From Bdellovibrionota bacterium FG-2 (GTDB lineage: Bacteria > Bdellovibrionota > UBA1018): a DNA stretch of 56,397 bases. A model generated the notes under the pieces. The model was not told where the DNA came from and made no database searches. It was given only the letters and a program-made list of their open reading frames with translations. The stretch covers positions 1 to 56,397 of the forward strand of contig JBBCAV010000168.1 in NCBI GenBank assembly GCA_051382305.1. The letters are read 5' to 3'. A program made the translations under genes and the position numbers. This document shows positions 1 through 56,397 of the stretch, one piece after another (within the stretch, counting starts at the first letter, position 1; the number at the start of each line of letters is the position of its first letter).

Positions 1-2
1 CC

Positions 3-905
3 CTTAATCATCTCTACGCAGCCATGCTAAGTCATCACGGCGATGTGGCCGATCCGGCCCGCATTGAAGATCCTGACCGTAAGGGCACCGTTGAGAATGC
101 AATCAATCATACACAGGAAACCGCTCTAAAAGGGCGCAAATTTGAGTCTATTGAGGAACAAAATGAGCATCTCATGCACTGGGAAGAGAAGTGGGCGGCC
201 CCACGAATCCATGGTCGGACGAAGCGGCAGGTGCAAGCAATGTTCGAAGAGGAAAAGCCATTCTTAAAGCCAATGGCCATCAATCCCTTCCGCTACTTCA
301 AACAGGAAGTACGTACGGTATGGGATGACGGCCTCATTCAAGTGGGGCAATCCTATTACGCCGCTCTGCCTGCAATCTTGTTCACTGAGGTGTGGGTTAG
401 AATCTATGACCTTGAGATCGAGATTCTCGATCAAAAGACCATGACAATATTGCGGCGGCATCGCAGGAGGGAGCGCCCAGGTGAGATTGCCTTTGAGCCT
501 GGGGATCGGATCTTTAATCCTTCGCGGGAAACGGAGCGACTCCTCAAGCAGGCAGAAGCTATTGGCCCTTGGACGAGTAAAATGTGCCAAGAAATGTTTA
601 AAGAAAATGGCCGCATTGGACAAAAGAAAATCCAAGGCATTGTGTCACTAAGTCGAAAACACTCATCTGCACGTATTGAATCGGCCTGCAAATCTGCGTT
701 CGAGCGGCACGCCTGGTCCTCGCGAGCAGTGAGGCTTCTGATTGAAAGTCGCATTGAGCAAGAAGAGGCCGAAGAAGCCGCAAAACCACGACAACTTGAT
801 TTACTTCAAGACCACGAATCCATCCGTCCCATCACTGAATATCAAACGTTTTGGGACGCATACGCCCAAATTAACACCGAAAACGACGCTTATGTCGCCG
901 AATAA
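3..905 (+). CDS. istA: IS21-family transposase IstA, 5'-truncated by the window edge
   Basis: Frame is open from position 3 (LNHLYAAMLSHHG). DPDRKGTVE motif carries the third catalytic Glu. The RIHGRT and VWDDGLIQVGQSYY segments are typical of IstA C-terminal regions. Confidence 0.9.
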   Translation, partial: LNHLYAAMLSHHGDVADPARIEDPDRKGTVENAINHTQETALKGRKFESIEEQNEHLMHWEEKWAAPRIHGRTKRQVQAMFEEEKPFLKPMAINPFRYFKQEVRTVWDDGLIQVGQSYYAALPAILFTEVWVRIYDLEIEILDQKTMTILRRHRRRERPGEIAFEPGDRIFNPSRETERLLKQAEAIGPWTSKMCQEMFKENGRIGQKKIQGIVSLSRKHSSARIESACKSAFERHAWSSRAVRLLIESRIEQEEAEEAAKPRQLDLLQDHESIRPITEYQTFWDAYAQINTENDAYVAE

Positions 906-937
906 ACCCCGTATTTGAGAACGAAAGGAAAAGTAGA

Positions 938-1705
938 ATGCCAATGTCCATGACTGAAATCGAACAAACCCTCAGGGTGCTCAGGCTCCCTGGCATCAGG
1001 GAAACCTTTGGGGCTCGAGCCCTGGAGGCCGCGCAAGGGCACATCCCCTTCGTTGATGCCTTCTCAATGCTTCTTCAAGATGAACTTGATCGAAGAAAAA
1101 CAAAACTGGTTGAACGCAGATTTGCTCTCTCTGGCCTCACTGAGAAAAAAACTCTCTCGGAGTTCGATTGGAGCTTCAATCCGAAGGTACCGAGGCGGGC
1201 TTGCTTCGAACTGACGGCTCTCAAATTCATCACAAACCGTGAGGATGCGATTCTTCTGGGGCCACCGGGAACGGGGAAAAGTCACATTGCGAAGGCAGTC
1301 GCCCACGCCGCAATCTTAGCGGGGCATAGGGTCTTTTATCGAGAGGCACACAAATTGTTCATTGACGTCTTCCAGGCGAAGACTCTTGGGACCTTCAAAA
1401 AACTTGCGGCTCAAATCCAGGGCGCGGACCTCGTATGTATCGATGACCTGTTCTTGAGAAAACTACCTGTGGACGCTGGAGACGAGTTCATTGAAATCGT
1501 TATGAATCGATACGAAAAGGCCAGCACCATGATCACATCAATTCGCCCTATACAGGACTGGCCAAAGCTCGACGGAGACGTCTTATTCACCGCCCCAGTC
1601 TTCGATCGTCTCATCCATCATGGAAACCTCCTTAAGTTCGAGGGGCGAAGCTATAGGATGAAAGAAGCAACAAACAGGGTTGCCAAAAAAGAATCTTCAG
1701 ATTAA
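938..1705 (+). CDS. istB: IS21-family helper AAA+ ATPase IstB
   Basis: KTLSEFDWSFNP, Walker A GPPGTGKSH, Walker B VCIDDL, DRLIHH and GRSYR motifs; AAAGGA RBS upstream. Confidence 0.95.
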   Translation: MPMSMTEIEQTLRVLRLPGIRETFGARALEAAQGHIPFVDAFSMLLQDELDRRKTKLVERRFALSGLTEKKTLSEFDWSFNPKVPRRACFELTALKFITNREDAILLGPPGTGKSHIAKAVAHAAILAGHRVFYREAHKLFIDVFQAKTLGTFKKLAAQIQGADLVCIDDLFLRKLPVDAGDEFIEIVMNRYEKASTMITSIRPIQDWPKLDGDVLFTAPVFDRLIHHGNLLKFEGRSYRMKEATNRVAKKESSD

Positions 1706-1723
1706 AGCTGCGAGGGTCTTGCT

Positions 1724-1780
1724 ACTGGCCGGTTTTACCCCGGCCACGACTGGCCGCTTATAAAGTGGCCGCCGGGGTCA
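1724..1780. repeat. IS21 right terminal repeats (transposase-binding repeats)
   Basis: ACTGGCCGGTTTTACCCCGGCC (1724-1745) and ACTGGCCGCTTATAAAGTGGCC (1749-1770), then a terminal CA at 1779-1780. Confidence 0.7.
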
Positions 1781-2169
1781 AGAGACCACATTCACTTAAG
1801 AACTCGGTTGCTTACGATGCCCACCTCCTCTACGGTAAAAGGATGGTTATACTATTACAAATGGTTCTTAAACAAATCGTCAAAACGATGACCTCTCCAC
1901 TGCGGTTGATCGCGGTCATCCTTGTTATGGTTCTCCTTGGTGTCACCACAAACGAACTCGTCCAATATGCCACGCAGGGGGCTCGGGGCTTCCAGTCACT
2001 TTATTCACGTTTACCGAAATAGGATCACATGTGTTGCGCGGCGGTGCACCACAGGAACAGAACTCGCGAGCCGCCGTACAACGCGTAATTGCATGTGGCA
2101 ATTGATAAAACTTTCACTTAGTCAAAGTTTTGGCGCGCTACCATTACCCTTTCGAAAAGGGTTCTTTGA

Positions 2170-3117
2170 TTACGCCGATTTCAATTTATGTGACCGCCGA
2201 CGAGGGTTCTCGTCCTCAAGTTTTTCAATTAGAGCTGCGGTATCTTCATAGCCCGGATAAAGACGCTCAGTATCACGAAGGTGATCAAGGGCAAGATCTT
2301 GCCGACCATGCTCCAAAAGACATTTTGCGTACCAGTAATGCACGAAATATTTCACTTTTCGCCCGGCGTCCGTTCGATCCTGGATTAGGGTGATGAGACT
2401 TTCCGTACATGCCTGAAGGTTGCCAAGCCTGGAGTAAAGTCTGGCCTCATATACAACTTTAATGTGACTAGCCAGGACACACTTAGGAAGCAGCTCTAAT
2501 CCAGCTTCACAAAATTTCGGATCACTGAGGCAAACTAGCAAAATTTCTTCCGGCTGTTTTTGTTGAATGAAGCGCTTCGTTTCAGGGGAGGTCGTTTCAA
2601 ATGCTTCAAAAATTTCTTTAGTTGGCCTTGATGCCTCTCTCAGCGCCTCAAGTTTGGCAAGTTCTTCAGCGCGCTGAAGCAGCATTCGCTTTTGTTGATC
2701 TCGTGCTTCTTGCCTGTCTTTTTCCTCTTGAAGTGCACATTGTCGATTTTCCTCAGCGCATTGTGTGATGAGATCCTGACGAATCTTCAGATATAGAAAA
2801 AGCGGAATCGCGCCTATTGCCACGGCAGCGAACGCAGGAATCCAACCATCGAGAGAGAAACTGGAGATATTACTGCTGCCGAATATTAGCCACAGCCTAA
2901 AACCACCCGCTGCCCAAAATGGCAGACAGGCTGCCGCAGCATACATTGAAGCTTTCTCCTTTTTACCCGAATCAATATCCGGAAGCGTTTTCCAGTTCGT
3001 TACCAAGATGTATGTGACTAATATCGCAGGAACTAAAGAGACCAAAATTACAGCAGCACCTACGACAATCACAAGTGCAACTATTGCGAAGTTTTCGAAG
3101 TCTTTGTTTTTAGCCAT
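2170..3117 (-). CDS. Membrane protein with coiled coil and C-terminal TPR repeats
   Basis: Three hydrophobic N-terminal segments, a Q/E/K-rich coil, and a TPR-like end (YWYAKCLLEHGRQDLALDHL...YPGYED). Start taken at ATG 3117. Confidence 0.65.
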   Translation of the reverse strand: MAKNKDFENFAIVALVIVVGAAVILVSLVPAILVTYILVTNWKTLPDIDSGKKEKASMYAAAACLPFWAAGGFRLWLIFGSSNISSFSLDGWIPAFAAVAIGAIPLFLYLKIRQDLITQCAEENRQCALQEEKDRQEARDQQKRMLLQRAEELAKLEALREASRPTKEIFEAFETTSPETKRFIQQKQPEEILLVCLSDPKFCEAGLELLPKCVLASHIKVVYEARLYSRLGNLQACTESLITLIQDRTDAGRKVKYFVHYWYAKCLLEHGRQDLALDHLRDTERLYPGYEDTAALIEKLEDENPRRRSHKLKSA

Positions 3118-3191
3118 AGGGGGTTGCCTTCTCTTTCTTTTCAAGGAGCGTGGGCGATCAAATAACCAACATTAAAATCATTAGCTCCGTC

Positions 3192-3728
3192 CTAAATTCT
3201 AAACACGTATTTTCTCGCCGTATTGAGCCTGTCTGCGAGGAGGTGAATCAAGTCGGATACCCAAATACCTCCCACAAAGGAAACTACCAAGTTCCACTGC
3301 GACATAAAAGCGTGCCAGGAGTGAACAAACCATGAAACTGACATTGAAGTTGCAGACGCTACCGCTCTATTAAGGGGGGCATCTCCCGTGATCTGGGTTA
3401 GGAAAGAATAGCTGAACAATCCAAAAGAACAAAGAAGTGACAAATAGATAATGCGGGTAAAGCTACCAAACACCACACTGTGAGAAAGGCTTCGGTGGGG
3501 AAATAGTCTTCGATAGGGGCGCCAGAATACTGATAATAGTTTCCAGCGTTGACTCGGGCCGGAGTACTCCGTATCTAGGTCAGGACTAAACAAAAATGTG
3601 GCAAAAACAAATCCGATGCTTCCGGCTATAATCCATTCAAGCTTAACGTCGGGCAATGTCGTGGCATAATATGCGGCAGGCGGGAGTAAAATCGAATTAA
3701 TAATGTTGTGGGTTTTTCCAGATGGCAT
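3192..3728 (-). CDS. DUF2227-like putative metal-binding membrane protein
   Basis: MPSGKTH start, FSPDLD, RW..FWRPY, HRSLSHS and terminal HLLAD motifs. Confidence 0.8.
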   Translation of the reverse strand: MPSGKTHNIINSILLPPAAYYATTLPDVKLEWIIAGSIGFVFATFLFSPDLDTEYSGPSQRWKLLSVFWRPYRRLFPHRSLSHSVVFGSFTRIIYLSLLCSFGLFSYSFLTQITGDAPLNRAVASATSMSVSWFVHSWHAFMSQWNLVVSFVGGIWVSDLIHLLADRLNTARKYVFRI

Positions 3729-3738
3729 TTCTAGCACC

Positions 3739-4377
3739 TCATAATGCCGAGACGGTCATATTAAAGGACACAGTCGAAACATTTCCGCTACCATCCGTTA
3801 TTGTGAGCACGAAGGGTATAATGGAACCATCTGGAGTGGTTACTGGTATAGTGATTCGAAACGCACTCGTCGATGAGGGAGACAAAGCTGAAGAGGCAGT
3901 GGTATAGCTGCTATGATTAACGGCAGATTGGTAATAACCACTACCATTAATTGTTCCATAACTCTTCGTCGCATTTGCTGGGTCGATCGTGACGAGATCG
4001 CTCGTTGTTGAGAGAGTACCGCTGGCTCCCAGTAAACCTGACGTCCCAGTGTTTTTTACGGAAATATCCATCCGAACTGTCTCATTTTTATTTGGAATGC
4101 TGTCGCCATTTCCCGACGCAGAATAGGAACTTCCATCGTAGACTGAGAATGCGCCAAAACAAACCGTGTCAGTGCAGGAAGGTGAAGGCGATGGTGTAGC
4201 CGCTGCGCTTGGAGTGGCACTCTCACCAGAAGATGAAGTCGCCGCACTAGTCGTGGCCTCAGTGTAATTCGAAGGGATATCCGTAAAAGAAAGACCATCA
4301 CTTGATGATGGGCCACAGGCGGCAAGAAGCCAGGTAAGCAACGCTGACGCCACAATTAACGAAGGATACCCTCTCAT
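3739..4377 (-). CDS. Lipoprotein with Ser/Thr/Pro linker and Ig-like beta-sandwich domain
   Basis: Lipobox LLAAC, low-complexity linker, NGD.IPNKNETVRMDISVKNTG beta-rich domain. Confidence 0.7.
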   Translation of the reverse strand: MRGYPSLIVASALLTWLLAACGPSSSDGLSFTDIPSNYTEATTSAATSSSGESATPSAAATPSPSPSCTDTVCFGAFSVYDGSSYSASGNGDSIPNKNETVRMDISVKNTGTSGLLGASGTLSTTSDLVTIDPANATKSYGTINGSGYYQSAVNHSSYTTASSALSPSSTSAFRITIPVTTPDGSIIPFVLTITDGSGNVSTVSFNMTVSAL

Positions 4378-4485
4378 ATATCTATGAATCCCTTTAGATC
4401 ATGATATATTTCCATACTGAATTAATCAAGTATTTTTCTTAACAAAAACAAGTTTTTAGCGATATGACATATCGCGTTAAATACT

Positions 4486-5061
4486 CTATTCTTTACAGGA
4501 ACTTACATTGTCTGTCGTTAGAGCATTTATCTCTTCGGCCAGTTTTCCGCTTGTGCGCAAAGAGCTTAATTCCGCACCCGCCCAGGACCTGAAAACTCGC
4601 CCCTGGGGGTCGATTATCACGAGCTTGGGGATTACCTTTAGATTGTAAGAGTATTTCAATGTCCCCCTAGGATCAGCCAAAATGTTGAACTTAATATCAT
4701 TCGCCCGCGCAAACTGAGCTGCCGTTTCGCGATCCTCCATCTCATCTACAAGCACAACGCTGGCACGATCAACTAGTGGAGAGTTCTTGTCTCTAAATAG
4801 CGTTTCGAGCAAATGTATTTCATCAAGGCACCCAACACAGTCCTTCTGGAAAAAACTAATTATCAAAAACCGACTGGAATTCTCCTTGCGCCATTGCTCC
4901 AAGGTAAACAATTCACCCGGAATATTTCTGAGACTAAGCGGCGGTGCTTTGACGCAATTTTCCTTCTTTCCTTTGCTGTGATCTTGACCAGCAAAGCACT
5001 GATTGGCACCAAACAGTGCGCAAAGCAGAACGATGTGTAAAACTTTTAGAATGAGATTCAT
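4486..5061 (-). CDS. TlpA/redoxin-family thioredoxin-fold protein, exported
   Basis: Signal peptide from MNLILKV (ATG 5061), FFQKDCVGC (CxxC), ILADPRG, IPKLVIIDPQGRV. Confidence 0.85.
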   Translation of the reverse strand: MNLILKVLHIVLLCALFGANQCFAGQDHSKGKKENCVKAPPLSLRNIPGELFTLEQWRKENSSRFLIISFFQKDCVGCLDEIHLLETLFRDKNSPLVDRASVVLVDEMEDRETAAQFARANDIKFNILADPRGTLKYSYNLKVIPKLVIIDPQGRVFRSWAGAELSSLRTSGKLAEEINALTTDNVSSCKE

Positions 5062-5119
5062 TCCGGTTCCCTTTCGGCTGGGTTCAACTATACTTAAGAA
5101 ATAGGAAATTCTCATTATA

Positions 5120-7225
5120 ATGACTAGGAATCTAATTAGCAACTTTTGCAGATCGCTTTTTGCGCTTCTGTTTTGTGGGACAGTTCTTGCCGATGGTTTT
5201 TCTGTTAGGAAAGTCCTCTTTATTGTGCCTTTAGACCCAATAGACAACGTCGTTGACATCAAAAATCTCCCACTTCTTAGAGATGCAATCCAGGATGCCT
5301 ATCAAAACTCAGGAAAGTATATTCTGACTACAGTGGACGATGCAAAAATTCGTGCAGACATCGGCAAATACAACGAACATTGTACCGACAAAGAGTCGTG
5401 TATTGTCAAAGAAGCCGAAAAGGCGTCAGCAGAACTATACTTGATCACAAAAGTAAATTGCCCGGAAAACCAAAACTGTATCTTAACGATGATCATCAAG
5501 GACACCAATAAGAATATAATCGTGAAAACGGAAACCCTCACCACTCCAAAGCGTGACGTGGTTTCGCTAGCTGAAAAGTTGAAGTTATTATCGCTAACAA
5601 TGCTAACTGACAAAGTCACATCAGTCGGCAGCGGACAAATGAGGACCGTATCAATTCGGAGCAACCCCTCCGGAGCAAAACTATATATCGATGATAAGCC
5701 TATGGGTCCGACTGATTGGAAGGGCGAAATTTCAGTGGGACAGCACCGGATGCTAATACAGTCATCTGTGACTAAATTCGCCCCCCTTAACGACACCATT
5801 GAAGTATTTCCGGGCACAGGGGTTCAAGAAATTACAAAAACTCTTGTTACCAATGCAGCAACCGTCCAGCTAGATATCATTCCACCACAGGCAAGCGTTG
5901 TTTTGGACGGAAAACCACTTACAGAGAGAGAATTGCGCATTCCGCTTCAAGAACAAAAAACTATACAAATTTCACTGAAGGGCTACAAGGAAACTACTTT
6001 TAATCTTGGACAGGATAGACCCTACGAAGAACCGAAAATTTATGTTGAAAAAATCAAACTCGAACCGCTCCCGTGTGACGTAGATTTGATAACCAACCCT
6101 CCTGGCGTAACGGTGACTATAGACAATGAAAAAGAGCGAACGACGGACAGCTTAGGCCATCTTAAAATTTCCCTAGAAAGCGGCAAACATTCTTTCGCTT
6201 TTGAGAAAAGGGACTTTCACCCTAGAGTTGAACCAATTGTATTAGAACCGGGAGAGAATTTTTCACGCGTGTTTGACCTCAAACCAGGGAACCGCGATGT
6301 ATCTGTTGAAATTCAATCTGACCCATCGGGCGCGGACGTCGAAATTAACGGCAAGAGCGCTTCGTCAACCCCTTTTCGTAAGGATATGCAACCGGGGCAG
6401 TACAGCATTGTTTTAACGAAGGACGACTATTATCCCCGCCGGGAGACAATTACAGTTGAACCGAAAAAAGGATTTTCGCAGCGTTTCACCTTACCTTCCA
6501 TCCCGCCACTCGTCCCACCAATGAAACGCCTTCCTGCACTGACATTGGGTCTGTTTTTCGGCGCTGGCAGTGGTGCATATAAAGATACAACCTTCAGTGA
6601 AACGTCACCCGCTGAATCAGCGACGATCACGGTTGACCATGCGGGCGGGGCTGTAGCCTCCTTGGGAATATGGAGTCAGTTAAGAATTTGGAAGTTTTTG
6701 GGGATACGCGGGGCTTACTCGGGGCAGTCGACGTGGAATTCCCTTGGGAGTACGGGCTCATCTTCTGGTTCGTCATCCAGCGCGCCAACATCACAACAAA
6801 TATATATTTCTAGTAACGGAACCAATTTTCACGGGAAGGTTTCAAAGTACTCAGAAGGGGGAAGTCTTTTAGCTGCCGGTCCCGCTTTTATTTTTCAAGT
6901 TAGCGACTCAGCAGAGTTTATCGTGCATCCCCACTGGGTCCAGAGCAAAACGAATTTTTCCTTCTCGGGAGGGGACGTGGAAAATGCAGATACTACTCAA
7001 ACCGCCACCAATCCTCTTAGCGATAAAAGCTATTCGTCGCCCGCTTGGACCAATACTGGCTGGGGTGTTGAACTTGATTTACACGCAATGGGCTCGGCGG
7101 AAAAAGCGAATCTTATCGGTGGTTACGAGGGTGCGCTAGGGGTTCGTAGTTTTAAAAGTTCAGGTATCTTTGTAGGTCAAACGACATTCTACTGTACTCT
7201 TTCATTCCTACTTGGGTGGTTTTAA
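5120..7225 (+). CDS. PEGA-repeat protein with N-terminal TolB_N/CsgG-like domain and C-terminal probable outer-membrane beta-barrel (copy 1)
   Basis: Signal peptide; four S/TxPxGA.v.iDG PEGA-type repeats; Gly/aromatic-rich C-terminus ending in terminal Phe (LLGWF). Confidence 0.85.
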   Translation: MTRNLISNFCRSLFALLFCGTVLADGFSVRKVLFIVPLDPIDNVVDIKNLPLLRDAIQDAYQNSGKYILTTVDDAKIRADIGKYNEHCTDKESCIVKEAEKASAELYLITKVNCPENQNCILTMIIKDTNKNIIVKTETLTTPKRDVVSLAEKLKLLSLTMLTDKVTSVGSGQMRTVSIRSNPSGAKLYIDDKPMGPTDWKGEISVGQHRMLIQSSVTKFAPLNDTIEVFPGTGVQEITKTLVTNAATVQLDIIPPQASVVLDGKPLTERELRIPLQEQKTIQISLKGYKETTFNLGQDRPYEEPKIYVEKIKLEPLPCDVDLITNPPGVTVTIDNEKERTTDSLGHLKISLESGKHSFAFEKRDFHPRVEPIVLEPGENFSRVFDLKPGNRDVSVEIQSDPSGADVEINGKSASSTPFRKDMQPGQYSIVLTKDDYYPRRETITVEPKKGFSQRFTLPSIPPLVPPMKRLPALTLGLFFGAGSGAYKDTTFSETSPAESATITVDHAGGAVASLGIWSQLRIWKFLGIRGAYSGQSTWNSLGSTGSSSGSSSSAPTSQQIYISSNGTNFHGKVSKYSEGGSLLAAGPAFIFQVSDSAEFIVHPHWVQSKTNFSFSGGDVENADTTQTATNPLSDKSYSSPAWTNTGWGVELDLHAMGSAEKANLIGGYEGALGVRSFKSSGIFVGQTTFYCTLSFLLGWF

Positions 7226-9375
7226 TCTTGCGGCGCAACATCACTAGATCGATGCTAGTTTTTCTTTGCCGCGTCCTCCCTTATTCAAACGCAAACTCAG
7301 GAAAGACTCAGAATCTCATTGCCAATTTTTGCAGATCGCTTTTCACGCTCCTAGTGTGTGGAACCGTTCTTGCCGCAGACCCTTCGATAAAAAAAATTCT
7401 TTTTATCGCGCCGGTCGAAGTGAGTAAAGGGGTTGTCGAAGGAGAAATCCTTACCCTTCTCACGAATGCGGTTCGCGAAGCGTATCAAAACTCTGGAAAG
7501 TACATCCTGGTTTCAATGGATGACGCCAATATTCGTGCACAAGTATCTAAATACAACCAAGCATGTAGCAGCGTGGAAGAATGTATTGTGAAAGAAGCTG
7601 AGAAAAAAGCGGCAGACCTCTATTTGAGAACTGCGGTAATTTGTCCCGAAAACCAGGACTGTAACTTGACGATGATTCTGAAGGACCACAATCAGAATGT
7701 AGTCGTGCGGACCGAGAGCTTAACAACGCCAAAGCGCGATGCGATTTCTCTAATTGAAAAGGTGAAAAATTTATCGCTTACCATGCTGACCGACAAAGTA
7801 TCGGCAGTAGGTAGCGGACGGATGAGAACAGTAACGATTCGAAGCAATCCCTCTGGAGCAGAGCTATTCATCGATAATGATTCCGTGGGCAAAACTCCTT
7901 GGACCGGAGAAATCGCTATTGGGCAACACCCCATGTCGATATCACCAACGGTAAGAAAATTCGCCCCTATTGCCGAGACCCTTGAAGTATTCCCTGGCAA
8001 AGGGGCCATAGAAATCGATCGCAATCTCGTCACAAACTTCGCGACAGTCCTGCTAGAAATAATTCCGCCCCAAGCTAATTTGGTATTGGATGGAAAAGAG
8101 TTTTCAAAAAAAGAACTACGCATCCCGCTTCAAGAACAAAGAACTCTACAAGTTTCGTTCAAGGGCTATGAAAATAGTAGTTTCAAACTTGGACCATACG
8201 AAGAACCGCGAAATTATCCCGAAAAACTAGAACTCCAAGCGCTCCCGGGCGATCTATTACTGATAACCAATCCGCCAGGTGTAGCAGTAATAATCGATGA
8301 CTTGCCGGAACAGAAGACAGATGGCAAGGGACATCTACGTCTTAGACCAGAGAGAGGAAAGCATCGTTTTGCGCTCAAAAAGGATGGCTATCAAACCACT
8401 ATTGAGGAGATCGTTATAGAGCCGGGTGAAACCATTGCGCGCACTTACACACTTGCGCCGGGGAACCGTGATGTCTCTGTCAGTATTAAATCAAACCCAT
8501 CGGGCGCGGACGTCGAAATTGATGGCAAACTCGTTTCATCAACCCCCTTTGACAGAAAAATGCAGCCCGGAAATTACAAAATTGTCCTAACTAAGGACGG
8601 CTACAATAGCGAAACCGAAACTATCTCGGTTGAACCGGAGCGAAACTTCGCGAAGCATTTCACCTTGAGAACCCCGAGCCCACCGGAACCCTTCACCCCG
8701 CCAATGAAACCCTTTCCTGCGATGTTGTTTGGCCTATTTGCCGGCATTGGAGGGAGCGCGTATAACGATACTAGCGTCAGTTTTTCCTCACCCGCTGAGT
8801 CTGCGACAATCACTGTGGACACGGCAAGTAGTTCAAATGCGTTCTTGGGTTTTTGGAGTCAGCTTCGCATCTGGAAATATCTTGGAATTCGGGGAGCCTA
8901 TTCGAAGCAATGGGGGCTTTTCTCGCGAAACTCCGCTGGCGGAACAATCCCTCACATTTCCGTTTCTAGCGGTGGAACCACTTTTCATGGGTATGTTTTG
9001 AAATCGTCAGAAGGGGGAAGCCTCTGGATGGCGGGCCCAGCTCTCATGTTTCAGACGAGCGACACATGGGAGTTCTTCATTCATCCATACTTCGCTCAAA
9101 GCAAAGCAAGTTTTTCATTTTCAGGCGAAGATGTCAGAGGCACTTTGATACTCGATGCAAGCCCCCTCAGTAATCAGGACTACTCCTCTCCCCCTTGGAC
9201 AAATAATGGAGGGGGAATTGAACTTGGTTTTCAAGGATTATTGCCTGAAAAAAACATTCGGATGCCTGTTGGTTTAGGCCTAGCACTGGGATTTCGTAGT
9301 TTTGGAAGGTCAGACGTCTTTGCGGGGCAAAGCTCAATCTACTTTAACTTGTCATGCATGATGGGATGGCTCTGA
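7216..9375 (+). CDS. PEGA-repeat protein, tandem paralogue (copy 2); start uncertain
   Basis: Collinear with copy 1 (AYQNSGKYIL, CIVKEAEK, SNPSGA, WSQLRIWK, YSSP.WTN); ends MMGWL. Confidence 0.85.
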   Translation: MVLILRRNITRSMLVFLCRVLPYSNANSGKTQNLIANFCRSLFTLLVCGTVLAADPSIKKILFIAPVEVSKGVVEGEILTLLTNAVREAYQNSGKYILVSMDDANIRAQVSKYNQACSSVEECIVKEAEKKAADLYLRTAVICPENQDCNLTMILKDHNQNVVVRTESLTTPKRDAISLIEKVKNLSLTMLTDKVSAVGSGRMRTVTIRSNPSGAELFIDNDSVGKTPWTGEIAIGQHPMSISPTVRKFAPIAETLEVFPGKGAIEIDRNLVTNFATVLLEIIPPQANLVLDGKEFSKKELRIPLQEQRTLQVSFKGYENSSFKLGPYEEPRNYPEKLELQALPGDLLLITNPPGVAVIIDDLPEQKTDGKGHLRLRPERGKHRFALKKDGYQTTIEEIVIEPGETIARTYTLAPGNRDVSVSIKSNPSGADVEIDGKLVSSTPFDRKMQPGNYKIVLTKDGYNSETETISVEPERNFAKHFTLRTPSPPEPFTPPMKPFPAMLFGLFAGIGGSAYNDTSVSFSSPAESATITVDTASSSNAFLGFWSQLRIWKYLGIRGAYSKQWGLFSRNSAGGTIPHISVSSGGTTFHGYVLKSSEGGSLWMAGPALMFQTSDTWEFFIHPYFAQSKASFSFSGEDVRGTLILDASPLSNQDYSSPPWTNNGGGIELGFQGLLPEKNIRMPVGLGLALGFRSFGRSDVFAGQSSIYFNLSCMMGWL

Positions 9376-9746
9376 TCTTGCGGCACATCACTGGAGCAGT
9401 TCTAATTTCTCTTTCCAGTTGCCTCCTATGTTCAATGGCAAATGGCGCAAAGGTTCTGGACTGCAAGGCCAAACTTGGGCCGCCAATGCAAGTTTTCATC
9501 ACTCCTTTTCATGGGTACAAAATAAAGACCGATAAAAATCTACATGTTTTTATAAACAAGCACGAGTGTCCCGTCGCAGCCGTCAAAAATACGGGCAAGG
9601 TAGGAACCTTGACACTAGAAAAATGTGACTCCGCAGAAACTCTTCCGTCTATTCAAATTAAAGCGGGGCTGTGCCGCAAAGACGAGTGTCTCTTGCCTAG
9701 CTTCTATCCTTGTCAAATTCTTGGCGTGCCTGCCAAAATGGATTGA
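9366..9746 (+). CDS. Small secreted Cys-containing hypothetical protein
   Basis: Hydrophobic signal-like N-terminus and several Cys; start overlaps the end of PEGA copy 2. Confidence 0.6.
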   Translation: MALILRHITGAVLISLSSCLLCSMANGAKVLDCKAKLGPPMQVFITPFHGYKIKTDKNLHVFINKHECPVAAVKNTGKVGTLTLEKCDSAETLPSIQIKAGLCRKDECLLPSFYPCQILGVPAKMD

Positions 9747-9850
9747 ATTGAAAATATGCAATATTTGAATAGAACCTTGCCATATGCCGTAATCGCTGTA
9801 GAATTTAAGAAATTCACAAATACCGTAAACCTAGCCACCAAGGAGCTCAT

Positions 9851-10477
9851 ATGACGAAAAATACTGCCGTTCTTGCGATTTTTGGAATAACTCTGCTTTT
9901 GGGATCGGGGTGTTCGTCACTGACACGTGATCCAAATGTAATTCAGGCGAGCCACGATAAGAAGCCCAACTGGACCGAGGAGCCTGGCGGTAAAACAGAA
10001 AATGGGAATCATTTTTTTGTTGGCGCGGCAAGAAACATGATTGATCTTGATGGCGCTATTCAGGCGGCATCCTTGGACGCTGATCAGAAGATTGTCGAGC
10101 GGGTGAAGGTGGCAATTGTTTCCTCTGTGGCAAAGTCCAGAAATTCTGGCAATATTCAGGGCACAGAAGATACAAGTGTCGAAAATGGAAATATACCACA
10201 AACATCTTTGGATCAGGTCATCGGCAAGGCGGCCAAGGCGGTACTTTCAAACATTGAGATGTCAGGTCAATATTGGGTAAAACAGAAACTTGAGGACGAA
10301 AAAACTGGCAAAACAAAAATTCTTTACACAGCATGGAGCAGAAAGGAAGCTACCGCGAACCAACTGCGCGAGATGATTGATCGTGCCAACGGATTTCTAA
10401 AAGAGGAAAAGAAAATGAACCGTTACATGAGCAATCAGGCCCTCGAGTCTGCGAAAGAGTTGGTCGACAAACCCTAA
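9851..10477 (+). CDS. LPP20-like lipoprotein
   Basis: AAGGAG RBS, lipobox LGSGC, KPNW...FFVG...A...A pattern typical of LPP20-type domains. Confidence 0.65.
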   Translation: MTKNTAVLAIFGITLLLGSGCSSLTRDPNVIQASHDKKPNWTEEPGGKTENGNHFFVGAARNMIDLDGAIQAASLDADQKIVERVKVAIVSSVAKSRNSGNIQGTEDTSVENGNIPQTSLDQVIGKAAKAVLSNIEMSGQYWVKQKLEDEKTGKTKILYTAWSRKEATANQLREMIDRANGFLKEEKKMNRYMSNQALESAKELVDKP

Positions 10478-10492
10478 CTTTTGGGACTAGAA

Positions 10493-11671
10493 ATGTTTCC
10501 GCGCCGATTACTTTATCTTGCTGTACTAATACTTGCACTAGGCATGGGCCTCTCAGCTAACAAGATTATCGACGACATGATTGCTTTTGCGTCTCAATTT
10601 CAGGGGACTAGGTATGTCTTTGGTGGCAACGACCTTGCTCGTGGGATTGATTGCTCTGCTTTTGTCAGGCAGGTACTCTCTAAAGCTACCGGGCAGTCAC
10701 TTCCGCGAACAGCGAGAGAGCAGTTTCAATTCGGGGCACCAATAGAAAGAGAAAAGCTAAAGAAAGGCGACTTTATTTTTTTTGAAACGTGGCGTCCCGG
10801 CGCAAGTCACGTCGGCATCATGACTGGAAAAAATAACCAGTTCATTAATGCAGCCAGTTCAAAGGGCATCTCCACAGCAGTGCTTACCTCAAACTATTGG
10901 GATACTAAATACTTAGGTGCCCGTCGTTTTGTTCATACCTATGACGAACCCGCTGAGGTTAAATACTTCGACGAAAAACAAAAGTCGCAGCCTTTGCCTG
11001 AAATTTCTCAGGAAGAGTTAGCAAGAAAGACTGCGGAATTACTGCAACGTCGTGCACGAGAAGAACGAGATCAAACCGAGAGAGAACATGCTGAGAGACA
11101 ATTGAAAAAAACTGAGCTGGTACGAAATATTGCAAACAAAAGAAAGAAAGAGATTCCGGAAGTTTGCAAGAACTTGTTCACTTCTCCTTTTGAGGCATAT
11201 TTGCTGGATACGACTTACAAATTATTACCTGGGCAGCAATCGGGCCGCTTTGGTGAGACTATGTTTGTTATTGGGTCCACATCGAAAACGCAGCTCCGCG
11301 AGGGAAAAGATGGGAAGATGGAAACTTATGCTTCACGATCATGCGTTTACGTCCCATCGACGAAGAAATTTGGGGTTATCAATTCCATTGCCTTGTCCCA
11401 GGATTCGTCAGACCTCATCGTAGATCAGCGCTGTAAGATCTTTACGAGGCCTACAACAGCTAGTGTGGCCTCAGATACGACGCTTGAACTCAAATACGAT
11501 TATGAATCTGTCTTGGGCGAATACGTGGAGCCCTACAAGCTCAAGGTTGCTAAGGTTAAGGCCTCTACGTCACTGACTATTGTTGGGGAGGCTGAAACTG
11601 AAGCCGGTGACTACGCATGCGTGGAATATGAAAAGCGCGTGGTAGTGATCAACAAACTCGCCTTGAGGTAG
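10493..11671 (+). CDS. NlpC/P60 (C40) cell-wall peptidase with C-terminal extension
   Basis: YVFGG...GIDCSAFV, LPRTAREQ, GDFIFF, SHVGI, GARR motifs; signal peptide. Confidence 0.92.
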   Translation: MFPRRLLYLAVLILALGMGLSANKIIDDMIAFASQFQGTRYVFGGNDLARGIDCSAFVRQVLSKATGQSLPRTAREQFQFGAPIEREKLKKGDFIFFETWRPGASHVGIMTGKNNQFINAASSKGISTAVLTSNYWDTKYLGARRFVHTYDEPAEVKYFDEKQKSQPLPEISQEELARKTAELLQRRAREERDQTEREHAERQLKKTELVRNIANKRKKEIPEVCKNLFTSPFEAYLLDTTYKLLPGQQSGRFGETMFVIGSTSKTQLREGKDGKMETYASRSCVYVPSTKKFGVINSIALSQDSSDLIVDQRCKIFTRPTTASVASDTTLELKYDYESVLGEYVEPYKLKVAKVKASTSLTIVGEAETEAGDYACVEYEKRVVVINKLALR

Positions 11672-11697
11672 GTTTATGAAATGGAGAACGCTGAAAC

Positions 11698-12150
11698 ATG
11701 ACTAAACTTTTGATATTGCTAATTTGCGGCGTTTCACTGGCGGCCTGTGACTATGAAATCAAGAAGAAGGTAGCACCTGCGCCTGTTATACAAAGTAAGG
11801 AAGCAGAGGCGCCGCCTAGAGCTTCCGTAGAAAATGTCAATGTGCAGAAGACACCCCCTCCCGCTAAGAGTGACGAAGATAGTCTAAATCAAGTAATGAA
11901 CGAGGAAGCGGGAGCAAAGACTCCAACACAACCAAGGGTAACCGAGCGATCTCATACTTCAATGCCTGAGGCCATCGATACCGCGGAAGAAAAAAAGCGA
12001 AAAGCCCGCGCCGACGCAGCCGCGAGATTGGAAGCGGAAAACGATGCAAAACGGGCTGCCGATGCTGCGGCCGAAAAAACGGGTGGCGTTTCGTCTGACA
12101 AAGCTAAAGATGTAATCGACAAAGCTAAGGCACTACTTGATGAAAATTGA
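11698..12150 (+). CDS. Lipoprotein, low-complexity/coiled-coil
   Basis: GGAG RBS, lipobox SLAAC, Ala/Glu/Lys-rich body. Confidence 0.7.
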   Translation: MTKLLILLICGVSLAACDYEIKKKVAPAPVIQSKEAEAPPRASVENVNVQKTPPPAKSDEDSLNQVMNEEAGAKTPTQPRVTERSHTSMPEAIDTAEEKKRKARADAAARLEAENDAKRAADAAAEKTGGVSSDKAKDVIDKAKALLDEN

Positions 12151-12166
12151 GCGAGCAGTTCAAACA

Positions 12167-13249
12167 CTATAACTGTTCCACAAGCAGCTCCGAGACTAGC
12201 TCGGCCCCTTTGATGGCGAGTCTCATTTTGAGTCCACTCAAGGCCTCATCACGTTCGGCCCCCATTGCTCTCAGTGTCTTTGTTCGACGAGAAAACCGCC
12301 CCCCTTTTGGCGTAATGAGCTCAACTTCGGTCAAACCAGAAACCGAATAGGAACCAAAAACCTCTTCGATCTTGCCTAACTGTAACGTATATTTCACCTG
12401 ATACCCTACGGAGGCGATACTTCTCCCTGAGTTATGCCTAGTGGAAAAGCCTTGTCGCGCTAAAACATCAGCAATTTTTTCGGCCAAACTACCGGAGTCG
12501 CCTGGACCGCTTACAGATACCGTTACAGAGCTTCGACACTTTTGAAGTTGGGCCTGTTTCTCTTGTAGCCCCCCTGGCGCTTGAATGGATGAGGATTGAT
12601 CAAGGGCAAGGGCGAGATCACGATAACTCTGCCAACGAGAAAGATTCTCGATCATTTTTCGCCATGAGTTCATTGAGGAAGGGTCACCAGGCTGGCATTT
12701 CGAATTTGTGCCCTCCAGTTTTCTCGTTTCCAATGCGAGTTGTTTGGATTTGTTTTGCAGAGCACCGATGTATTGCCCAACATCCATGACGGCAACGGCT
12801 TCGACAGTGTTTGTTCCTTCGAATCTTTTAATCTGAGAAACATCGACCCCCTCCATTTGAACGCTAACGATTGCCCGAATAGACGTTGATTGTGTGGTGG
12901 TGGTTGAGCCTGAGTCCGAGTCACCAGTGGTTTGATTTGTACGCTTTGCGAGAGTTTGTTCGCCTTCGATTTTGGTGCTAATTGATTTGGCCAATTCGAT
13001 TCGTGCGTTTTCAACCGCAATTCTTTGGGCGCTCTCTGGATCTTCGGAAAGATTTCCAGATATTCCAAAACCTAACCTATATTTTGCGGAAGGAAATTTC
13101 TCTCTTAAAGAGGCCCGCCAACCGTCAGAGGTCAATTCACCGGCAGCTGTTGTGAGTACGCCATATGAGACAGCCATCACTGGCATGAGTAGAATTAACA
13201 AAAACTGACTGACTTTTCTTCGAGGCGGAGTCTTCTCATTGTGGTTCAT
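12167..13249 (-). CDS. LPP20-domain exported protein
   Basis: N-terminal hydrophobic segment; GFGIS...A...A...ARIELAKSISTKI LPP20-like motif. Confidence 0.7.
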   Translation of the reverse strand: MNHNEKTPPRRKVSQFLLILLMPVMAVSYGVLTTAAGELTSDGWRASLREKFPSAKYRLGFGISGNLSEDPESAQRIAVENARIELAKSISTKIEGEQTLAKRTNQTTGDSDSGSTTTTQSTSIRAIVSVQMEGVDVSQIKRFEGTNTVEAVAVMDVGQYIGALQNKSKQLALETRKLEGTNSKCQPGDPSSMNSWRKMIENLSRWQSYRDLALALDQSSSIQAPGGLQEKQAQLQKCRSSVTVSVSGPGDSGSLAEKIADVLARQGFSTRHNSGRSIASVGYQVKYTLQLGKIEEVFGSYSVSGLTEVELITPKGGRFSRRTKTLRAMGAERDEALSGLKMRLAIKGAELVSELLVEQL

Positions 13250-13342
13250 GATTAGACTTATCGGCAGATTGACGCAGGGAGGTTAGCCCCTTAACAATGC
13301 TTATGATTCAAGGCGATGAGCACTTTGAATCGGCCGTTTGAT

Positions 13343-13615
13343 CTAAGCCCGTCTTCCACATCTCATGTATCGGGTTCGCTCTGGCTCGGTCATCGGCACT
13401 AAATCTACTCCCCCATAAGGGGGCCGACAATTCCGTAAACGACGCACTACCAAAGGGATGCTCCGCCAGAGGCCCCACTCTATAATTGCCATTTTAGCAA
13501 ATTCTGAACACGTCGGTGAAAAACGACATGCCTGCCGTATTCTAACGGGCGCAAACCGTTGATATAGGCCAATCAAACAAATGGCTACTGCAGTTGAGAT
13601 CGACTGCCGCCACAT
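13343..13615 (-). CDS. yidD: YidD-like membrane protein insertion efficiency factor (haemolytic domain)
   Basis: IGLYQ...CRFSPTCSEF...G...RL..C.P...GG.D signature. Confidence 0.8.
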   Translation of the reverse strand: MWRQSISTAVAICLIGLYQRFAPVRIRQACRFSPTCSEFAKMAIIEWGLWRSIPLVVRRLRNCRPPYGGVDLVPMTEPERTRYMRCGRRA

Positions 13616-13625
13616 GGATGACCTG

Positions 13626-13883
13626 CTACACCTGTTTGAAAGTAATCACATAGTAAGTGGTACTCACTTCTTTGTGACCAAAAAGGCCCGCAAGACAACC
13701 TGGGGTCGATGTAACCCCAATTGGATCAACACGAAAGAATTCCCATCCTTGCCTTGCCATTTCGTTAACTGTTGCTTCCAAATACGCGGCAGCAACAGTA
13801 CTCTGGTCGGGTGCCTTGCCAAGCATTCCGGTCGCGGCGATTGTTACGTTCGGAGGAATTTGGACCATCTTGTATTTTGCCAT
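13626..13883 (-). CDS. DUF4177-like small protein
   Basis: KYKMV N-terminus, NEMARQGWEF motif, C-terminal ITFKQ. Confidence 0.7.
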   Translation of the reverse strand: MAKYKMVQIPPNVTIAATGMLGKAPDQSTVAAAYLEATVNEMARQGWEFFRVDPIGVTSTPGCLAGLFGHKEVSTTYYVITFKQV

Positions 13884-14332
13884 AAGTTATCCCTTTTTTG
13901 TTAACATTGAAAACGTCAAAAACATCGATTCCAAAGCAGGTGTGTTTTTACATCATTAGTATCGGCGAATTTTCTGAGTACGTTAATTTATTAGACGATA
14001 TTGCCATACCGCCGATCTCCAAGTCGCGCCTATGCACGGAGAGAATTTTCCATCAATTCTTCTTAGCGCCAATCTGATGACTGGATTCCAAATATCTGTC
14101 GGTGATTTCCGCCACACGGAATCCATCGTAAGTTGACACATCTCGCCTCACAGAAACAGCTATTACGTAATGTGCGGCTAGTACAGCTCGGCGGAATTTG
14201 GAATGCGTGCTCAAAGCACCGCCTAAATCACATCGCTTGCATGTACCCGGCAAATATCCTTTTGTCACGTCAGCCGCTTCCTCTGAGCACACTTAAAAAC
14301 TAAACTATCAAGCCCAAAAACGTGTCGGTATT

Positions 14333-16378
14333 TTACCCTCGCTGCTGCCAAGGGGGGCGCTTCTCCCTCACCTCTTTAACCCATGGCACTTCGCCCACGC
14401 TTTGGGCATCGGTGCCTGTACAAATGAAAAGCTCGGTAAACCCTCGGTCGTGAAGGTCCTTCGAGACAGTAAGTCCACTCTCACCTTTACCAAGCTTCAG
14501 ATCAACGAATATCGGAGTTGCACGATTGAGCCCCGCACAAATAGTTTCGAATTGCTCAAGCGATGCGAATGTTTTTATCTTCTTACCAACCTTCTTCGCA
14601 CTAAATCGCCAAGCGCCCCTTATTAGATCTTCATCATCAATAAGAATGGCATCAAACACAGAAGCAAGAGCATCAGAGATGAGCGGAAGCGCCGAAACAA
14701 CCGGAACAACACCCGAAAGTCCTTTTGGGATTAACTTCACGCCAAGGCTTTCAGCGCGAGTAAGAATGCCTGGCTCATCGAAGCGACTTGTAACCAAAAC
14801 TGCTTTTGCGCCAATCCCGAGACGTTCAATGCAGTCGAGGCCATTTTCAGGTTGCTCTACGAATTCATAATCAACGAGATACAGAACGCAGTCCCCATAT
14901 CCTTCCTCGTCTTTATGCCAGTGTGCAAATTCTTGCGGCGAAGAGAAATGAAATAGCTTCAAATCCAAGGCCGCAAACTCCGAAGCCTTGAAGCGTTCAT
15001 CCCAAACATGATGAATGCTCAAATCGTCATCAATAATAACGATTCGCTGTTTGGGCGTAAGTTCGATTCCTGAAACAAACCAAGCCGGAGTAGTTGCGCG
15101 GGGGATGCGTAGGGTAACCGTAGTACCTTGATCTTGCCCGCAGGAAATAAGGTCAAGTTTTGCACCCCACGATTCAAGTGTGTGTCGTGCATGATATAGA
15201 CCAAGCCCTGATCCGCCCTCCTTGTCAAAAGTCTCGCCCCGTCGACCCAAGCGCGATAGAACATCGGAGGGAATTCCCTTTCCATTGTCTCGAATTTCGA
15301 TCACGGCCTCGCCCGCAAACGCGGAAAGCAAAACCTCGACTCGCCCTCTGTCCGTCATGGCTTCAACGCTATTGTTAATGAGGTTCGAAAGAACTCGCTT
15401 GAATTCCCTTGGTTGAATGTTTGCAAAGGCGCCAAAGGCCAAATGGCTATCGATTTCAATATTGAGACGGGTGCGGTATTGGAGCCTCTTTTCGGTTATC
15501 AACTCGTCAACTAGGGTCGAAAGAAGTTGGACTGACCGGGATTCACTCGCCTGAATGACTCCAGACATCACGGGTTGTTTGAGGTCGTTTGCAATATCTC
15601 CAATTCTTAAGACTGAACGGCGCAGGAAAATCCGTTTATCTTCTGGAAGATCAGACAGCGTAGTGAGGATCATATCAAGCGCGGTAAGTGGCGAACGAAT
15701 ATCGTGTGCCACTTGTTGTCCTCGTTGAATCACGGCTTGCGAGATGGCTTCACTCGTTTTTGCTCTCTGCGCTTCAGCAAATGCTTGACGATGGACCTCA
15801 AACTCTCGAATCGAAAGTGGGGAGTCAGAAAGCATCCCTTCGGTTAACGGCTTTAGGATTTCATCGTGGAGACTTCCCTCAATCCTTCGAATCAACAGGA
15901 GCAATCCTATTATGAGAGCCGCCGAGAATAGAATTAGAAGCAAGAACGGCGCTTTGCCATACAACCAAGGAATCCCTACCCTAACATCATAATCAGCATA
16001 ACCAGAGAGAGGCGCGCGAATAAACTCCTCTTTGAATTTGAGAAACGCGAAGAATTTACTCGAACCCAGTGCTGCATCTGGGCACGCGCCGTTCGGAAGA
16101 CGAGAAGATGCAACAATGTCACCATTTTCGCAAAGCGCGGCCCAGGAACTCCCGATTTGCCATTCACTTGCGTTTAAAGTGGACTCAATCAGCATCAAGT
16201 TCTTTTGGCGAATCGCCAGGCCAGCGACTTCTGCCATGTGTCGTATGGCCTTAGCGCGATATTCGGTGGATTGTTGCCTCAAGCGATAGAGCTGCATGCA
16301 GGCCAAGGCCAGAACAATTCCGGCGATAGCAAAAAGCGGCAATCTCGTCTTGCGGTAAAACCAAACCTTGAGCCTCAT
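14333..16378 (-). CDS. Membrane-bound hybrid sensor histidine kinase with two C-terminal receiver-like domains
   Basis: Two TM segments around a roughly 100-aa periplasmic loop. H-box AHDIRSPL, N-box NLINNS, DNGKGI, GSGLGL. Receivers IIDDD...LVDY...TS...PK and LIDDE...FVDL...TG...EK. Confidence 0.93.
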   Translation of the reverse strand: MRLKVWFYRKTRLPLFAIAGIVLALACMQLYRLRQQSTEYRAKAIRHMAEVAGLAIRQKNLMLIESTLNASEWQIGSSWAALCENGDIVASSRLPNGACPDAALGSSKFFAFLKFKEEFIRAPLSGYADYDVRVGIPWLYGKAPFLLLILFSAALIIGLLLLIRRIEGSLHDEILKPLTEGMLSDSPLSIREFEVHRQAFAEAQRAKTSEAISQAVIQRGQQVAHDIRSPLTALDMILTTLSDLPEDKRIFLRRSVLRIGDIANDLKQPVMSGVIQASESRSVQLLSTLVDELITEKRLQYRTRLNIEIDSHLAFGAFANIQPREFKRVLSNLINNSVEAMTDRGRVEVLLSAFAGEAVIEIRDNGKGIPSDVLSRLGRRGETFDKEGGSGLGLYHARHTLESWGAKLDLISCGQDQGTTVTLRIPRATTPAWFVSGIELTPKQRIVIIDDDLSIHHVWDERFKASEFAALDLKLFHFSSPQEFAHWHKDEEGYGDCVLYLVDYEFVEQPENGLDCIERLGIGAKAVLVTSRFDEPGILTRAESLGVKLIPKGLSGVVPVVSALPLISDALASVFDAILIDDEDLIRGAWRFSAKKVGKKIKTFASLEQFETICAGLNRATPIFVDLKLGKGESGLTVSKDLHDRGFTELFICTGTDAQSVGEVPWVKEVREKRPPWQQRG

Positions 16379-16385
16379 AATCTCC

Positions 16386-17921
16386 CTATTTCAGCTTAAA
16401 AACATCCAGGTGCCCATAATTGCGCTGCATTAGATCGGAGTTCGCCTCTACTCGATCCCGGTTTATAATTGCAACGGCTCGACTAAAGCCAAGATGCACA
16501 AAAGGCACTTCTTCTAAAGCCGCTCTGGAAACGTTTTTGTAGTGCGAATCCAGCACCTCTTGATCAAGCAGCTTGCGGCCTTCCTCAAGAAGAGCGCCCA
16601 CTGTTTTCCTATAAATGATGGGAGCAAGAATTGACCCGCGCTCGCCCAGGGCATGGTAGATTCCGTCAGGGTCCCCATTTAAAACGCTGAAGGTCGTTGC
16701 AAAGAGATCATAGTCCTGTCGGTTGTACATGTAATTGAAGTGCTCGCCTTGAGGGATCGGTCCCGACTTTTCAGACACCGAGACGCCAAACTTCTTCAAC
16801 TCCTCAGTCACCCAAAAACCGATAGGATCCGAGATGAAGTGAATCGGGTGTTTTTTAGACGCTTCGACTAATTCTGGAATAAATTGCTCACCCTCTTTGA
16901 TTATCCGCTCTGCCTCTGAACGATCGAGACGTCCCGCCTGCGCAGGAAGAAAGATTTGGGGATCTAGCGAAAAATATTCCTTGGCGCCAATCAGAGTGGG
17001 TTCGCGCGAAATGCGACTATAGATTATGAATTGCAGAGCACGCCTGAGATTTGAGTTTTCAAAAAGATGGCCGGCCAATCCATTAATGTTAAGAACGATG
17101 TGAATGGCCTCAGGACCTGGCAGAACTTGAAGATCTGGTTGCGCAGCAACGTCGGAGAAAATTCGTGACCCCATCGTATACGCCATTGCGTCGATCCGAT
17201 TTTCCAACAATGCAGCCTTCGCGTCCCTTGACCAAACCAGGGACAACTCCACCGGCCCCAGCCCTTTGGATTCAGGATTGTATGGGTTTGGTGTGAGCTT
17301 TAGCGCAGTGGGCGAAGTCTCCTCGATTACAAATTTCCCAGTACCAATCAATTTAGTACCGACATTACGATAGGCCGATAGCCTCGCACCATCGAAGTAA
17401 TCAAGCGCCATTCGGAAGGGACGCCTAAATCGAACCCGCAAAGTTTCGTCATCGACCACGAGAATCCCGGAGATTGTCTTATTTTTCTCAAAATTCTCAA
17501 AACCTTCAATCTGATAAAGGGTGTCTAAAAGACTGCTATTAGCCGATTTTGGCTCTAAACGGTAAGACTCCTCCCAAGATCTCTTGAAGTCGTCGGCCCT
17601 AAGCGGTGCCCCGTCTGAAAAGCGTTTGGATGGGTCGATCTTGAAAGTGAACTCTCTAAAATCCTTCGAAATGCTCCAAGACTTTGCCCCACAGGGTTGA
17701 AGACCTCCGTGTTCGTCTGTCCCGACGAGTGTATCGAATTGATTCGACAAAACCAATCCCGCCCACATGGTGTGCTGCAAACCAGGATGAAGGGACTTCC
17801 ATTCGCCGCCAATTCCGAGACGAATAGGACGGGAGTGTTCCGAATTTTTTTGTATGAGGGTAACCATTGCAATTCCTCCAAGAGCCAGAATCAAAATCGG
17901 GAGCCATTTTCTTTTGAGCAT
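16386..17921 (-). CDS. Family-5 (OppA/DppA-like) substrate-binding protein, orphan
   Basis: FDTLV...P..AKSWSIS.D..EFTF.I....FSDG.PL.ADD.K.S, GTGKF, L..N..Y motifs; N-terminal anchor; no permease or ATPase gene nearby. Confidence 0.9.
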   Translation of the reverse strand: MLKRKWLPILILALGGIAMVTLIQKNSEHSRPIRLGIGGEWKSLHPGLQHTMWAGLVLSNQFDTLVGTDEHGGLQPCGAKSWSISKDFREFTFKIDPSKRFSDGAPLRADDFKRSWEESYRLEPKSANSSLLDTLYQIEGFENFEKNKTISGILVVDDETLRVRFRRPFRMALDYFDGARLSAYRNVGTKLIGTGKFVIEETSPTALKLTPNPYNPESKGLGPVELSLVWSRDAKAALLENRIDAMAYTMGSRIFSDVAAQPDLQVLPGPEAIHIVLNINGLAGHLFENSNLRRALQFIIYSRISREPTLIGAKEYFSLDPQIFLPAQAGRLDRSEAERIIKEGEQFIPELVEASKKHPIHFISDPIGFWVTEELKKFGVSVSEKSGPIPQGEHFNYMYNRQDYDLFATTFSVLNGDPDGIYHALGERGSILAPIIYRKTVGALLEEGRKLLDQEVLDSHYKNVSRAALEEVPFVHLGFSRAVAIINRDRVEANSDLMQRNYGHLDVFKLK

Positions 17922-17938
17922 GGGCTATAAGTTTCTCA

Positions 17939-18295
17939 TTATTGGCCCCAGCCACCGCCACCACTTGCGACGCTGGAACTGATGTTCTTCTCGTTTATCT
18001 GAAGAAGGCCGTTCTTCAAGAGGGTTTGTAGCGCCTGATCAAATTTTGCGTTCAATTCGTTTACGTCCTGAATCGCACTGCTCTTGCTGAAACGCACATA
18101 CGCCTCGTCAATGGTAGTCTCGGTCTCAAAATCACTGAAAAGCTGTCCTTTGATCTTGAGGGCGTCGCCTAAGAGAATTCCCTTTTGGACTTCTCCTTCC
18201 ATGGCCGAAAGTTCCGAGGTCGCGGCAAGCGAAATCGATGCTATCGGCATCACCGCTAATACTGTAAGAATCAACTTACGAAATTGCAGATGCAT
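17939..18295 (-). CDS. Small secreted protein, candidate RiPP/signal-peptide precursor
   Basis: AAGGAG RBS, Sec signal ending ISLA, helical PqqD-like body (TIDE...L..LLKNGLLQI), C-terminal SSSVASGGGGWGQ; start overlaps the radical SAM gene end. Confidence 0.7.
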   Translation of the reverse strand: MHLQFRKLILTVLAVMPIASISLAATSELSAMEGEVQKGILLGDALKIKGQLFSDFETETTIDEAYVRFSKSSAIQDVNELNAKFDQALQTLLKNGLLQINEKNISSSVASGGGGWGQ

Positions 18296-19379
18296 ATAAA
18301 TACTCCTTCTTGATTTGGGTTTGACTCATCTGAGTCTGGGGGACCAACCAACAGCCTGGATCGGCTGCCAGATAATCCCCGGTTTCGGCATAGGCCGCAT
18401 TACGATCACCGCCGCAGCGATCAAAGTGGGGGCACTCCCCACACACTTTGATTCGGCCTCGGCGAAGATTCACAAAAACAGGATGATTGAAGAAAAGCGT
18501 TTCAAGTCTATTTCCTAGGGCGCTCCCCAATGCCAAGCGTGAGCGACTTGAAGCCAGGAGACTACCCTGGTAGTCGATGACAATCCCTTCCCAGAAACGA
18601 CCGCTGCGCCCTAGCCCTGGGTGCAGGAGTGTATAAAGGGGATGATTGGCATGAGTCTTTACGCCCGTCCGAGCGGATTCGATTAGGATGGATTGGTAGG
18701 CGAGCTTTAGGGTTGTTGGCGATAGCGAGAGGTTCTTTTCCCCTGGTTGCCGAGGCTGAATAAGGCGAGTGAAGCTCATATGTGAAACACCCACTCTTTT
18801 GGCTAAATCAAAAAATGCAGGAATCTGGGGGGCGCTTCGTTGATCCAGGATAGCCTGGAAATAGGCGGAACCCCCCTCCCCCTTTAGATACTGCGCGCAG
18901 GCAACAGCCTTATCGAAACTGCCGGGGCCTCTGATTGAGTCGTGCGATTTGGCGTCCGGTGCGTCCAAACTAATTTGAATTGAAACTTCGGGGAAGCGCT
19001 TCAACAACTCGGGCTTGAGACGCTCAGGTAAAGTGCCATTGGTCAGAATTACGATGCGGGTCTTATGATCTTTCGCATGGATCCAATCCAAAAGCGGCCG
19101 AAAATGAGGACTCAGGGATGGCTCCCCTCCGCAGAGGAGGACCATAGGGCGAAACCTAAGCCGCGCAATCATCGTATAATATTGATCGAGGATACTGATC
19201 CACTCCGGCAGACCGATGGCTCCGTCATTTGTATGGTGGGGGTGATAGCAGTGGGCACACCGGAGGTTACAAAGATTGGTAATATCGAGCTGAATTGGCA
19301 GATACCGATCCACATCGATCCAAGCTAGAATCTCGTTTTCAATGCGACGGAGAATGCGAGGCAAAAAAGAGGGGATCAC
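18276..19379 (-). CDS. Radical SAM enzyme with SPASM-type C-terminal domain
   Basis: CNLRCAHC (CxxxCxxC), GGEP, TNG, QISLD, HDSIRG.GSF; C-terminal CxxCx5C...DPGC. Confidence 0.95.
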   Translation of the reverse strand: MIPSFLPRILRRIENEILAWIDVDRYLPIQLDITNLCNLRCAHCYHPHHTNDGAIGLPEWISILDQYYTMIARLRFRPMVLLCGGEPSLSPHFRPLLDWIHAKDHKTRIVILTNGTLPERLKPELLKRFPEVSIQISLDAPDAKSHDSIRGPGSFDKAVACAQYLKGEGGSAYFQAILDQRSAPQIPAFFDLAKRVGVSHMSFTRLIQPRQPGEKNLSLSPTTLKLAYQSILIESARTGVKTHANHPLYTLLHPGLGRSGRFWEGIVIDYQGSLLASSRSRLALGSALGNRLETLFFNHPVFVNLRRGRIKVCGECPHFDRCGGDRNAAYAETGDYLAADPGCWLVPQTQMSQTQIKKEYLYASAIS

Positions 19380-19606
19380 TTTGGAGTGCCAGCCTTTATG
19401 GCCTCTTTGAGGGATCGCAGGTGATCGAGACTTGAGTTGATGTGTTTAAGTGAAGCTTGGTAAAATGAGGAACCGCTTTCCTCGCCATCACACTGCGTCT
19501 CGTGAATATCGGAAAACGCTGCATCGCAAACCGTTTGTAGCGCACCTAGGCCGGCCCGGAGATCGTGATAGATTTTTTCAAGCTCTGGCAGTGTGTTTGT
19601 ATTCAT
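19376..19606 (-). CDS. 76-aa stand-alone HisKA/DHp-like protein
   Basis: YHDLRAGLGAL resembles the kinase H-box AHDIRSPLTAL; two predicted helices; ATGA/GTGA coupling on both sides. Confidence 0.6.
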   Translation of the reverse strand: MNTNTLPELEKIYHDLRAGLGALQTVCDAAFSDIHETQCDGEESGSSFYQASLKHINSSLDHLRSLKEAIKAGTPK

Positions 19607-21222
19607 TGGATGAACTCCTGGTTCTGGGTTCTTGAATCGCCTTTAAGTTTTCGTCCTAAAATCCGTCGATTTTCTTGGCGAGCTTTCGCTGTTTTAAGGC
19701 GGGTGCTGAGGCCACTTTCTGACATTTTAAGCGCTTGTGCTAAATCCCTGCCTTTTGGGTATTTCTTTTTTGCGCTAATGATAATTTGGTCGCTCAAGAT
19801 TTCAAGCAGTGGGAAAATGCCCGGAAAGCCAGGTCCCACAACGTCCAACTCGGATTTCAGCAGTTGCTTTAGATTTAACACTCCATCGCCAAACCCCATA
19901 GGAGACGCCTGCTTCAAAGTGGTGAAGATCTGCGGAATTGATCGCCAGCTATTGAGATCCGGTTTACGGTCTCGATCACGAGGAGATAAAGTAAATAGAC
20001 GCCCCAAGAGATGGTTAATTCCGCGCACGTTACCCTCGGGAGGATTAGCCATAACCTCGTGAATAAAGTCTTGCGGCAGATCTTCATAAGAAACAAAAAC
20101 CCCTGCTTCGCGTGCTACCGAGGGGACGCGGGAACGAATGAGTTCAGGAATATCCTCTGCTCTTTCCGAGAGACTTGGCATTCTGACAACGAATGAGGAG
20201 ATTCGCATATAGAGGTCTTCACGAAATTCTCCGCTTCTTACCATTGTCTCAAGGTCTCTGTTGGTCGCACAGATGAGCTTGAAGTTGGATCTTAGAATCG
20301 TGTTCCCACCCACTCGGGTGAATGCGCCTTCTTCGATAACTTTAAGAAGCTTAACTTGAAGCTCAAGCGAGGCTTCACCGATTTCGTCTAAAAAAATCGT
20401 TCCGCCATTTCCCATTTCAAAAATGCCGGGCCGCATTTTCATTGCCCCAGTAAAGGCGCCCGCTTCATGTCCGAAAAGTTCACTCTCTACGAGACTAGGA
20501 GATATGGCCCCCATGTTTTTTTCGATAAAGGGACGCGCAGATTGGTCGAGATAATCGCGTCTAAGCTCGTTTATGATCTTAGCGTAGGTCGATTTTCCCG
20601 TTCCAGTTTCTCCTAAAATCAAAAGTGGATAATTGCTTTGAGCAAAGAGTGGAGCCTGTTGCCTGAGTTGGCGGATTGGAAGTGAAATCCCCGCCAGCTC
20701 TGGGGTCTCAGATTTTACGCCCTTGGACGATGGGGGCTGCCCTAGATCGGCGAGAGAACTTTCGACTACCAATTTCTCATGACGAATTGCCGCTTTGATT
20801 TGCTCACGCAACAAATCGTCTGAAGTTCCTTTAACATAATAGCCGAATGCCCCGAGCTTAATGGCCCTCACGGTGTCTTGATGGTCGGTACTTACTGTGA
20901 CGACTATGATCTGAAGATGTGGTTGAAGCTGAAGGAAACGCCCGATGAAGTTGATGCCATTCGTTTCGGGGTCATCGCCGTCAATGTCGTCACCCAAGTT
21001 CTTATCGAGAATCAAAACCTGAACGGGTTTTTCGGCAAGGGTTCGAAGCGCATCCTGCGCGGTAAAACAGTAAACAGCGCGGAGATTTTTCGTCGCCTCA
21101 TCCCTTTTTAAAATGAGCTTCATCTGCTGATGCATGAGTTCGTCATTATCAAGCATTAGAATGCTAGCCCCCTCCTTAAAATCAGAGGGTGGAGAACTAG
21201 ATTTTGGAAAATTAGGCTTCAT
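19603..21222 (-). CDS. Sigma54-dependent response regulator (NtrC family: receiver, AAA+, HTH)
   Basis: Receiver (LILD, T, VK), GETGTGKS, ESELFGHEAGAFTGA, FLDEIGE, FREDLY.R, GNVR, C-terminal LAQALKMSESGL HTH. Start taken at ATG 21222; the frame is open to 21300. Confidence 0.95.
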   Translation of the reverse strand: MKPNFPKSSSPPSDFKEGASILMLDNDELMHQQMKLILKRDEATKNLRAVYCFTAQDALRTLAEKPVQVLILDKNLGDDIDGDDPETNGINFIGRFLQLQPHLQIIVVTVSTDHQDTVRAIKLGAFGYYVKGTSDDLLREQIKAAIRHEKLVVESSLADLGQPPSSKGVKSETPELAGISLPIRQLRQQAPLFAQSNYPLLILGETGTGKSTYAKIINELRRDYLDQSARPFIEKNMGAISPSLVESELFGHEAGAFTGAMKMRPGIFEMGNGGTIFLDEIGEASLELQVKLLKVIEEGAFTRVGGNTILRSNFKLICATNRDLETMVRSGEFREDLYMRISSFVVRMPSLSERAEDIPELIRSRVPSVAREAGVFVSYEDLPQDFIHEVMANPPEGNVRGINHLLGRLFTLSPRDRDRKPDLNSWRSIPQIFTTLKQASPMGFGDGVLNLKQLLKSELDVVGPGFPGIFPLLEILSDQIIISAKKKYPKGRDLAQALKMSESGLSTRLKTAKARQENRRILGRKLKGDSRTQNQEFIQ

Positions 21223-21305
21223 TGTACTGGAACTCACCCGAGAACCTCGCTTCGAGCGGTTTTTAGCTCGGCGCGTCAACAAATGCAAATACAAATTCAC
21301 TGAAT

Positions 21306-21370
21306 CGAATATTCGGGCGCTGAAAAATTCGTTTTGGCGAATTATTTATTCGAAATTCAGAATTTCGAAT
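21306..21370. promoter_or_regulatory. Cluster of palindromes, candidate enhancer (UAS) sites for the sigma54 activator
   Basis: CGAATATTCG (21306-21315), AATTCG-N6-CGAATT (21326-21343), perfect ATTCGAAATTC-A-GAATTTCGAAT (21348-21370), 100-165 bp upstream of the -24/-12 box. Confidence 0.6.
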
Positions 21371-21429
21371 CTTTTTGGCGGTTTTTGGAGACATCACTTC
21401 TTCACTAGAAAACTGTTTTTTTGACGTAA

Positions 21430-21442
21430 AAACAAATACTTA
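21430..21442 (+). promoter_or_regulatory. Possible IHF site between enhancer and sigma54 promoter
   Basis: AAACAAATACTTA, one mismatch to WATCAANNNNTTR, in an AT-rich tract. Confidence 0.35.
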
Positions 21443-21470
21443 ACAAAAGAAACCCATTCCTATCGCCATG

Positions 21471-21485
21471 TGGCACGGATACTGC
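21471..21485 (+). promoter_or_regulatory. Sigma54 (-24/-12) promoter for the conjugation-side operon
   Basis: TGGCACGGATACTGC: GG-N10-GC spacing, near-consensus, 52 bp before the first ATG (21537) and divergent from an NtrC-family gene. Confidence 0.85.
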
Positions 21486-21536
21486 CTAAGGGGTTCCCGT
21501 TCGGCTCAACTTCCCCGAACTGAAAGGAGTAGTTTC

Positions 21537-21782
21537 ATGGACCTAAATTCGAACCAGCGAATGAGTTTGGCAAGCCTTCCTTCGGATGTCTTCAACCAAT
21601 GCCCACGCTGCGAAAGTCTCGGGATTCTAAAGTTTGAAGGAGAGGCCTTCTGCCTTCGCTGCGATTGGGACAGCGTTAGGCTTCATGTGGATTGCCAAGT
21701 GTTTGGCTATCGCATGCTGAATCGCCAGTGGCCAATCCTAGGGGTCAAGGCAGATACCCAATTAGCTTACTCAAACCAATGA
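21537..21782 (+). CDS. Small zinc-ribbon protein (copy A1)
   Basis: AAAGGAG RBS; CPRC-x13-CLRC followed by DWDS. Confidence 0.75.
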   Translation: MDLNSNQRMSLASLPSDVFNQCPRCESLGILKFEGEAFCLRCDWDSVRLHVDCQVFGYRMLNRQWPILGVKADTQLAYSNQ

Positions 21783-21825
21783 ACCAAACGTCAAAAAAAC
21801 CAAATTAAAAAAGGAAAACTTCAAA

Positions 21826-22044
21826 ATGAATACAATAACTGCTTCCGAAAAAGACAACACCTTCGATGTGATTCAGCTCATCCATGCAGGAGTCCAAAAC
21901 TTCAAAGCCCTTCAGCAAAGAGTTCGGGAACGCCTTAAGAAAATGAACCAAGATGCCGCCGAGACACAACATCGAATTGAACTTGCCAAAACGAATTGGG
22001 ATTCAGCCAATGGATACTACTCCTATCTTCGAGACTTCAGATAA
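21826..22044 (+). CDS. Small helical hypothetical protein (B1)
   Basis: AAAGGA RBS; coiled-coil-like body ending NGYYSYLRDFR. Confidence 0.65.
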   Translation: MNTITASEKDNTFDVIQLIHAGVQNFKALQQRVRERLKKMNQDAAETQHRIELAKTNWDSANGYYSYLRDFR

Positions 22045-22058
22045 CGGGAAAGACGCCC

Positions 22059-22274
22059 ATGGGAGTCCAAAAGGAATCGATTAAGAAACCGCGCGATGTC
22101 TTCAAGAAATGTCCACGGTGTAGCCGTGGTCCACTGATTACATTCGATGATGACGTACTTTGTCCTGCTTGCCCTTGGGACAGTATTTCTCAGTACTCAG
22201 ATGCCCTCTTTGATCATCGAGTCGGTCCCCTGTTTGCACTCCCAACAGCTTCACCCCTTCTCGTCGTAGTTTAA
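22059..22274 (+). CDS. Small zinc-ribbon protein (copy A2)
   Basis: DVFKKCPRC-x13-CPACPWDS, paralogous to 21537..21782. Confidence 0.7.
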   Translation: MGVQKESIKKPRDVFKKCPRCSRGPLITFDDDVLCPACPWDSISQYSDALFDHRVGPLFALPTASPLLVVV

Positions 22275-22304
22275 AACACCGCACTAACCAAAAAAGGAAA
22301 CGAT

Positions 22305-22508
22305 ATGAAAACCGAATTTAGAACAACTCCCCTAAAAGATACGCGACTACGCCGCATTATGGCGCAGACTCAGACCTTATTACGGGCACAGCTCACTCGT
22401 TTGAACAAAGTAATCATCAAGGCTCGTGAAGCCGACGAACAAAATCAGAGGTTTCTCGAACAAAGTGCAATGGAGCATGGCTACTTCTGGACGCGCGAAC
22501 GCTTCTAA
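22305..22508 (+). CDS. Small helical hypothetical protein (B2)
   Basis: AAAGGA RBS; coiled-coil-like body ending HGYFWTRERF. Confidence 0.65.
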   Translation: MKTEFRTTPLKDTRLRRIMAQTQTLLRAQLTRLNKVIIKAREADEQNQRFLEQSAMEHGYFWTRERF

Positions 22509-22549
22509 GAAGCAGAAATAATACAAAGGAATAATACGAGGTAAAACAA

Positions 22550-24931
22550 ATGGAAACTCGCAAAACCATACTTATAACTAAGATCATCCCCTTCCTTCTA
22601 TTGCTCACCTTTGACGCTGGATGCTCTAAAAGCGGAAACAAAAACGGTAATGCGGGAACCCAAAGCCTCGAAGGTGCGCCTCTCGCCAAGGCTCAGACAC
22701 CTTCCGAAACAATTCCTGAAGCGAGTCCTCAACCAGAAGCTGTCTCTCCACCACCGGCTCCACGGACGGAGCCCATCACTTTGATTCCAAAACCAACGCC
22801 AGAGCCGTCACCTTCGGCATCACCAGATGCGGTCGTCACACCCATACCGGTTGAACTTCAGGAGCCAGATTACTTAAGTTCATCCAAATACTCTGACTAC
22901 GGATTGGTCGAGGCGCAAACCATCTCACCTCGTTACCTTCGCGAATTGCGCGCACGCACTCAGGGCAGTGAGCTTGTCAGACTGCGTGTGGGCAAGTTGG
23001 ACGCAGTGAGTGTGTACTGGCTTAAAGGCTATGAATTCAAAAATGCCGTTGTGTTTCAGCCCAAGATATTTGTTTCAAGCTCACTCACGGGTGGACGACC
23101 CAGAATTATCGAGGGACCGGACGCAACTGCCTCAATGACAGTGGCCCTCGCTTTCGTCGATGGGATGACGCCAAATCTCTCAACTCCCTTTGGACCGCGT
23201 GAAGTTCCAAGCCAATACCGGATCAATGATTTGGCAGGAATCAAAGATCAGCTCTACAAGATCATGGGCGGCGCTCCCTTGATCTTGGGGTTCAATCGCT
23301 GTCCCGTAAAACTTGCACTTCAAATGGAAGCGCAAACCAAGATTTCAATTGTCCTCCCACCAGGACTTACCACTTGCCCGATCAACACCTTCATCCCCGC
23401 TACGATCAGGGCTTCAAAAGATGTGCTCAGGCGATTACTCGAGGACTCCATAACGCGCGGGGTGCCCGAGATCTCCGCAAAATGGGACCTCTCAACTCCA
23501 ATTGCGGTTAAGGCAGTATCGGCCCACATCAAAAATGAACCTATGGAAAAACGCTTGGATGCCGTATGGAAACGCGGCGGTACGGTGCTCGCCACTGAGG
23601 CCGTCGAACAAATAGACCTCCTCGCCCGTGAAGTATTCAAGGATCTAGACCTCACTCCGTCTCAGTTGCTGCTTAATGACCTAAGTACGCAAGTCATTAA
23701 ACAGGATTTCTCAGAACTGCCCCGAGCCCAGTGTCCCAACGGAGTGCGCTGCTTCAAGCGTAACGCTGTGGGAACGGGCCGTGATTTTGACCTAAACGAC
23801 ATCGATAACGAGTATTTTGGTCCCGAGATGCCGATTGCAGCGCGCGCGGCGCTTTATGAAATCATCAGCGAGAAATCCGCCATCATGCTTAAGCGAGATG
23901 ACCGAAACTTCTTTGACCCTCCGGTGGGCGAGCTGAACAATACGCTTCGCATGGTTTCAGAGGGAGACCTAATCGAAATCAATCTTGAAAAGTTTCTCAA
24001 AACCGAAATCAGAACGCCTGAGCCTGTCGTGCGCTTTGAGCCAAACAAAAGTTGCGTTGAAACCTTCATGCAATGCACGAATGGAGGTTGGATTTGCATC
24101 AATAAAGGGACGGAGCCCGACAACTGTCGAACAGCCTATGAAACAGTGGGGCGCTGCGATCGCTGCACAGACGTCATCGCACCAGGAGCGAATTGTCACG
24201 TCTTTGGCTGCGATCCAATCGCACTTGCCTGCACCAAACAGTGTGGAGGCACGCGCTGTGATGCGTGCGCCAGGGAACAAAAAGGTATAACGATATGCGA
24301 TCAGGTTCCACTTTGCTTGAGGCTCAGTAAATCCCCGCCGCCAAAGCCTGTGCCGTATCGAGTGAATCCCACACCTATAATGACGGCGGATTTCGTCTGG
24401 GTTTGCAGTCGATTTGAAGAGGTCTGCGCCAGATACGAGGAACATTGGGAGCGATTCACCCAGTTTGCCGAACCTGCGCTTGGTGTGACGTCGGTTGAAA
24501 GACCCCTTATGGAGTTGGATTTAACCCAAATCGTGGGTGGCTTGGATCTCCGCTTCCTGAGTTCCGGTCCAAACAAGCGTTACGACGTTACTTGTCCCAT
24601 GCTTAAGTTTGATTGGCACTTCTCGGGAACGAGACTCTTTGCACGCATCCAAAACGTCGCGGGTTGCCCTGATATCTTCAACCAAGATAATCGTCGCGAA
24701 GGCTATGCGCCTACGCTTTCAATCATCAATCGCATCTCTATGCCTGAGCGTTTTCGGTGTGGGAGTCTAACAGAAACGTATCGAGGAGAGATGTTTAACG
24801 TCTGTGTTTTGCCTGATGGATCGCGCGAAGAATCGCATGAACCCATTTGGAAGAGCTATTTCCCTAGGGTTGAACTCCAGGGTTCGATTCGGGTGCTGGG
24901 AGCATATTTTGAAAGTGAATTGGAGGAGTGA
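22550..24931 (+). CDS. Large Cys-rich lipoprotein, unknown function (paralogue 1)
   Basis: GAGG RBS, lipobox DAGC, Pro-rich tether, dense Cys insert in the C-terminal third. Confidence 0.8.
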   Translation: METRKTILITKIIPFLLLLTFDAGCSKSGNKNGNAGTQSLEGAPLAKAQTPSETIPEASPQPEAVSPPPAPRTEPITLIPKPTPEPSPSASPDAVVTPIPVELQEPDYLSSSKYSDYGLVEAQTISPRYLRELRARTQGSELVRLRVGKLDAVSVYWLKGYEFKNAVVFQPKIFVSSSLTGGRPRIIEGPDATASMTVALAFVDGMTPNLSTPFGPREVPSQYRINDLAGIKDQLYKIMGGAPLILGFNRCPVKLALQMEAQTKISIVLPPGLTTCPINTFIPATIRASKDVLRRLLEDSITRGVPEISAKWDLSTPIAVKAVSAHIKNEPMEKRLDAVWKRGGTVLATEAVEQIDLLAREVFKDLDLTPSQLLLNDLSTQVIKQDFSELPRAQCPNGVRCFKRNAVGTGRDFDLNDIDNEYFGPEMPIAARAALYEIISEKSAIMLKRDDRNFFDPPVGELNNTLRMVSEGDLIEINLEKFLKTEIRTPEPVVRFEPNKSCVETFMQCTNGGWICINKGTEPDNCRTAYETVGRCDRCTDVIAPGANCHVFGCDPIALACTKQCGGTRCDACAREQKGITICDQVPLCLRLSKSPPPKPVPYRVNPTPIMTADFVWVCSRFEEVCARYEEHWERFTQFAEPALGVTSVERPLMELDLTQIVGGLDLRFLSSGPNKRYDVTCPMLKFDWHFSGTRLFARIQNVAGCPDIFNQDNRREGYAPTLSIINRISMPERFRCGSLTETYRGEMFNVCVLPDGSREESHEPIWKSYFPRVELQGSIRVLGAYFESELEE

Positions 24932-27756
24932 TGAAATACAATAAGTTGTTTCTATTCGGAGCAGCGGTTTTGGTCTTGGGTCAGGCCGCGTGTAGTTTTA
25001 AATTGCCTCATGGCGCGGATTCCTCGTCGTCATTAGTACCTTCAGTACCTTCGCCAGAATCCTCACCTTTGCTTGATGGTCAATCTCCTAGTGATGGAGC
25101 GAAGACTGATGTGCCGGATGATGGGAGTGGTTCGAGCGGTACAGGTGGCAGCAGTGCGGACAACGGCAATGCACCGAGTCCATCAGCAGCCCTTTTGGTC
25201 ACGGACTGGGTTGTAGAGGCTCACCTTTCAAAAGGCGTTGACGTCCTCACTAAAACCCTCAGCGACGAAAAGCTTGCGACCTTTCGAAAACAGTTCAAGG
25301 TTCCATCGCTCCTGCAACTCTCCTTGCCTGAGTCAAACGGCTTTGAGGTCTACCAAATCCACGGCTACCCAGAGCTAGAAACGACGCTCCTGATTCATCC
25401 CAAAGTCTTCATCAGAAGTGCCGTAGAGGGTGGCTCAATCTTGGGTCACTATACTGGGATCAAAGATGGAGGAGGAAATGAACTCATTGAAATTTCTGTC
25501 CCTGTGGCTTTGGTCGATGGTTTGGTTCCACTGGTTCCAACCCCAGGAGGACCCGCAGAAGGAGCACTCGCGGCAGTAAAACTCTCGTCCAAGTATCAGA
25601 TCCAAGACGTGGAGGCGCTTAAAGCAAAGTCAGGATCAAAAGCCCTTCGCGCGATGCCTGCATGTCCGAGCCTGTTTAGGTTACAATATCAGGGCCGCGA
25701 ATACTGGGCAAAGAGCCCGTTTACCGGGCATTCGGCGTGTCCGGTGAATCGATTTTTTCGCATCTCTTTTCGTGCGCCGGTTAAAACGATGAAACGCCTA
25801 CTTGAGGCCGCGTCCTTAGGCGATGAGATTGTCACGATTCAAGCTGATTTTGACATGTCGTTCACGGTTCCTCGAACTCTCTATGAAGCCAGTGTTAATG
25901 CGAAAGCATTCAAAGAGCAGCTTCGCGTCAATCTAGCCGATGTTGAAATCGTAGATAGGGACATTGCCTTTCGGCCAGCCTATACGCTCCCTGATCTTGA
26001 AGCGGTTATTCAAAAATCCGTTTTTGGTGCAATCGCTGCTACAGGCATGAGTCCCGAAGCTTCACGCGACTTGCCTGGGCTTGTGGATTTCATCATGGCC
26101 TCCTACTTTAACGAGCCTTTTCCATGTCGAGGAGGAGGAATCTGCCGCACAAAGCAAACCTTTAGCTACCAATCCGAAAGTATTCACTACAACTGGGAAG
26201 ACCTTGAGACCATCGCTGCTGGAATCAAGACGCAAGCCATTGTCGGAGTCGGCGCGGTTGCAAACTCAAGTCAGTTCATCGCCAAACCCACAGTGGACGC
26301 CTTGGCTCAGATCAAAAGACCCGTTTACTTCCGAGATATGCCAATCCGCGAGGTCGCAAGCGCGTGCCGCGATTTGGAGAAGATCGACTATGCAACACTC
26401 CCTCAAGGCTCGCCCGAAACTCTCGAATACACCAAGTCGTACTGTACCCAGATCATGGAAAACTTCACGCCAAGCAAAGAAGTGGAAAACGACGGGTACT
26501 ATCCCTTAGGATCTCACACTACGGTATTTCCGGGCGCGATCTTGCGCATCGATCTTGATGAAATCGCAGAACTCACCACGGCAAAAACAAAAGTACGAAG
26601 TGATGGCATCGAAGAAGTAGAATCGCAGGTTGTAGATCTAATGAGCGGAACTCCCGATCAGAGAACGGCCTGCGTTGAGGGGCACGCTGCGGCCTGCTCT
26701 AAATACAAAAGCCATCCCGAGCCAGTGTTAGGGCTTGAGGGTCAACTCCTCTACGATCGCAAACCATGCCCCAAAGGGGAAGCCGGTTGCACTTGTGAGA
26801 AAAGCGAGGGGTCCGAAGAAGTGTGCACGCACCTAATTCCTCAAAGTCAGATGGCTTTGGATTTTGAATGCGAGGCAAAAGACGAAATCGAGTTTTGCCC
26901 CTATTGGACAACGAGAGATGTCGAGGTGGGACGGCATCAGGAACAAAAGTGCGAATCCAAAACAAACGGCGGATTTGGAATTCTCTTTGGTCTCATCTAC
27001 TCGGGACCATCGGAGTCAAGAACATGTGAAATCACCAAAGACGAGCCGATTCTAGTGAAGAACCGGATACTCAATTGTAAGGAGGACAACCCCGAGGGTC
27101 CGGTTCACCGGGTGAAGTACTGCAAACACCCTAAATACTACTGTGAAGCCTGGGCCACGAACTGCACTCATTATAGCGTAAACGAAGCGTTTCATATCAT
27201 CCATGAAGAGATCACCCCTCGCTGGCGCCCCTTTGCAATCAACAAGGGCGAATACCCAAAGAAATTAGAAGAACAGCTTTTCTTGAAATTTGTCTCCCCC
27301 AACCCCAAAGGAGGAACGAAGATCGTCACGGATTGCCCCCTCATTGAGTTTCCCCATGAGTTTAGGGGCAACACCATGTTTATCAAAATGCCCACCGAAG
27401 CGGGCGAGGTGCCAAACTGCTTGATCTTCGACGCCGAGAACAGCAAGCCCTACTACTTGCCAAAGGTGTGGCTCAAGAATGCGATTAGCTACCCCGAGCA
27501 AAGACGCTGCGGCAAGACTGAGTATTCGTTTCTAACCGAGGCCGTGTCCCTCACAGGACGATCCGATCTTGTCCCGCCTGAGTTTAGTAACAAGACCAAG
27601 GTCAACATCGGCCCCGTCGCAGGCTCTTGCCGCTGGGAGAATCCTTTTCGAGTGGGCTCTGATCTTTGGTTTACCGAATATCCACCCGTGCAAATCAAGG
27701 GCCGCGTTGCGGTGCTTGGGAGAACTTTTGAGAGTGTCATCAGCGATGGGCAATGA
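24928..27756 (+). CDS. Large Cys-rich lipoprotein, unknown function (paralogue 2)
   Basis: GGAGG RBS, lipobox QAAC, Ser/Gly tether; shares PK.F..S, VDG, CP.N.F, IS.PE..RCG and P.V...G...VLG blocks with paralogue 1. Confidence 0.8.
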   Translation: MMKYNKLFLFGAAVLVLGQAACSFKLPHGADSSSSLVPSVPSPESSPLLDGQSPSDGAKTDVPDDGSGSSGTGGSSADNGNAPSPSAALLVTDWVVEAHLSKGVDVLTKTLSDEKLATFRKQFKVPSLLQLSLPESNGFEVYQIHGYPELETTLLIHPKVFIRSAVEGGSILGHYTGIKDGGGNELIEISVPVALVDGLVPLVPTPGGPAEGALAAVKLSSKYQIQDVEALKAKSGSKALRAMPACPSLFRLQYQGREYWAKSPFTGHSACPVNRFFRISFRAPVKTMKRLLEAASLGDEIVTIQADFDMSFTVPRTLYEASVNAKAFKEQLRVNLADVEIVDRDIAFRPAYTLPDLEAVIQKSVFGAIAATGMSPEASRDLPGLVDFIMASYFNEPFPCRGGGICRTKQTFSYQSESIHYNWEDLETIAAGIKTQAIVGVGAVANSSQFIAKPTVDALAQIKRPVYFRDMPIREVASACRDLEKIDYATLPQGSPETLEYTKSYCTQIMENFTPSKEVENDGYYPLGSHTTVFPGAILRIDLDEIAELTTAKTKVRSDGIEEVESQVVDLMSGTPDQRTACVEGHAAACSKYKSHPEPVLGLEGQLLYDRKPCPKGEAGCTCEKSEGSEEVCTHLIPQSQMALDFECEAKDEIEFCPYWTTRDVEVGRHQEQKCESKTNGGFGILFGLIYSGPSESRTCEITKDEPILVKNRILNCKEDNPEGPVHRVKYCKHPKYYCEAWATNCTHYSVNEAFHIIHEEITPRWRPFAINKGEYPKKLEEQLFLKFVSPNPKGGTKIVTDCPLIEFPHEFRGNTMFIKMPTEAGEVPNCLIFDAENSKPYYLPKVWLKNAISYPEQRRCGKTEYSFLTEAVSLTGRSDLVPPEFSNKTKVNIGPVAGSCRWENPFRVGSDLWFTEYPPVQIKGRVAVLGRTFESVISDGQ

Positions 27757-27809
27757 GCCCTAAAACAAAACCACAAACAAAGCCAAAAACAAGAAAAGGA
27801 GAAAATGAA

Positions 27810-28199
27810 ATGAGTACAACCAACCAAATCATAATTACAGGAAATCTGGGCTCGGACCCCGAGGTTTTCAAAAAAAACGAGGAATCAAACGGAGTAGTCG
27901 TGTTTTCCCTGGCCGAAAGCATCTCTCGGTTAAACGAGAAAACTAAAGAATATGAACAGGTCCACACGAATTGGTTTCCCGTGCGAAGTTTCGGGAGCCT
28001 TGGAGCACGTGTGAAATCGACTCTCAAAAAGGGCGAGCGCGTTTCAGTCATTGGAACACTCAAAACGTATCAATATGAAACGGAAGACGGAAGAAAGGTG
28101 TCGGCCTTTGAGATTCTAGCCAGCGATATTAGCTACTCTAAACTTTTGCCAAAGGGGGAAGCCTCGTCTGCTTTGCCAACCTTGAACGATCATTTTTAG
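27810..28199 (+). CDS. ssb: Single-stranded DNA-binding protein
   Basis: NQIIITGNLGSDPE, FSLA, T.WF, LKKGERVSVIG.L....Y...DG motifs; AAGGAG RBS. Confidence 0.93.
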   Translation: MSTTNQIIITGNLGSDPEVFKKNEESNGVVVFSLAESISRLNEKTKEYEQVHTNWFPVRSFGSLGARVKSTLKKGERVSVIGTLKTYQYETEDGRKVSAFEILASDISYSKLLPKGEASSALPTLNDHF

Positions 28200-28211
28200 A
28201 AAGGGGGAAAC

Positions 28212-28757
28212 GTGAAGTGCCAATACTCGCATCCAATCGTGTCGTTTCTGTTGGGGCTGGAACTCTTAAGTTGTTCCTGGGGGTGCTCAACAATGGGTAA
28301 CCGCTCCAAAACGTTAGCCTTGATGACTGTATCTGCGGTCACGGCAGGGACGATTGGTGCGGTATTGGCGCCTTCTGATGAACGCAAATTTGCGCATGCC
28401 GCTCTTTGGGGCGGATTGAGTGCCACCACTACCGGAGTGCTTGGGCTATTCATCTTTGATGAGGAGTCCAAAAGGCGGGAGTCTGAAGCCAAAGCTCTGA
28501 AACTTGAGAAAGATCTCGCGGCGATAAACTCAGAAATGGCGCCTGAGTTGATTGCGACAAATCGCTTAGGTTTGACTAAACCCTTGCCCGATAAATTCAA
28601 AAATCTCATCACGCCTGGCGAGTGGAGTCTATATCGCGTGGATCGATGGGCAAGCTCAGGCGAGAACGAGCTTGTGCATCAGGATCTAATTTTTAGATTT
28701 CATCAGCCACAACTTAACCCGATGGGAAAACCAACAGTTAACGAAGGAGGAAAATAG
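28212..28757 (+). CDS. Conjugation lipoprotein (TraV/VirB7-like)
   Basis: Lipobox SWGC, glycine-zipper-like segment, C-terminal PG.W..Y.VDRW...E.ELVHQ; first gene of the T4SS block. Confidence 0.45.
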   Translation: MKCQYSHPIVSFLLGLELLSCSWGCSTMGNRSKTLALMTVSAVTAGTIGAVLAPSDERKFAHAALWGGLSATTTGVLGLFIFDEESKRRESEAKALKLEKDLAAINSEMAPELIATNRLGLTKPLPDKFKNLITPGEWSLYRVDRWASSGENELVHQDLIFRFHQPQLNPMGKPTVNEGGK

Positions 28758-28760
28758 AAA

Positions 28761-29078
28761 ATGAGAACAATCAAGCCAGAGGTTTTAAATGGAATGGTCT
28801 TTAGCATTATTGTTGCGTTGGTCGTCGCGTTGATCTCCCCAGTATTGAGTTTTGCGGCTAGAGATTTGTCATCCGTTGCAGATGGTGCGGTCACCCAGGC
28901 CACGACTATCGCAAGAGCATTAAGCGTTTTGGGAGTGCTTTGTGGCGCTGTGTTTTACCAAATCCCAGGTGCCACGATGTTTGCAAGAGGCACAATTGTT
29001 GGTGGCTTAATCGGTGCGGGTTTGAGCTTTGCTGGTCCTAGCCTAATCGGACTCTTTCGTGGGCTATTCGGGGGATAA
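28761..29078 (+). CDS. Pilin (VirB2/TrbC-like)
   Basis: Long signal ending SFA followed by two hydrophobic helices; position upstream of VirB3/VirB4. Confidence 0.65.
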   Translation: MRTIKPEVLNGMVFSIIVALVVALISPVLSFAARDLSSVADGAVTQATTIARALSVLGVLCGAVFYQIPGATMFARGTIVGGLIGAGLSFAGPSLIGLFRGLFGG

Positions 29079-29083
29079 TCTAT

Positions 29084-29377
29084 ATGATTTATGGCGCACG
29101 CAATCTTAATGACAATGGATCAGTGCTGGGACTCAACATCTTTGATCTCATCGGCGCAGTCGGTGTGATGGTCGTAACCTCGGAGATGCTTCGCCCTCTA
29201 CGACTTGAATTTTTGTCCGTACTGGCTGGGGCGGTATCTCTAGCTGTACTGATTCCGATCCGAATGAAATATCGAAGAAAAATTATTAGAGACACGATGC
29301 TGTTCTTCTTAGGCTCCCGAAGGATCAAGGGAACGTGGCGGCGAGTTAGCGAATTGTCTCAGGAGTACAAATTATGA
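29084..29377 (+). CDS. VirB3/TraL-like small membrane protein
   Basis: 97 aa, RNL.D...VLGL...D, two TMs, basic tail, stop overlaps the VirB4 start. Confidence 0.6.
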   Translation: MIYGARNLNDNGSVLGLNIFDLIGAVGVMVVTSEMLRPLRLEFLSVLAGAVSLAVLIPIRMKYRRKIIRDTMLFFLGSRRIKGTWRRVSELSQEYKL

Positions 29378-31611
29378 TGAACTTCATTGAACTTTCACGC
29401 CTCTCCCATGTTGATGGCGCAGATAGTGATCAAGAGTTTCCTGTCTTTGTCACAGAAGCTGGGCGAAGCGGTGTCGTTTTCAAAGTTCCGATCATTGACA
29501 CCGAAGGGTCTCAATTTGAAGCTTGGTTTACCTCAGTACAAAATCTTATTTCACGACTTAAGCCAGGGGTGACCCTTCGAGTAATTCAAAAAACATTCCG
29601 GGGGAGTCTTGGTGAGTTCGGAGGCTCGCGCAGTGATGCAATCAAGCGCTTGGGCTACCTGGAGAGTGAGGTTTTTATTGGAGTTGAGACCTCTGGCAGT
29701 ATGTCCTTATCTTTTCTTGATTGGTTTAGAGCCATCATGGGCAAAAAGCTCCTGGCTTTGAAGAATCAGGCAGCGGTGCTAAGGGCTAGTGTTGATTTCT
29801 CTGCGCTTCGCACTCTGGGTAGTTCTGCTCTTAACGAGGCGCATCTCAGGCACTTTTTCCCAAGCTTTTGCACGGATCTTGTCGCAACGAAGCGAGGCAT
29901 AGACACGGGAGAGGGGTTAATCGGAGTCTTGCGGCTTTCTCGTCAGGGGGTGCAAGGCGTTGATCAAAGAACGCTTGCCGTATTGCGGGAGCAGCTCGTT
30001 GCGCCGTATGAGATTTCGGTAGTCATCCGAAAACTGCCTGACGTGCGGGCGCAATACATTTTGAGGCGCAAGCGCGCACAAATCGCAGCCTCAAAAGATA
30101 CGCTAGCGCCTCGTGTTTATCAAACTACGGACGATCTCACAGCCGAAACATCGTTGTCTGGAAAGGGATTGGTCGAACTTGAATGGCTTTTGGTCCTCGT
30201 TCGCAGCTCTGAGAAGGACTTGCGCGAAGATTTAGAAGCCTGTGCTCGGGTGCTCTCAGATTTTGGAGACGTTTACATCGAAGTCCAGGGCGCCGCCGCT
30301 AGCTTTGCAGCCACTCAGCTCGGAGCCGACCCCCATCATATGTTTTTTGAATTAGACGAGGTAGCCGCCTATTACCTGCCGATGTTTAGCCGGGGAGAGG
30401 AAAAATATTTGAATTATTCAAATGCGCGCGCCGTTCCACTTCACAGGCAAGATGGATCCCTCTACTTTTTTGACCTTTGGCGCAAAGGCTATGATGGCGC
30501 GAATTGCATCATCAACGGGCGACGCGGCAAAGGTAAAAGTGTCCTGGCTAATCTCATTTCAACCGCATTGCTGAATGACCCAGCGGTTAGGATGATTAAA
30601 GTTGATGTCGGGGGTTCCTACACAAAGGAGTGCGCACTGGTTGGCGGAAAACACATTCAGTTCAATCTTGCCGAACCCTCTGGCATCAATCCCTTTGCGC
30701 TTTTAAATCAGACGGAATTTGTGCAAGACGCAGCCGTAATTCTCTCGGGCTTCATTTCAACCCTTCTTCTTGAGAGTAGAGAAACTATTCTAACTAAAGA
30801 GATGCTAGGCTCAATCGAAAAGGCTGTGCTTGCCTATGCTGAATCTCGCCCTTTAGCCCCATCTTTGCCTGGATTCATGGCCGCCGCTCATGATCTCCCT
30901 CGTCGTGGTCTGCTTGAGCGATTCTCTCCAGGCGGGGTGTTTTCCAACGTCATCAAAGAGCGACCCGATGGAGACGTACTAAACGGCGATCTGGCGAGTC
31001 GGTATATCTATTTCAACTTCGAACGCCTTCAAAACGCTGCCAACGAGGATTTTGCTCAGGCCGTAATGGCGGCGGTAATTGCGGCCACTAACCTTGAAGT
31101 GTTGCGAGCAGGTGACGCAAGACGTGGCGCAAAAAACCGTGTCGTGTTTTTCGCAGACGAAACGCCCTTCTTTATTCAAAGAAACGGGAGATTCTTTAAA
31201 CTTACGACCGCAAATTTCAGAAAGTTTGGGCACGCCACGATCTTGATCGCTCAAACGACCAGAGACTTTGAGCTTGTCAAAGAGGGCGGGGAAACGGATT
31301 ACGGAATTTTGCTCAATAGCCCCATTCGATTCCTTTACCAGGTTGACGATGACGCGGCGGTATTTGCGGAGCGATTGGCGCTTACACCACGCCAAATCGC
31401 GGAGATTCAGGCTCTAGGACGATCTGATGAGTTTCGAGAAGTGTTCTTACAAGACGAGCTTGGAGGGCGAGTCCTTCGCGTCGCAGTCACGCCCGAGGAA
31501 TACTGGCGCGTCACCTCCTCTCGCTCAGACAACGAGAAAATCGAAGCATTATTAACCGCCGTGCCGGGGTTGAGATTACAGGAGGCAATCCGATGTCTAT
31601 CCGTGGGGTAA
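29374..31611 (+). CDS. virB4: VirB4/TraC-family conjugation ATPase
   Basis: Walker A NGRRGKGKS, VDVGGSY, INPF, Walker B FFADE, FRKFG...IAQ, LLNS. Confidence 0.9.
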   Translation: MMNFIELSRLSHVDGADSDQEFPVFVTEAGRSGVVFKVPIIDTEGSQFEAWFTSVQNLISRLKPGVTLRVIQKTFRGSLGEFGGSRSDAIKRLGYLESEVFIGVETSGSMSLSFLDWFRAIMGKKLLALKNQAAVLRASVDFSALRTLGSSALNEAHLRHFFPSFCTDLVATKRGIDTGEGLIGVLRLSRQGVQGVDQRTLAVLREQLVAPYEISVVIRKLPDVRAQYILRRKRAQIAASKDTLAPRVYQTTDDLTAETSLSGKGLVELEWLLVLVRSSEKDLREDLEACARVLSDFGDVYIEVQGAAASFAATQLGADPHHMFFELDEVAAYYLPMFSRGEEKYLNYSNARAVPLHRQDGSLYFFDLWRKGYDGANCIINGRRGKGKSVLANLISTALLNDPAVRMIKVDVGGSYTKECALVGGKHIQFNLAEPSGINPFALLNQTEFVQDAAVILSGFISTLLLESRETILTKEMLGSIEKAVLAYAESRPLAPSLPGFMAAAHDLPRRGLLERFSPGGVFSNVIKERPDGDVLNGDLASRYIYFNFERLQNAANEDFAQAVMAAVIAATNLEVLRAGDARRGAKNRVVFFADETPFFIQRNGRFFKLTTANFRKFGHATILIAQTTRDFELVKEGGETDYGILLNSPIRFLYQVDDDAAVFAERLALTPRQIAEIQALGRSDEFREVFLQDELGGRVLRVAVTPEEYWRVTSSRSDNEKIEALLTAVPGLRLQEAIRCLSVG

Positions 31612-33164
31612 ATCCTGGTTTTTTGGGATTTGTGTGTTTTGTGGTCGGAATTGAGGGCCTGTTTGGCCCGAAAGCCCACGCTTTTGATCCGTTTACGGTG
31701 CTTGCGGCGGGTAATGCGGCGATTAGCATCGCTGACTATGCCTCAGGCGGGGCCAATGATTCTTCTGATGTTCGCGATCTCATGTCTGCCTTAGGTGAGC
31801 TTGATGACGAATTAATCCCAAACCACGATGACGACCCCTACAAAGTCGCTCAGAAAATCGCAGAGGCTGAGCACCTAGCGCGCGAGGCTGGCTACACCAA
31901 AGAAGAAATCGATTCCCTGTTGTTGGGCTATAAGACTTCTAATCAAAACCTCACCCAATCCATTCGCCTGCTGTCGCGCTCTGTTCGAATGGGAAAACAG
32001 ATTGCCAGGCTTAGCGGCATAGTAGCAGCCGCATCGGAGGCAGGCAAAGCGGGTGTCGCTTCAGAAGCCTTACGGAATCAGGCTCAAAACCAAGAAAAGA
32101 AAATTCTCACCGATATGTACGGGCAAATGCTCAACTCCACGCTTGATGAGAAAATAGCAGAGCTGCGGCGGCAAAAGGCCTTTCAAGAGCGATACAAGAA
32201 ACTGCGCAGCTATGTCTACTCCGTTGCGCCGGGTGGCAACATGGCCCTCTTCCCGCTGGATAGCAAAATCATCAAGAAGGCGATGGACGTTTATCACGCC
32301 TATTATGCGGTCCTGCTCGCCTTAGTGGGTACGATTTTCATGTTTCGCGTCATCTACTACCAGTTTTCTTTGGCGACATCAGACATCTACGTCGATCTGA
32401 TTAAGGATGTCTTCACTTGCTACTTTCTAATGCTTGCCCTTCCCCACGTCTTTACCTACCTCGTGGAGTGTTCCGAGGCATTGTCACTTAAGCTTGGAGA
32501 GGTTTTCAATGTGACTGGAGCGGTAATCCCTGATGCCTTGCCAATTGACCTATCAAATCCACGCTCGTGGCTTCGCCTCGAGGTGTTTCCCCTCGTCCTT
32601 TATGCGCTGACCCATATCGTATTTAACTTCGTCATCGCTCTACTGATTGCCATGGGTCCCATCATTGTACTGGGTGGGACGATGATGAATTTCTCAGTCA
32701 GCCTTACCGCATATTTTGGACTCCTACTGTTCATCTGCGTGTGGCCCGCGTTTTGGAACGTCCTTGGGTATTTCAAAAATGTCTTGTTCGATGAAAAAGG
32801 AGCGGGTGACCTCTTTGCAGGATTTATTGTGTTCCTCTTTCAGGCGATCTCTCCGCTTTTTCTTTACGTGCAACTCAAGAACACCCAAGTCGGGCAGGCC
32901 GCAAGCAAAGCTCTGGGAGGGGTGGGCAGTGGCGTGAGTAAAGGCGTGGATTGGTATCAGAGCAGAGGCGGTGAGGGAGCACAGGGTGCGCAAGGAGGGC
33001 AAGGGATCAGAGGCGGTGGCGGCGGCGGAGACAGCAAGCCTGGCGTGAGGGACTTTCTCTCTTCTCCAGGTAAATCAACAAAGACTCTTGTGAGTCGGAT
33101 GCAACGAAAACGTCGCGGCATTGATGTAAGCGACAAAGATTATCAGGAGCACTTTAAATTATGA
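31593..33164 (+). CDS. VirB6/TrbL-like polytopic membrane protein with long N-terminal helical domain
   Basis: Signal-like start (AHA), roughly 200-aa helical region, about six TMs, Gly-rich tail; follows VirB4. Confidence 0.65.
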   Translation: MSIRGVNPGFLGFVCFVVGIEGLFGPKAHAFDPFTVLAAGNAAISIADYASGGANDSSDVRDLMSALGELDDELIPNHDDDPYKVAQKIAEAEHLAREAGYTKEEIDSLLLGYKTSNQNLTQSIRLLSRSVRMGKQIARLSGIVAAASEAGKAGVASEALRNQAQNQEKKILTDMYGQMLNSTLDEKIAELRRQKAFQERYKKLRSYVYSVAPGGNMALFPLDSKIIKKAMDVYHAYYAVLLALVGTIFMFRVIYYQFSLATSDIYVDLIKDVFTCYFLMLALPHVFTYLVECSEALSLKLGEVFNVTGAVIPDALPIDLSNPRSWLRLEVFPLVLYALTHIVFNFVIALLIAMGPIIVLGGTMMNFSVSLTAYFGLLLFICVWPAFWNVLGYFKNVLFDEKGAGDLFAGFIVFLFQAISPLFLYVQLKNTQVGQAASKALGGVGSGVSKGVDWYQSRGGEGAQGAQGGQGIRGGGGGGDSKPGVRDFLSSPGKSTKTLVSRMQRKRRGIDVSDKDYQEHFKL

Positions 33165-33721
33165 TTTTCACACAAATTAAACCCTATCTTACACTACGGC
33201 TACTCAAGGGCCTTTTATGGATTATCGTCGTTGCGTGGGCCGCAACGGCGTCCGTTTGGGCTTATCGCATCAAGCCGCAAGTGATGCTGATTGGATTAGA
33301 TGACTCCGGCACCCGCATTATAACTTCAGCCGAAGATCCGCTCATTTCAAGGGAGCGTGCGAAATTTGTGCGAGAGTTTATTCGGCTATTTTACAACTTC
33401 GATGATTCCAGTTTTGAACGCAATATGAATCATGCGAGCAAACTCATTGGCGACACCTTATGGAATCAAAAAGATCCCGACATTCAAGCGAAGCTAAAAC
33501 AGTTGAAGAAACAGCCACTGTCGCAAGAGGCCAAGCTTCTTGATCTTCGCGAAGTGACTGACGAAGAATTCGAAGCCGATCTCGGAATCCATATCAAATC
33601 GAAAATCTATGAGGCTAACACCAAGTTTCGCATCGTTGTAAAGATCGCACCCAAGCAACGCAGCGCCGAGAACCCTTATCCTTTGGAGGTTACTGAAATC
33701 CATGAAACAGAATATAATTAG
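33161..33721 (+). CDS. VirB8/TraE-like protein
   Basis: Single N-terminal TM, FVREFIRLFYNFD helix, C-terminal RSAENPYPLEVTEI (VirB8-like NPxG/L motif). Confidence 0.75.
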   Translation: MIFTQIKPYLTLRLLKGLLWIIVVAWAATASVWAYRIKPQVMLIGLDDSGTRIITSAEDPLISRERAKFVREFIRLFYNFDDSSFERNMNHASKLIGDTLWNQKDPDIQAKLKQLKKQPLSQEAKLLDLREVTDEEFEADLGIHIKSKIYEANTKFRIVVKIAPKQRSAENPYPLEVTEIHETEYN

Positions 33722-34223
33722 GGCATATGCCCTAGCAGCCGCATTGGTGTTTTTGGATTCTGCACAAGCGCAACCCATACCCGGTCGTATTAGCGCACGC
33801 TTCGCAGACTTGGGTGAAGTTCACAAAATCTACCTTGCGCAAGGTTTGGCGGCCGTCATTCAACTCCCGTACCCCGTTACTGAAGCGAAGGTGGGAAGTC
33901 CGGGCGATATACAGGTGCAAACTTCGAAGACTCTCCCCTCGGAGCTTACGCTTATTCTAAAACAAGCAGGAGCAAAGGCCACGAATCTGATTATTAGATG
34001 CGGGACTCGAACTTTCGTCTTTGATCTTATTCCATCAACAAAGACTCATCAGGATCTTGTGCGAATCTCCGGGAGCTATGGATCACCAGAAGTTTCTGAC
34101 ATGAGCGCGGTTTTGATCGATGCGAGCAGTCCACTACCTTCGAAGTCGAAAGATGGGATTCCTAAAGATGAAATGACACTCATCGATTCAAGTGAAACTC
34201 ACGAAAGTGTGGCTGGCAAATGA
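33702..34223 (+). CDS. VirB9/TraK-like outer core protein
   Basis: Signal peptide AQA, IYLAQG...VIQLP, TNLII....RTFVFDL. Confidence 0.7.
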   Translation: MKQNIIRAYALAAALVFLDSAQAQPIPGRISARFADLGEVHKIYLAQGLAAVIQLPYPVTEAKVGSPGDIQVQTSKTLPSELTLILKQAGAKATNLIIRCGTRTFVFDLIPSTKTHQDLVRISGSYGSPEVSDMSAVLIDASSPLPSKSKDGIPKDEMTLIDSSETHESVAGK

Positions 34224-35113
34224 GGGGGGCCACCATCCACCTACTCATAAGCGGATTTCTCCTCAATCTTGCTGATGCGGGAGAAGCGCCCCTGAAGAGA
34301 GGGATCTCAACTTGTCAACGAGCAGGAGACTGCACAATCTCCTCGGCTCCCCCACAACCGTTTGATCCGCCTGCGCCTACCCCCTCCCCAGCACCTACAA
34401 AGGCGGCGAGCGTTAGAAAGCAAAGGGGAGCGGTCGGAATTTCACCACAAGCTGAATCGGGCCCTGGAAACCTTCCCGGCTACCTCATCGGAAGGCCCGC
34501 TCGCATGAATGAAGAGACAGAAGACGTTGTGATCGTTCCTGAGAAGCAAACGGGAGCATTGCTCACAGGCCTTCGTGCCGGAGACATTCTTGTTGCTGAG
34601 ATCGAGCAATCCATCAAGGCGTCGCCATCAGTGCCGACCCCGATTCGGGCGCGCATTACCCAAGGCAGATTTCGCAACACCTTCGTTTTGGGGAGCGCAA
34701 CCTTTGATCGTGAACTTAAGCGGGTGCTTCTCGTGTTCGATAAACTTCGCCTACCTGGCGCAGAGCAAAGCTACCAACTCAAGGCAACAGGTCTTGCACT
34801 CTCAGGGCAAGTAGGGCTCGAAGGCGAACATCATACGGATGAGGGCGTCTATTTTGCAGCCGAGGTGTTGACGACGACCGCAGCAGGCTATGCCGATGCG
34901 ACAACTAGCCGAAACCAAAACGCGCTAGGCACCTACCAAACTGAACCAAGTCTCTCAAACGCAACTAAGCAAGGTGCCGTGAGCGCCCTTTCAAAGTCGG
35001 CAGAGCGCTTTGCAGAAAGAGCGCGATCCGCGCCTGAATATACCGAAATCGAAGGTGGAAGAGCGATTCAAATCATTATTGAAACCAATCCGACGGAGGT
35101 AAGCGGTTCATGA
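34220..35113 (+). CDS. VirB10/TrbI/TraB-like protein
   Basis: Pro-rich linker, AGD.L.A.I, P..A.I, RV...F..L, G..GL.G, terminal IEGGRAIQII. Confidence 0.8.
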   Translation: MRGATIHLLISGFLLNLADAGEAPLKRGISTCQRAGDCTISSAPPQPFDPPAPTPSPAPTKAASVRKQRGAVGISPQAESGPGNLPGYLIGRPARMNEETEDVVIVPEKQTGALLTGLRAGDILVAEIEQSIKASPSVPTPIRARITQGRFRNTFVLGSATFDRELKRVLLVFDKLRLPGAEQSYQLKATGLALSGQVGLEGEHHTDEGVYFAAEVLTTTAAGYADATTSRNQNALGTYQTEPSLSNATKQGAVSALSKSAERFAERARSAPEYTEIEGGRAIQIIIETNPTEVSGS

Positions 35114-35133
35114 AAACATCACGATTGTTAGGG

Positions 35134-35297
35134 GGGTACATTAGTGGGCACAAGAGTGGGTGCTTGGTCGTACCTACCAATGTACCCACCCCCGCCAGAG
35201 TTAGTGAAGAAATTTCAAAGGGTTGTGCAACCATAAAAAAAGGGCCGGTTCCAGACCCCACCCCCGCAACGAAAGTTGGTGAGTGGGGTCTGGAACC
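35134..35297. other. Hairpin-rich intergenic region, candidate oriT
   Basis: Imperfect IR GGGTACATT...AATGTACCC (35134-35187) and perfect 15-bp IR GGTTCCAGACCCCAC/GTGGGGTCTGGAACC (35247-35297), directly upstream of the relaxase. Confidence 0.55.
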
Positions 35298-35366
35298 TAA
35301 ATGGGGAATGGATAGTAGGAAGAAGAAAATAGGTTTAGGGCGGGGGTGGTTAGGAGGTCTGAGAGG

Positions 35367-36050
35367 ATGGTAATTCAAAGAAGAGATAAAGAAATAATAA
35401 GAAGATGTTATGAACAGCAATTCATTTTGATTGAACATGTAAGTCGGTACTTTTTTGGGGATGTGAATTCTCAGAAAGCGCGTTTACGAATTCTTGAGCT
35501 TCAAAAGGCGGGGTTTGTTCGTAAAGAAATGATCTCAATGCTAGGTGGACGAAGGGTTATTCGTCTGACTGAGCGGGGTATCTCGGTAGCTAAGCAAGAG
35601 CACCACTTGGATATTCCACAAGCAAGACATCTCGACATTCCAACCCTGACCCATGATGCCATCGTGACCTCTGTTGCCCTACGCTTGGCTCAACTTTGGG
35701 AGGGAACGTGGATTCCCGAGAGGGCGCTTAAGAAGACCGACTACTCCCAAATTCCAGATGGAGTGTTCGTCTTTGATAACCAAAAAAAGATCGCCATTGA
35801 AGTTGAAAACTCCATCAAGGGACGAAGGCGTTTTCTCGGACTGTTAGAGCGGTGGAGAAGCGTCGATGTACTTCTGGTCCTGTACATCTCAACGTCCAAT
35901 GCCATTCACGAAACCGTGAAGCGGTACCTAAGCCAAGGACCTAAGAAACCTGCTTTCGCACTCGTGCCCTGGAGAGACCTAAAAGATGGAATCCCCAGCG
36001 TATGGAGTACCGAAGGCGAACTCGAAATCTTCAACAAAAAGGAGCTGTAA
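35367..36050 (+). CDS. Replication-relaxation (Replic_Relax, MOBC-like) relaxase
   Basis: RD..I N-terminal wHTH, RLTERG, LTHD, W..E, PDG...IAIEVE PD-(D/E)xK-type motif; immediately precedes the coupling protein. Confidence 0.8.
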   Translation: MVIQRRDKEIIRRCYEQQFILIEHVSRYFFGDVNSQKARLRILELQKAGFVRKEMISMLGGRRVIRLTERGISVAKQEHHLDIPQARHLDIPTLTHDAIVTSVALRLAQLWEGTWIPERALKKTDYSQIPDGVFVFDNQKKIAIEVENSIKGRRRFLGLLERWRSVDVLLVLYISTSNAIHETVKRYLSQGPKKPAFALVPWRDLKDGIPSVWSTEGELEIFNKKEL

Positions 36051-36051
36051 A

Positions 36052-37554
36052 ATGATTCATCATCAATATCAATCAGTAGCGTCAAGGATTTTCAATCTGC
36101 CGAGTTGGCAATGGTACGGAGCACTTACATTAGCCGTAACCCTGGCGGGACTATCTGTCGTCCGTCCGGTTGCGATCAGGCCACTGTTCATAATAGCCGG
36201 GAGAAAACTGCGCAGGGCACTTCGATTCAAAAGAAAGGAATCGGGAATAGAGATCGCGGGAGAGTGGATTCCGGATTCGGCAAGGCTCAGACATACCCAT
36301 ATCGTAGGCGCAACCGGCACTGGGAAAACGGTTCTCCTTGAACTGCTCATCTATGCCGAAATTCTGCGTGGCCATGGGATGATGATCATTGATCCCAAAG
36401 GCGACCGCGAGCTCTATGAGCGCGTCAAAGAATTCTGCCGCAAAGTGGGGCGCGGGGGAGACCTTCGTTTTCTATCAGCAACTCACGCTGACGAAAGCGC
36501 GAGGTGGAACCCCTGTCGATTAGGGAATGCCTCAGAGCTTCAATCCAAATGGTTCAACTCAGGAGTTTACAATGAACCTCACTATGCCAAGGCGTGCGAA
36601 TTAGGGTTGCTTCAAGCTTTTAACGCGCTTTTGCAAGACAAGGGCAAAGAGGGCTTTGGCCTTTCAGATCTTGTTGATCAGTTAAGGACCCTAGCGCAGA
36701 ATTCGAAAAGCGAAAACATGCTAGGTCTTTTCTTGGATCTGCAAAATCTCTCCGAGGGCGAATGGGGCCAAATTCTAAATGCCAATCATAAAGCTGAGCG
36801 GGGCAAACAAAGACAAGAGATTTCACTTCTGGATATTACTCGCAAAAATGAAATCCTCTTCGTTGACCTTCCAACTGAAGCCAAGGCGGTCCAAAGCTCA
36901 AGGATGGGCAAATTACTGCTCCAAGAACTCATGCTCATCTCGGGCCTGAGGAAAATCTACCCCGGAATCAAGACGGGCAAACCCTTCTCAATATTTGTGG
37001 ATGAGTTTGACGCGTTCGCCAATCCAAGTTTCTCAACGTTCCTCAATAAGGCACGCTCGTCAGACTTTATGATTCACATCGCGCATCAAACGTTGAGCGA
37101 CCTCAAGAAGGTCAGTCCTGAATTTGCCGGGCAGCTTCTTGGCAACACGAACGTGCGTTACATTTTCAGACAAGATGATCCGGACGACGCTGAGACTTGG
37201 GCACGCTACTTTGGAACAAAGATGGTGACCAAGAGCACTTATCAAAATGAGTACGGCATGAACACGGGGCGCTCCTCACAACGTGAAACTCAGGAATTCA
37301 AAATTCACCCTGACTTGATCAAGTCGCTTAAGATCGGCGAGTGTATCTTCAGTGTAAAGACCGAGGATGTACTGCGAGCCATCAACATTCCATTCTCACG
37401 CAAGGCGAAGGGGAAGACTAACATCCCAAGTGATCGTGGGCCTTCAGGGGCAAGCGACTATAGCTCATACGGATTCGACTCTGACGTTAGTGAGATGAGC
37501 GCGGTTGGTCAATATCGGAAAGCCGATGCCACGGAGCAAACGAAAGCGCCTTGA
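36052..37554 (+). CDS. virD4: Type IV coupling protein (VirD4/TraD-like)
   Basis: N-terminal TM, HTHIVGATGTGKT, IIDPKGD, WNP, FVDEF, KARS, AHQTLSDL, GN; AAGGAG RBS. Confidence 0.92.
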   Translation: MIHHQYQSVASRIFNLPSWQWYGALTLAVTLAGLSVVRPVAIRPLFIIAGRKLRRALRFKRKESGIEIAGEWIPDSARLRHTHIVGATGTGKTVLLELLIYAEILRGHGMMIIDPKGDRELYERVKEFCRKVGRGGDLRFLSATHADESARWNPCRLGNASELQSKWFNSGVYNEPHYAKACELGLLQAFNALLQDKGKEGFGLSDLVDQLRTLAQNSKSENMLGLFLDLQNLSEGEWGQILNANHKAERGKQRQEISLLDITRKNEILFVDLPTEAKAVQSSRMGKLLLQELMLISGLRKIYPGIKTGKPFSIFVDEFDAFANPSFSTFLNKARSSDFMIHIAHQTLSDLKKVSPEFAGQLLGNTNVRYIFRQDDPDDAETWARYFGTKMVTKSTYQNEYGMNTGRSSQRETQEFKIHPDLIKSLKIGECIFSVKTEDVLRAINIPFSRKAKGKTNIPSDRGPSGASDYSSYGFDSDVSEMSAVGQYRKADATEQTKAP

Positions 37555-37595
37555 AACATTGCCTACTTTTAACTTTATGAAAAGGAGATCAAAAG

Positions 37596-37961
37596 ATGGA
37601 AACGACCAAAAATGAAAACGCTAAGCCTGAAACTTCAAAAACTGCCTCCAAGCAAAAGATAAAGGTTGGGACTGACAGCTTGAGGGTGAAGAAGGAAACT
37701 AAGAAGCGCGTATTGAGTGAAATCGCTTCGCTAAACAAAAAGGACTACGGGCGTGTGATCACGCCCGATGATCTTGTGGCAAAAGCGATTTCACTCCTGC
37801 GCCCGGAGCACTTGGAAGACATCAAGGCGCAGGCGCTCTCGAACAAGGACCGCCTTGAGATGCGTTATCAAGAGTATTGCGCGAAGAACGGGAAGGTGTC
37901 GAAAGATGAGTTCTACGGGGTTCTGCTCTCTGCGGGCACAGAGATCACGGCGGAGAGTTAG
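37596..37961 (+). CDS. Basic hypothetical protein, possible RHH-type DNA-binding accessory factor
   Basis: AAGGAG RBS; SLRVKKETK strand-helix-helix pattern. Confidence 0.5.
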   Translation: METTKNENAKPETSKTASKQKIKVGTDSLRVKKETKKRVLSEIASLNKKDYGRVITPDDLVAKAISLLRPEHLEDIKAQALSNKDRLEMRYQEYCAKNGKVSKDEFYGVLLSAGTEITAES

Positions 37962-37964
37962 GCC

Positions 37965-38198
37965 ATGATTGACGCCATTGCTTCGTCCATAATCGGGCTA
38001 TTTGAATTTGCTAGAACTTGGATCCGACACGAATTGGGAGCAGCGGACTACCGAATCTTCCGTTTGGTTTTTTTCTCTACGTTTGCGGTTTTGTTAGCGT
38101 TCGATCTTGCCCGGACGGCAAATACTTTTGCGCTCGCAATAGGGCGGATGATCAAACGATTTTTTTTGTTTCTGTTGGCAGGTCGAATCGAAGAATAG
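37965..38198 (+). CDS. Small membrane hypothetical protein
   Basis: GGAG RBS; one hydrophobic segment; co-oriented in the operon. Confidence 0.45.
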   Translation: MIDAIASSIIGLFEFARTWIRHELGAADYRIFRLVFFSTFAVLLAFDLARTANTFALAIGRMIKRFFLFLLAGRIEE

Positions 38199-38258
38199 GA
38201 CCGATTCATATTTTAAGTAAAAAAATAGACAGGAGGCTACTTGCGCGAGAGGAAAACA

Positions 38259-38480
38259 ATGACTACACTTGAAATTGCGACTGATAGGGAACCAGACGAG
38301 GGGGAAATGGACCGTCTCACCTGGTTAGATTCAAAAGAGGCTGCGAAGTACATTCGGAAAACGGCCAACGCGATGCGGATTATGGTGTACCGGGGATATA
38401 TCCGGCCCAGAAGATTTCATCGTAGGCTTTATTTTCGGAAACTAGAACTTGATCGACTGCTTGAATCCTCGATTTTTTAA
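38259..38480 (+). CDS. xis: Excisionase-like HTH protein
   Basis: WLDSKEAAKYI...RG.I...RRLYFRK.ELDR; directly upstream of the integrase. Confidence 0.8.
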   Translation: MTTLEIATDREPDEGEMDRLTWLDSKEAAKYIRKTANAMRIMVYRGYIRPRRFHRRLYFRKLELDRLLESSIF

Positions 38481-38493
38481 TCAAGGAGGATTC

Positions 38494-39702
38494 ATGGCTA
38501 GTTCGAAATACGAAAAAGACGGACAGACTTTTTGGAGTGTTTATATTGACCTAAGGGGGCGAAAGAATGCTCGCGCCCGAGTTCAAAAACGAGTTACCGG
38601 GCTCAATTCTGAGCGCGAGGCGAAGTCTGAAGAAAAGCATCTTCTACGGGAACTATCAGAACAGCTCACGATACTTGAAGGCAAAGGCGCAACCTGGGAA
38701 GAGGTCATTAATCGTTGGGTTCGCCAGCAAGAACTCTACCCAACAAAGAAGTACGCGGTTTCAACGCTTGAGGATTACGAAAGCATTCTCAAAAAATGGA
38801 CGAAGCCATGGCTAAATCGCACAGCCGCTGATTTAAACCGTGGCGATGGACGCGAAATCCTCAATCGAGCCGTTGATGCAGAAAAGAGCTTTGCCCTACT
38901 CCACCGGCTTAAATGTATAATCAATCTTATCTACAAATGGGGTATCGAGGAGCGCCTAATTGCGGGTGTTCATCAAAGTCCCGTGTACGGCATAGATGTC
39001 GAACCAGATCGCGAGGAAAAGCGCCCCGAGATCCTCACTAGCGAAGAAATTCGCAACCTTTTAAGGCATGCCAGAGATCAGAAACATCCTTGGTATCCCG
39101 TTTGGGTTTCTGCCGTTTTCACCGGATGTAGAAGCGGCGAGCTGCACCAGCTCAAGGTGAGCGATCTCGAAATTATCACCAGAGATCAGGCTATCGAAGA
39201 AGACAAAAAACCCTTTGATCGGCGAAGGTACGGATTTCTCCGCGTTCGCAAAAGTTGGAACGTGCGTATAAAGGATGTGGGGCCAACTAAAGCAGGTTAT
39301 TGGCGAAACGTGCCTGTATCGAGTGAATTCTATTGGTTCCTGATTCACGAATTAAATATTGCAGACAAAAAGCCCTCTGAATTTTTGCTCCCAAGGTTTT
39401 GGGAATGGAACAAAGGGGCTCAAGCAAGAATTCTGCGCATGTTCTGCATCGGCAATCGCCTCCCCTCAATTAAGTTTCATACCCTCCGTGCCTGCTTTGC
39501 TACTCAGCTCATTTCAACAGGAATTCCGGCGACGGTGGTGATGAAGATTTGCGGATGGAAGGACTTGAAAACTATGCAGCGGTACATCCGACTCGCCGGT
39601 ATTGACGAGGCCGGAGCAACGGAATCCCTGCGTTTTATTCCTACGGAAGAGGCGGTAATGGAGAAGGTCGTGAGTTTGTACGATTATAGGAAAACGGAGT
39701 GA
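38494..39702 (+). CDS. int: Tyrosine recombinase/integrase of the ICE
   Basis: TGCRSGEL (R), PTK (K), FHTLR (HxxR), CGW (H/W), RYI (Y); AAGGAGG RBS. Confidence 0.95.
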   Translation: MASSKYEKDGQTFWSVYIDLRGRKNARARVQKRVTGLNSEREAKSEEKHLLRELSEQLTILEGKGATWEEVINRWVRQQELYPTKKYAVSTLEDYESILKKWTKPWLNRTAADLNRGDGREILNRAVDAEKSFALLHRLKCIINLIYKWGIEERLIAGVHQSPVYGIDVEPDREEKRPEILTSEEIRNLLRHARDQKHPWYPVWVSAVFTGCRSGELHQLKVSDLEIITRDQAIEEDKKPFDRRRYGFLRVRKSWNVRIKDVGPTKAGYWRNVPVSSEFYWFLIHELNIADKKPSEFLLPRFWEWNKGAQARILRMFCIGNRLPSIKFHTLRACFATQLISTGIPATVVMKICGWKDLKTMQRYIRLAGIDEAGATESLRFIPTEEAVMEKVVSLYDYRKTE

Positions 39703-39727
39703 GCCCCTATAATGAGGGCTCTATTTT
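39701..39727 (+). terminator. Probable intrinsic terminator after the integrase
   Basis: GAGCCC...GGGCTC stem followed by TATTTT. Confidence 0.5.
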
Positions 39728-39825
39728 CGACTTCGCAAAGCTGTCGGACATAAGCTTATGAAATTACAGGCGTAAAAATAACTTTACACATCAGTATAGT
39801 TAAACAATAATGTAAAGGAGGATGG

Positions 39826-40377
39826 ATGATGGGTATCCCAATGCAATTCACAGAAGCGGGAGTATTGATTCCGGGCGACTATCGCGCGACGCTCGCCGAA
39901 CTTCGCGCGAGCCTGTTGGTATCAGGTAGAAATGTCGCCTCACCAAATTGGGACGCGTCTTGGCGGGCTCAGTGTGTAGACAATTTAGAAATCATGGCTA
40001 AACAGCTCTGGCAGATTGGGATTGATAGGATTTTCATTGATGGATCTTTCGTCGAAGAAAAAGACCATCCCAACGACATTGACGGCTACTTTGATTGTGA
40101 CTTTATAAGATTCGCCTCGGGCAAACTTGAAACTGAGTTGAACCTTTTGGATCCCCATAAAATATGGACCTGGGATCCAACAGAAAGAAAACTCTTTCGG
40201 GGATACCCCAAAGCGCAGCTCCCGATGTGGCATCAATATCGGGTTGAATTGTGGCCGAATTTTGGACAGCCTTTTGGAATTAGAGATGCGGCGGGAAACT
40301 CACTGAATTTTGCGCAAGCATTCCGACTTTCCCGAACAAACAATGAGCCGAAAGGCATTATTGAACTGGTGAGGTAA
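39826..40377 (+). CDS. DUF6932-like nucleotidyltransferase-superfamily protein
   Basis: F...G.L.PG.Y start, FIDGSFV..K..PNDID (GS...DxD), terminal PKGIIEL. Confidence 0.8.
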   Translation: MMGIPMQFTEAGVLIPGDYRATLAELRASLLVSGRNVASPNWDASWRAQCVDNLEIMAKQLWQIGIDRIFIDGSFVEEKDHPNDIDGYFDCDFIRFASGKLETELNLLDPHKIWTWDPTERKLFRGYPKAQLPMWHQYRVELWPNFGQPFGIRDAAGNSLNFAQAFRLSRTNNEPKGIIELVR

Positions 40378-40380
40378 TAT

Positions 40381-40824
40381 ATGATTCGAACTGAAACCGA
40401 ATATAAAGAAGCGGTTAAACGCAGAGACGCCGAAAAGACTCAAATCGAGGAGTACCAGAAACAACTGGAGTCCCAGGGGATCTCGCCAAAGATGATCGAA
40501 AAGGCAATGCAGCCCTACGAGTCTTTCAGGTTGCAGCTGGTGGAAGAGATCGAAGGTTACGAGCGAATCAAGCGCGGAGTGATTACCGACATCCATAATC
40601 TGGGCGCGATCGGACAAAGACTGATCGGCATTCGAATCTACCTTGGACTCTCCCAGCGGGAGTTAGCTCAAAAGCTCGGAGTTCATGAGAGCCAGGTGTC
40701 TCGGGATGAAAAGAACGAATATCACGGAATTACTGTTGAACGAGTCGAAGAGATCTTGACTGCGCTTGGGGTTAGCATGAATAGTTCTTTTGATGTACCG
40801 ACGCCAAAAAAGGCGGTAAGTTAA
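40381..40824 (+). CDS. HigA-like XRE HTH protein (antitoxin-like)
   Basis: MIRTETEY N-terminus, EIEGYE, RIYLGLSQRELAQKLGVHESQVSRDE HTH. Confidence 0.88.
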   Translation: MIRTETEYKEAVKRRDAEKTQIEEYQKQLESQGISPKMIEKAMQPYESFRLQLVEEIEGYERIKRGVITDIHNLGAIGQRLIGIRIYLGLSQRELAQKLGVHESQVSRDEKNEYHGITVERVEEILTALGVSMNSSFDVPTPKKAVS

Positions 40825-40910
40825 CAAGTGAAACGACGTTGCTTAACGCAGATGCTTTTCCTACAATAGGAAGAAATCGAGCGTAAGTATATGAAATCTT
40901 TACGAGGGCA

Positions 40911-40925
40911 CCTCCTGAGCCATTT
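40911..40925 (+). repeat. att core copy 1 (tRNA 3'-end-like)
   Basis: CCTCCTGAGCCATTT, identical to 55904-55918; lies between two integrase genes and contains a GCCA end. Confidence 0.85.
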
Positions 40926-40933
40926 ATACTTAG

Positions 40934-40969
40934 ACCCTCTGATTTCTTGAATGAAGTCAGGGGGTTTTT
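40934..40969 (+). terminator. Intrinsic terminator just after att copy 1
   Basis: ACCCTCTGATTTC-loop-GAAGTCAGGGGGT followed by TTTT. Confidence 0.7.
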
Positions 40970-40992
40970 AGTTTTCCGTTGGCTATTTAGTT

Positions 40993-41017
40993 TGATTTGC
41001 TGCCCTTTGCTGCCCAT
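40993..41017 (+). repeat. Integrase arm-type sites, left end (2x TTTGCTGCCC)
   Basis: TGATTTGCTGCCCTTTGCTGCCCAT, nearly identical to 55759-55784. Confidence 0.8.
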
Positions 41018-41035
41018 GTCCGGGTAGCGGGGCCT

Positions 41036-42271
41036 TCAAATCAGCAGACAGGACTGCTTTTTGTCCACCTCAAGCTGAGTCTGGACAATCCGTTCGTCTC
41101 GAACCTTAGCATATCGTGTGGTCGCCCTGAGATCCCGATGGCCTGCAACTTTCTGGGTTTGCAGCAGGTCCTTGCAGGAATCGTAAAACTCAGTGAGTGA
41201 TGCGTGTCGAAGCACATGGGTCGACGTAAAGGGCAACCCTGCCGCTCGTAACGCCTGGGTATAGCGTTCATCAATTTGACGGTAGGTGAGCATCTTTCCA
41301 TTCATCTGAAAAAGAAGCCCAGTCCGTGTGCCTGACTTAAGCGCCCACTCTTGAACAACCCTCCTAGCCAAAGCCGACATAGGGATCTTCTTTCCCCCGT
41401 TAGTTTTGGCACCTGCCTCGATAAACGGCTTCATGCCTTTCATTCTGGGCCAGATTGCCTTCTTATTGATAACGATCTCATTCCTTCCAAAATGGAAATC
41501 CTCGTAATGGAGAGCCGCCACCTCTTGAACTCGACTGTAGATTGCGTACTGGGTAAGTGCGACATAATAGGTCACCTCGAATCGGGTCCCCATCACCATC
41601 TCACGCAGCTTACTGATGAACAGTTGGACCTCAGCCACGGTCAAATCCTTCTCTACCTTCGTCTTTTCCTTAACCTTGAGCATCCTGCGATGCTCCGGGA
41701 TAAAGGGCTGGCGGTAGTTACGATTGAACCGTGAGGCATAGTAATTGAAGATTCGCCTCAAAACACTAAACTCGTGGTGGTAATCACAACGAGTCGGATT
41801 GCCTTGCACCAGGTACTCCGGCCTCTTTAGATACGCAATCCAGCCATCAATGTCTGTCGGCTCGATCTTCTCCACCGACATATTCCAGAAATACTTGAAG
41901 TGCTTAACATAGGATTGATACCGAATTTGAGTCGATATCGCCTTATGCGGAAGCCAGTCATTCTTCCATCGCTCCACCAAATCAACAAAAAGCACCTCTG
42001 TTGATTGCCTCAACAATGTCGATCCATCTTGAGCCGTCGCCACCTGCGCATCCACTGGAAGATTACTTTTCCTAAACGCCTTGGCTTCAGCGAACGAAGA
42101 AAAATACTTCCTTTCCTTCTTCGCTTTACCATCAGGATATTTCATGTAGCGCGAGGCAGAGAATGCATTGCCTCGCACTGGTTCCTCCCAACGACCTTTT
42201 TTAGAGTCTCTGTATAACACCCTGTAGATCCCAGGGTGATTCTGTATCTTCTCGATCTTTCTTTCCTTCAC
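41036..42271 (-). CDS. int: Tyrosine recombinase/integrase of the second element
   Basis: YSRVQE (R), GAKT (K), HVLRHA, AGH, TTRY; GTG start coupled to the xis stop. Confidence 0.93.
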   Translation of the reverse strand: MKERKIEKIQNHPGIYRVLYRDSKKGRWEEPVRGNAFSASRYMKYPDGKAKKERKYFSSFAEAKAFRKSNLPVDAQVATAQDGSTLLRQSTEVLFVDLVERWKNDWLPHKAISTQIRYQSYVKHFKYFWNMSVEKIEPTDIDGWIAYLKRPEYLVQGNPTRCDYHHEFSVLRRIFNYYASRFNRNYRQPFIPEHRRMLKVKEKTKVEKDLTVAEVQLFISKLREMVMGTRFEVTYYVALTQYAIYSRVQEVAALHYEDFHFGRNEIVINKKAIWPRMKGMKPFIEAGAKTNGGKKIPMSALARRVVQEWALKSGTRTGLLFQMNGKMLTYRQIDERYTQALRAAGLPFTSTHVLRHASLTEFYDSCKDLLQTQKVAGHRDLRATTRYAKVRDERIVQTQLEVDKKQSCLLI

Positions 42272-42504
42272 TTTATTTCCCGTTTCTCAATCCATAGATT
42301 CAGTGAAGCAACCCGAAACCGAACCCCCCTTGCACCAATGGGAACGAATGGGATTTTACCCTTTCGCTTTAGGCGCCTAAGATAAGGTTCAGATAGGCCG
42401 AGATACCTTGCGGTCTGTTTGTAGTTTATTAGCTGATTGTCAAAGAGCAACAGCGGTTCCGCTATAGGCGGCGGAATATGGCACAAGCCGATTGATTTTT
42501 CCAT
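42268..42504 (-). CDS. xis: Excisionase-like HTH protein
   Basis: LINYKQTARYLGLS...GKIPFV.IG...VRFR...L..WI. Confidence 0.85.
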   Translation of the reverse strand: MEKSIGLCHIPPPIAEPLLLFDNQLINYKQTARYLGLSEPYLRRLKRKGKIPFVPIGARGVRFRVASLNLWIEKREIK

Positions 42505-42507
42505 AAC

Positions 42508-43488
42508 CTACTCGCAAAGCTCATTCTCCGCCGATTTTGTAGGCTTTGTTACCTTTGGCAGAATCGCCCGTGCTTTTGAAAGCAAGTTGAAATAGGTCCT
42601 AGCACTCTTTTTTGTTTGATTCATAAACTCAGATTTCCAAAACCTTGGCTCATTTGGACGCTCGCGCATGAGTTGAAGAAGCTGGGTAAGGTCCGTATCG
42701 CACGGCAGAAGCTCCCTGAGGTGGATCTCAAAATGTTTGGGATCGTGAATAAAGAAATCCATCATCTGAAAATATGTTCGGTAGGAGAAATGAACCCCGC
42801 CTTGGAACACAATTTCTTTCATCATTGCAAAGATCTTCAACCGATCATCCAAAGAAGTATTCTTGTAATCATTTGGTACAATAATTTTCTCCAGGTATTC
42901 CAACTTCTCTCTTGTCGTCAGATACAGTTTTTGGACAAGGCACCGGTCCTGAATAGCAAGGAAATGAATGTCATTCTCTTTGGGTTGATAATTGGTGATA
43001 AATATTACTGACCCAGTAAATATGAAACTGGACGGTAAGCTGCCACTCTGCTTCTTGGTAGCATAACAGACGTGACGCTGATACTTGTCATCAAGTACAG
43101 CTTTCAATAAATCGAGACAGGTTTTATTTTTAAGAACCACATCGCAGTCGTCAATGACGACAATTTTTCCTTCTTCGCGATTTTGATAAAGCTTTTCATA
43201 GAGAGCCAATGGCGTGGAATAACCTCGCACAAAAACAAAATCCTTACCTTCCCGCAAACCCTCTTCCTTAAGCGTCTCCTGAATCAAAGTACTCTTTGCA
43301 ACACCCACGCTCCCCATGGACATCATAGCGTGAGATTTTCCTTTGGCTACCATTCTAGTCTTTTCAATTAGGCTAATATATTTACCTCCAGACTCCAACG
43401 CCAGAACCTTCGTTCTGATCGGATCTATCGGCATTGCTACACTTTGGGCTTGGGGCACATTTACACAGTCTTCATATTCATTGGACAT
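42508..43488 (-). CDS. AAA+ ATPase with variant Walker A
   Basis: GSVGVAKST, Walker B VVIDDCD, LLKAVLD, sensor-1 IFITN, Arg finger AIQDRC; GAGGA RBS. Confidence 0.8.
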   Translation of the reverse strand: MSNEYEDCVNVPQAQSVAMPIDPIRTKVLALESGGKYISLIEKTRMVAKGKSHAMMSMGSVGVAKSTLIQETLKEEGLREGKDFVFVRGYSTPLALYEKLYQNREEGKIVVIDDCDVVLKNKTCLDLLKAVLDDKYQRHVCYATKKQSGSLPSSFIFTGSVIFITNYQPKENDIHFLAIQDRCLVQKLYLTTREKLEYLEKIIVPNDYKNTSLDDRLKIFAMMKEIVFQGGVHFSYRTYFQMMDFFIHDPKHFEIHLRELLPCDTDLTQLLQLMRERPNEPRFWKSEFMNQTKKSARTYFNLLSKARAILPKVTKPTKSAENELCE

Positions 43489-43575
43489 ATAATTCCTCTT
43501 TCTTTTTTGGTTTATTGGTTATTTTTTGAAACAGTTGTCGATGTCAGGCATGGTAGCGTTGGTAATCAATTTGGC

Positions 43576-44550
43576 TCATTCATAGCCGGAGAGCATCAAA
43601 GTTGAATCTGGTCCTTTATAATTATCTGCGGATATTGGCGGCGTGTCTCGCTCGATGGGTCGCTCCAAAAACCGAGTCATCCGCCGTTGCCATATAGCAA
43701 ACAAATCCACATCTAATGGCGCCAGAAACCTGCCAATGGTTCGACTAAAATTTCCATCCTGGTTATACTCCTGGCGTGCCGCTTGGTATCCCACTTCATT
43801 ACATCGCCACTGGAATGCACGAACCTTGTCCCGCAGTTTGATTGGAAGCTCGACTTGAATCATCGGATCAGGACACGTCAACTCCATGTGAGAAAATGGG
43901 TTAATGTCCACGAGTTCTTCTACTTCTGAAAGACACTGAATCGGCAGCTTTCTTTTCCGAAGCACTACCTCGATTCGTGTACCATGCACCTTTCCTAACT
44001 CATCCGTTACGATGCCACCATCTGGCGTGAAATCAATTTCACCTGGGTCCAGACCTTTGGGGTATGCTTTCGTGTCGCGTTCTTTGCTGCCTGAGTAATG
44101 AGAGTTATTCTGCTTTTTAGAAATAATTCTAACTTTATGACCGAACTTCTGACGCAAACATCTATTCACCGTGTCCGGAGGAATTGCTAAATCCACGCAA
44201 CAATCGAGTCTCTTTAGTGGTGAAAGAAGAAGTAATTCAATGTGGTCTCCCCAGAGGGGCTGTAGCCACTTAATTAGGTCCGAGAAAGTCGCGAAGTGCG
44301 ACGCATGAGCCTCGAATCTGCAATAAGGCATATTCTTCCTGAATCGACTCATCGGTTCCCAACAAAGATACGCATAGCGGCCATTTATGTAGCTCCCACA
44401 CTGGAACTCATAACCCCTTGCCTTAGGAGATACTCCAAACTGAACCTCAGTTCCTTCATCTGCCAGAAACTTGATCTGCTCGGACACATAATCACATGCA
44501 CTTCTACTATCAACACCGACCTCAAAAGTATCCATATTCACCACCTTCAT
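43576..44550 (-). CDS. Rep_trans-like rolling-circle replication initiator / MOBT-like relaxase
   Basis: KRLDCCVDL, HYSGS...KAYPK and TRIEV match the RxD...D, YxG...YxK and RxE motifs. Confidence 0.7.
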   Translation of the reverse strand: MKVVNMDTFEVGVDSRSACDYVSEQIKFLADEGTEVQFGVSPKARGYEFQCGSYINGRYAYLCWEPMSRFRKNMPYCRFEAHASHFATFSDLIKWLQPLWGDHIELLLLSPLKRLDCCVDLAIPPDTVNRCLRQKFGHKVRIISKKQNNSHYSGSKERDTKAYPKGLDPGEIDFTPDGGIVTDELGKVHGTRIEVVLRKRKLPIQCLSEVEELVDINPFSHMELTCPDPMIQVELPIKLRDKVRAFQWRCNEVGYQAARQEYNQDGNFSRTIGRFLAPLDVDLFAIWQRRMTRFLERPIERDTPPISADNYKGPDSTLMLSGYE

Positions 44551-44579
44551 CGCCTGGACATACTTAACTTCCCCGCCTG

Positions 44580-45044
44580 TTAGATCAGACGTGTATGTTC
44601 GACCTCACACTTCGACGCAACATCCGGTACGCCAAGCTGACTTAAGATTTGCAGCCGTAACTGCTCGATATAATATTTGTCATCAGCTCCTACGCTCAGA
44701 TTTTGGTATTGATCAGGCTGCAAAGGCACCACCGTTGAAAGGCTCACCCTTAGTAAGTGAATCAGAAGAGTTAGCGATATGAGCACCTTATGAAATTCCA
44801 ATTCATCACAATGATGCTCTCCGTAAGTTGATCCACTATCGGGATCTATTAGGTTGGACCTAGTTTCAAGATCACTGATCCCCTTTATCGTTGAGACTTC
44901 TGTCGTGGTTAATAGAATCACTGTTGGCGTGAAACTGTTGTGCATAACCGCAATCACCCCAATACCTGCTGGACCGAGGCCCTTTAGAATTTGGGTTCTA
45001 TTGGGGTCTGTGACCGTCTCCGTAGAAATTTGTTTGAATTCCAT
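44580..45044 (-). CDS. Hypothetical protein
   Basis: AAAGGAG RBS; co-oriented with the rep operon. Confidence 0.55.
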   Translation of the reverse strand: MEFKQISTETVTDPNRTQILKGLGPAGIGVIAVMHNSFTPTVILLTTTEVSTIKGISDLETRSNLIDPDSGSTYGEHHCDELEFHKVLISLTLLIHLLRVSLSTVVPLQPDQYQNLSVGADDKYYIEQLRLQILSQLGVPDVASKCEVEHTRLI

Positions 45045-45191
45045 TTTTTTCTCCTTTTGTTAATGAGGCCAATTGAGTGACAGGGTAATTCCTGACGTAT
45101 CAAAATAGTCTCCGGGTTTTGGCTGTGCTCAGTGGAGCTTTCAGCTCAAATTGTTAGCGGCGATTGTACATGAACATTTGCATTCGGCAAC

Positions 45192-45224
45192 TGGGACAAC
45201 GTGTGACCACGTGTGACTTTGTGA
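45192..45224. repeat. 10-bp-period direct repeats (TGTGAC core)
   Basis: TGGGACAACG-TGTGACCACG-TGTGACTTTG-TGA in the intergenic region upstream of the rep operon. Confidence 0.55.
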
Positions 45225-45230
45225 GGCTTT

Positions 45231-46277
45231 TTACGAGGAAAGTTTCGTTTTAATGCAAACAAAGAATTTGCCGAAGTCTTCTAAGAACTCTCTCTGTGCG
45301 GTGCGATGGCGCTTCCAAAGATCTGTCCAGCGACTGTTAGGAAGTTCGGCTTTATTTAGTGCGGCACGCTTTTTTACGCACTGATTACCGCCCGTACATT
45401 CGGCGTATATAAAAACCATCGCCTTATATTGAGGTACTCCTAGACTACGGGGCGTCCCACCTGAACGTGTGACCGTTAGCTCTTCTTCATCAAAGGAGAG
45501 ATTTATCAGTTCACGACCTTGGACCTGCTTTTTTTGGGCACCTTCCATACCGCCTTCGTCGTTATCCAAAAACGGTTGAGTCAGCGCCCCGTTCATACTT
45601 CGATGGGCTTTGCGCTTCTTCTTTGGCTGAAGGCGACGTACCCGTGTCAGTTGCGCCAGCCAATCTTCTGTAATAGCCATTCGATGTTGGGGTGAAGGGG
45701 GAATCATCGGCCGAGCTTTTCCAATAAGATCTGGAACCGAGATCAACCTGGTAAAACCGGTGGCGGACCAAAATTTAAGCAGGTCAGATATTGAAAATAG
45801 TGGGTCAGGCCGTCCTTTGAGAGATCCGCCAGTTAGCAACCCGTTGAGTTGCTCCTGTTCCTTGAAGGTAGGGACTCGAAGAAAGAAGGACCGTCTCGGT
45901 TGGCTTCGCCCTAAACAGTCTTTCCAAATGATGTAGTGCAGGGCAATTAGTCTGATAGCTCTACTGGAATTTATTTGAAATCTTTCTCGTAACGGGGCTA
46001 GAAACGTTCGGAGTTGCTTTTCTTCTTTCGACGATAAGGCCGGTGTGTAAAATAGCAGACGCCCGATCGGTAGAAAATCTTGCTTCTTTGATTTTTTGGC
46101 TAGCTTCTTTTCGTTCTTATTCGTTGCATAAATCAAGACTCGCGACCCGGCGCAAGGAGGCTCCGCAATCTCAGCTCTTATCTCAAAGGAGTGCGCAGCG
46201 AATAACTCACACCAATCTCGATAGCGTTTCATTTGACGAGAAATCGGTCCCAGGTTTTTTGCTGTTTTTGCCACCAC
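45231..46277 (-). CDS. Basic hypothetical protein, possible C-terminal wHTH
   Basis: 348-codon ORF, co-oriented with neighbours; no family recognised. Confidence 0.5.
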   Translation of the reverse strand: MVAKTAKNLGPISRQMKRYRDWCELFAAHSFEIRAEIAEPPCAGSRVLIYATNKNEKKLAKKSKKQDFLPIGRLLFYTPALSSKEEKQLRTFLAPLRERFQINSSRAIRLIALHYIIWKDCLGRSQPRRSFFLRVPTFKEQEQLNGLLTGGSLKGRPDPLFSISDLLKFWSATGFTRLISVPDLIGKARPMIPPSPQHRMAITEDWLAQLTRVRRLQPKKKRKAHRSMNGALTQPFLDNDEGGMEGAQKKQVQGRELINLSFDEEELTVTRSGGTPRSLGVPQYKAMVFIYAECTGGNQCVKKRAALNKAELPNSRWTDLWKRHRTAQREFLEDFGKFFVCIKTKLSS

Positions 46278-46504
46278 CCTTATACTTACACATCGGCTTT
46301 CTTTGGGCTATGGTCCAGAATTTCCCACTAGGCATTATTTGCCTGAGAAACAACGAAATGACTACGCAGGTGTAGGTGAGGTTGAGTGCCTTCGTTTGAA
46401 GTAGTGAGAGGTTTTTAGAACTCCTTATAACAAGAATCCCTAGTCTGATGGGGGATGAAGGTGGGCTGAAATTTGGGAGTTTTGCGGCTGTCCCGGCATG
46501 GGAA

Positions 46505-47593
46505 CTATGACACACGACTTATCCAAAGACCTTTTCTTTCCAGACTCTTAAAGAACCGCGGATACCAATAACTCTCAAACTCAGGGATCTGCTTCCAAAC
46601 AATTGGGTCCCTTTGAATTCGATTCCAGGCCCAATCTTTACCATCGGGGGTCCGCATACTGCCCTTCTGTCGATAGGTCTGAAAGCGATTATAGACGCCC
46701 ATCGTTAAACCGCTCCAAGCGATGTTCAGCTCAGCGTCATCCGGTAACATGTCCGCAACAAGATTAGTCCAATGCCTTCGGAGCAGGTGGACCCCCTTCC
46801 AATGGTGCACGTCCCAAACATAATCCTGAAATGCAGGAATGAATTCTTCCTGCACACCAGGGTCACAGTGAAGGTCGTTGGCTTCATCATCTCGAAATAG
46901 CCCGAGGGTCAGCTCCAGAGCGATCATGCGGCAATACCCAGAAGTCGGTTCAAGTGACAGGAACTCAAGAAGCCTGCTGTTGTGCTCTTGTTGCGCTCGC
47001 TCCGAGATCGCCTGCCAAAAGTGTGGTTTTAATTTCTTCTGCATCTTCACGCGGAACAGGGTTTCGTATCCGGCGATGATATCATCAAACTTGAGTATGC
47101 GGGTCTTAAGTGTTTGGATGTCCCAATGCCGGGGTTCCCTTTTGAAAGCCTGGAAGCCTCGCAGCCAGCTTTCAAAGTGGTTGGGTTGCAAGTAGTCCAG
47201 GGTCCACTTCTTACGACTCAGGATAATTTTTCGGACCACTTCATCCGGAGCTAGTTTCCCCTGCCTAATCTGACTGAAGAGCGTTAACGCGCGACTTTCC
47301 TCGAACAATGCCTTGCTCAGATACTTAGCGGAAGCTCCGGGACCAGCGATTTGATCGTAGATCCTCGCCCACTGCAAGCCAAGTCGGAGATCGTTCCGTC
47401 GACACTCCTTATGCAGCGCACTTAAAATTGCGAACCTATTTTTTCTACCTCGATTGAAATTGATGTCGTGTACGAGTGCGCTGTGAGAGCAAAGTTTGTT
47501 CTCACGATACCCGCCGCATGAGCACGAGTTGTTGTTGGGGTTGACCTCATAGAAGCCTCCGTTGCCATCATCTGCCTTTACCATTCGGTCCAC
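46505..47593 (-). CDS. SWIM zinc finger fused to RarA/MgsA C-terminal-like helical domain
   Basis: CSC-x8-CSH SWIM motif; SALHKECRRND...WA and DYVWDVH..KG resemble MgsA-type SALxKxxRxxD and DYAxDxHT motifs. Confidence 0.65.
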   Translation of the reverse strand: MDRMVKADDGNGGFYEVNPNNNSCSCGGYRENKLCSHSALVHDINFNRGRKNRFAILSALHKECRRNDLRLGLQWARIYDQIAGPGASAKYLSKALFEESRALTLFSQIRQGKLAPDEVVRKIILSRKKWTLDYLQPNHFESWLRGFQAFKREPRHWDIQTLKTRILKFDDIIAGYETLFRVKMQKKLKPHFWQAISERAQQEHNSRLLEFLSLEPTSGYCRMIALELTLGLFRDDEANDLHCDPGVQEEFIPAFQDYVWDVHHWKGVHLLRRHWTNLVADMLPDDAELNIAWSGLTMGVYNRFQTYRQKGSMRTPDGKDWAWNRIQRDPIVWKQIPEFESYWYPRFFKSLERKGLWISRVS

Positions 47594-47637
47594 ACTTTAA
47601 GTTGGGCCCCCGCGCTCTAGACCGGGGACCCAGACCA

Positions 47638-47892
47638 TTATTTGGAAAGCTCTTGAAGACGCTGCTTGCGGGATAGAAGTTTTTCATCGAGCGCCGCAAT
47701 TAGTTTTAGCAATTCAGCCTTCCGGGCTTCCTTTCTCACAATGGAGTCCCTTAATTCTTGTGACGTGTAAGCAAAGAATTTTGGCTTATTGATTAGAGTT
47801 AGTTTTGGTTTTTCCGAGACCGTTGGACTCGCCACCGCCGGCTTGATTGTTTGTGGGGTTGGAATTAGTTTTGCGTTGCTCGTAAGACTCAT
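47638..47892 (-). CDS. Small coiled-coil hypothetical protein
   Basis: AGGAGG RBS; heptad-like C-terminus. Confidence 0.6.
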   Translation of the reverse strand: MSLTSNAKLIPTPQTIKPAVASPTVSEKPKLTLINKPKFFAYTSQELRDSIVRKEARKAELLKLIAALDEKLLSRKQRLQELSK

Positions 47893-48087
47893 GATTCCTC
47901 CTGGGATATGTTTTCTCCGTACTTGAAAGTTAGGAGAGGTTGTTTGTTAAGAGGACGGTAGAGCCCACAGTCGCGAACATGGAATCCATATTTATCAAAA
48001 AATTGCCGAACTAACGCGGTTTGGCGGCAAAATTTTTAAGAATATGGCGGAGCTTAGTCCAGTATTAGGCCAAATAATAGGGTAGGT

Positions 48088-48411
48088 TTACGCGGTGGGA
48101 TTGGACCGTGAAACCCATTCCCAATTCATTGCCGTATAGGGATCGTAATAGTTGATTTTTAGCCCTGGTAGCTGCTGGATTATGCCGAGATTGACCCATT
48201 CCTTGAGCTGCTTTTTTGCAATATAAGCGGGGACCATTCCCTTGAAATATTGAATTTCAGACCAGTTCGATTCCGTTCTAATCTTAAATAGAATGGTGTT
48301 CATTATCTGACGAGAAGTATATTTCTTGGTGACGACCGATCCGGGTGGGATGAGGGGTTTAATTTGTGACCAGACTGGTGCCGGAATCTGCCAACGTAAA
48401 CGAGCTTGCAT
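48088..48411 (-). CDS. IS5-family transposase N-terminal (DUF4096-like) domain only
   Basis: W..IKPLIP...RQIMNTILF..RT...W..I...W...GI; no DDE domain follows. Confidence 0.65.
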   Translation of the reverse strand: MQARLRWQIPAPVWSQIKPLIPPGSVVTKKYTSRQIMNTILFKIRTESNWSEIQYFKGMVPAYIAKKQLKEWVNLGIIQQLPGLKINYYDPYTAMNWEWVSRSNPTA

Positions 48412-48523
48412 AGATTTGTCTCCGAAAAAGAGGTTCAAACAAACGCAATCGGTTTCAATTTTTCACGAAGCAAGATCAGGTCTTTTTATATCACAGTTTT
48501 TGGCGACATCACAACAGGCCCGT

Positions 48524-49105
48524 CTAATTGGGTTTACTTTCTTTTTGGGTAACGGTGCCAGAGTTACTCTGGTTTAACAGTTTCGCAACGTAACGCTCTA
48601 AATCTGCCTCAGTGTTAATGCCAAACGGCGGAAACCACTCACTCGCAGTTTCTGGAGATTTTCTATAGCGACGCGAGTAAAGCCGCGTAGGTCTAAAACA
48701 CCTAGAAACCCAGGCCCAAGTCAGGCCATTGCTATCGTGAAAACCCACCCAACTTAACCGCTGAAGGTTACCTAAGAAACCCGCCTTTTCCCATTGTCCC
48801 AAAATCCTCATCATGGTCGCTTTGCTTGGCGCGCCCATACGATGAAGATCCTTCCAGCTGTATCCGTAGTAAAACTTGATCAAGGAGATGCGAACAATAT
48901 CTTCAAAAGAAATCGGTGAGCGCCCAATACCCCGTTGAGATGCTTCAAGACATCGTGGCGGAACCGCAGAAAGGACTTGTTTGACGACTTTATCGGGGAT
49001 AGGAAACGCACTGAGGAGAGGGTAGAAGTTGTAGTTATGAGACCATCGTTTTTCAATTCGCTCGCGATCCACAGAAACCATCTCCTGCCCAGCTAACAAT
49101 ATCAT
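48524..49105 (-). CDS. Second, more divergent DUF4096-like protein
   Basis: VPP...GRSPI...DIV...G.SWKDL...PSKATMMR...W..AG; no DDE domain. Confidence 0.55.
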   Translation of the reverse strand: MILLAGQEMVSVDRERIEKRWSHNYNFYPLLSAFPIPDKVVKQVLSAVPPRCLEASQRGIGRSPISFEDIVRISLIKFYYGYSWKDLHRMGAPSKATMMRILGQWEKAGFLGNLQRLSWVGFHDSNGLTWAWVSRCFRPTRLYSRRYRKSPETASEWFPPFGINTEADLERYVAKLLNQSNSGTVTQKESKPN

Positions 49106-49322
49106 AGACTTAGGTTGTAATTCCAGGCGCTAGCCTATTTTTTTAGTTATCATCATCCTATAATGTGCTGATACTGGGTTGCAAATATAGGCCAATTTTC
49201 AGGGGTATTATCGCTTTTGTATCGCGACCGTTATCTCCAAACATTGAGAAATTGATTGCACAAAAATCCGTTGCGACAGTCTCTCTCAACTGCGAGCTTT
49301 CTGCACGCTCTGCAACAGCGAT

Positions 49323-49733
49323 TCAAAGTGGTGTAAAATAATCAGACCCTGAGAAATCTCTCACACCCGCGAGGAACAGCCAATGACCAATCAAGGTGGA
49401 TACTGCCTCGGATTGATTCATGACCGAAAACTTTTTTGAAAACGGTTTTTCTGCGCGTTTAAGAGGACGATCAAGCTTATAGGTCACAATTTTCTGTTGG
49501 CGCCTTTGGTAATCGTAATAGACCCATGACCCGTCTTTTCGGCCTTTGATGAAGAAGCCTTGATAATCCACGCGTCCATCAGGAAGGTAGAACGTCCACG
49601 GGCCTGTCCGAAGCGAATAAGTTATCTGCCCTTCAGCTTTCTTTTCTCCATCGGAATATCTCTCTACTTTCCAGCCGCCGCCCATGCATTCAATATACAC
49701 CCGCATTAGTCTGAAGAGAATACCGCCAAGCAT
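49323..49733 (-). CDS. MORN2-repeat (YwqK-like) protein; start may be ATG 49685
   Basis: Y.DG.K..EG......G.W..Y..DG....G....G.KDG.W.YY repeats. Confidence 0.7.
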   Translation of the reverse strand: MLGGILFRLMRVYIECMGGGWKVERYSDGEKKAEGQITYSLRTGPWTFYLPDGRVDYQGFFIKGRKDGSWVYYDYQRRQQKIVTYKLDRPLKRAEKPFSKKFSVMNQSEAVSTLIGHWLFLAGVRDFSGSDYFTPL

Positions 49734-49746
49734 ATTTCTGTATGGA

Positions 49747-50838
49747 TTACTGCGACTGCGCCATGGGAATATCTGAAATCAATTCAAGATTTGGTAATGC
49801 CACTGAGGTATGGGTGATGTCGCGAAGCCCCTTCAATCTCACTTCTATCTTCCCCAATGACCTCACCCTGAACCCATGAATCATGTCATCCAATTGGATT
49901 TTGTATCCCGGTGTTGGCAATCGGCTCACCGCCAACTGCGATGGATTTCGGATTGTCAATACAGCAAGACACTGGTTTTGCAATCCCTCCACAAACTGGG
50001 CAGGTCCCTCTATGAGCAATTGAATCGGATTCTGCGATATCATTGCGATCACCTTATAAAAATTGTCATCGGCCCGAAACAGCGTTGCTGCTGCAGGAAT
50101 CCATTGAGTCCCCATACTAGTCCTACTTCTGGCAGCGGTGATTTGCGCATCATAGCAAGATCGAAATACGGATTCGGTAAGCGGATAACCCATTGTCTCA
50201 ATTTCCTTTTTCATTGCCAATGCCTCTGCTTGCTTAATCGGTTCTATATTCTTTTTGTAGAATAGATCGTACTCGCGCGCGTATATATCCCGCTTCTCTT
50301 TGGAAACCTCAAAAATGAGGTGACTCCTCTCAGATTCGGGTGTCCAGTACCCCCCCCCAGATTGGGGCGTCCAGTCTCCCCCAATAGGAAACAAAGGTGT
50401 AACCCGGTTCTCTGATTCCGGCCCCTTATACCAAACATGCAAATCAACACGATCCGCATCCTTGATGCATTTGCTGGTAGCAAGGCCAAGAAACGCCGGG
50501 GGCAGATCGCCTTTTGTCAAGGCAAGATCTGCACGCCATGGCTCCTCCTCTCCCTTAGGAGCGCATGTAAAAATAACCAGTCCATCCAGTACCTCTTTGG
50601 AAGGATCACACAAGAGAGTGCCACGCTGGGACGGATCAGAACTTTGACATGGAAGACCTTTGAAAACCCTTATCCGATTTGTCTTCAAGAGCGCATTGGG
50701 GTCAACTGGTGCTAATGTGAAAAAGAATCCTTCATACGTGGAAAGAAGTTGTGGTTTTTTCGGTGCTGTCGCACACCCTGATCCCATTAGCATTTCGACT
50801 GTGGCAACTGCGACTAAGATGAATGTAGTTATCTTCAT
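49747..50838 (-). CDS. Lipoprotein, unknown function
   Basis: GGAG RBS, MKITTF... signal with lipobox GSGC. Confidence 0.7.
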   Translation of the reverse strand: MKITTFILVAVATVEMLMGSGCATAPKKPQLLSTYEGFFFTLAPVDPNALLKTNRIRVFKGLPCQSSDPSQRGTLLCDPSKEVLDGLVIFTCAPKGEEEPWRADLALTKGDLPPAFLGLATSKCIKDADRVDLHVWYKGPESENRVTPLFPIGGDWTPQSGGGYWTPESERSHLIFEVSKEKRDIYAREYDLFYKKNIEPIKQAEALAMKKEIETMGYPLTESVFRSCYDAQITAARSRTSMGTQWIPAAATLFRADDNFYKVIAMISQNPIQLLIEGPAQFVEGLQNQCLAVLTIRNPSQLAVSRLPTPGYKIQLDDMIHGFRVRSLGKIEVRLKGLRDITHTSVALPNLELISDIPMAQSQ

Positions 50839-50935
50839 TTTCTCCCCACTTTTAGGCATTCTTCTTTTCCATGACAGAGAGCCTTTTGCCCAATAAGCTC
50901 AGTCGCTACTCAAGAATCCACCGTAACTCATGGCT

Positions 50936-51871
50936 TCATTTGAACCCCATACTCTCTGCTGCCGCCTGCTTGCATTCTTGGTCCGTACCAAACCGCATGC
51001 ACTCTTCACTAATTGGCTCAAGACAATCCAACAGCCCTTGAATCCTGTGTATGTCTGTAGTCTGATTTCTACAGCCTGCGAATAAGCGAACCCACCTCAT
51101 CTTTTCAAAGCTCGAATGATCATTCTTTGATGCAATATTTCTTGAGGTCCTCCTGTCCTGTGCCTCAACCGAAATCAACAGGGCATCTCCAATAGACGCC
51201 ACTGTCACAAGTCGTCCAGGATACGAGAAATTCTTCTTCTGATTTGGATTCTCATTAGCGAAATTGACAAGCTTTATAGACTCTCTTCCAGGAGACTGTC
51301 CCGGCAATACGTTACCAATAAAACCCAAAGTCAATACCGATGCCGCCAGATTATGTGCTTCGCCCCCAGTAACTTTCAGAAGGAGCGATGCCGACTTGAG
51401 AGATCTCTTATCACCAACAAGTTGAATTTGGGCATTTCCAGACGTCGACCGTCCGACGTAATTAAGCAGCCCATCAACCGGGGCTCCCCTAATGACTTCT
51501 GGAAAATATTCCCCAAAAGGCCCCTGGAGTACCTGCTGGTGAGAAAGTGGAACCACCTTGCTAGCTTTATTGTTTTCTACTGTTTTGGTAAAATCTTGAG
51601 GCACACCCCCTGATCGCCGCTTTTCTTGTCCTACAGTTTGTACCGCTGTTTTCGCTTCCTTGAAAGCATTCGCATCTTCCTGCTTAGGCGCGAACGCTCC
51701 GGTCAAAGCCCAGCACACAATTGCAGGCAAACCAAACCTTATGGCGACTTGCCAACGCGTATGCTTGACGGGGTCCTTTACTGCATCTTTTAAAGCTGCC
51801 GCAGGATTGATAAGTCCAAAGATCAATCCGAAACTGAACAAAACCCAAAGCACCATAAAAACGTAAACCAT
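50936..51871 (-). CDS. Membrane-anchored hypothetical protein
   Basis: GGAGG RBS, two N-terminal TMs (GLINP motif), C-terminal four-Cys helical domain. Confidence 0.7.
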   Translation of the reverse strand: MVYVFMVLWVLFSFGLIFGLINPAAALKDAVKDPVKHTRWQVAIRFGLPAIVCWALTGAFAPKQEDANAFKEAKTAVQTVGQEKRRSGGVPQDFTKTVENNKASKVVPLSHQQVLQGPFGEYFPEVIRGAPVDGLLNYVGRSTSGNAQIQLVGDKRSLKSASLLLKVTGGEAHNLAASVLTLGFIGNVLPGQSPGRESIKLVNFANENPNQKKNFSYPGRLVTVASIGDALLISVEAQDRRTSRNIASKNDHSSFEKMRWVRLFAGCRNQTTDIHRIQGLLDCLEPISEECMRFGTDQECKQAAAESMGFK

Positions 51872-51923
51872 ATTTCACACCCTCCATAATAGTGGCTGGC
51901 TCATCCCTCCTGAACGCCTGTGC

Positions 51924-52280
51924 TCATTTGACTAAAGTCGCCTCCATTTTTTTGCAGGCCTTGTGGCTATCAAAATAATATTTTATCGAAGCCCCGCTTC
52001 CACAGTCGAGGATTGCGCCATCAGGTCTTTTTTCAACTCGACATTTTGTTACTTGTCCCGTCATTCGAGCCAATTTCTGTGCGACGCCCTGTAATATCTG
52101 AACTTCTTTGAAAGCATTGTGCCGACTTTGCTTAGGCTCACATGGACTAAACGGCTTGTCTGTCATTCTCCACATTTTTGTTTGACCAGCATGGACGCTG
52201 AGAGACCCAAATCCGACGATTACCGCAACAATGAGAATCCAGACAGGTGCATTAGGGTTTACGCTTGCCATACATTTCAT
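51924..52280 (-). CDS. Small secreted protein with four Cys in the mature part
   Basis: Signal peptide ending VHA; ATGA-coupled to the XRE gene. Confidence 0.6.
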   Translation of the reverse strand: MKCMASVNPNAPVWILIVAVIVGFGSLSVHAGQTKMWRMTDKPFSPCEPKQSRHNAFKEVQILQGVAQKLARMTGQVTKCRVEKRPDGAILDCGSGASIKYYFDSHKACKKMEATLVK

Positions 52281-52618
52281 TTGTCCTCATCATCCGGAAA
52301 CATGCTGTCGATGTTTTCATCCAGTGGAAGTTCAACTGATATTTTCGCCCATCCAGAAAAGAACTTTTTTGTTGGGATCTTTGAAAGCGGCAACCCTTTA
52401 TTGATTTTGCCAAACAAGAGAAAATCAATGGACCGACCAAAATATTCTGAAAGAGCTAGCAGGTGCTCTGGCTTAGAGGTATTTACTCCGTTCAAAAGTC
52501 CCGACAGGGTAGCTTTTGGGATTCCGGTTGCCGTACAAACTTCTTTAGAACCCACCCCCTTGTCCTTCATTAGGGCCTTTAGGGTTTTATCTAAAATGGG
52601 TTTTAGCTTTTGCCTCAT
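52277..52618 (-). CDS. XRE/Cro-CI-type HTH repressor
   Basis: LKALMKDKG...EVCTATGIPKATLSGLLNG...LSEYF..SIDFLLFG. Confidence 0.9.
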   Translation of the reverse strand: MRQKLKPILDKTLKALMKDKGVGSKEVCTATGIPKATLSGLLNGVNTSKPEHLLALSEYFGRSIDFLLFGKINKGLPLSKIPTKKFFSGWAKISVELPLDENIDSMFPDDEDK

Positions 52619-52659
52619 GTACTTTTATCTCGGACTTTCCGTCCTCTGCCTTAAAGGTT

Positions 52660-52696
52660 GTTCGTGTTCATGAACCGTGGGTTCGTAAACGCGAAC
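52660..52696. promoter_or_regulatory. Two GTTC-N8-GAAC operators upstream of the XRE gene
   Basis: GTTCGTGTTCATGAAC (52660-52675) and GTTCGTAAACGCGAAC (52681-52696), 21 bp apart. Confidence 0.65.
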
Positions 52697-52735
52697 TGAT
52701 ACTAAATTGTTTTGGCAACTCATTGCTGACTCTCG

Positions 52736-53512
52736 CTAGTCATTCCAGCCAACCCGTGTCGTCGAAAAAGAAGTGGTTGTGGAACAATCTAGATTGTTTT
52801 TATTAAACTCGTAGGACGGTGAAATAATAGGCGGCGCTGATGGTGATTTTTCTAAGGTTTGGGTACAGGGGCTTTCAACCTGTTCCTGATTCCTTATTAA
52901 GATGCCCATGATTGTGGTCGTGCTTATCGCTCCTTCCAGAGCCCCCTTAATGCCCCTGATTGAAAGCCCCTCATTGCGGAGGCCTATAACCCGAGCAGCC
53001 AGTACGGGGGTTGCGAGCAGAGGTCTGCCGCACCTCCATCCGTTACCAGTTCTCTGCGCCGTCAGCTTTTTAACAGCGAGTGCCGTTTTTATCCTCTCCC
53101 GAGTCAATTCTCTTTCGAGCTCCGCAATCGCCCCTAAAATTGTTAGCGCTGCGCGACCCATAGGCGTCGTAAAATCAATACTCTCTCGCAGGCTTATGAG
53201 TGAGACACCATAAGCCTCAAGCTCAGTAATAAGGTTAAGTAGATGCCGAGTATTGCGCCCGAGGCGGTCGATGCCGGAAACAATTACAACCTTAAACTTT
53301 CCCGCTCTTCCATCCTTAATTAAGTTATCGAGTCCTGGGCGCCGCTCACGGGCTCCACTTATTCCTTCGTCAACGTACTCTCTTGTGAGGTCAAAGCCCC
53401 GAGCTTGAGCAAACTGGCGGATGCCAACCAGTTGATTCTCTGGGTCCTGTCCGAGCAAGGTACTCACTCTTGCATACGCGCAGACTTTAATTTTATGGTT
53501 CCTGTTTTCCAT
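52736..53512 (-). CDS. Serine recombinase (resolvase/invertase family)
   Basis: YARVST catalytic Ser, D.GISG...RPGL, DRLGRN, AELER..T.ER, GRP. Confidence 0.95.
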   Translation of the reverse strand: MENRNHKIKVCAYARVSTLLGQDPENQLVGIRQFAQARGFDLTREYVDEGISGARERRPGLDNLIKDGRAGKFKVVIVSGIDRLGRNTRHLLNLITELEAYGVSLISLRESIDFTTPMGRAALTILGAIAELERELTRERIKTALAVKKLTAQRTGNGWRCGRPLLATPVLAARVIGLRNEGLSIRGIKGALEGAISTTTIMGILIRNQEQVESPCTQTLEKSPSAPPIISPSYEFNKNNLDCSTTTSFSTTRVGWND

Positions 53513-53794
53513 AGCCCCCCCGTCCCAACACGTTATGGTGTGTAGGGTGGGTTCGTTCTATGGAAAACGGATCGGGACAGTCGAGTCAAAGCGACAGGGA
53601 TTGTAGAGAACGTGAAATTGATTGCACGGTAGTGGAGGCATTTAGAAAACTCAAAATTCGTTGCACTCCTGCACTGACGTCAAATTGGCTGCTTGAAACC
53701 CCAGCGGAACTCATAATCAGGGATCGTCCCGATCTCAATCAAACCAAAGGGCAATCCATACTCGTTTTTGCTCCAAAAACCCGTTTCCATAGAT

Positions 53795-54316
53795 TCAAAA
53801 TTTCTTAAGGCGGATATCTTTGGCCGCCAAGTCGGCGAGCTGGCTGCGGAGGCTATTACGCAGCTCCTTGTCTAGCTTGCTCTTCCCACCCCAATTCATA
53901 CCAATTATTCCGCAATGACCATCAGCCCCGGGACGCGTGTCTTTCACCTTTGCGCCCCCCGGACCGTCAACCGTTGCCTCAAACCACTGAACCTCTAGTG
54001 AAGGATACTCTGGCTTCGAATCTGGTATCGGGCGCGATGCGCGAACAGCGCGAACTTCCAGACCACATACGAGAGATTTGATTTTCTCTTTTCCGGAAAG
54101 AACGATTGATTGCTCAGGGGTTGTCAATGAGTCCTCGAACGCCGACAAGTGCGGTAATGACGACGCTTTGTCAGCAGTAGACAGCTCAAGTGCCTTGGGA
54201 TTGATCTTTCCAATGTCGGCATCCATGTTATCGGCCGCCACGACCCTCAGTATTTTCGAATCTTCATGCAGTGATTCGCCGTCTTTTCCTGGTTTAATCG
54301 AAAATCTCAAGTTCAT
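53795..54316 (-). CDS. Hypothetical protein, possible ADP-ribosyltransferase-like toxin
   Basis: ILRVV, LSAF and late GHCGI motifs; last gene of the TIGR04255 operon; start at ATG 54316. Confidence 0.45.
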   Translation of the reverse strand: MNLRFSIKPGKDGESLHEDSKILRVVAADNMDADIGKINPKALELSTADKASSLPHLSAFEDSLTTPEQSIVLSGKEKIKSLVCGLEVRAVRASRPIPDSKPEYPSLEVQWFEATVDGPGGAKVKDTRPGADGHCGIIGMNWGGKSKLDKELRNSLRSQLADLAAKDIRLKKF

Positions 54317-54320
54317 AACC

Positions 54321-54896
54321 CTAAAAAAATCTAAATGGTGTAAGCACTTTGTTGATCTTTTGAGAAAGCATATGATCTTTCTCAAGGTTACCAATATCGT
54401 ATTCATCACTCCAAATTAACCCCGACTCTCGATCACGATAGAAAATCTCAGCCTTGCCATCGTCAGAAAATTGTAATTCAAGGTGATGATTCTCTGTATC
54501 CAAGTTAAAATGAATTTCACCCTCGCCTCCTGAGCAGGCATCAGGGATTGGCGTGCCCGCGCCACTCGCTCTGGCAAACTCCTGCCAAGCCATCCAATAT
54601 CGATCCAAATTAGCTATCGAAATCTTTTCCCTGCCGGCAAGGTTTGTCATATAATTAAACAACTTTTGCTGACGTTGTCGCAGAATCTCTTCCGCTGCCA
54701 AACGCTGGACAAGCATCAACCGGTCGATCCCTTCTCTATAGTGAACAGCTGCCTTCCCAAGACGTATTGCGACGTCTCCCTCGCTAGTCACTTGAGATGA
54801 ACCGATAGAGCTAAAACCAAAACCAAGTTGCATCACCACTGAATTAGCGACAACTGTGGTCCTCCGAACAGCACCTGTGGAAGTAGCCGTCATCAT
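54321..54896 (-). CDS. Hypothetical protein, possible antitoxin
   Basis: ATGA-coupled to the TIGR04255 gene; low-complexity N-terminus; P.P......GEI...L...LELQF..DG C-terminal domain. Confidence 0.55.
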   Translation of the reverse strand: MMTATSTGAVRRTTVVANSVVMQLGFGFSSIGSSQVTSEGDVAIRLGKAAVHYREGIDRLMLVQRLAAEEILRQRQQKLFNYMTNLAGREKISIANLDRYWMAWQEFARASGAGTPIPDACSGGEGEIHFNLDTENHHLELQFSDDGKAEIFYRDRESGLIWSDEYDIGNLEKDHMLSQKINKVLTPFRFF

Positions 54897-55642
54897 TTGT
54901 ACATCCCCATTGTCTTCTCGGTAATGCTTCCAAAAAATACATCATTCTTAAACCCATGCAGGTCTTCCAGGTGCTTACGGAGGACCGCTTCGTCGAACCC
55001 GAATAAACCTTGCTTAAATGCATTTAAGTCGAAAATGACCGTCGGTCCGGGCCCCCCCGGGTTAGGTTGAGCTACTTGAACGACCCCGCAATTTGCGCTG
55101 ATCGCTTCATTACTAAGTACAAACTGCATAGAGTAGCCCGAGAATGGAAGCGCGATCTTAGGCCCCAGTACCGGATTTGTAAGAAAATACTCCTGCAAAT
55201 CTAAAATCGCATTTGGAAACTCAAATCGATTGATATAGCGAAGCACAATTTGTGTAACTTGTTTCGGCTTATACACGCTTAGGTAGTGCGTCCAAGTGTC
55301 AAAAAAAGATTTAGAGAAACCCGCCCATCCAACATAAGGCTTTAGCTGGCTATAAGTGATGCCTCCCCTATCCACTTGAATCACATTTAGTTTATCTGTG
55401 GAATCTAAACGTAATCGCCGTCGCCCCATCGATTGGAGAGAAGGTCCTGCATCACCGCCGACAGAAATTTGTGCTTCCCATTGCTGCACTTCTTTCGCTT
55501 CCGGAAATCCCTGAACAAGCAGCTTCTTGAGCTCATCGAGCTTGACACTTTCTTCGTTCTCTCCGACAGACGGATCCACTCGGAAGTCGATCAGTGCTTC
55601 TAGGATTGGCGCCCTGGGAAGGTAGGTGTATTCTCCCGTCAT
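54893..55642 (-). CDS. TIGR04255-family protein
   Basis: LPRAPILEALIDFR, PY.GW..F, LRYINRF, IFDL, F...IT motifs. Confidence 0.85.
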   Translation of the reverse strand: MTGEYTYLPRAPILEALIDFRVDPSVGENEESVKLDELKKLLVQGFPEAKEVQQWEAQISVGGDAGPSLQSMGRRRLRLDSTDKLNVIQVDRGGITYSQLKPYVGWAGFSKSFFDTWTHYLSVYKPKQVTQIVLRYINRFEFPNAILDLQEYFLTNPVLGPKIALPFSGYSMQFVLSNEAISANCGVVQVAQPNPGGPGPTVIFDLNAFKQGLFGFDEAVLRKHLEDLHGFKNDVFFGSITEKTMGMYK

Positions 55643-55758
55643 CTCTTTCCAAAGTAATTGAATTTTCAATACTTGGCCATATTCGAATGTATCTCAACCA
55701 CAAAAACAGACTGACTTTCTGCGCCATCCCGAGATTGCGTCAAATCGATGCCGCCCCC

Positions 55759-55784
55759 TGATTTGCTGCCCTTTTGCTGCCCAT
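55759..55784 (+). repeat. Integrase arm-type sites, right end (2x TTTGCTGCCC)
   Basis: TGATTTGCTGCCCTTTTGCTGCCCAT, same orientation as the left-end copy. Confidence 0.8.
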
Positions 55785-55836
55785 CCCTAGCTACAAACAG
55801 ATCGCTTGGTATCCCGGTGAGTCGCTTGCACCGTTT

Positions 55837-55849
55837 CAAGTTGTTGATA
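55837..55849 (-). promoter_or_regulatory. IHF consensus site between arm sites and att core
   Basis: Reverse strand reads TATCAACAACTTG, a perfect WATCAANNNNTTR match. Confidence 0.6.
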
Positions 55850-55903
55850 TTTCAGAATTTCCTTTTCTGATCAAGAGGTTGAAGAGTTGGATTGCCGCCC
55901 CCT

Positions 55904-55918
55904 CCTCCTGAGCCATTT
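55904..55918 (+). repeat. att core copy 2 (tRNA 3'-end-like)
   Basis: CCTCCTGAGCCATTT, identical to 40911-40925. Confidence 0.85.
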
Positions 55919-55922
55919 CAGT

Positions 55923-55956
55923 AGGCCTCTCGCAAAGAAATTTGTGGGAGGCTTTT
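55923..55956 (+). terminator. Intrinsic terminator just after att copy 2
   Basis: AGGCCTCTCGCAAA-GAAA-TTTGTGGGAGGCTT followed by TT. Confidence 0.75.
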
Positions 55957-55958
55957 AA

Positions 55959-55971
55959 TATCAACTACTTA
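55959..55971 (+). promoter_or_regulatory. IHF consensus site right of att copy 2
   Basis: TATCAACTACTTA, a perfect WATCAANNNNTTR match. Confidence 0.6.
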
Positions 55972-56036
55972 GGATTCAAGCAGTTACGATTCAGGAGTAG
56001 CCTCGGTATTTCCCGATCAGTCGCGAGATTTCGGGA

Positions 56037-56068
56037 TTTTCCTATTTTCTTCCTACAATTTTCCTACG
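56037..56068 (+). repeat. TTCCTA(C) repeats, candidate arm sites shared with the ICE right end
   Basis: TTTTCCTATTTTCTTCCTACAATTTTCCTACG; TTCCTACAAT also occurs at 40858-40867. Confidence 0.5.
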
Positions 56069-56186
56069 AAACGGCTCGTTTAAAACGGCACGAAAGGCGC
56101 GTATCTGCGCGCTTTGTTCGTGTTCGTAACCCTTTCAATTCAGAAAGGAGGACGGATGCCGCCTAAACACAAACCCCCGTGAAATG

Positions 56187-56226
56187 AAAAAGCCCAGGAC
56201 CATTTCTTTTAATGTGTCCCAGGCTT
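56187..56226 (-). terminator. Intrinsic terminator for a minus-strand transcript entering from the right
   Basis: Reverse strand reads AAGCCTGGGAC...GTCCTGGGCTTTTT. Confidence 0.6.
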
Positions 56227-56397
56227 CTCAAACTTTGCTGTTGTCAGCTCCTTATCTTGGCGGATCGGAAAGCTGACTTTTACACCTTAACCGGGGCTGC
56301 TTGTGAAGCGGCTCCTGGACGGTACTTCTCTATTCTTAATGAGAGGTGCCTTCCCTGTCAACTCGAATGGAGAATAAATGAAATCTCCAAATGCGAT

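Follow-up and report, generated by a model that had tools for sequence, protein, structure and literature searches.

In the LuxP-LuxQ/LuxU/LuxO relay of Vibrio, a periplasmic solute-binding protein (SBP) works with a hybrid kinase, a separate histidine phosphotransfer protein (LuxU, a four-helix Hpt domain) and a sigma54 response regulator, the ligand being AI-2. A periplasmic SBP also modulates a membrane kinase in the ChvE-VirA-VirG system of the Ti plasmid and thereby the type IV secretion system (T4SS) genes of a mobile element; here the ligands are external plant sugars, not self-made, and the regulator is of the sigma70-dependent OmpR type. In the Gram-positive PrgZ/cCF10 (pCF10) and Rap-Phr (ICEBs1) systems, an element-encoded OppA-type SBP and an exported gene-encoded peptide set transfer-gene expression, but after import the peptide acts on a regulator in the cytoplasm, with no radical-SAM (rSAM) enzyme, kinase or sigma54. 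We analysed a 56,397-nt stretch of DNA (the window) from Bdellovibrionota bacterium FG-2, a bacterium of predatory type, in which a gene cassette on a mobile element shares the plan of the Vibrio relay. It differs in that its SBP belongs to family 5 (peptide type), its middle protein is a DHp-like hairpin in place of the Hpt domain, its proposed ligand is the tail of a gene-encoded protein and its output is a T4SS operon. We propose tentatively, and at somewhat less than an even chance, that this is a portable signalling cassette that makes its own ligand and sets the sigma54-dependent expression of the adjoining conjugation genes. The combination of a modified self-made protein, its sensing and a conjugation switch was found described in no paper.

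The open reading frame listing placed six tightly packed genes on the minus strand at 14333–21300, and this layout together with Pfam matches confirmed the six-gene arrangement that had been noted originally. In order, they encode a sigma54 activator (19603–21300), a 76-residue DHp-like protein (19376–19606), an rSAM enzyme of 367 residues (18276–19379), a small protein of 118 residues (17939–18295), an SBP of 511 residues (16386–17921) and a hybrid kinase of 681 residues (14333–16378). The first three junctions overlap by 4, 4 and 20 bp, and the last two leave gaps of 17 and 7 bp. The core of rSAM, small ORF, SBP and kinase recurs in the 41 loci examined, from Bdellovibrionota and Elusimicrobia MAGs, and keeps its order; 32 were found by the rSAM (37–62% identity, set apart from the rest by a break at ≤32%), three are the copies in this genome and six came via a small-protein profile. 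A leader-bearing small ORF was present in 23 of the 24 rSAM-found loci with an intact interval, and the synteny search thus recovered a conserved unit, small ORF included.

The activator gene (19603–21300, minus strand) encodes an enhancer-binding response regulator with REC and AAA+ domains, Response_reg (49.5 bits) and Sigma54_activat (185.9 bits) both scoring above the Pfam cut-offs, and a GAFTGA motif is readable in its translation. Its HTH-like C-terminus gave no Pfam match and was assigned by reading the sequence; the NCBIfam LuxO model scored 188.7 bits, far under its cut-off of 800. Comparison with the C107 copy suggests that the true start is likely at 21222 (Met27). The cassette diverges from a −24/−12 (sigma54-type) promoter element, TGGCACGGATACTGC at 21471–21485 on the plus strand, which heads an 18-kb transfer-gene run. 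No other site in the window matches TGGCACGNNNNYTGC exactly (one found versus 0.02 expected from shuffles; 2 of 100 shuffles had one), the start codon at 21538 comes 52 nt after the element, and rpoN was found in the genome at 457 bits, above the cut-off. The divergent promoter element noted for the transfer run was thus borne out. A perfect 11+1+11 palindrome, ATTCGAAATTC-A-GAATTTCGAAT (21348–21370), is centred 112 nt ahead of the −24 element and is a candidate activator-binding site. In the C107 copy (78%-identical) the promoter is conserved as TGGCACAGATCATGC, the counterpart of the palindrome is TTCAAAATT-N3-AATTTTGAA at 113 nt (a block conserved in alignment A8) and a leader block (21486–21521 in the window, plus strand) follows the promoter, all at the same spacing, and a different T4SS adjoins. 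The promoter and leader block formed the best-conserved stretch of the W168/C107 intergenic alignment; a 6-bp stem, GTTCGG/CCGAAC, was read from the leader sequence at 21499–21520.

A −24/−12-like element was present in the intergenic region upstream of 13 of the 14 co-directional activators that are full length and have 5′ sequence (scan total, 43 such elements in 588,321 bp); five of these 13 elements face zinc-ribbon/T4SS genes and eight face the activator gene itself. Elements facing transfer genes occur in the window and in C107, L020, L022, L050, L030 and L040; those of L020, L022 and L050 were missed by the scan and spotted by eye. The −12 elements are off consensus, reading CTGC in the window, ATGC in C107 and TTGT in L020, L022 and L050. 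In four loci a short REC-HTH regulator replaces the sigma54 activator.

First behind the promoter, on the plus strand, are genes for two paralogous CxxC...CxxC zinc-ribbon proteins (21538–21782 and 22060–22274), each followed by one for a small helical protein (21826–22044 and 22305–22508). No Pfam match was obtained for these genes at 21538–22508, and in C107, L020, L022 and L050 the divergent genes likewise begin with a zinc-ribbon homologue. Profile and sequence comparison showed that the co-directional transfer-gene run (22550–37554, plus strand) encodes two large paralogous secreted proteins, an SSB, a VirB4/TraC-type ATPase (29374–31611), a TrbI/VirB10-like protein (34220–35113), a weak MobC-type relaxase candidate (35346–36050) and a coupling protein (35986–37554); a tyrosine integrase (38449–39702, plus strand; Phage_integrase, 57.3 bits) follows. 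The T4SS genes and the integrase of the predicted T4SS-relaxase-integrase run were therefore recovered, whereas the relaxase is represented by a sub-cut-off MobC match (41.6 bits, cut-off 200).

The kinase (14333–16378, minus strand) matched HATPase_c in Pfam (70.3 bits), with HisKA (20.1 bits) and Response_reg (20.0 bits) under their cut-offs. Two hydrophobic segments surround a ~115-residue domain, which from its sequence we take to be periplasmic, and are followed by an H-box (AHDIRSPL), the HATPase_c domain and two receiver-like domains. These sub-threshold scores and a DD...D...T...K receiver pattern visible in an alignment of 18 kinases together support the description of the kinase as hybrid. 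Two receiver types (A and B) are present in the kinases of the window, C107 and L036. The 76-residue protein (19376–19606, minus strand) accompanies six of the eight kinases with receiver type B and none of the nine with type A only, and hybrid kinases persist in loci without its gene. It gave no Pfam match; its model consists of two helices (pLDDT 78), His14-Asp15 is invariant in seven sequences, and hhalign matched it to the DHp of cognate kinases, His on His, with 92% probability (E 6e-7). The lone H-box protein originally described is thus indeed a free-standing histidine-bearing helix hairpin, of DHp-like type and not an Hpt. As a candidate histidine phosphotransfer protein it would resemble Spo0B-type phosphotransferases in shuttling phosphate between two receivers, but without an attached CA-like domain.

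The rSAM enzyme (18276–19379, minus strand; Radical_SAM, 65.8 bits) carries the cluster motif CNLRCAHC (CxxxCxxC) and, at its C-terminus, four invariant cysteine residues (CX2CX5C and one distal) of a partial SPASM/twitch domain; no RRE was found at its N-terminus. A full SPASM motif has seven cysteine residues, so the SPASM label holds for four of them and not for the complete set, which also sets the enzyme apart from anSME and the RiPP maturases. Of the solved structures, that of anSME came nearest to the model of a homologue sharing 41% identity, followed by SkfB, ChlB, SuiB, CteB, TigE and PqqE, all of them peptide- or protein-modifying SPASM/twitch enzymes, and structural matches place the enzyme in the fold class of anSME, SkfB, SuiB, CteB, PqqE and MftC. 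None of the NCBIfam models reached its cut-off; those of MftC and PqqE spanned nearly the whole protein at scores far under it. The enzyme anSME modifies a serine or cysteine residue of Sec-exported sulfatases prior to export, without an RRE; the targets of MftC and PqqE are aromatic residues close to the peptide C-terminus.

The candidate substrate and ligand is the small exported protein (17939–18295, minus strand), which gave no match in Pfam or NCBIfam. Its Sec-type signal-like leader (KLILTVLAVMPIASISLA|A) is followed by a folded middle domain, and SSSVASGGGGWGQ forms its C-terminal tail. At E ≤ 0.001, 1.84 billion proteins yielded 153 representatives of its family, and one of them, P0031, is a natural fusion of rSAM and small protein. 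The mean pairwise identity falls from 0.42 in leader residues 8–25 to 0.13 in the middle and 0.10 in the tail, while the SBP has 0.14 in its own signal region and 0.41 in its mature part; the leader is unusually conserved for a signal-like segment. The tail varies around a Pro-Ser-x-aromatic core, which to our knowledge fits no known substrate motif. 'PS' lies within the last 12 residues in 65 of 152 representatives (20 of 729 control windows), and in 43 of these 65 an aromatic residue or histidine follows within two residues.

In true quorum sensing, a processed rSAM-modified peptide would diffuse and the SBP of each element would read the density of carrier cells, giving pherotypes. We consider this unlikely, although short forms of 43–75 residues (34 of 152 representatives) would yield mature peptides of ~20–45 residues, tails differ between distant loci, and the eight activator genes faced by their own −24/−12-like element are arranged for positive feedback, as autoinducer circuits typically are. 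The window form, however, is long. Residues 401–470 of a homologous long form fold confidently in the predicted structure (pLDDT 92–97), and long forms including that of the window are modelled to carry a ~70-residue folded domain, atypical of a RiPP precursor or diffusible signal; the mature product here would thus be a ~10-kDa periplasmic protein and no obvious diffusible autoinducer. No exporter, leader protease or outer-membrane exporter was found among the cassette genes of the window. Furthermore, the tails of this genome's three copies are near-identical despite SBPs that are 92% and 66% identical, so nothing points to ligand-receptor specificity, and a shared tail would mean cross-talk instead of pherotypes. 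The predicted co-variation of tail and SBP gave no signal, and the joint divergence of rSAM, SBP and tail type is also explained by shared descent. Both the folded domain and the near-identical tails speak against a pherotype signal that is small and diffusible.

The SBP (16386–17921, minus strand; SBP_bac_5, 95.5 bits) is an orphan of the OppA/DppA/NikA type with an N-terminal hydrophobic anchor; lipobox-like N-termini were read in some relatives, and no recurrent permease or ATPase cluster was found in the flanks of the loci. Its nearest solved relatives, peptide-binding, are OppA, DppE, MppA, NikA, PrgZ (E 1.5e-13) and MbnE. Family-5 proteins bind very varied ligands, with MppA, NikA, opine binders and MbnE among the solved relatives, and binding-protein co-sensors of external ligands such as ChvE-VirA and LuxP-LuxQ are well known. 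The SBP and kinase might accordingly sense an external compound that comes from prey or recipients, such as a metal chelate, peptides or murein fragments, with the rSAM and small protein as co-inherited accessories that supply either a subunit modulating the sensor or a secreted product distinct from it. This too seems improbable: the core order, with its short or overlapping junctions (SBP stop and kinase start are shared or overlapping in 10 loci), is kept across two phyla, even without activator and T4SS, which would be hard to explain if the rSAM/small-ORF pair were unrelated to the SBP/kinase pair.

In 13 of the 41 loci, and in 11 of the 19 with full flanks, the flanking DNA includes T4SS genes, which belong to three different gene sets in three arrangements; the genomes G000 and G089 each have two cassettes, and within each genome the two are paired with T4SS of different types. 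A seed-protein search, a weak detector, found no T4SS in 8 of the 19 fully flanked loci or in any of five Elusimicrobia-labelled loci, and neighbours at loci without T4SS include an IS66 transposase, an outer-membrane efflux protein, a CCA-adding-type enzyme and a LysM protein. The predicted linkage to mobile-element T4SS therefore stood as repeated adjacency but not as ICE specificity. Recurrence beside three T4SS gene sets and at loci without T4SS suggests that the cassette is a portable regulator, repeatedly recruited by conjugative elements and not specific to them. That it is instead mobile-DNA cargo regulating a non-transfer function, adjacent to T4SS through shared mobility, would suit the T4SS-free loci with their miscellaneous neighbours and the decayed C206 copy, which has lost a whole activator and kept the rSAM, small-protein and SBP genes, but is very unlikely given the elements facing transfer genes in seven loci, the joining of one cassette to three unrelated T4SS gene sets and the promoter and palindrome spacing conserved in two copies with different T4SS.

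In the self-made-ligand circuit that we favour, the rSAM would act in the cytoplasm on the small-protein tail, most likely on the conserved serine beside an aromatic residue. The small protein would exit via Sec, its leader perhaps doubling as the rSAM recognition handle, and the transporter-less SBP would recognise the product in the periplasm and modulate the membrane kinase. Domain content and co-occurrence suggest that phosphate would pass from the kinase histidine to its own receiver, the DHp-like protein and the activator receiver. The activator would then bind the palindrome and open the promoter ahead of the zinc-ribbon pair and the run of T4SS, coupling-protein and integrase genes. 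The rSAM modification, SBP binding and cell-to-cell signalling we infer; the ligand may instead act only within the cell that makes it. Taken together, the conserved unit, T4SS adjacency, −24/−12 elements and rpoN support the original prediction in part, without its ICE specificity and pherotypes. The cassette has the appearance of a circuit for producing, exporting and sensing a small enzyme-modified protein of its own and for turning on the adjoining DNA-transfer genes.

The cassette consists of six minus-strand ORFs, running from position 21300 down to 14333. Neighbouring ORFs overlap by 4, 4 and 20 bp at three junctions and are 17 and 7 bp apart at the other two. The six-gene anatomy of the original prediction was borne out by the ORF coordinates, the junctions and the Pfam domain matches. 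The activator matched Sigma54_activat at 185.9 bits (cut-off 20.2) and, over residues 47–168, Response_reg at 49.5 bits (cut-off 30.2), the radical-SAM enzyme (rSAM; 18276–19379) matched Radical_SAM at 65.8 bits, the binding protein (SBP) matched SBP_bac_5 at 95.5 bits (cut-off 32.4), and the kinase matched HATPase_c at 70.3 bits, with HisKA and a receiver under the cut-off. The 76-aa (19376–19606) and 118-aa (17939–18295) proteins had no match in Pfam or NCBIfam. A GAFTGA loop was read in the translation of the activator, and the claim that it is a sigma54 response regulator held, as its AAA+ domain with GAFTGA, its N-terminal receiver, a genomic rpoN (457 bits, above the cut-off) and a putative −24/−12 target element were all found. 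The Pfam scan gave no C-terminal HTH, and an HTH-like stretch, LAQALKMSESGLSTRLK, was read from the sequence only. Comparison with a second copy in the genome indicated that the true start of the activator is probably Met27 (position 21222).

To define how widely the cassette occurs, a pattern scan was run on one genome per species and returned 300 rSAM relatives, of which 80 were kept. In 31 loci (L017–L047) the rSAM was 37–53% identical, and in L050 62% identical over a fragment, with the next break falling to ≤32%. Apart from L050, the loci from L048 to L096 were excluded because identities of ≤32% marked them as non-orthologous; the exception to that figure is L079, whose rSAM is a fragment of 69 aa, 61% identical, at the end of a contig, and which was also set aside. 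A small-protein profile matched 15 of 401 genomes sampled phylum-wide (E ≤ 1e-5), scattered over families, and added six loci. By record titles the loci belong to Bdellovibrionota (Bdellovibrionia, Bacteriovoracia and Oligoflexia), with five in Elusimicrobia. The order rSAM, small ORF, SBP, kinase was kept almost everywhere, as judged by tblastn and all-against-all clustering of flank ORFs, and an activator-family gene lay upstream in 22 sources. Several copies were present in the window's own genome, in another genome (G089) and in the MAGs behind L026/L031, L027/L028 and L030/L040; the patchy occurrence and the multiple copies per genome fit mobile DNA. The cassette is a signalling unit that is both conserved and mobile. 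In L024, the small ORF is separated from a truncated SBP gene by an inserted transposase-like ORF of ~450–476 aa (2662–4092).

The enzyme had been proposed to be a SPASM rSAM, and this was upheld in part. The cluster motif CNLRCAHC (CxxxCxxC) was invariant in five rSAM sequences; however, the full SPASM motif has seven cysteine residues, and only four C-terminal ones were invariant, as CX2CX5C plus one distal residue (Cys313, Cys316, Cys322 and Cys343), suggesting a partial SPASM or twitch-like auxiliary site and hence an enzyme of that type. No N-terminal RRE was found in the rSAM. Against the NCBIfam maturase models, all 25 listed matches fell under the cut-off, the best being TIGR04053 at 92.3 bits (cut-off 395), and the MftC and PqqE models spanned nearly the whole length of the enzyme, likewise below the cut-off. 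One representative of the small-protein family, P0031 (476 aa), is an in-frame natural fusion of an rSAM with the small protein, for which biology and sequencing error are both possible origins. It was modelled with AlphaFold2 from an alignment of rSAM and small-protein rows. The rSAM part of the model was nearest to anSME (E 7e-16, TM 0.67–0.71 on the target), followed by SkfB, ChlB, SuiB, CteB, TigE and PqqE, in agreement with a sequence profile search, and all of these are peptide or protein modifiers. anSME, which does not require an RRE, oxidises a serine or cysteine residue of Sec-exported sulfatases while they are still in the cell. For an RRE-less enzyme with a conserved serine residue in a candidate substrate of Sec type, it offers the nearest working analogy and no more than that. 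On the basis of adjacency, the single natural fusion and the fold class, the adjacent small protein is a candidate substrate of the rSAM.

We analysed the small protein further as a family. Among 24 loci found via the rSAM alone in which the interval from rSAM to SBP was intact, 23 had a small ORF with a leader; the one without (L046) also has a split rSAM. A word-index homologue search returned five small proteins only, and a full HMM scan was required. Run over 1.84 billion representatives, it gave 153 matches at E ≤ 0.001 (63 at ≤1e-10), with lengths clustering at ~100–135 aa and 43–75 aa; the ESM Atlas gave no usable match. Read by eye, the N-terminus is Sec-signal-like, combining basic residues with a hydrophobic core and, before Ala25, a small-x-Ala site. 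This leader is the best-conserved part of the protein: Pro17 was invariant in all 26 sequences, the proline motif was present in 142 of 152 representatives, and mean pairwise identity was 0.42 for residues 8–25, compared with 0.13 in the middle region and 0.10 in the tail. The binding protein showed the reverse (0.14 for its signal and 0.41 for its mature part), suggesting that the leader of the small protein is under an extra constraint, which may be recognition by the rSAM. At the other end, 'PS' occurred within the last 12 residues in 65 of 152 representatives but in only 20 of 729 control windows, its serine residue being most commonly two residues from the C-terminus (29 of the 65) and followed within two residues by an aromatic residue or histidine in 43 of the 65. 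In the window-type class, Ser111 was the sole invariant tail residue, and a second tail class has ends such as SGALSIGTAF and a YYDF-type motif mid-protein.

The original prediction regarded the small protein as a RiPP precursor. Its position as a short ORF beside the putative maturase agrees with this, as do the conserved leader and the variable tail, but the long forms appear to be folded. The P0031 model had a mean pLDDT of 88, with the leader as a helix, low confidence in the last six residues (56), and a confident domain (pLDDT 92–97) at residues 401–470 with the order helix-strand-helix-helix-strand-strand. The model thus indicates that the long forms, the window's included, are small folded proteins with a short free tail and not simple peptides; the short forms (43–75 aa) have no folded domain. 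The middle domain of the model may be read as winged-helix-like. A cell-density signal diversified into pherotypes is weakened by the predicted fold of the long forms and by the near-identical tails within one genome. In the three copies of the window's genome the tails are nearly the same (SGGGGWG), with SBPs 92% and 66% identical, and for that reason the within-genome pherotype comparison was uninformative.

Next, we considered the proteins that would read the product. The SBP is a family-5 (cluster C) protein whose nearest solved relatives are OppA, DppE, MppA and NikA; the nearest solved relatives between them bind peptides, murein peptides, nickel chelates, opines, a pheromone (PrgZ) and methanobactin (MbnE). 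Its N-termini, read by eye, carry a hydrophobic anchor or a lipobox-like sequence, and in ten loci the end of the SBP gene is coupled to the start of the kinase gene. No ABC permease or ATPase gene was found among the window ORFs scanned, nor a recurrent cluster of such genes in the locus flanks, and the kinase gene came next in every complete locus, so the description of an orphan OppA-like protein is confirmed. Complex prediction with the SBP (residues 26–511) and the mature small protein (residues 32–118) scored 0.02 against a mark of 0.32 and, being run without controls, weighs neither way. At the C-terminus, all complete kinases carry one or more receiver-like domains with the DD, D, T and K positions. 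Two receiver types (A and B) occur, both of them in the window, in the second full copy on contig C107 and in L036; a PDB sequence search with the kinase C-terminus gave a single match (E 0.53). All of the kinases start with a conserved cytoplasmic motif, L-x-x-W-F-x-K/R-x-x-x-x-P-L, ahead of the first membrane segment.

The 76-aa protein has an invariant His14-Asp15 pair and was modelled as a two-helix hairpin (pLDDT 78). An Hpt of the LuxU type was rejected as its identity, as Pfam gave no match and hhalign pointed instead to the DHp domain of the cognate kinases (92%, E 6e-7), with the histidine residue aligned to the phospho-accepting one. HisKA matched one of seven family members weakly (E 0.0065), Foldseek gave no match at E ≤ 0.001, with kinases among generic helical hairpins, and a PDB sequence search returned nothing significant. 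The labels of the four 'Hbox2?' clusters and of other small clusters come from blastp clustering and not from a curated model. The DHp-like gene was present in six of eight loci with a type B receiver kinase compared with none of nine with type A only, and we infer that the protein is a minimal Spo0B-like phosphotransferase serving receiver B.

Turning to the link with conjugation, the −24/−12 element TGGCACGGATACTGC at 21471–21485 was the sole exact match to TGGCACGNNNNYTGC within 56 kb (0.02 expected from shuffles) and lies 52 nt ahead of the ATG at 21538, which is preceded by GGAG. Our initial promoter patterns, in which TTGC, or W after GC, was required, gave no match because the −12 element here is CTGCC, and sigma70 and terminator scans remained at the shuffle level. 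A perfect palindrome (11+1+11) at 21348–21370 is centred 112 nt upstream of the putative promoter. The intergenic regions of the window and C107 could be aligned, and the conserved blocks were the −24/−12 element (TGGCACAGATCATGC in C107), the next 35 nt and a half-site-related palindrome, at a spacing of 113 nt in C107 compared with 112 nt in the window. A scan of the loci with TGGCACGNNNNTTGCW, with GG and GC fixed and up to two mismatches, gave 43 matches in 588,321 bp. Eight lay immediately 5′ of the activator gene (L017, L026, L027, L028, L030, L031, L032 and L040), suggesting that the gene is autoregulated in those loci; two lay past the kinase, facing the TraU set (L030 and L040), and three lay 5′ of the rSAM where no activator is adjacent (L033, L045 and L046). 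By eye, TGGCA(C/T)G-N4-TTGT, with an atypical −12 GT, was seen ~60–70 nt ahead of a zinc-ribbon gene in L020, L022 and L050. In L018, L019, L037 and L044, a 205–214-aa regulator 5′ of the rSAM replaces the sigma54 activator; as read from L013, it appears to consist of a receiver and a Fis-type HTH without an AAA+ domain, and those cassettes would therefore not be sigma54-dependent. Taken together, position, orientation and conservation make a regulatory tie of the cassette to conjugation genes through sigma54 well supported, although not universal.

The transfer genes of the window form a co-directional plus-strand run (21538–39702) containing two zinc-ribbon genes, two large paralogous secreted proteins, an SSB, a VirB4/TraC-type ATPase, a TrbI-like protein, a weak MobC-type relaxase candidate, a coupling protein and an integrase. 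The claim of an ICE was sustained for the VirB4-type ATPase (TraG P-loop, 55.2 bits; TraC and VirB4 NCBIfam matches below the equivalog cut-offs), the coupling protein (TraG-D_C and TrwB, 45–50 bits) and the integrase (Phage_integrase, 57.3 bits), whereas the relaxase candidate matched MobC_subf alone, at 41.6 bits against a cut-off of 200. No tRNA was found in the window, and no convincing pair of att repeats came out of a search for direct repeats. In the same-genus genome G001, nearly all of the window flanks (1–14300 and 38000–56397) are absent, except for 498 bp at the right end (95% identity), so that no empty site could be placed. The zinc-ribbon paralogues (CxxC...CxxC; 21538–21782 and 22060–22274) are the first genes past the −24/−12 element, each followed by a small helical protein; they have no Pfam match, and their homologues open the divergent operon in C107, L020, L022 and L050. 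These proteins may form a second regulatory tier. The large paralogues (22550–24931 and 24928–27756; 793 and 942 aa; mutual phmmer E 1e-23 to 6e-25) have a signal-like N-terminus and a cysteine-rich region, with no family match and no relatives in the other loci. Elsewhere in the window, IS21-type remnants lie at the left contig end (3–1705; a weak Mu-transposase C-terminal match, then IstB at 176 bits), and two tandem PEGA-domain paralogues of 701 and 719 aa at 5120–9375 (DNA repeats of 72–75% identity, ~2.18 kb spacing). The stretch at 39826–42271, past the first integrase, encodes DUF6932 and HTH_3 proteins together with another tyrosine integrase on the opposite strand, and nested or adjacent mobile elements are possible there.

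The window's genome, a MAG of 433 contigs and 85% completeness, has two further rSAM copies, on C206 (91% identity) and C107 (79%). C107 carries all six cassette genes and the zinc-ribbon gene, and then a different transfer set (TraU, a T2SSE-type ATPase, TraF, TraE, TraK, TrbI and an 869-aa VirB4). The C206 copy is decayed and rearranged. Its locus (L009) contains a chimeric 269-aa ORF (3520–4329, minus strand), the N-terminal part of which resembles the window's 29084–29377 product, just before VirB4, and the C-terminal part of which is the activator lid and C-terminus; it stands behind an SSB and two followers, beside a 119-aa integrase fragment. Thus C206 looks like a recombined, decayed copy still keeping the DHp-like, rSAM, small-protein and SBP genes.

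Linkage to T4SS genes was checked across loci using window and C107 protein seeds and a VirB4 HMM built from the flanks, by which distant systems may be missed. T4SS genes were detected in the fetched flanks of 13 of 41 loci and in 11 of the 19 with ≥8 kb on both sides; by record titles and genome family labels, the fully flanked loci with a T4SS were 11 of 16 in Bdellovibrionota compared with none of three in Elusimicrobia. Neighbours of the unlinked cassettes are miscellaneous. Three T4SS gene sets were found: the window's own, one in which VirB4 is accompanied by four recurrent small partners (the VirB4 set), and the TraU/T2SSE/TraF set. The set is divergent with a zinc-ribbon gene first in the window, C107, L020, L022 and L050, divergent without that gene in L031, and downstream of the kinase in L017, L026, L028, L030, L040, L102 and L104. 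The two cassettes of G089 (L102 and L104) are followed one by the VirB4 set and the other by the TraU/T2SSE/TraF set, the same pairing as in the window's own genome.

The fixed order rSAM, small ORF, SBP, kinase is most economically explained by a self-made ligand loop, in which we infer every biochemical step. Beyond this, we tentatively put forward, while leaning somewhat against it, a class of self-signal not previously described in Gram-negative bacteria: a protein or peptide exported through Sec, whose C-terminal Pro-Ser-x-aromatic tail would be altered by an RRE-less, anSME-like rSAM, with the signal peptide doubling as the enzyme's recognition leader. A transporter-less OppA-type protein coupled to a hybrid kinase would detect the product in the periplasm, and the signal would be relayed via a free-standing DHp to a sigma54 activator. 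At least three unrelated conjugation machineries would have captured the cassette as an on-switch. A full-text literature search, covering listings and the openings of abstracts, returned no paper on a system of this kind. Self-made peptides are known as regulators of conjugation mainly in Gram-positive plasmids and ICEs; in Gram-negative elements, acyl-homoserine lactones or other small molecules serve this role. If true, the proposed system would be the first case of conjugative transfer under sigma54- and rSAM-dependent control. The cassette would add a ligand that is gene-encoded, enzyme-modified and read by a binding protein paired with a kinase, a route through sigma54 to the expression of transfer genes, and a very small stand-alone DHp phosphotransfer protein. 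An rSAM clade and a small exported protein family of ~150 sequence clusters with a common C-terminal core are defined here. Since the cassette is modular and occurs with three T4SS types, it may serve the mobile elements of Bdellovibrionota generally as a plug-in regulator.

Follow-up and report, generated by a model that had tools for sequence, protein, structure and literature searches.

A gene for a small protein with a predicted export signal, placed directly after the gene of a radical SAM enzyme (rSAM), raises the question of whether the enzyme modifies the small protein, how the two recognize each other and what the product serves for. Such a pair is found in a stretch of 56,397 nt from Bdellovibrionota bacterium FG-2 (the whole stretch is called the window below). 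The host assembly is of Bdellovibrionota type, has 433 contigs and is 85% complete. An earlier note on this DNA proposed that the small protein brings its own enzyme-docking domain, a PqqD-type recognition element (RRE), to an enzyme devoid of one. The comparative analysis reported here leads to another answer: the small protein is most likely a signal that a mobile element makes for itself, and the receptor/kinase pair encoded after it the corresponding detector.

Gene Organization and Distribution

The small protein is encoded by the fourth of six minus-strand genes separated by overlaps or gaps of −20 to +17 nt. In the order of the operon these are:

19603..21300, minus strand, sigma54-dependent response regulator, 565 aa, first gene of the operon (Pfam matches)
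19376..19606, minus strand, stand-alone DHp (H-box)-like protein, 76 aa (hhalign to the kinase DHp region)
18276..19379, minus strand, radical SAM enzyme, 367 aa (Pfam Radical_SAM, 7.1e-18)
17939..18295, minus strand, small protein with predicted export signal, 118 aa (ORF and translation; stop codon 17939-17941)
16386..17921, minus strand, family-5 (OppA/DppA-like) solute-binding protein, 511 aa (Pfam SBP_bac_5, 4.8e-27)
14333..16378, minus strand, hybrid histidine kinase with receiver-like C-terminal domains, 681 aa (Pfam matches)

The coordinates of the small-protein gene agree with those given previously, and its 118 codons are read from the minus strand. An RBS (AAGGAG) lies 7 nt 5′ of the ATG, and the first 20 nt of the gene are shared with the end of the rSAM gene. 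The whole cassette is found in three copies in the host genome. The two paralogues of the small protein are 85% and 79% identical to the window copy and the rSAMs of the two other cassettes are 91% and 79% identical. Comparison of the small-protein copies gave dN/dS ratios of 0.06-0.16 at dS values of 0.85-1.6, which identifies them as old paralogues under purifying selection and not strain variants. The ORF is a real gene. As had been remarked before, no transporter or peptidase gene is present within the six-gene operon.

The small protein has no Pfam match at E ≤ 0.1 and no NCBIfam match, and a search of the ESM Atlas gave no usable match. An exhaustive profile search of 1.84 billion proteins retrieved 73 cluster representatives at E ≤ 1e-3, 51 of them at E ≤ 1e-10; the family statistics given below refer to 71 cluster representatives. 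One database protein (P0019, 476 aa) is a fusion of the rSAM and the small ORF. The distribution of the long form of the small protein is patchy: it is present in nine of the 301 genomes of a phylum sample (8/257 when high-quality genomes are counted) and was not found in the one further genome of the host's genus covered by the search (98% complete).

A Family-Specific Putative Export Signal

Four segments of the small-protein gene are referred to in the following:

18224..18295, minus strand, Sec-type signal peptide, codons 1-24 (sequence features, hydropathy, column statistics)
17975..18175, minus strand, winged-helix body, codons 41-107 (AlphaFold2 model, pLDDT 78-91)
17942..17974, minus strand, flexible tail SVASGGGGWGQ, codons 108-118 (pLDDT <50 at residues 112-116)
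17963-17965, minus strand, Ser111 codon, the conserved Ser of the family motif S-x-x-P-S

The signal peptide of 24 residues described in the earlier note is apparent from sequence and hydropathy: a positive n-region (MHLQFRK) is followed by a hydrophobic stretch of 17 residues (Kyte-Doolittle peak of about 3.0) and by the predicted cleavage site SLA/A at residues 22-25, to be cut after Ala24. It has neither a lipobox Cys nor a twin Arg and is thus predicted to be a Sec signal processed by SPase I. Together with the gene context this makes exit by Sec, as previously suggested, the most likely route of the protein. In the family alignment P17 is kept in 97% of the members, A24 in 73% and A25 in 93%. 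The mean column entropy is 2.05-2.24 bits in the signal peptide versus 2.69 bits in the body, a difference to be read with the reservation that a hydrophobic alphabet alone lowers entropy. A signal-peptide HMM of 26 positions, from whose alignment the window protein, its two paralogues and P0004 had been left out, matches only the three cassette ORFs (E-values of 1e-6 to 9e-6; next best 1.3) among the 56,611 six-frame ORFs of the genome. Because of this specificity the export signal has to be considered a sequence particular to the family. Such a signal peptide is compatible with a second role as recognition (leader) element and may have one; shared ancestry alone could also account for its conservation.

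The Radical SAM Enzyme

The rSAM is short, in agreement with the earlier note, and its CxxxCxxC motif already occupies residues 37-44, which leaves no room for an N-terminal RRE. Its C-terminal domain has only four invariant Cys (positions 313, 316, 322 and 343), a pattern that, by comparison with the anSME cluster ligands, we take to represent one auxiliary cluster. The sequence thereby suggests that the enzyme has a single such cluster. A full SPASM domain has seven or eight Cys, and most SPASM peptide maturases are unlike an rSAM with a single motif. The enzyme scores below every NCBIfam cut-off (best TIGR04053, 92 bits versus 395), and AhbD, NirJ2 and MftC give similar E-values, so that the tetrapyrrole enzymes among them (AhbD and NirJ2) score like the peptide maturases. 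A non-peptide substrate is possible since the curated cut-offs are not reached and AhbD and NirJ2 score comparably. Matches in the PDB are SkfB (6.9e-18), 8vpo (an unnamed rSAM), PqqE (1.4e-10) and anSME (7.6e-9); the nearest relatives of solved structure, SkfB, PqqE and anSME, act on peptides or proteins.

These properties allow for two readings of the gene pair. The small protein, judged from its gene context, is the best candidate substrate of the adjoining rSAM. Alternatively, it could be a periplasmic accessory or adaptor of the binding protein and kinase, and the rSAM would produce or alter something else, for instance a small molecule, a tetrapyrrole-like ligand or another protein. The AhbD and NirJ2 scores and the single auxiliary-cluster motif are in line with this second reading, as is the finding that the small protein has a folded domain and is not a short peptide (see below). 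The related loci and the C-terminal tail bear on the choice between them.

Related Loci and Three Builds of the Putative Precursor

Genomes, one per species, were scanned with an rSAM alignment and the best 80 of 328 relatives were kept. In Bdellovibrionota and Elusimicrobiota the same core arrangement is encountered repeatedly: rSAM, small exported ORF, binding protein and kinase, in this order. Directly 3′ of the rSAM gene, and often overlapping it, a small ORF with a signal peptide is found in 29 loci with a single exception, L035, whose sequence contains masked bases; 26 cases are clear and two (L034 and L040) are atypical. The family-5 binding protein comes next in 22 of the 23 loci that have at least 1.5 kb of downstream sequence. 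Beyond its gene a kinase match is found in 22/23 loci (in L038 it is on the opposite strand), and a sigma54 regulator is encoded upstream in 15/32. The rSAMs of these loci form a single clade (100/100 support) relative to rSAMs of about 29% identity in a tree whose 26 in-group sequences comprise 23 from the loci, the window copy and two paralogues. The more distant rSAMs, at about 29% identity, are found in unrelated contexts in all seven loci examined. The small ORF accordingly displays the features by which RiPP-like precursors are recognized, namely its position beside the maturase gene, its conservation together with the maturase and a conserved core motif.

The precursors are of three builds. 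The first has the winged-helix body found in the window protein. The second (type-2) is about 100-118 aa long with an unrelated body, and the third is a short form of 49-62 aa without a body, found in Elusimicrobiota and in some Oligoflexia-type genomes. Type-2 proteins and the window family have only the 30-column signal peptide in common (hhalign 97%, E 7.9e-11), and alignment of the type-2 body to PqqD yields an hhalign value of 0.6%. The rSAMs that accompany the three builds are similar in length and have no RRE.

The C-Terminal Tail

The tail of the window protein ends in NISSSVASGGGGWGQ and is Ser/Gly-rich with one Trp, as described before. Only three positions are nearly invariant among the 71 representatives: P17, A25 and S111. 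Anchored on Ser111, the tail consensus reads [IL]-[IVL]-S-x-x-P-S-x, with Ser at position 0 in 69/71 members, Pro at −1 in 50/71 and Ser at −4 in 45/71. The stretch beyond the conserved Ser is short and variable (0-11 residues, most often 2). In the window protein the sequence S107-S-V-A-S111-GGGGWGQ represents a variant of the motif with Ala in place of Pro. The strict motif is found within the last 16 residues of 12 of the 25 precursors derived from loci, covering all three builds, versus 2.3 expected from shuffles; it is loose in the short forms of Elusimicrobiota. A conserved body followed by a variable or motif-bearing tail had been expected from the alignment of homologues. The tail motif is indeed present, but there is no body common to all builds.

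The tail Trp had been put forward as a cross-link site. It is found in 19/71 members, versus 69/71 for Ser111, which argues against this assignment. Any of W, Y or F is present in 42/71 tails, and 16/71 have no aromatic residue or His at all. The mature part contains Cys in six of the 71 members, and no cluster of His or Cys is conserved. With Cys so rare in the mature parts, thioether chemistry is improbable as a trait of the family.

Three observations weigh against a mere adaptor function of the small protein: the position of its gene directly after that of the rSAM in nearly all loci, the existence of many systems in which the ORF is reduced to signal peptide and tail, an architecture that fits a substrate better, and the nearly invariant Ser within a disordered tail. 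We consider the adaptor reading improbable and retain the small protein as the candidate substrate of the rSAM in what follows.

The Winged-Helix Body and Its Relation to PqqD

The AlphaFold2 model computed from the 71-row alignment has a mean pLDDT of 72.5, with values of 78-91 for residues 41-110. Its secondary structure elements are a first helix that extends to residue 52, a strand at 59-61, helices at 62-73 and 78-94 and strands at 98-100 and 104-107. According to DSSP their order (a1-b1-a2-a3-b2-b3) is that of a canonical winged helix with a C-terminal hairpin wing, followed by the disordered tail (residues 108-118). Generic winged-helix domains dominate the 50 matches listed by a VIA-align search of 48,161 chains (Z 5.4-7.2, none with Z ≥ 8), among them ORC, Hel308, cullin WHB, ArsR/SmtB, BlaI/MecI and SelB domains. 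Since these Z values are middling, the modelled body is assigned to the winged-helix fold class only. Foldseek returned nothing at E ≤ 0.001 with the body model (best E 0.034). DNA binding by this winged helix is unlikely, as its acidic charge (pI 4.5 for the mature protein; pI <7 in 63/71 members) and the signal peptide speak against it.

The earlier note saw in the body a helical segment like that of PqqD and inferred that the substrate brings its own RRE to the enzyme, with the tail Trp as the site of cross-linking. Several findings are in favor of such docking. The rSAM has no RRE, and a six-frame search of the host genome, 85% complete, with PF05402 gave no match at E ≤ 1e-5, while the same search was positive in 36 of 151 genomes of the phylum. 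The winged helix is the fold class of RREs, and the type of body tracks the rSAM sub-clade in the tree. Comparison of the profile of the 71-member family with 28 genuine PqqD proteins from the same phylum by hhalign gave a probability of 45% (E 2.2e-4, score 28.0, 55 columns). None of 32 controls (2 reversed and 30 column-shuffled) came near this score, the best reaching 13.9.

The same alignment, however, pairs residues 49-104 with the three PqqD helices only and leaves the PqqD sheet out. RREs are built from an N-terminal three-stranded beta-sheet followed by three helices, and the sheet and helix 3 form the groove that holds the leader. The body model has no counterpart of this N-terminal sheet and carries its wing at the C-terminal end. 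PqqD is absent from the 25 Pfam families listed for the 71 members, of which single proteins match other winged-helix families weakly (SelB-wing_2 in 5/71, best E 2.2e-4; HemN_C in 2/71). No PqqD or RRE is among the 50 matches listed by VIA-align or among the 50 listed by Foldseek; one may rank further down. Searching PDB sequences with the family profile likewise gave no PqqD at E ≤ 10, the matches being weak ones to designed repeat proteins. Moreover, the sister rSAMs, RRE-less too, are paired with an unrelated body or with none, and the distribution of Trp and other aromatic residues in the tails gives no support to a cross-link at this residue. The PqqD-like body claimed from the sequence is therefore reduced to a winged helix with weak helix similarity. 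It may be distantly related to the PqqD helices but does not belong to the PqqD family. A substrate-borne RRE is not supported as a principle of the family; at most it is possible as a refinement in one sub-family. Docking through the body with cross-linking at Trp is quite unlikely in our estimation. The reading that we favor keeps both export by Sec and the role of rSAM substrate for the small protein.

Receptor, Kinase and Probable Phosphotransfer Genes

The binding protein has an N-terminal membrane anchor and no ABC permease genes adjoin its gene. PDB matches of its N-terminal part include OppA (3.5e-10) and DppE (1.4e-9), and a weak match is found to PrgZ (4faj, E 7.8e-4). A complex predicted for its residues 31-511 (alignment of 21 rows) and residues 25-118 of the small protein, the mature form (alignment of 71 rows), scored 0.02 against a mark of 0.32, a value obtained without controls that counts neither for nor against binding. 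The kinase has Pfam matches to HATPase_c (2.4e-19), HisKA (6.6e-4) and Response_reg (7.8e-4), and the regulator encoded by the first gene of the operon to Sigma54_activat (6e-55) and Response_reg (5.5e-13).

Pfam and PDB sequence searches with the 76-aa protein were empty. Its eight homologues have an invariant His14-Asp15 pair, and hhalign aligns it to the kinase DHp region (probability 94.4%, E 9.5e-8; reversed control 0.3%) with this His placed on the H-box His. From these sequence features it is likely a histidine phosphotransfer component. The 76-aa ORF was also considered as the true rSAM precursor, an assignment that is ruled out by its DHp-like character and by its presence in no more than 5/25 other loci examined.

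The Divergent Operon and Its Conjugative Setting

Two sequence elements are found between the cassette and a divergently oriented operon:

21471..21486, plus strand, sigma54-type promoter-like site TGGCACGGATACTGCC (consensus scan), facing the divergent operon
21349..21369, no strand, palindrome TTCGAAATTC-A-GAATTTCGAA, some 100 bp 5′ of the sigma54 site

The paralogous cassette on contig C107 has the same element (TGGCACAGATCATGCC) in the corresponding position next to it. No sigma54 site was detected for the cassette itself at the score threshold used. As the site faces the divergent operon and the cassette has none, an autoinduction loop is not indicated. The palindrome is unique in the window, none of 100 shuffles matches it and a related palindrome is present in C107; it is a candidate enhancer site of the regulator.

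The divergent operon encodes small Cys-motif proteins and two Cys-rich secreted proteins that are paralogues of each other (793 and 942 aa) and match nothing in Pfam. Further along it are conjugation genes: a TraG P-loop ATPase, TrbI, a coupling protein and two tyrosine recombinases. The second cassette adjoins genes for TraU, TraF, TraE, TraK and TrbI, and in two other genomes (L015 and L023) weak matches to the TraG ATPase are found upstream of the cassette. There is no tRNA gene within the window to mark an element boundary. By their gene neighbourhood the cassettes look like regulatory modules of integrative conjugative elements, a reading in keeping with the patchy distribution and with the presence of three copies.

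Proposed Function of the Cassette

Gene order and coupling, conservation, fold and motifs lead us to infer a route from modification and export to binding and regulation. In it the small protein is the rSAM substrate and the signal half of a make-and-sense module that controls the divergent operon of the conjugative element, a proposal to which we give about even chances. The RRE-less rSAM would modify the pre-protein in the cytoplasm at, or next to, the C-terminal S-x-x-P-S (Ser111). The protein would then be exported by Sec through its family-specific signal peptide, which possibly serves also as leader, and be cut after Ala24. In the periplasm the acidic winged-helix body would present the flexible modified tail to the membrane-anchored OppA-like binding protein, which has no transporter and would control the hybrid histidine kinase. 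Phosphate would pass from the kinase to the 76-aa DHp-like protein and from there to the sigma54 response regulator, and the latter would drive the operon of the conjugative-element-like cluster from its divergent sigma54 promoter. A bolder version is conceivable in which the Sec signal peptide is the leader recognized by the RRE-less rSAM and the exported product, a protein or peptide altered at its C-terminal Ser motif, is a pheromone-like signal. Read by the orphan OppA-type binding protein and the hybrid kinase, it would switch on the transfer genes of an integrative conjugative element in predatory-type bacteria with two membranes. We consider this version improbable.

If the proposal is true, an RRE-free rSAM that acts on a small protein with a signal peptide would represent a new mode of substrate recognition. 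The strict linkage to a transporter-less peptide-binding protein and a kinase would make the cassette a candidate route of peptide or protein signalling across the periplasm of two-membrane bacteria, and the conjugation genes nearby suggest that DNA transfer is what it controls. For experiments on the family, the one nearly invariant Ser of the disordered tail offers a handle.

Comparison with Known Systems

No description of the rSAM cassette was found in open-access full texts (main articles). Five known systems resemble it in part.

Bufferins are the closest in precursor design. In these systems the MNIO enzyme BufB acts on BufA precursors together with BufC, a DUF2063-RRE partner (PMC11626156; PMC12452194), and the signal peptide is reported to be dispensable for modification (PMC11626156). 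A Sec signal in bacterial RiPP precursors is presented in these two papers as rare and highly unusual, with experimental demonstration for bufferins only. Bufferins are made by a different enzyme class. Shared features are a precursor of 80-120 aa, a Sec signal peptide instead of a classical leader, a small folded periplasmic product and the lack of a dedicated exporter or leader peptidase. The small protein could accordingly be a bufferin-like periplasmic RiPP for binding of metal or cofactor or for redox buffering, with two-component genes that merely regulate it; its Sec signal peptide and its small, folded mature part do resemble those of bufferins (PMC11626156). The enzyme of the cassette, however, is a radical SAM protein without a partner protein, the conserved residue is Ser and not Cys, and genes for a binding protein and a kinase, in place of copper-stress genes, are conserved next to it. 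The conserved Cys residues of bufferins (DUF2282 / BUF_6/12Cys) are not found, nor are there MNIO or DUF2063 neighbours in the operon. In addition, the binding protein and kinase are as tightly linked to the gene as the rSAM, and the cassette resides on conjugative-element-like DNA. We consider a bufferin-like role very unlikely.

PqqD and other RREs (PF05402) share with the body the winged-helix class, the weak three-helix profile similarity and a C-terminal L..L...GL[IL] pattern, noticed already in the earlier note. They differ in that the body is part of an exported substrate and not of the enzyme, and in that it is absent from the sister systems.

Radical SAM enzymes of the anSME type mature sulfatases that are exported by Sec, at the motif C/S-x-P/A-x-R. 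The likeness lies in an RRE-less rSAM, about 370 aa long, whose target would be a Ser in a protein with a signal peptide, prior to export. The cassette differs by the absence of the sulfatase motif, by one auxiliary-cluster motif instead of two and by a target that is a small dedicated protein.

In the LuxS / LuxP-LuxQ / LuxU / LuxO phosphorelay of Vibrio the signal is a furanosyl borate and the phosphotransfer protein is an Hpt domain. Among the NCBIfam results for the cassette proteins is a match to the LuxO model (1.6e-55), far below its cut-off. Common to both systems are a periplasmic binding protein, a hybrid kinase, a small phosphotransfer protein and a sigma54 regulator beside a putative signal-making enzyme. 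In the cassette, by contrast, a modified protein would act as the signal, the binding protein belongs to family 5 and the phosphotransfer protein is DHp-like and not Hpt.

Pheromone-responsive conjugation in enterococci relies on PrgZ, an OppA-type protein encoded on the conjugative element. Both systems have an element-encoded OppA-type binding protein and in both a peptide signal would control transfer genes. The cassette described here departs from the enterococcal scheme in that its binding protein lacks a transporter and has a kinase as partner, its signal would be self-made with the help of an rSAM and its host has two membranes.

Genes divergent from and flanking the cassette

The operon facing away from the cassette lies downstream of the sigma54-type site and contains four small ORFs, two of which are paralogous and carry CxxC...CxxC motifs. 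Homologues of its small ORFs adjoin the second cassette, with 58-60% identity. This operon also encodes a pair of secreted Cys-rich paralogues, 793 and 942 aa long, for which no Pfam match was found. It is followed by a segment (28212-42271) whose gene set is typical of conjugative elements; no tRNA genes were found within the window. Upstream of the cassette, the segment 10481-13883 holds ordinary genes. The features of these regions of the window are:

10481-13883 (within this segment), NlpC/P60 hydrolase
10481-13883 (within this segment), DUF4177-like ORF
12167-13249, LPP20-like lipoprotein
13343-13615, YidD
21468-27756, + strand, divergent operon
29374-31611, TraG P-loop ATPase
34220-35113, TrbI
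35986-37554, coupling protein
38449-39702, + strand, first of two tyrosine recombinases
41036-42271, - strand, second tyrosine recombinase

Additional and variant cassettes

Two additional cassette copies are found on other contigs of the same genome:

Contig C107, about 10349-17277, complete copy
Contig C206, about 337-4329, copy with the regulator ORF cut down to 269 aa

The neighbours of the C107 copy are TraU, a T2SSE ATPase, TraF, TraE, TraK and TrbI. The related loci L018 and L020, from two related genomes, have transposase-like ORFs immediately 3' of the small gene, and in L018 the binding-protein gene is reduced to its last part; both cassettes appear to have been broken up by insertion sequences. 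Locus L038, on an Elusimicrobiales contig, displays two rSAM/binding-protein pairs that face each other with a single kinase in between. The database protein P0019 (476 aa), from the small-protein profile search, is an in-frame fusion of the rSAM and the small protein in which the signal peptide is internal. This fusion may be genuine or may result from loss of a stop codon.

The DHp-like protein

One short cassette gene codes for a stand-alone protein with an invariant His-Asp:

19376-19606, - strand, DHp/H-box-like protein, 76 aa

It is present in part of the related cassettes, including one from Elusimicrobiota, and absent from others. A possible role is that of a phosphotransfer protein of the Spo0B/ChpT-like kind.
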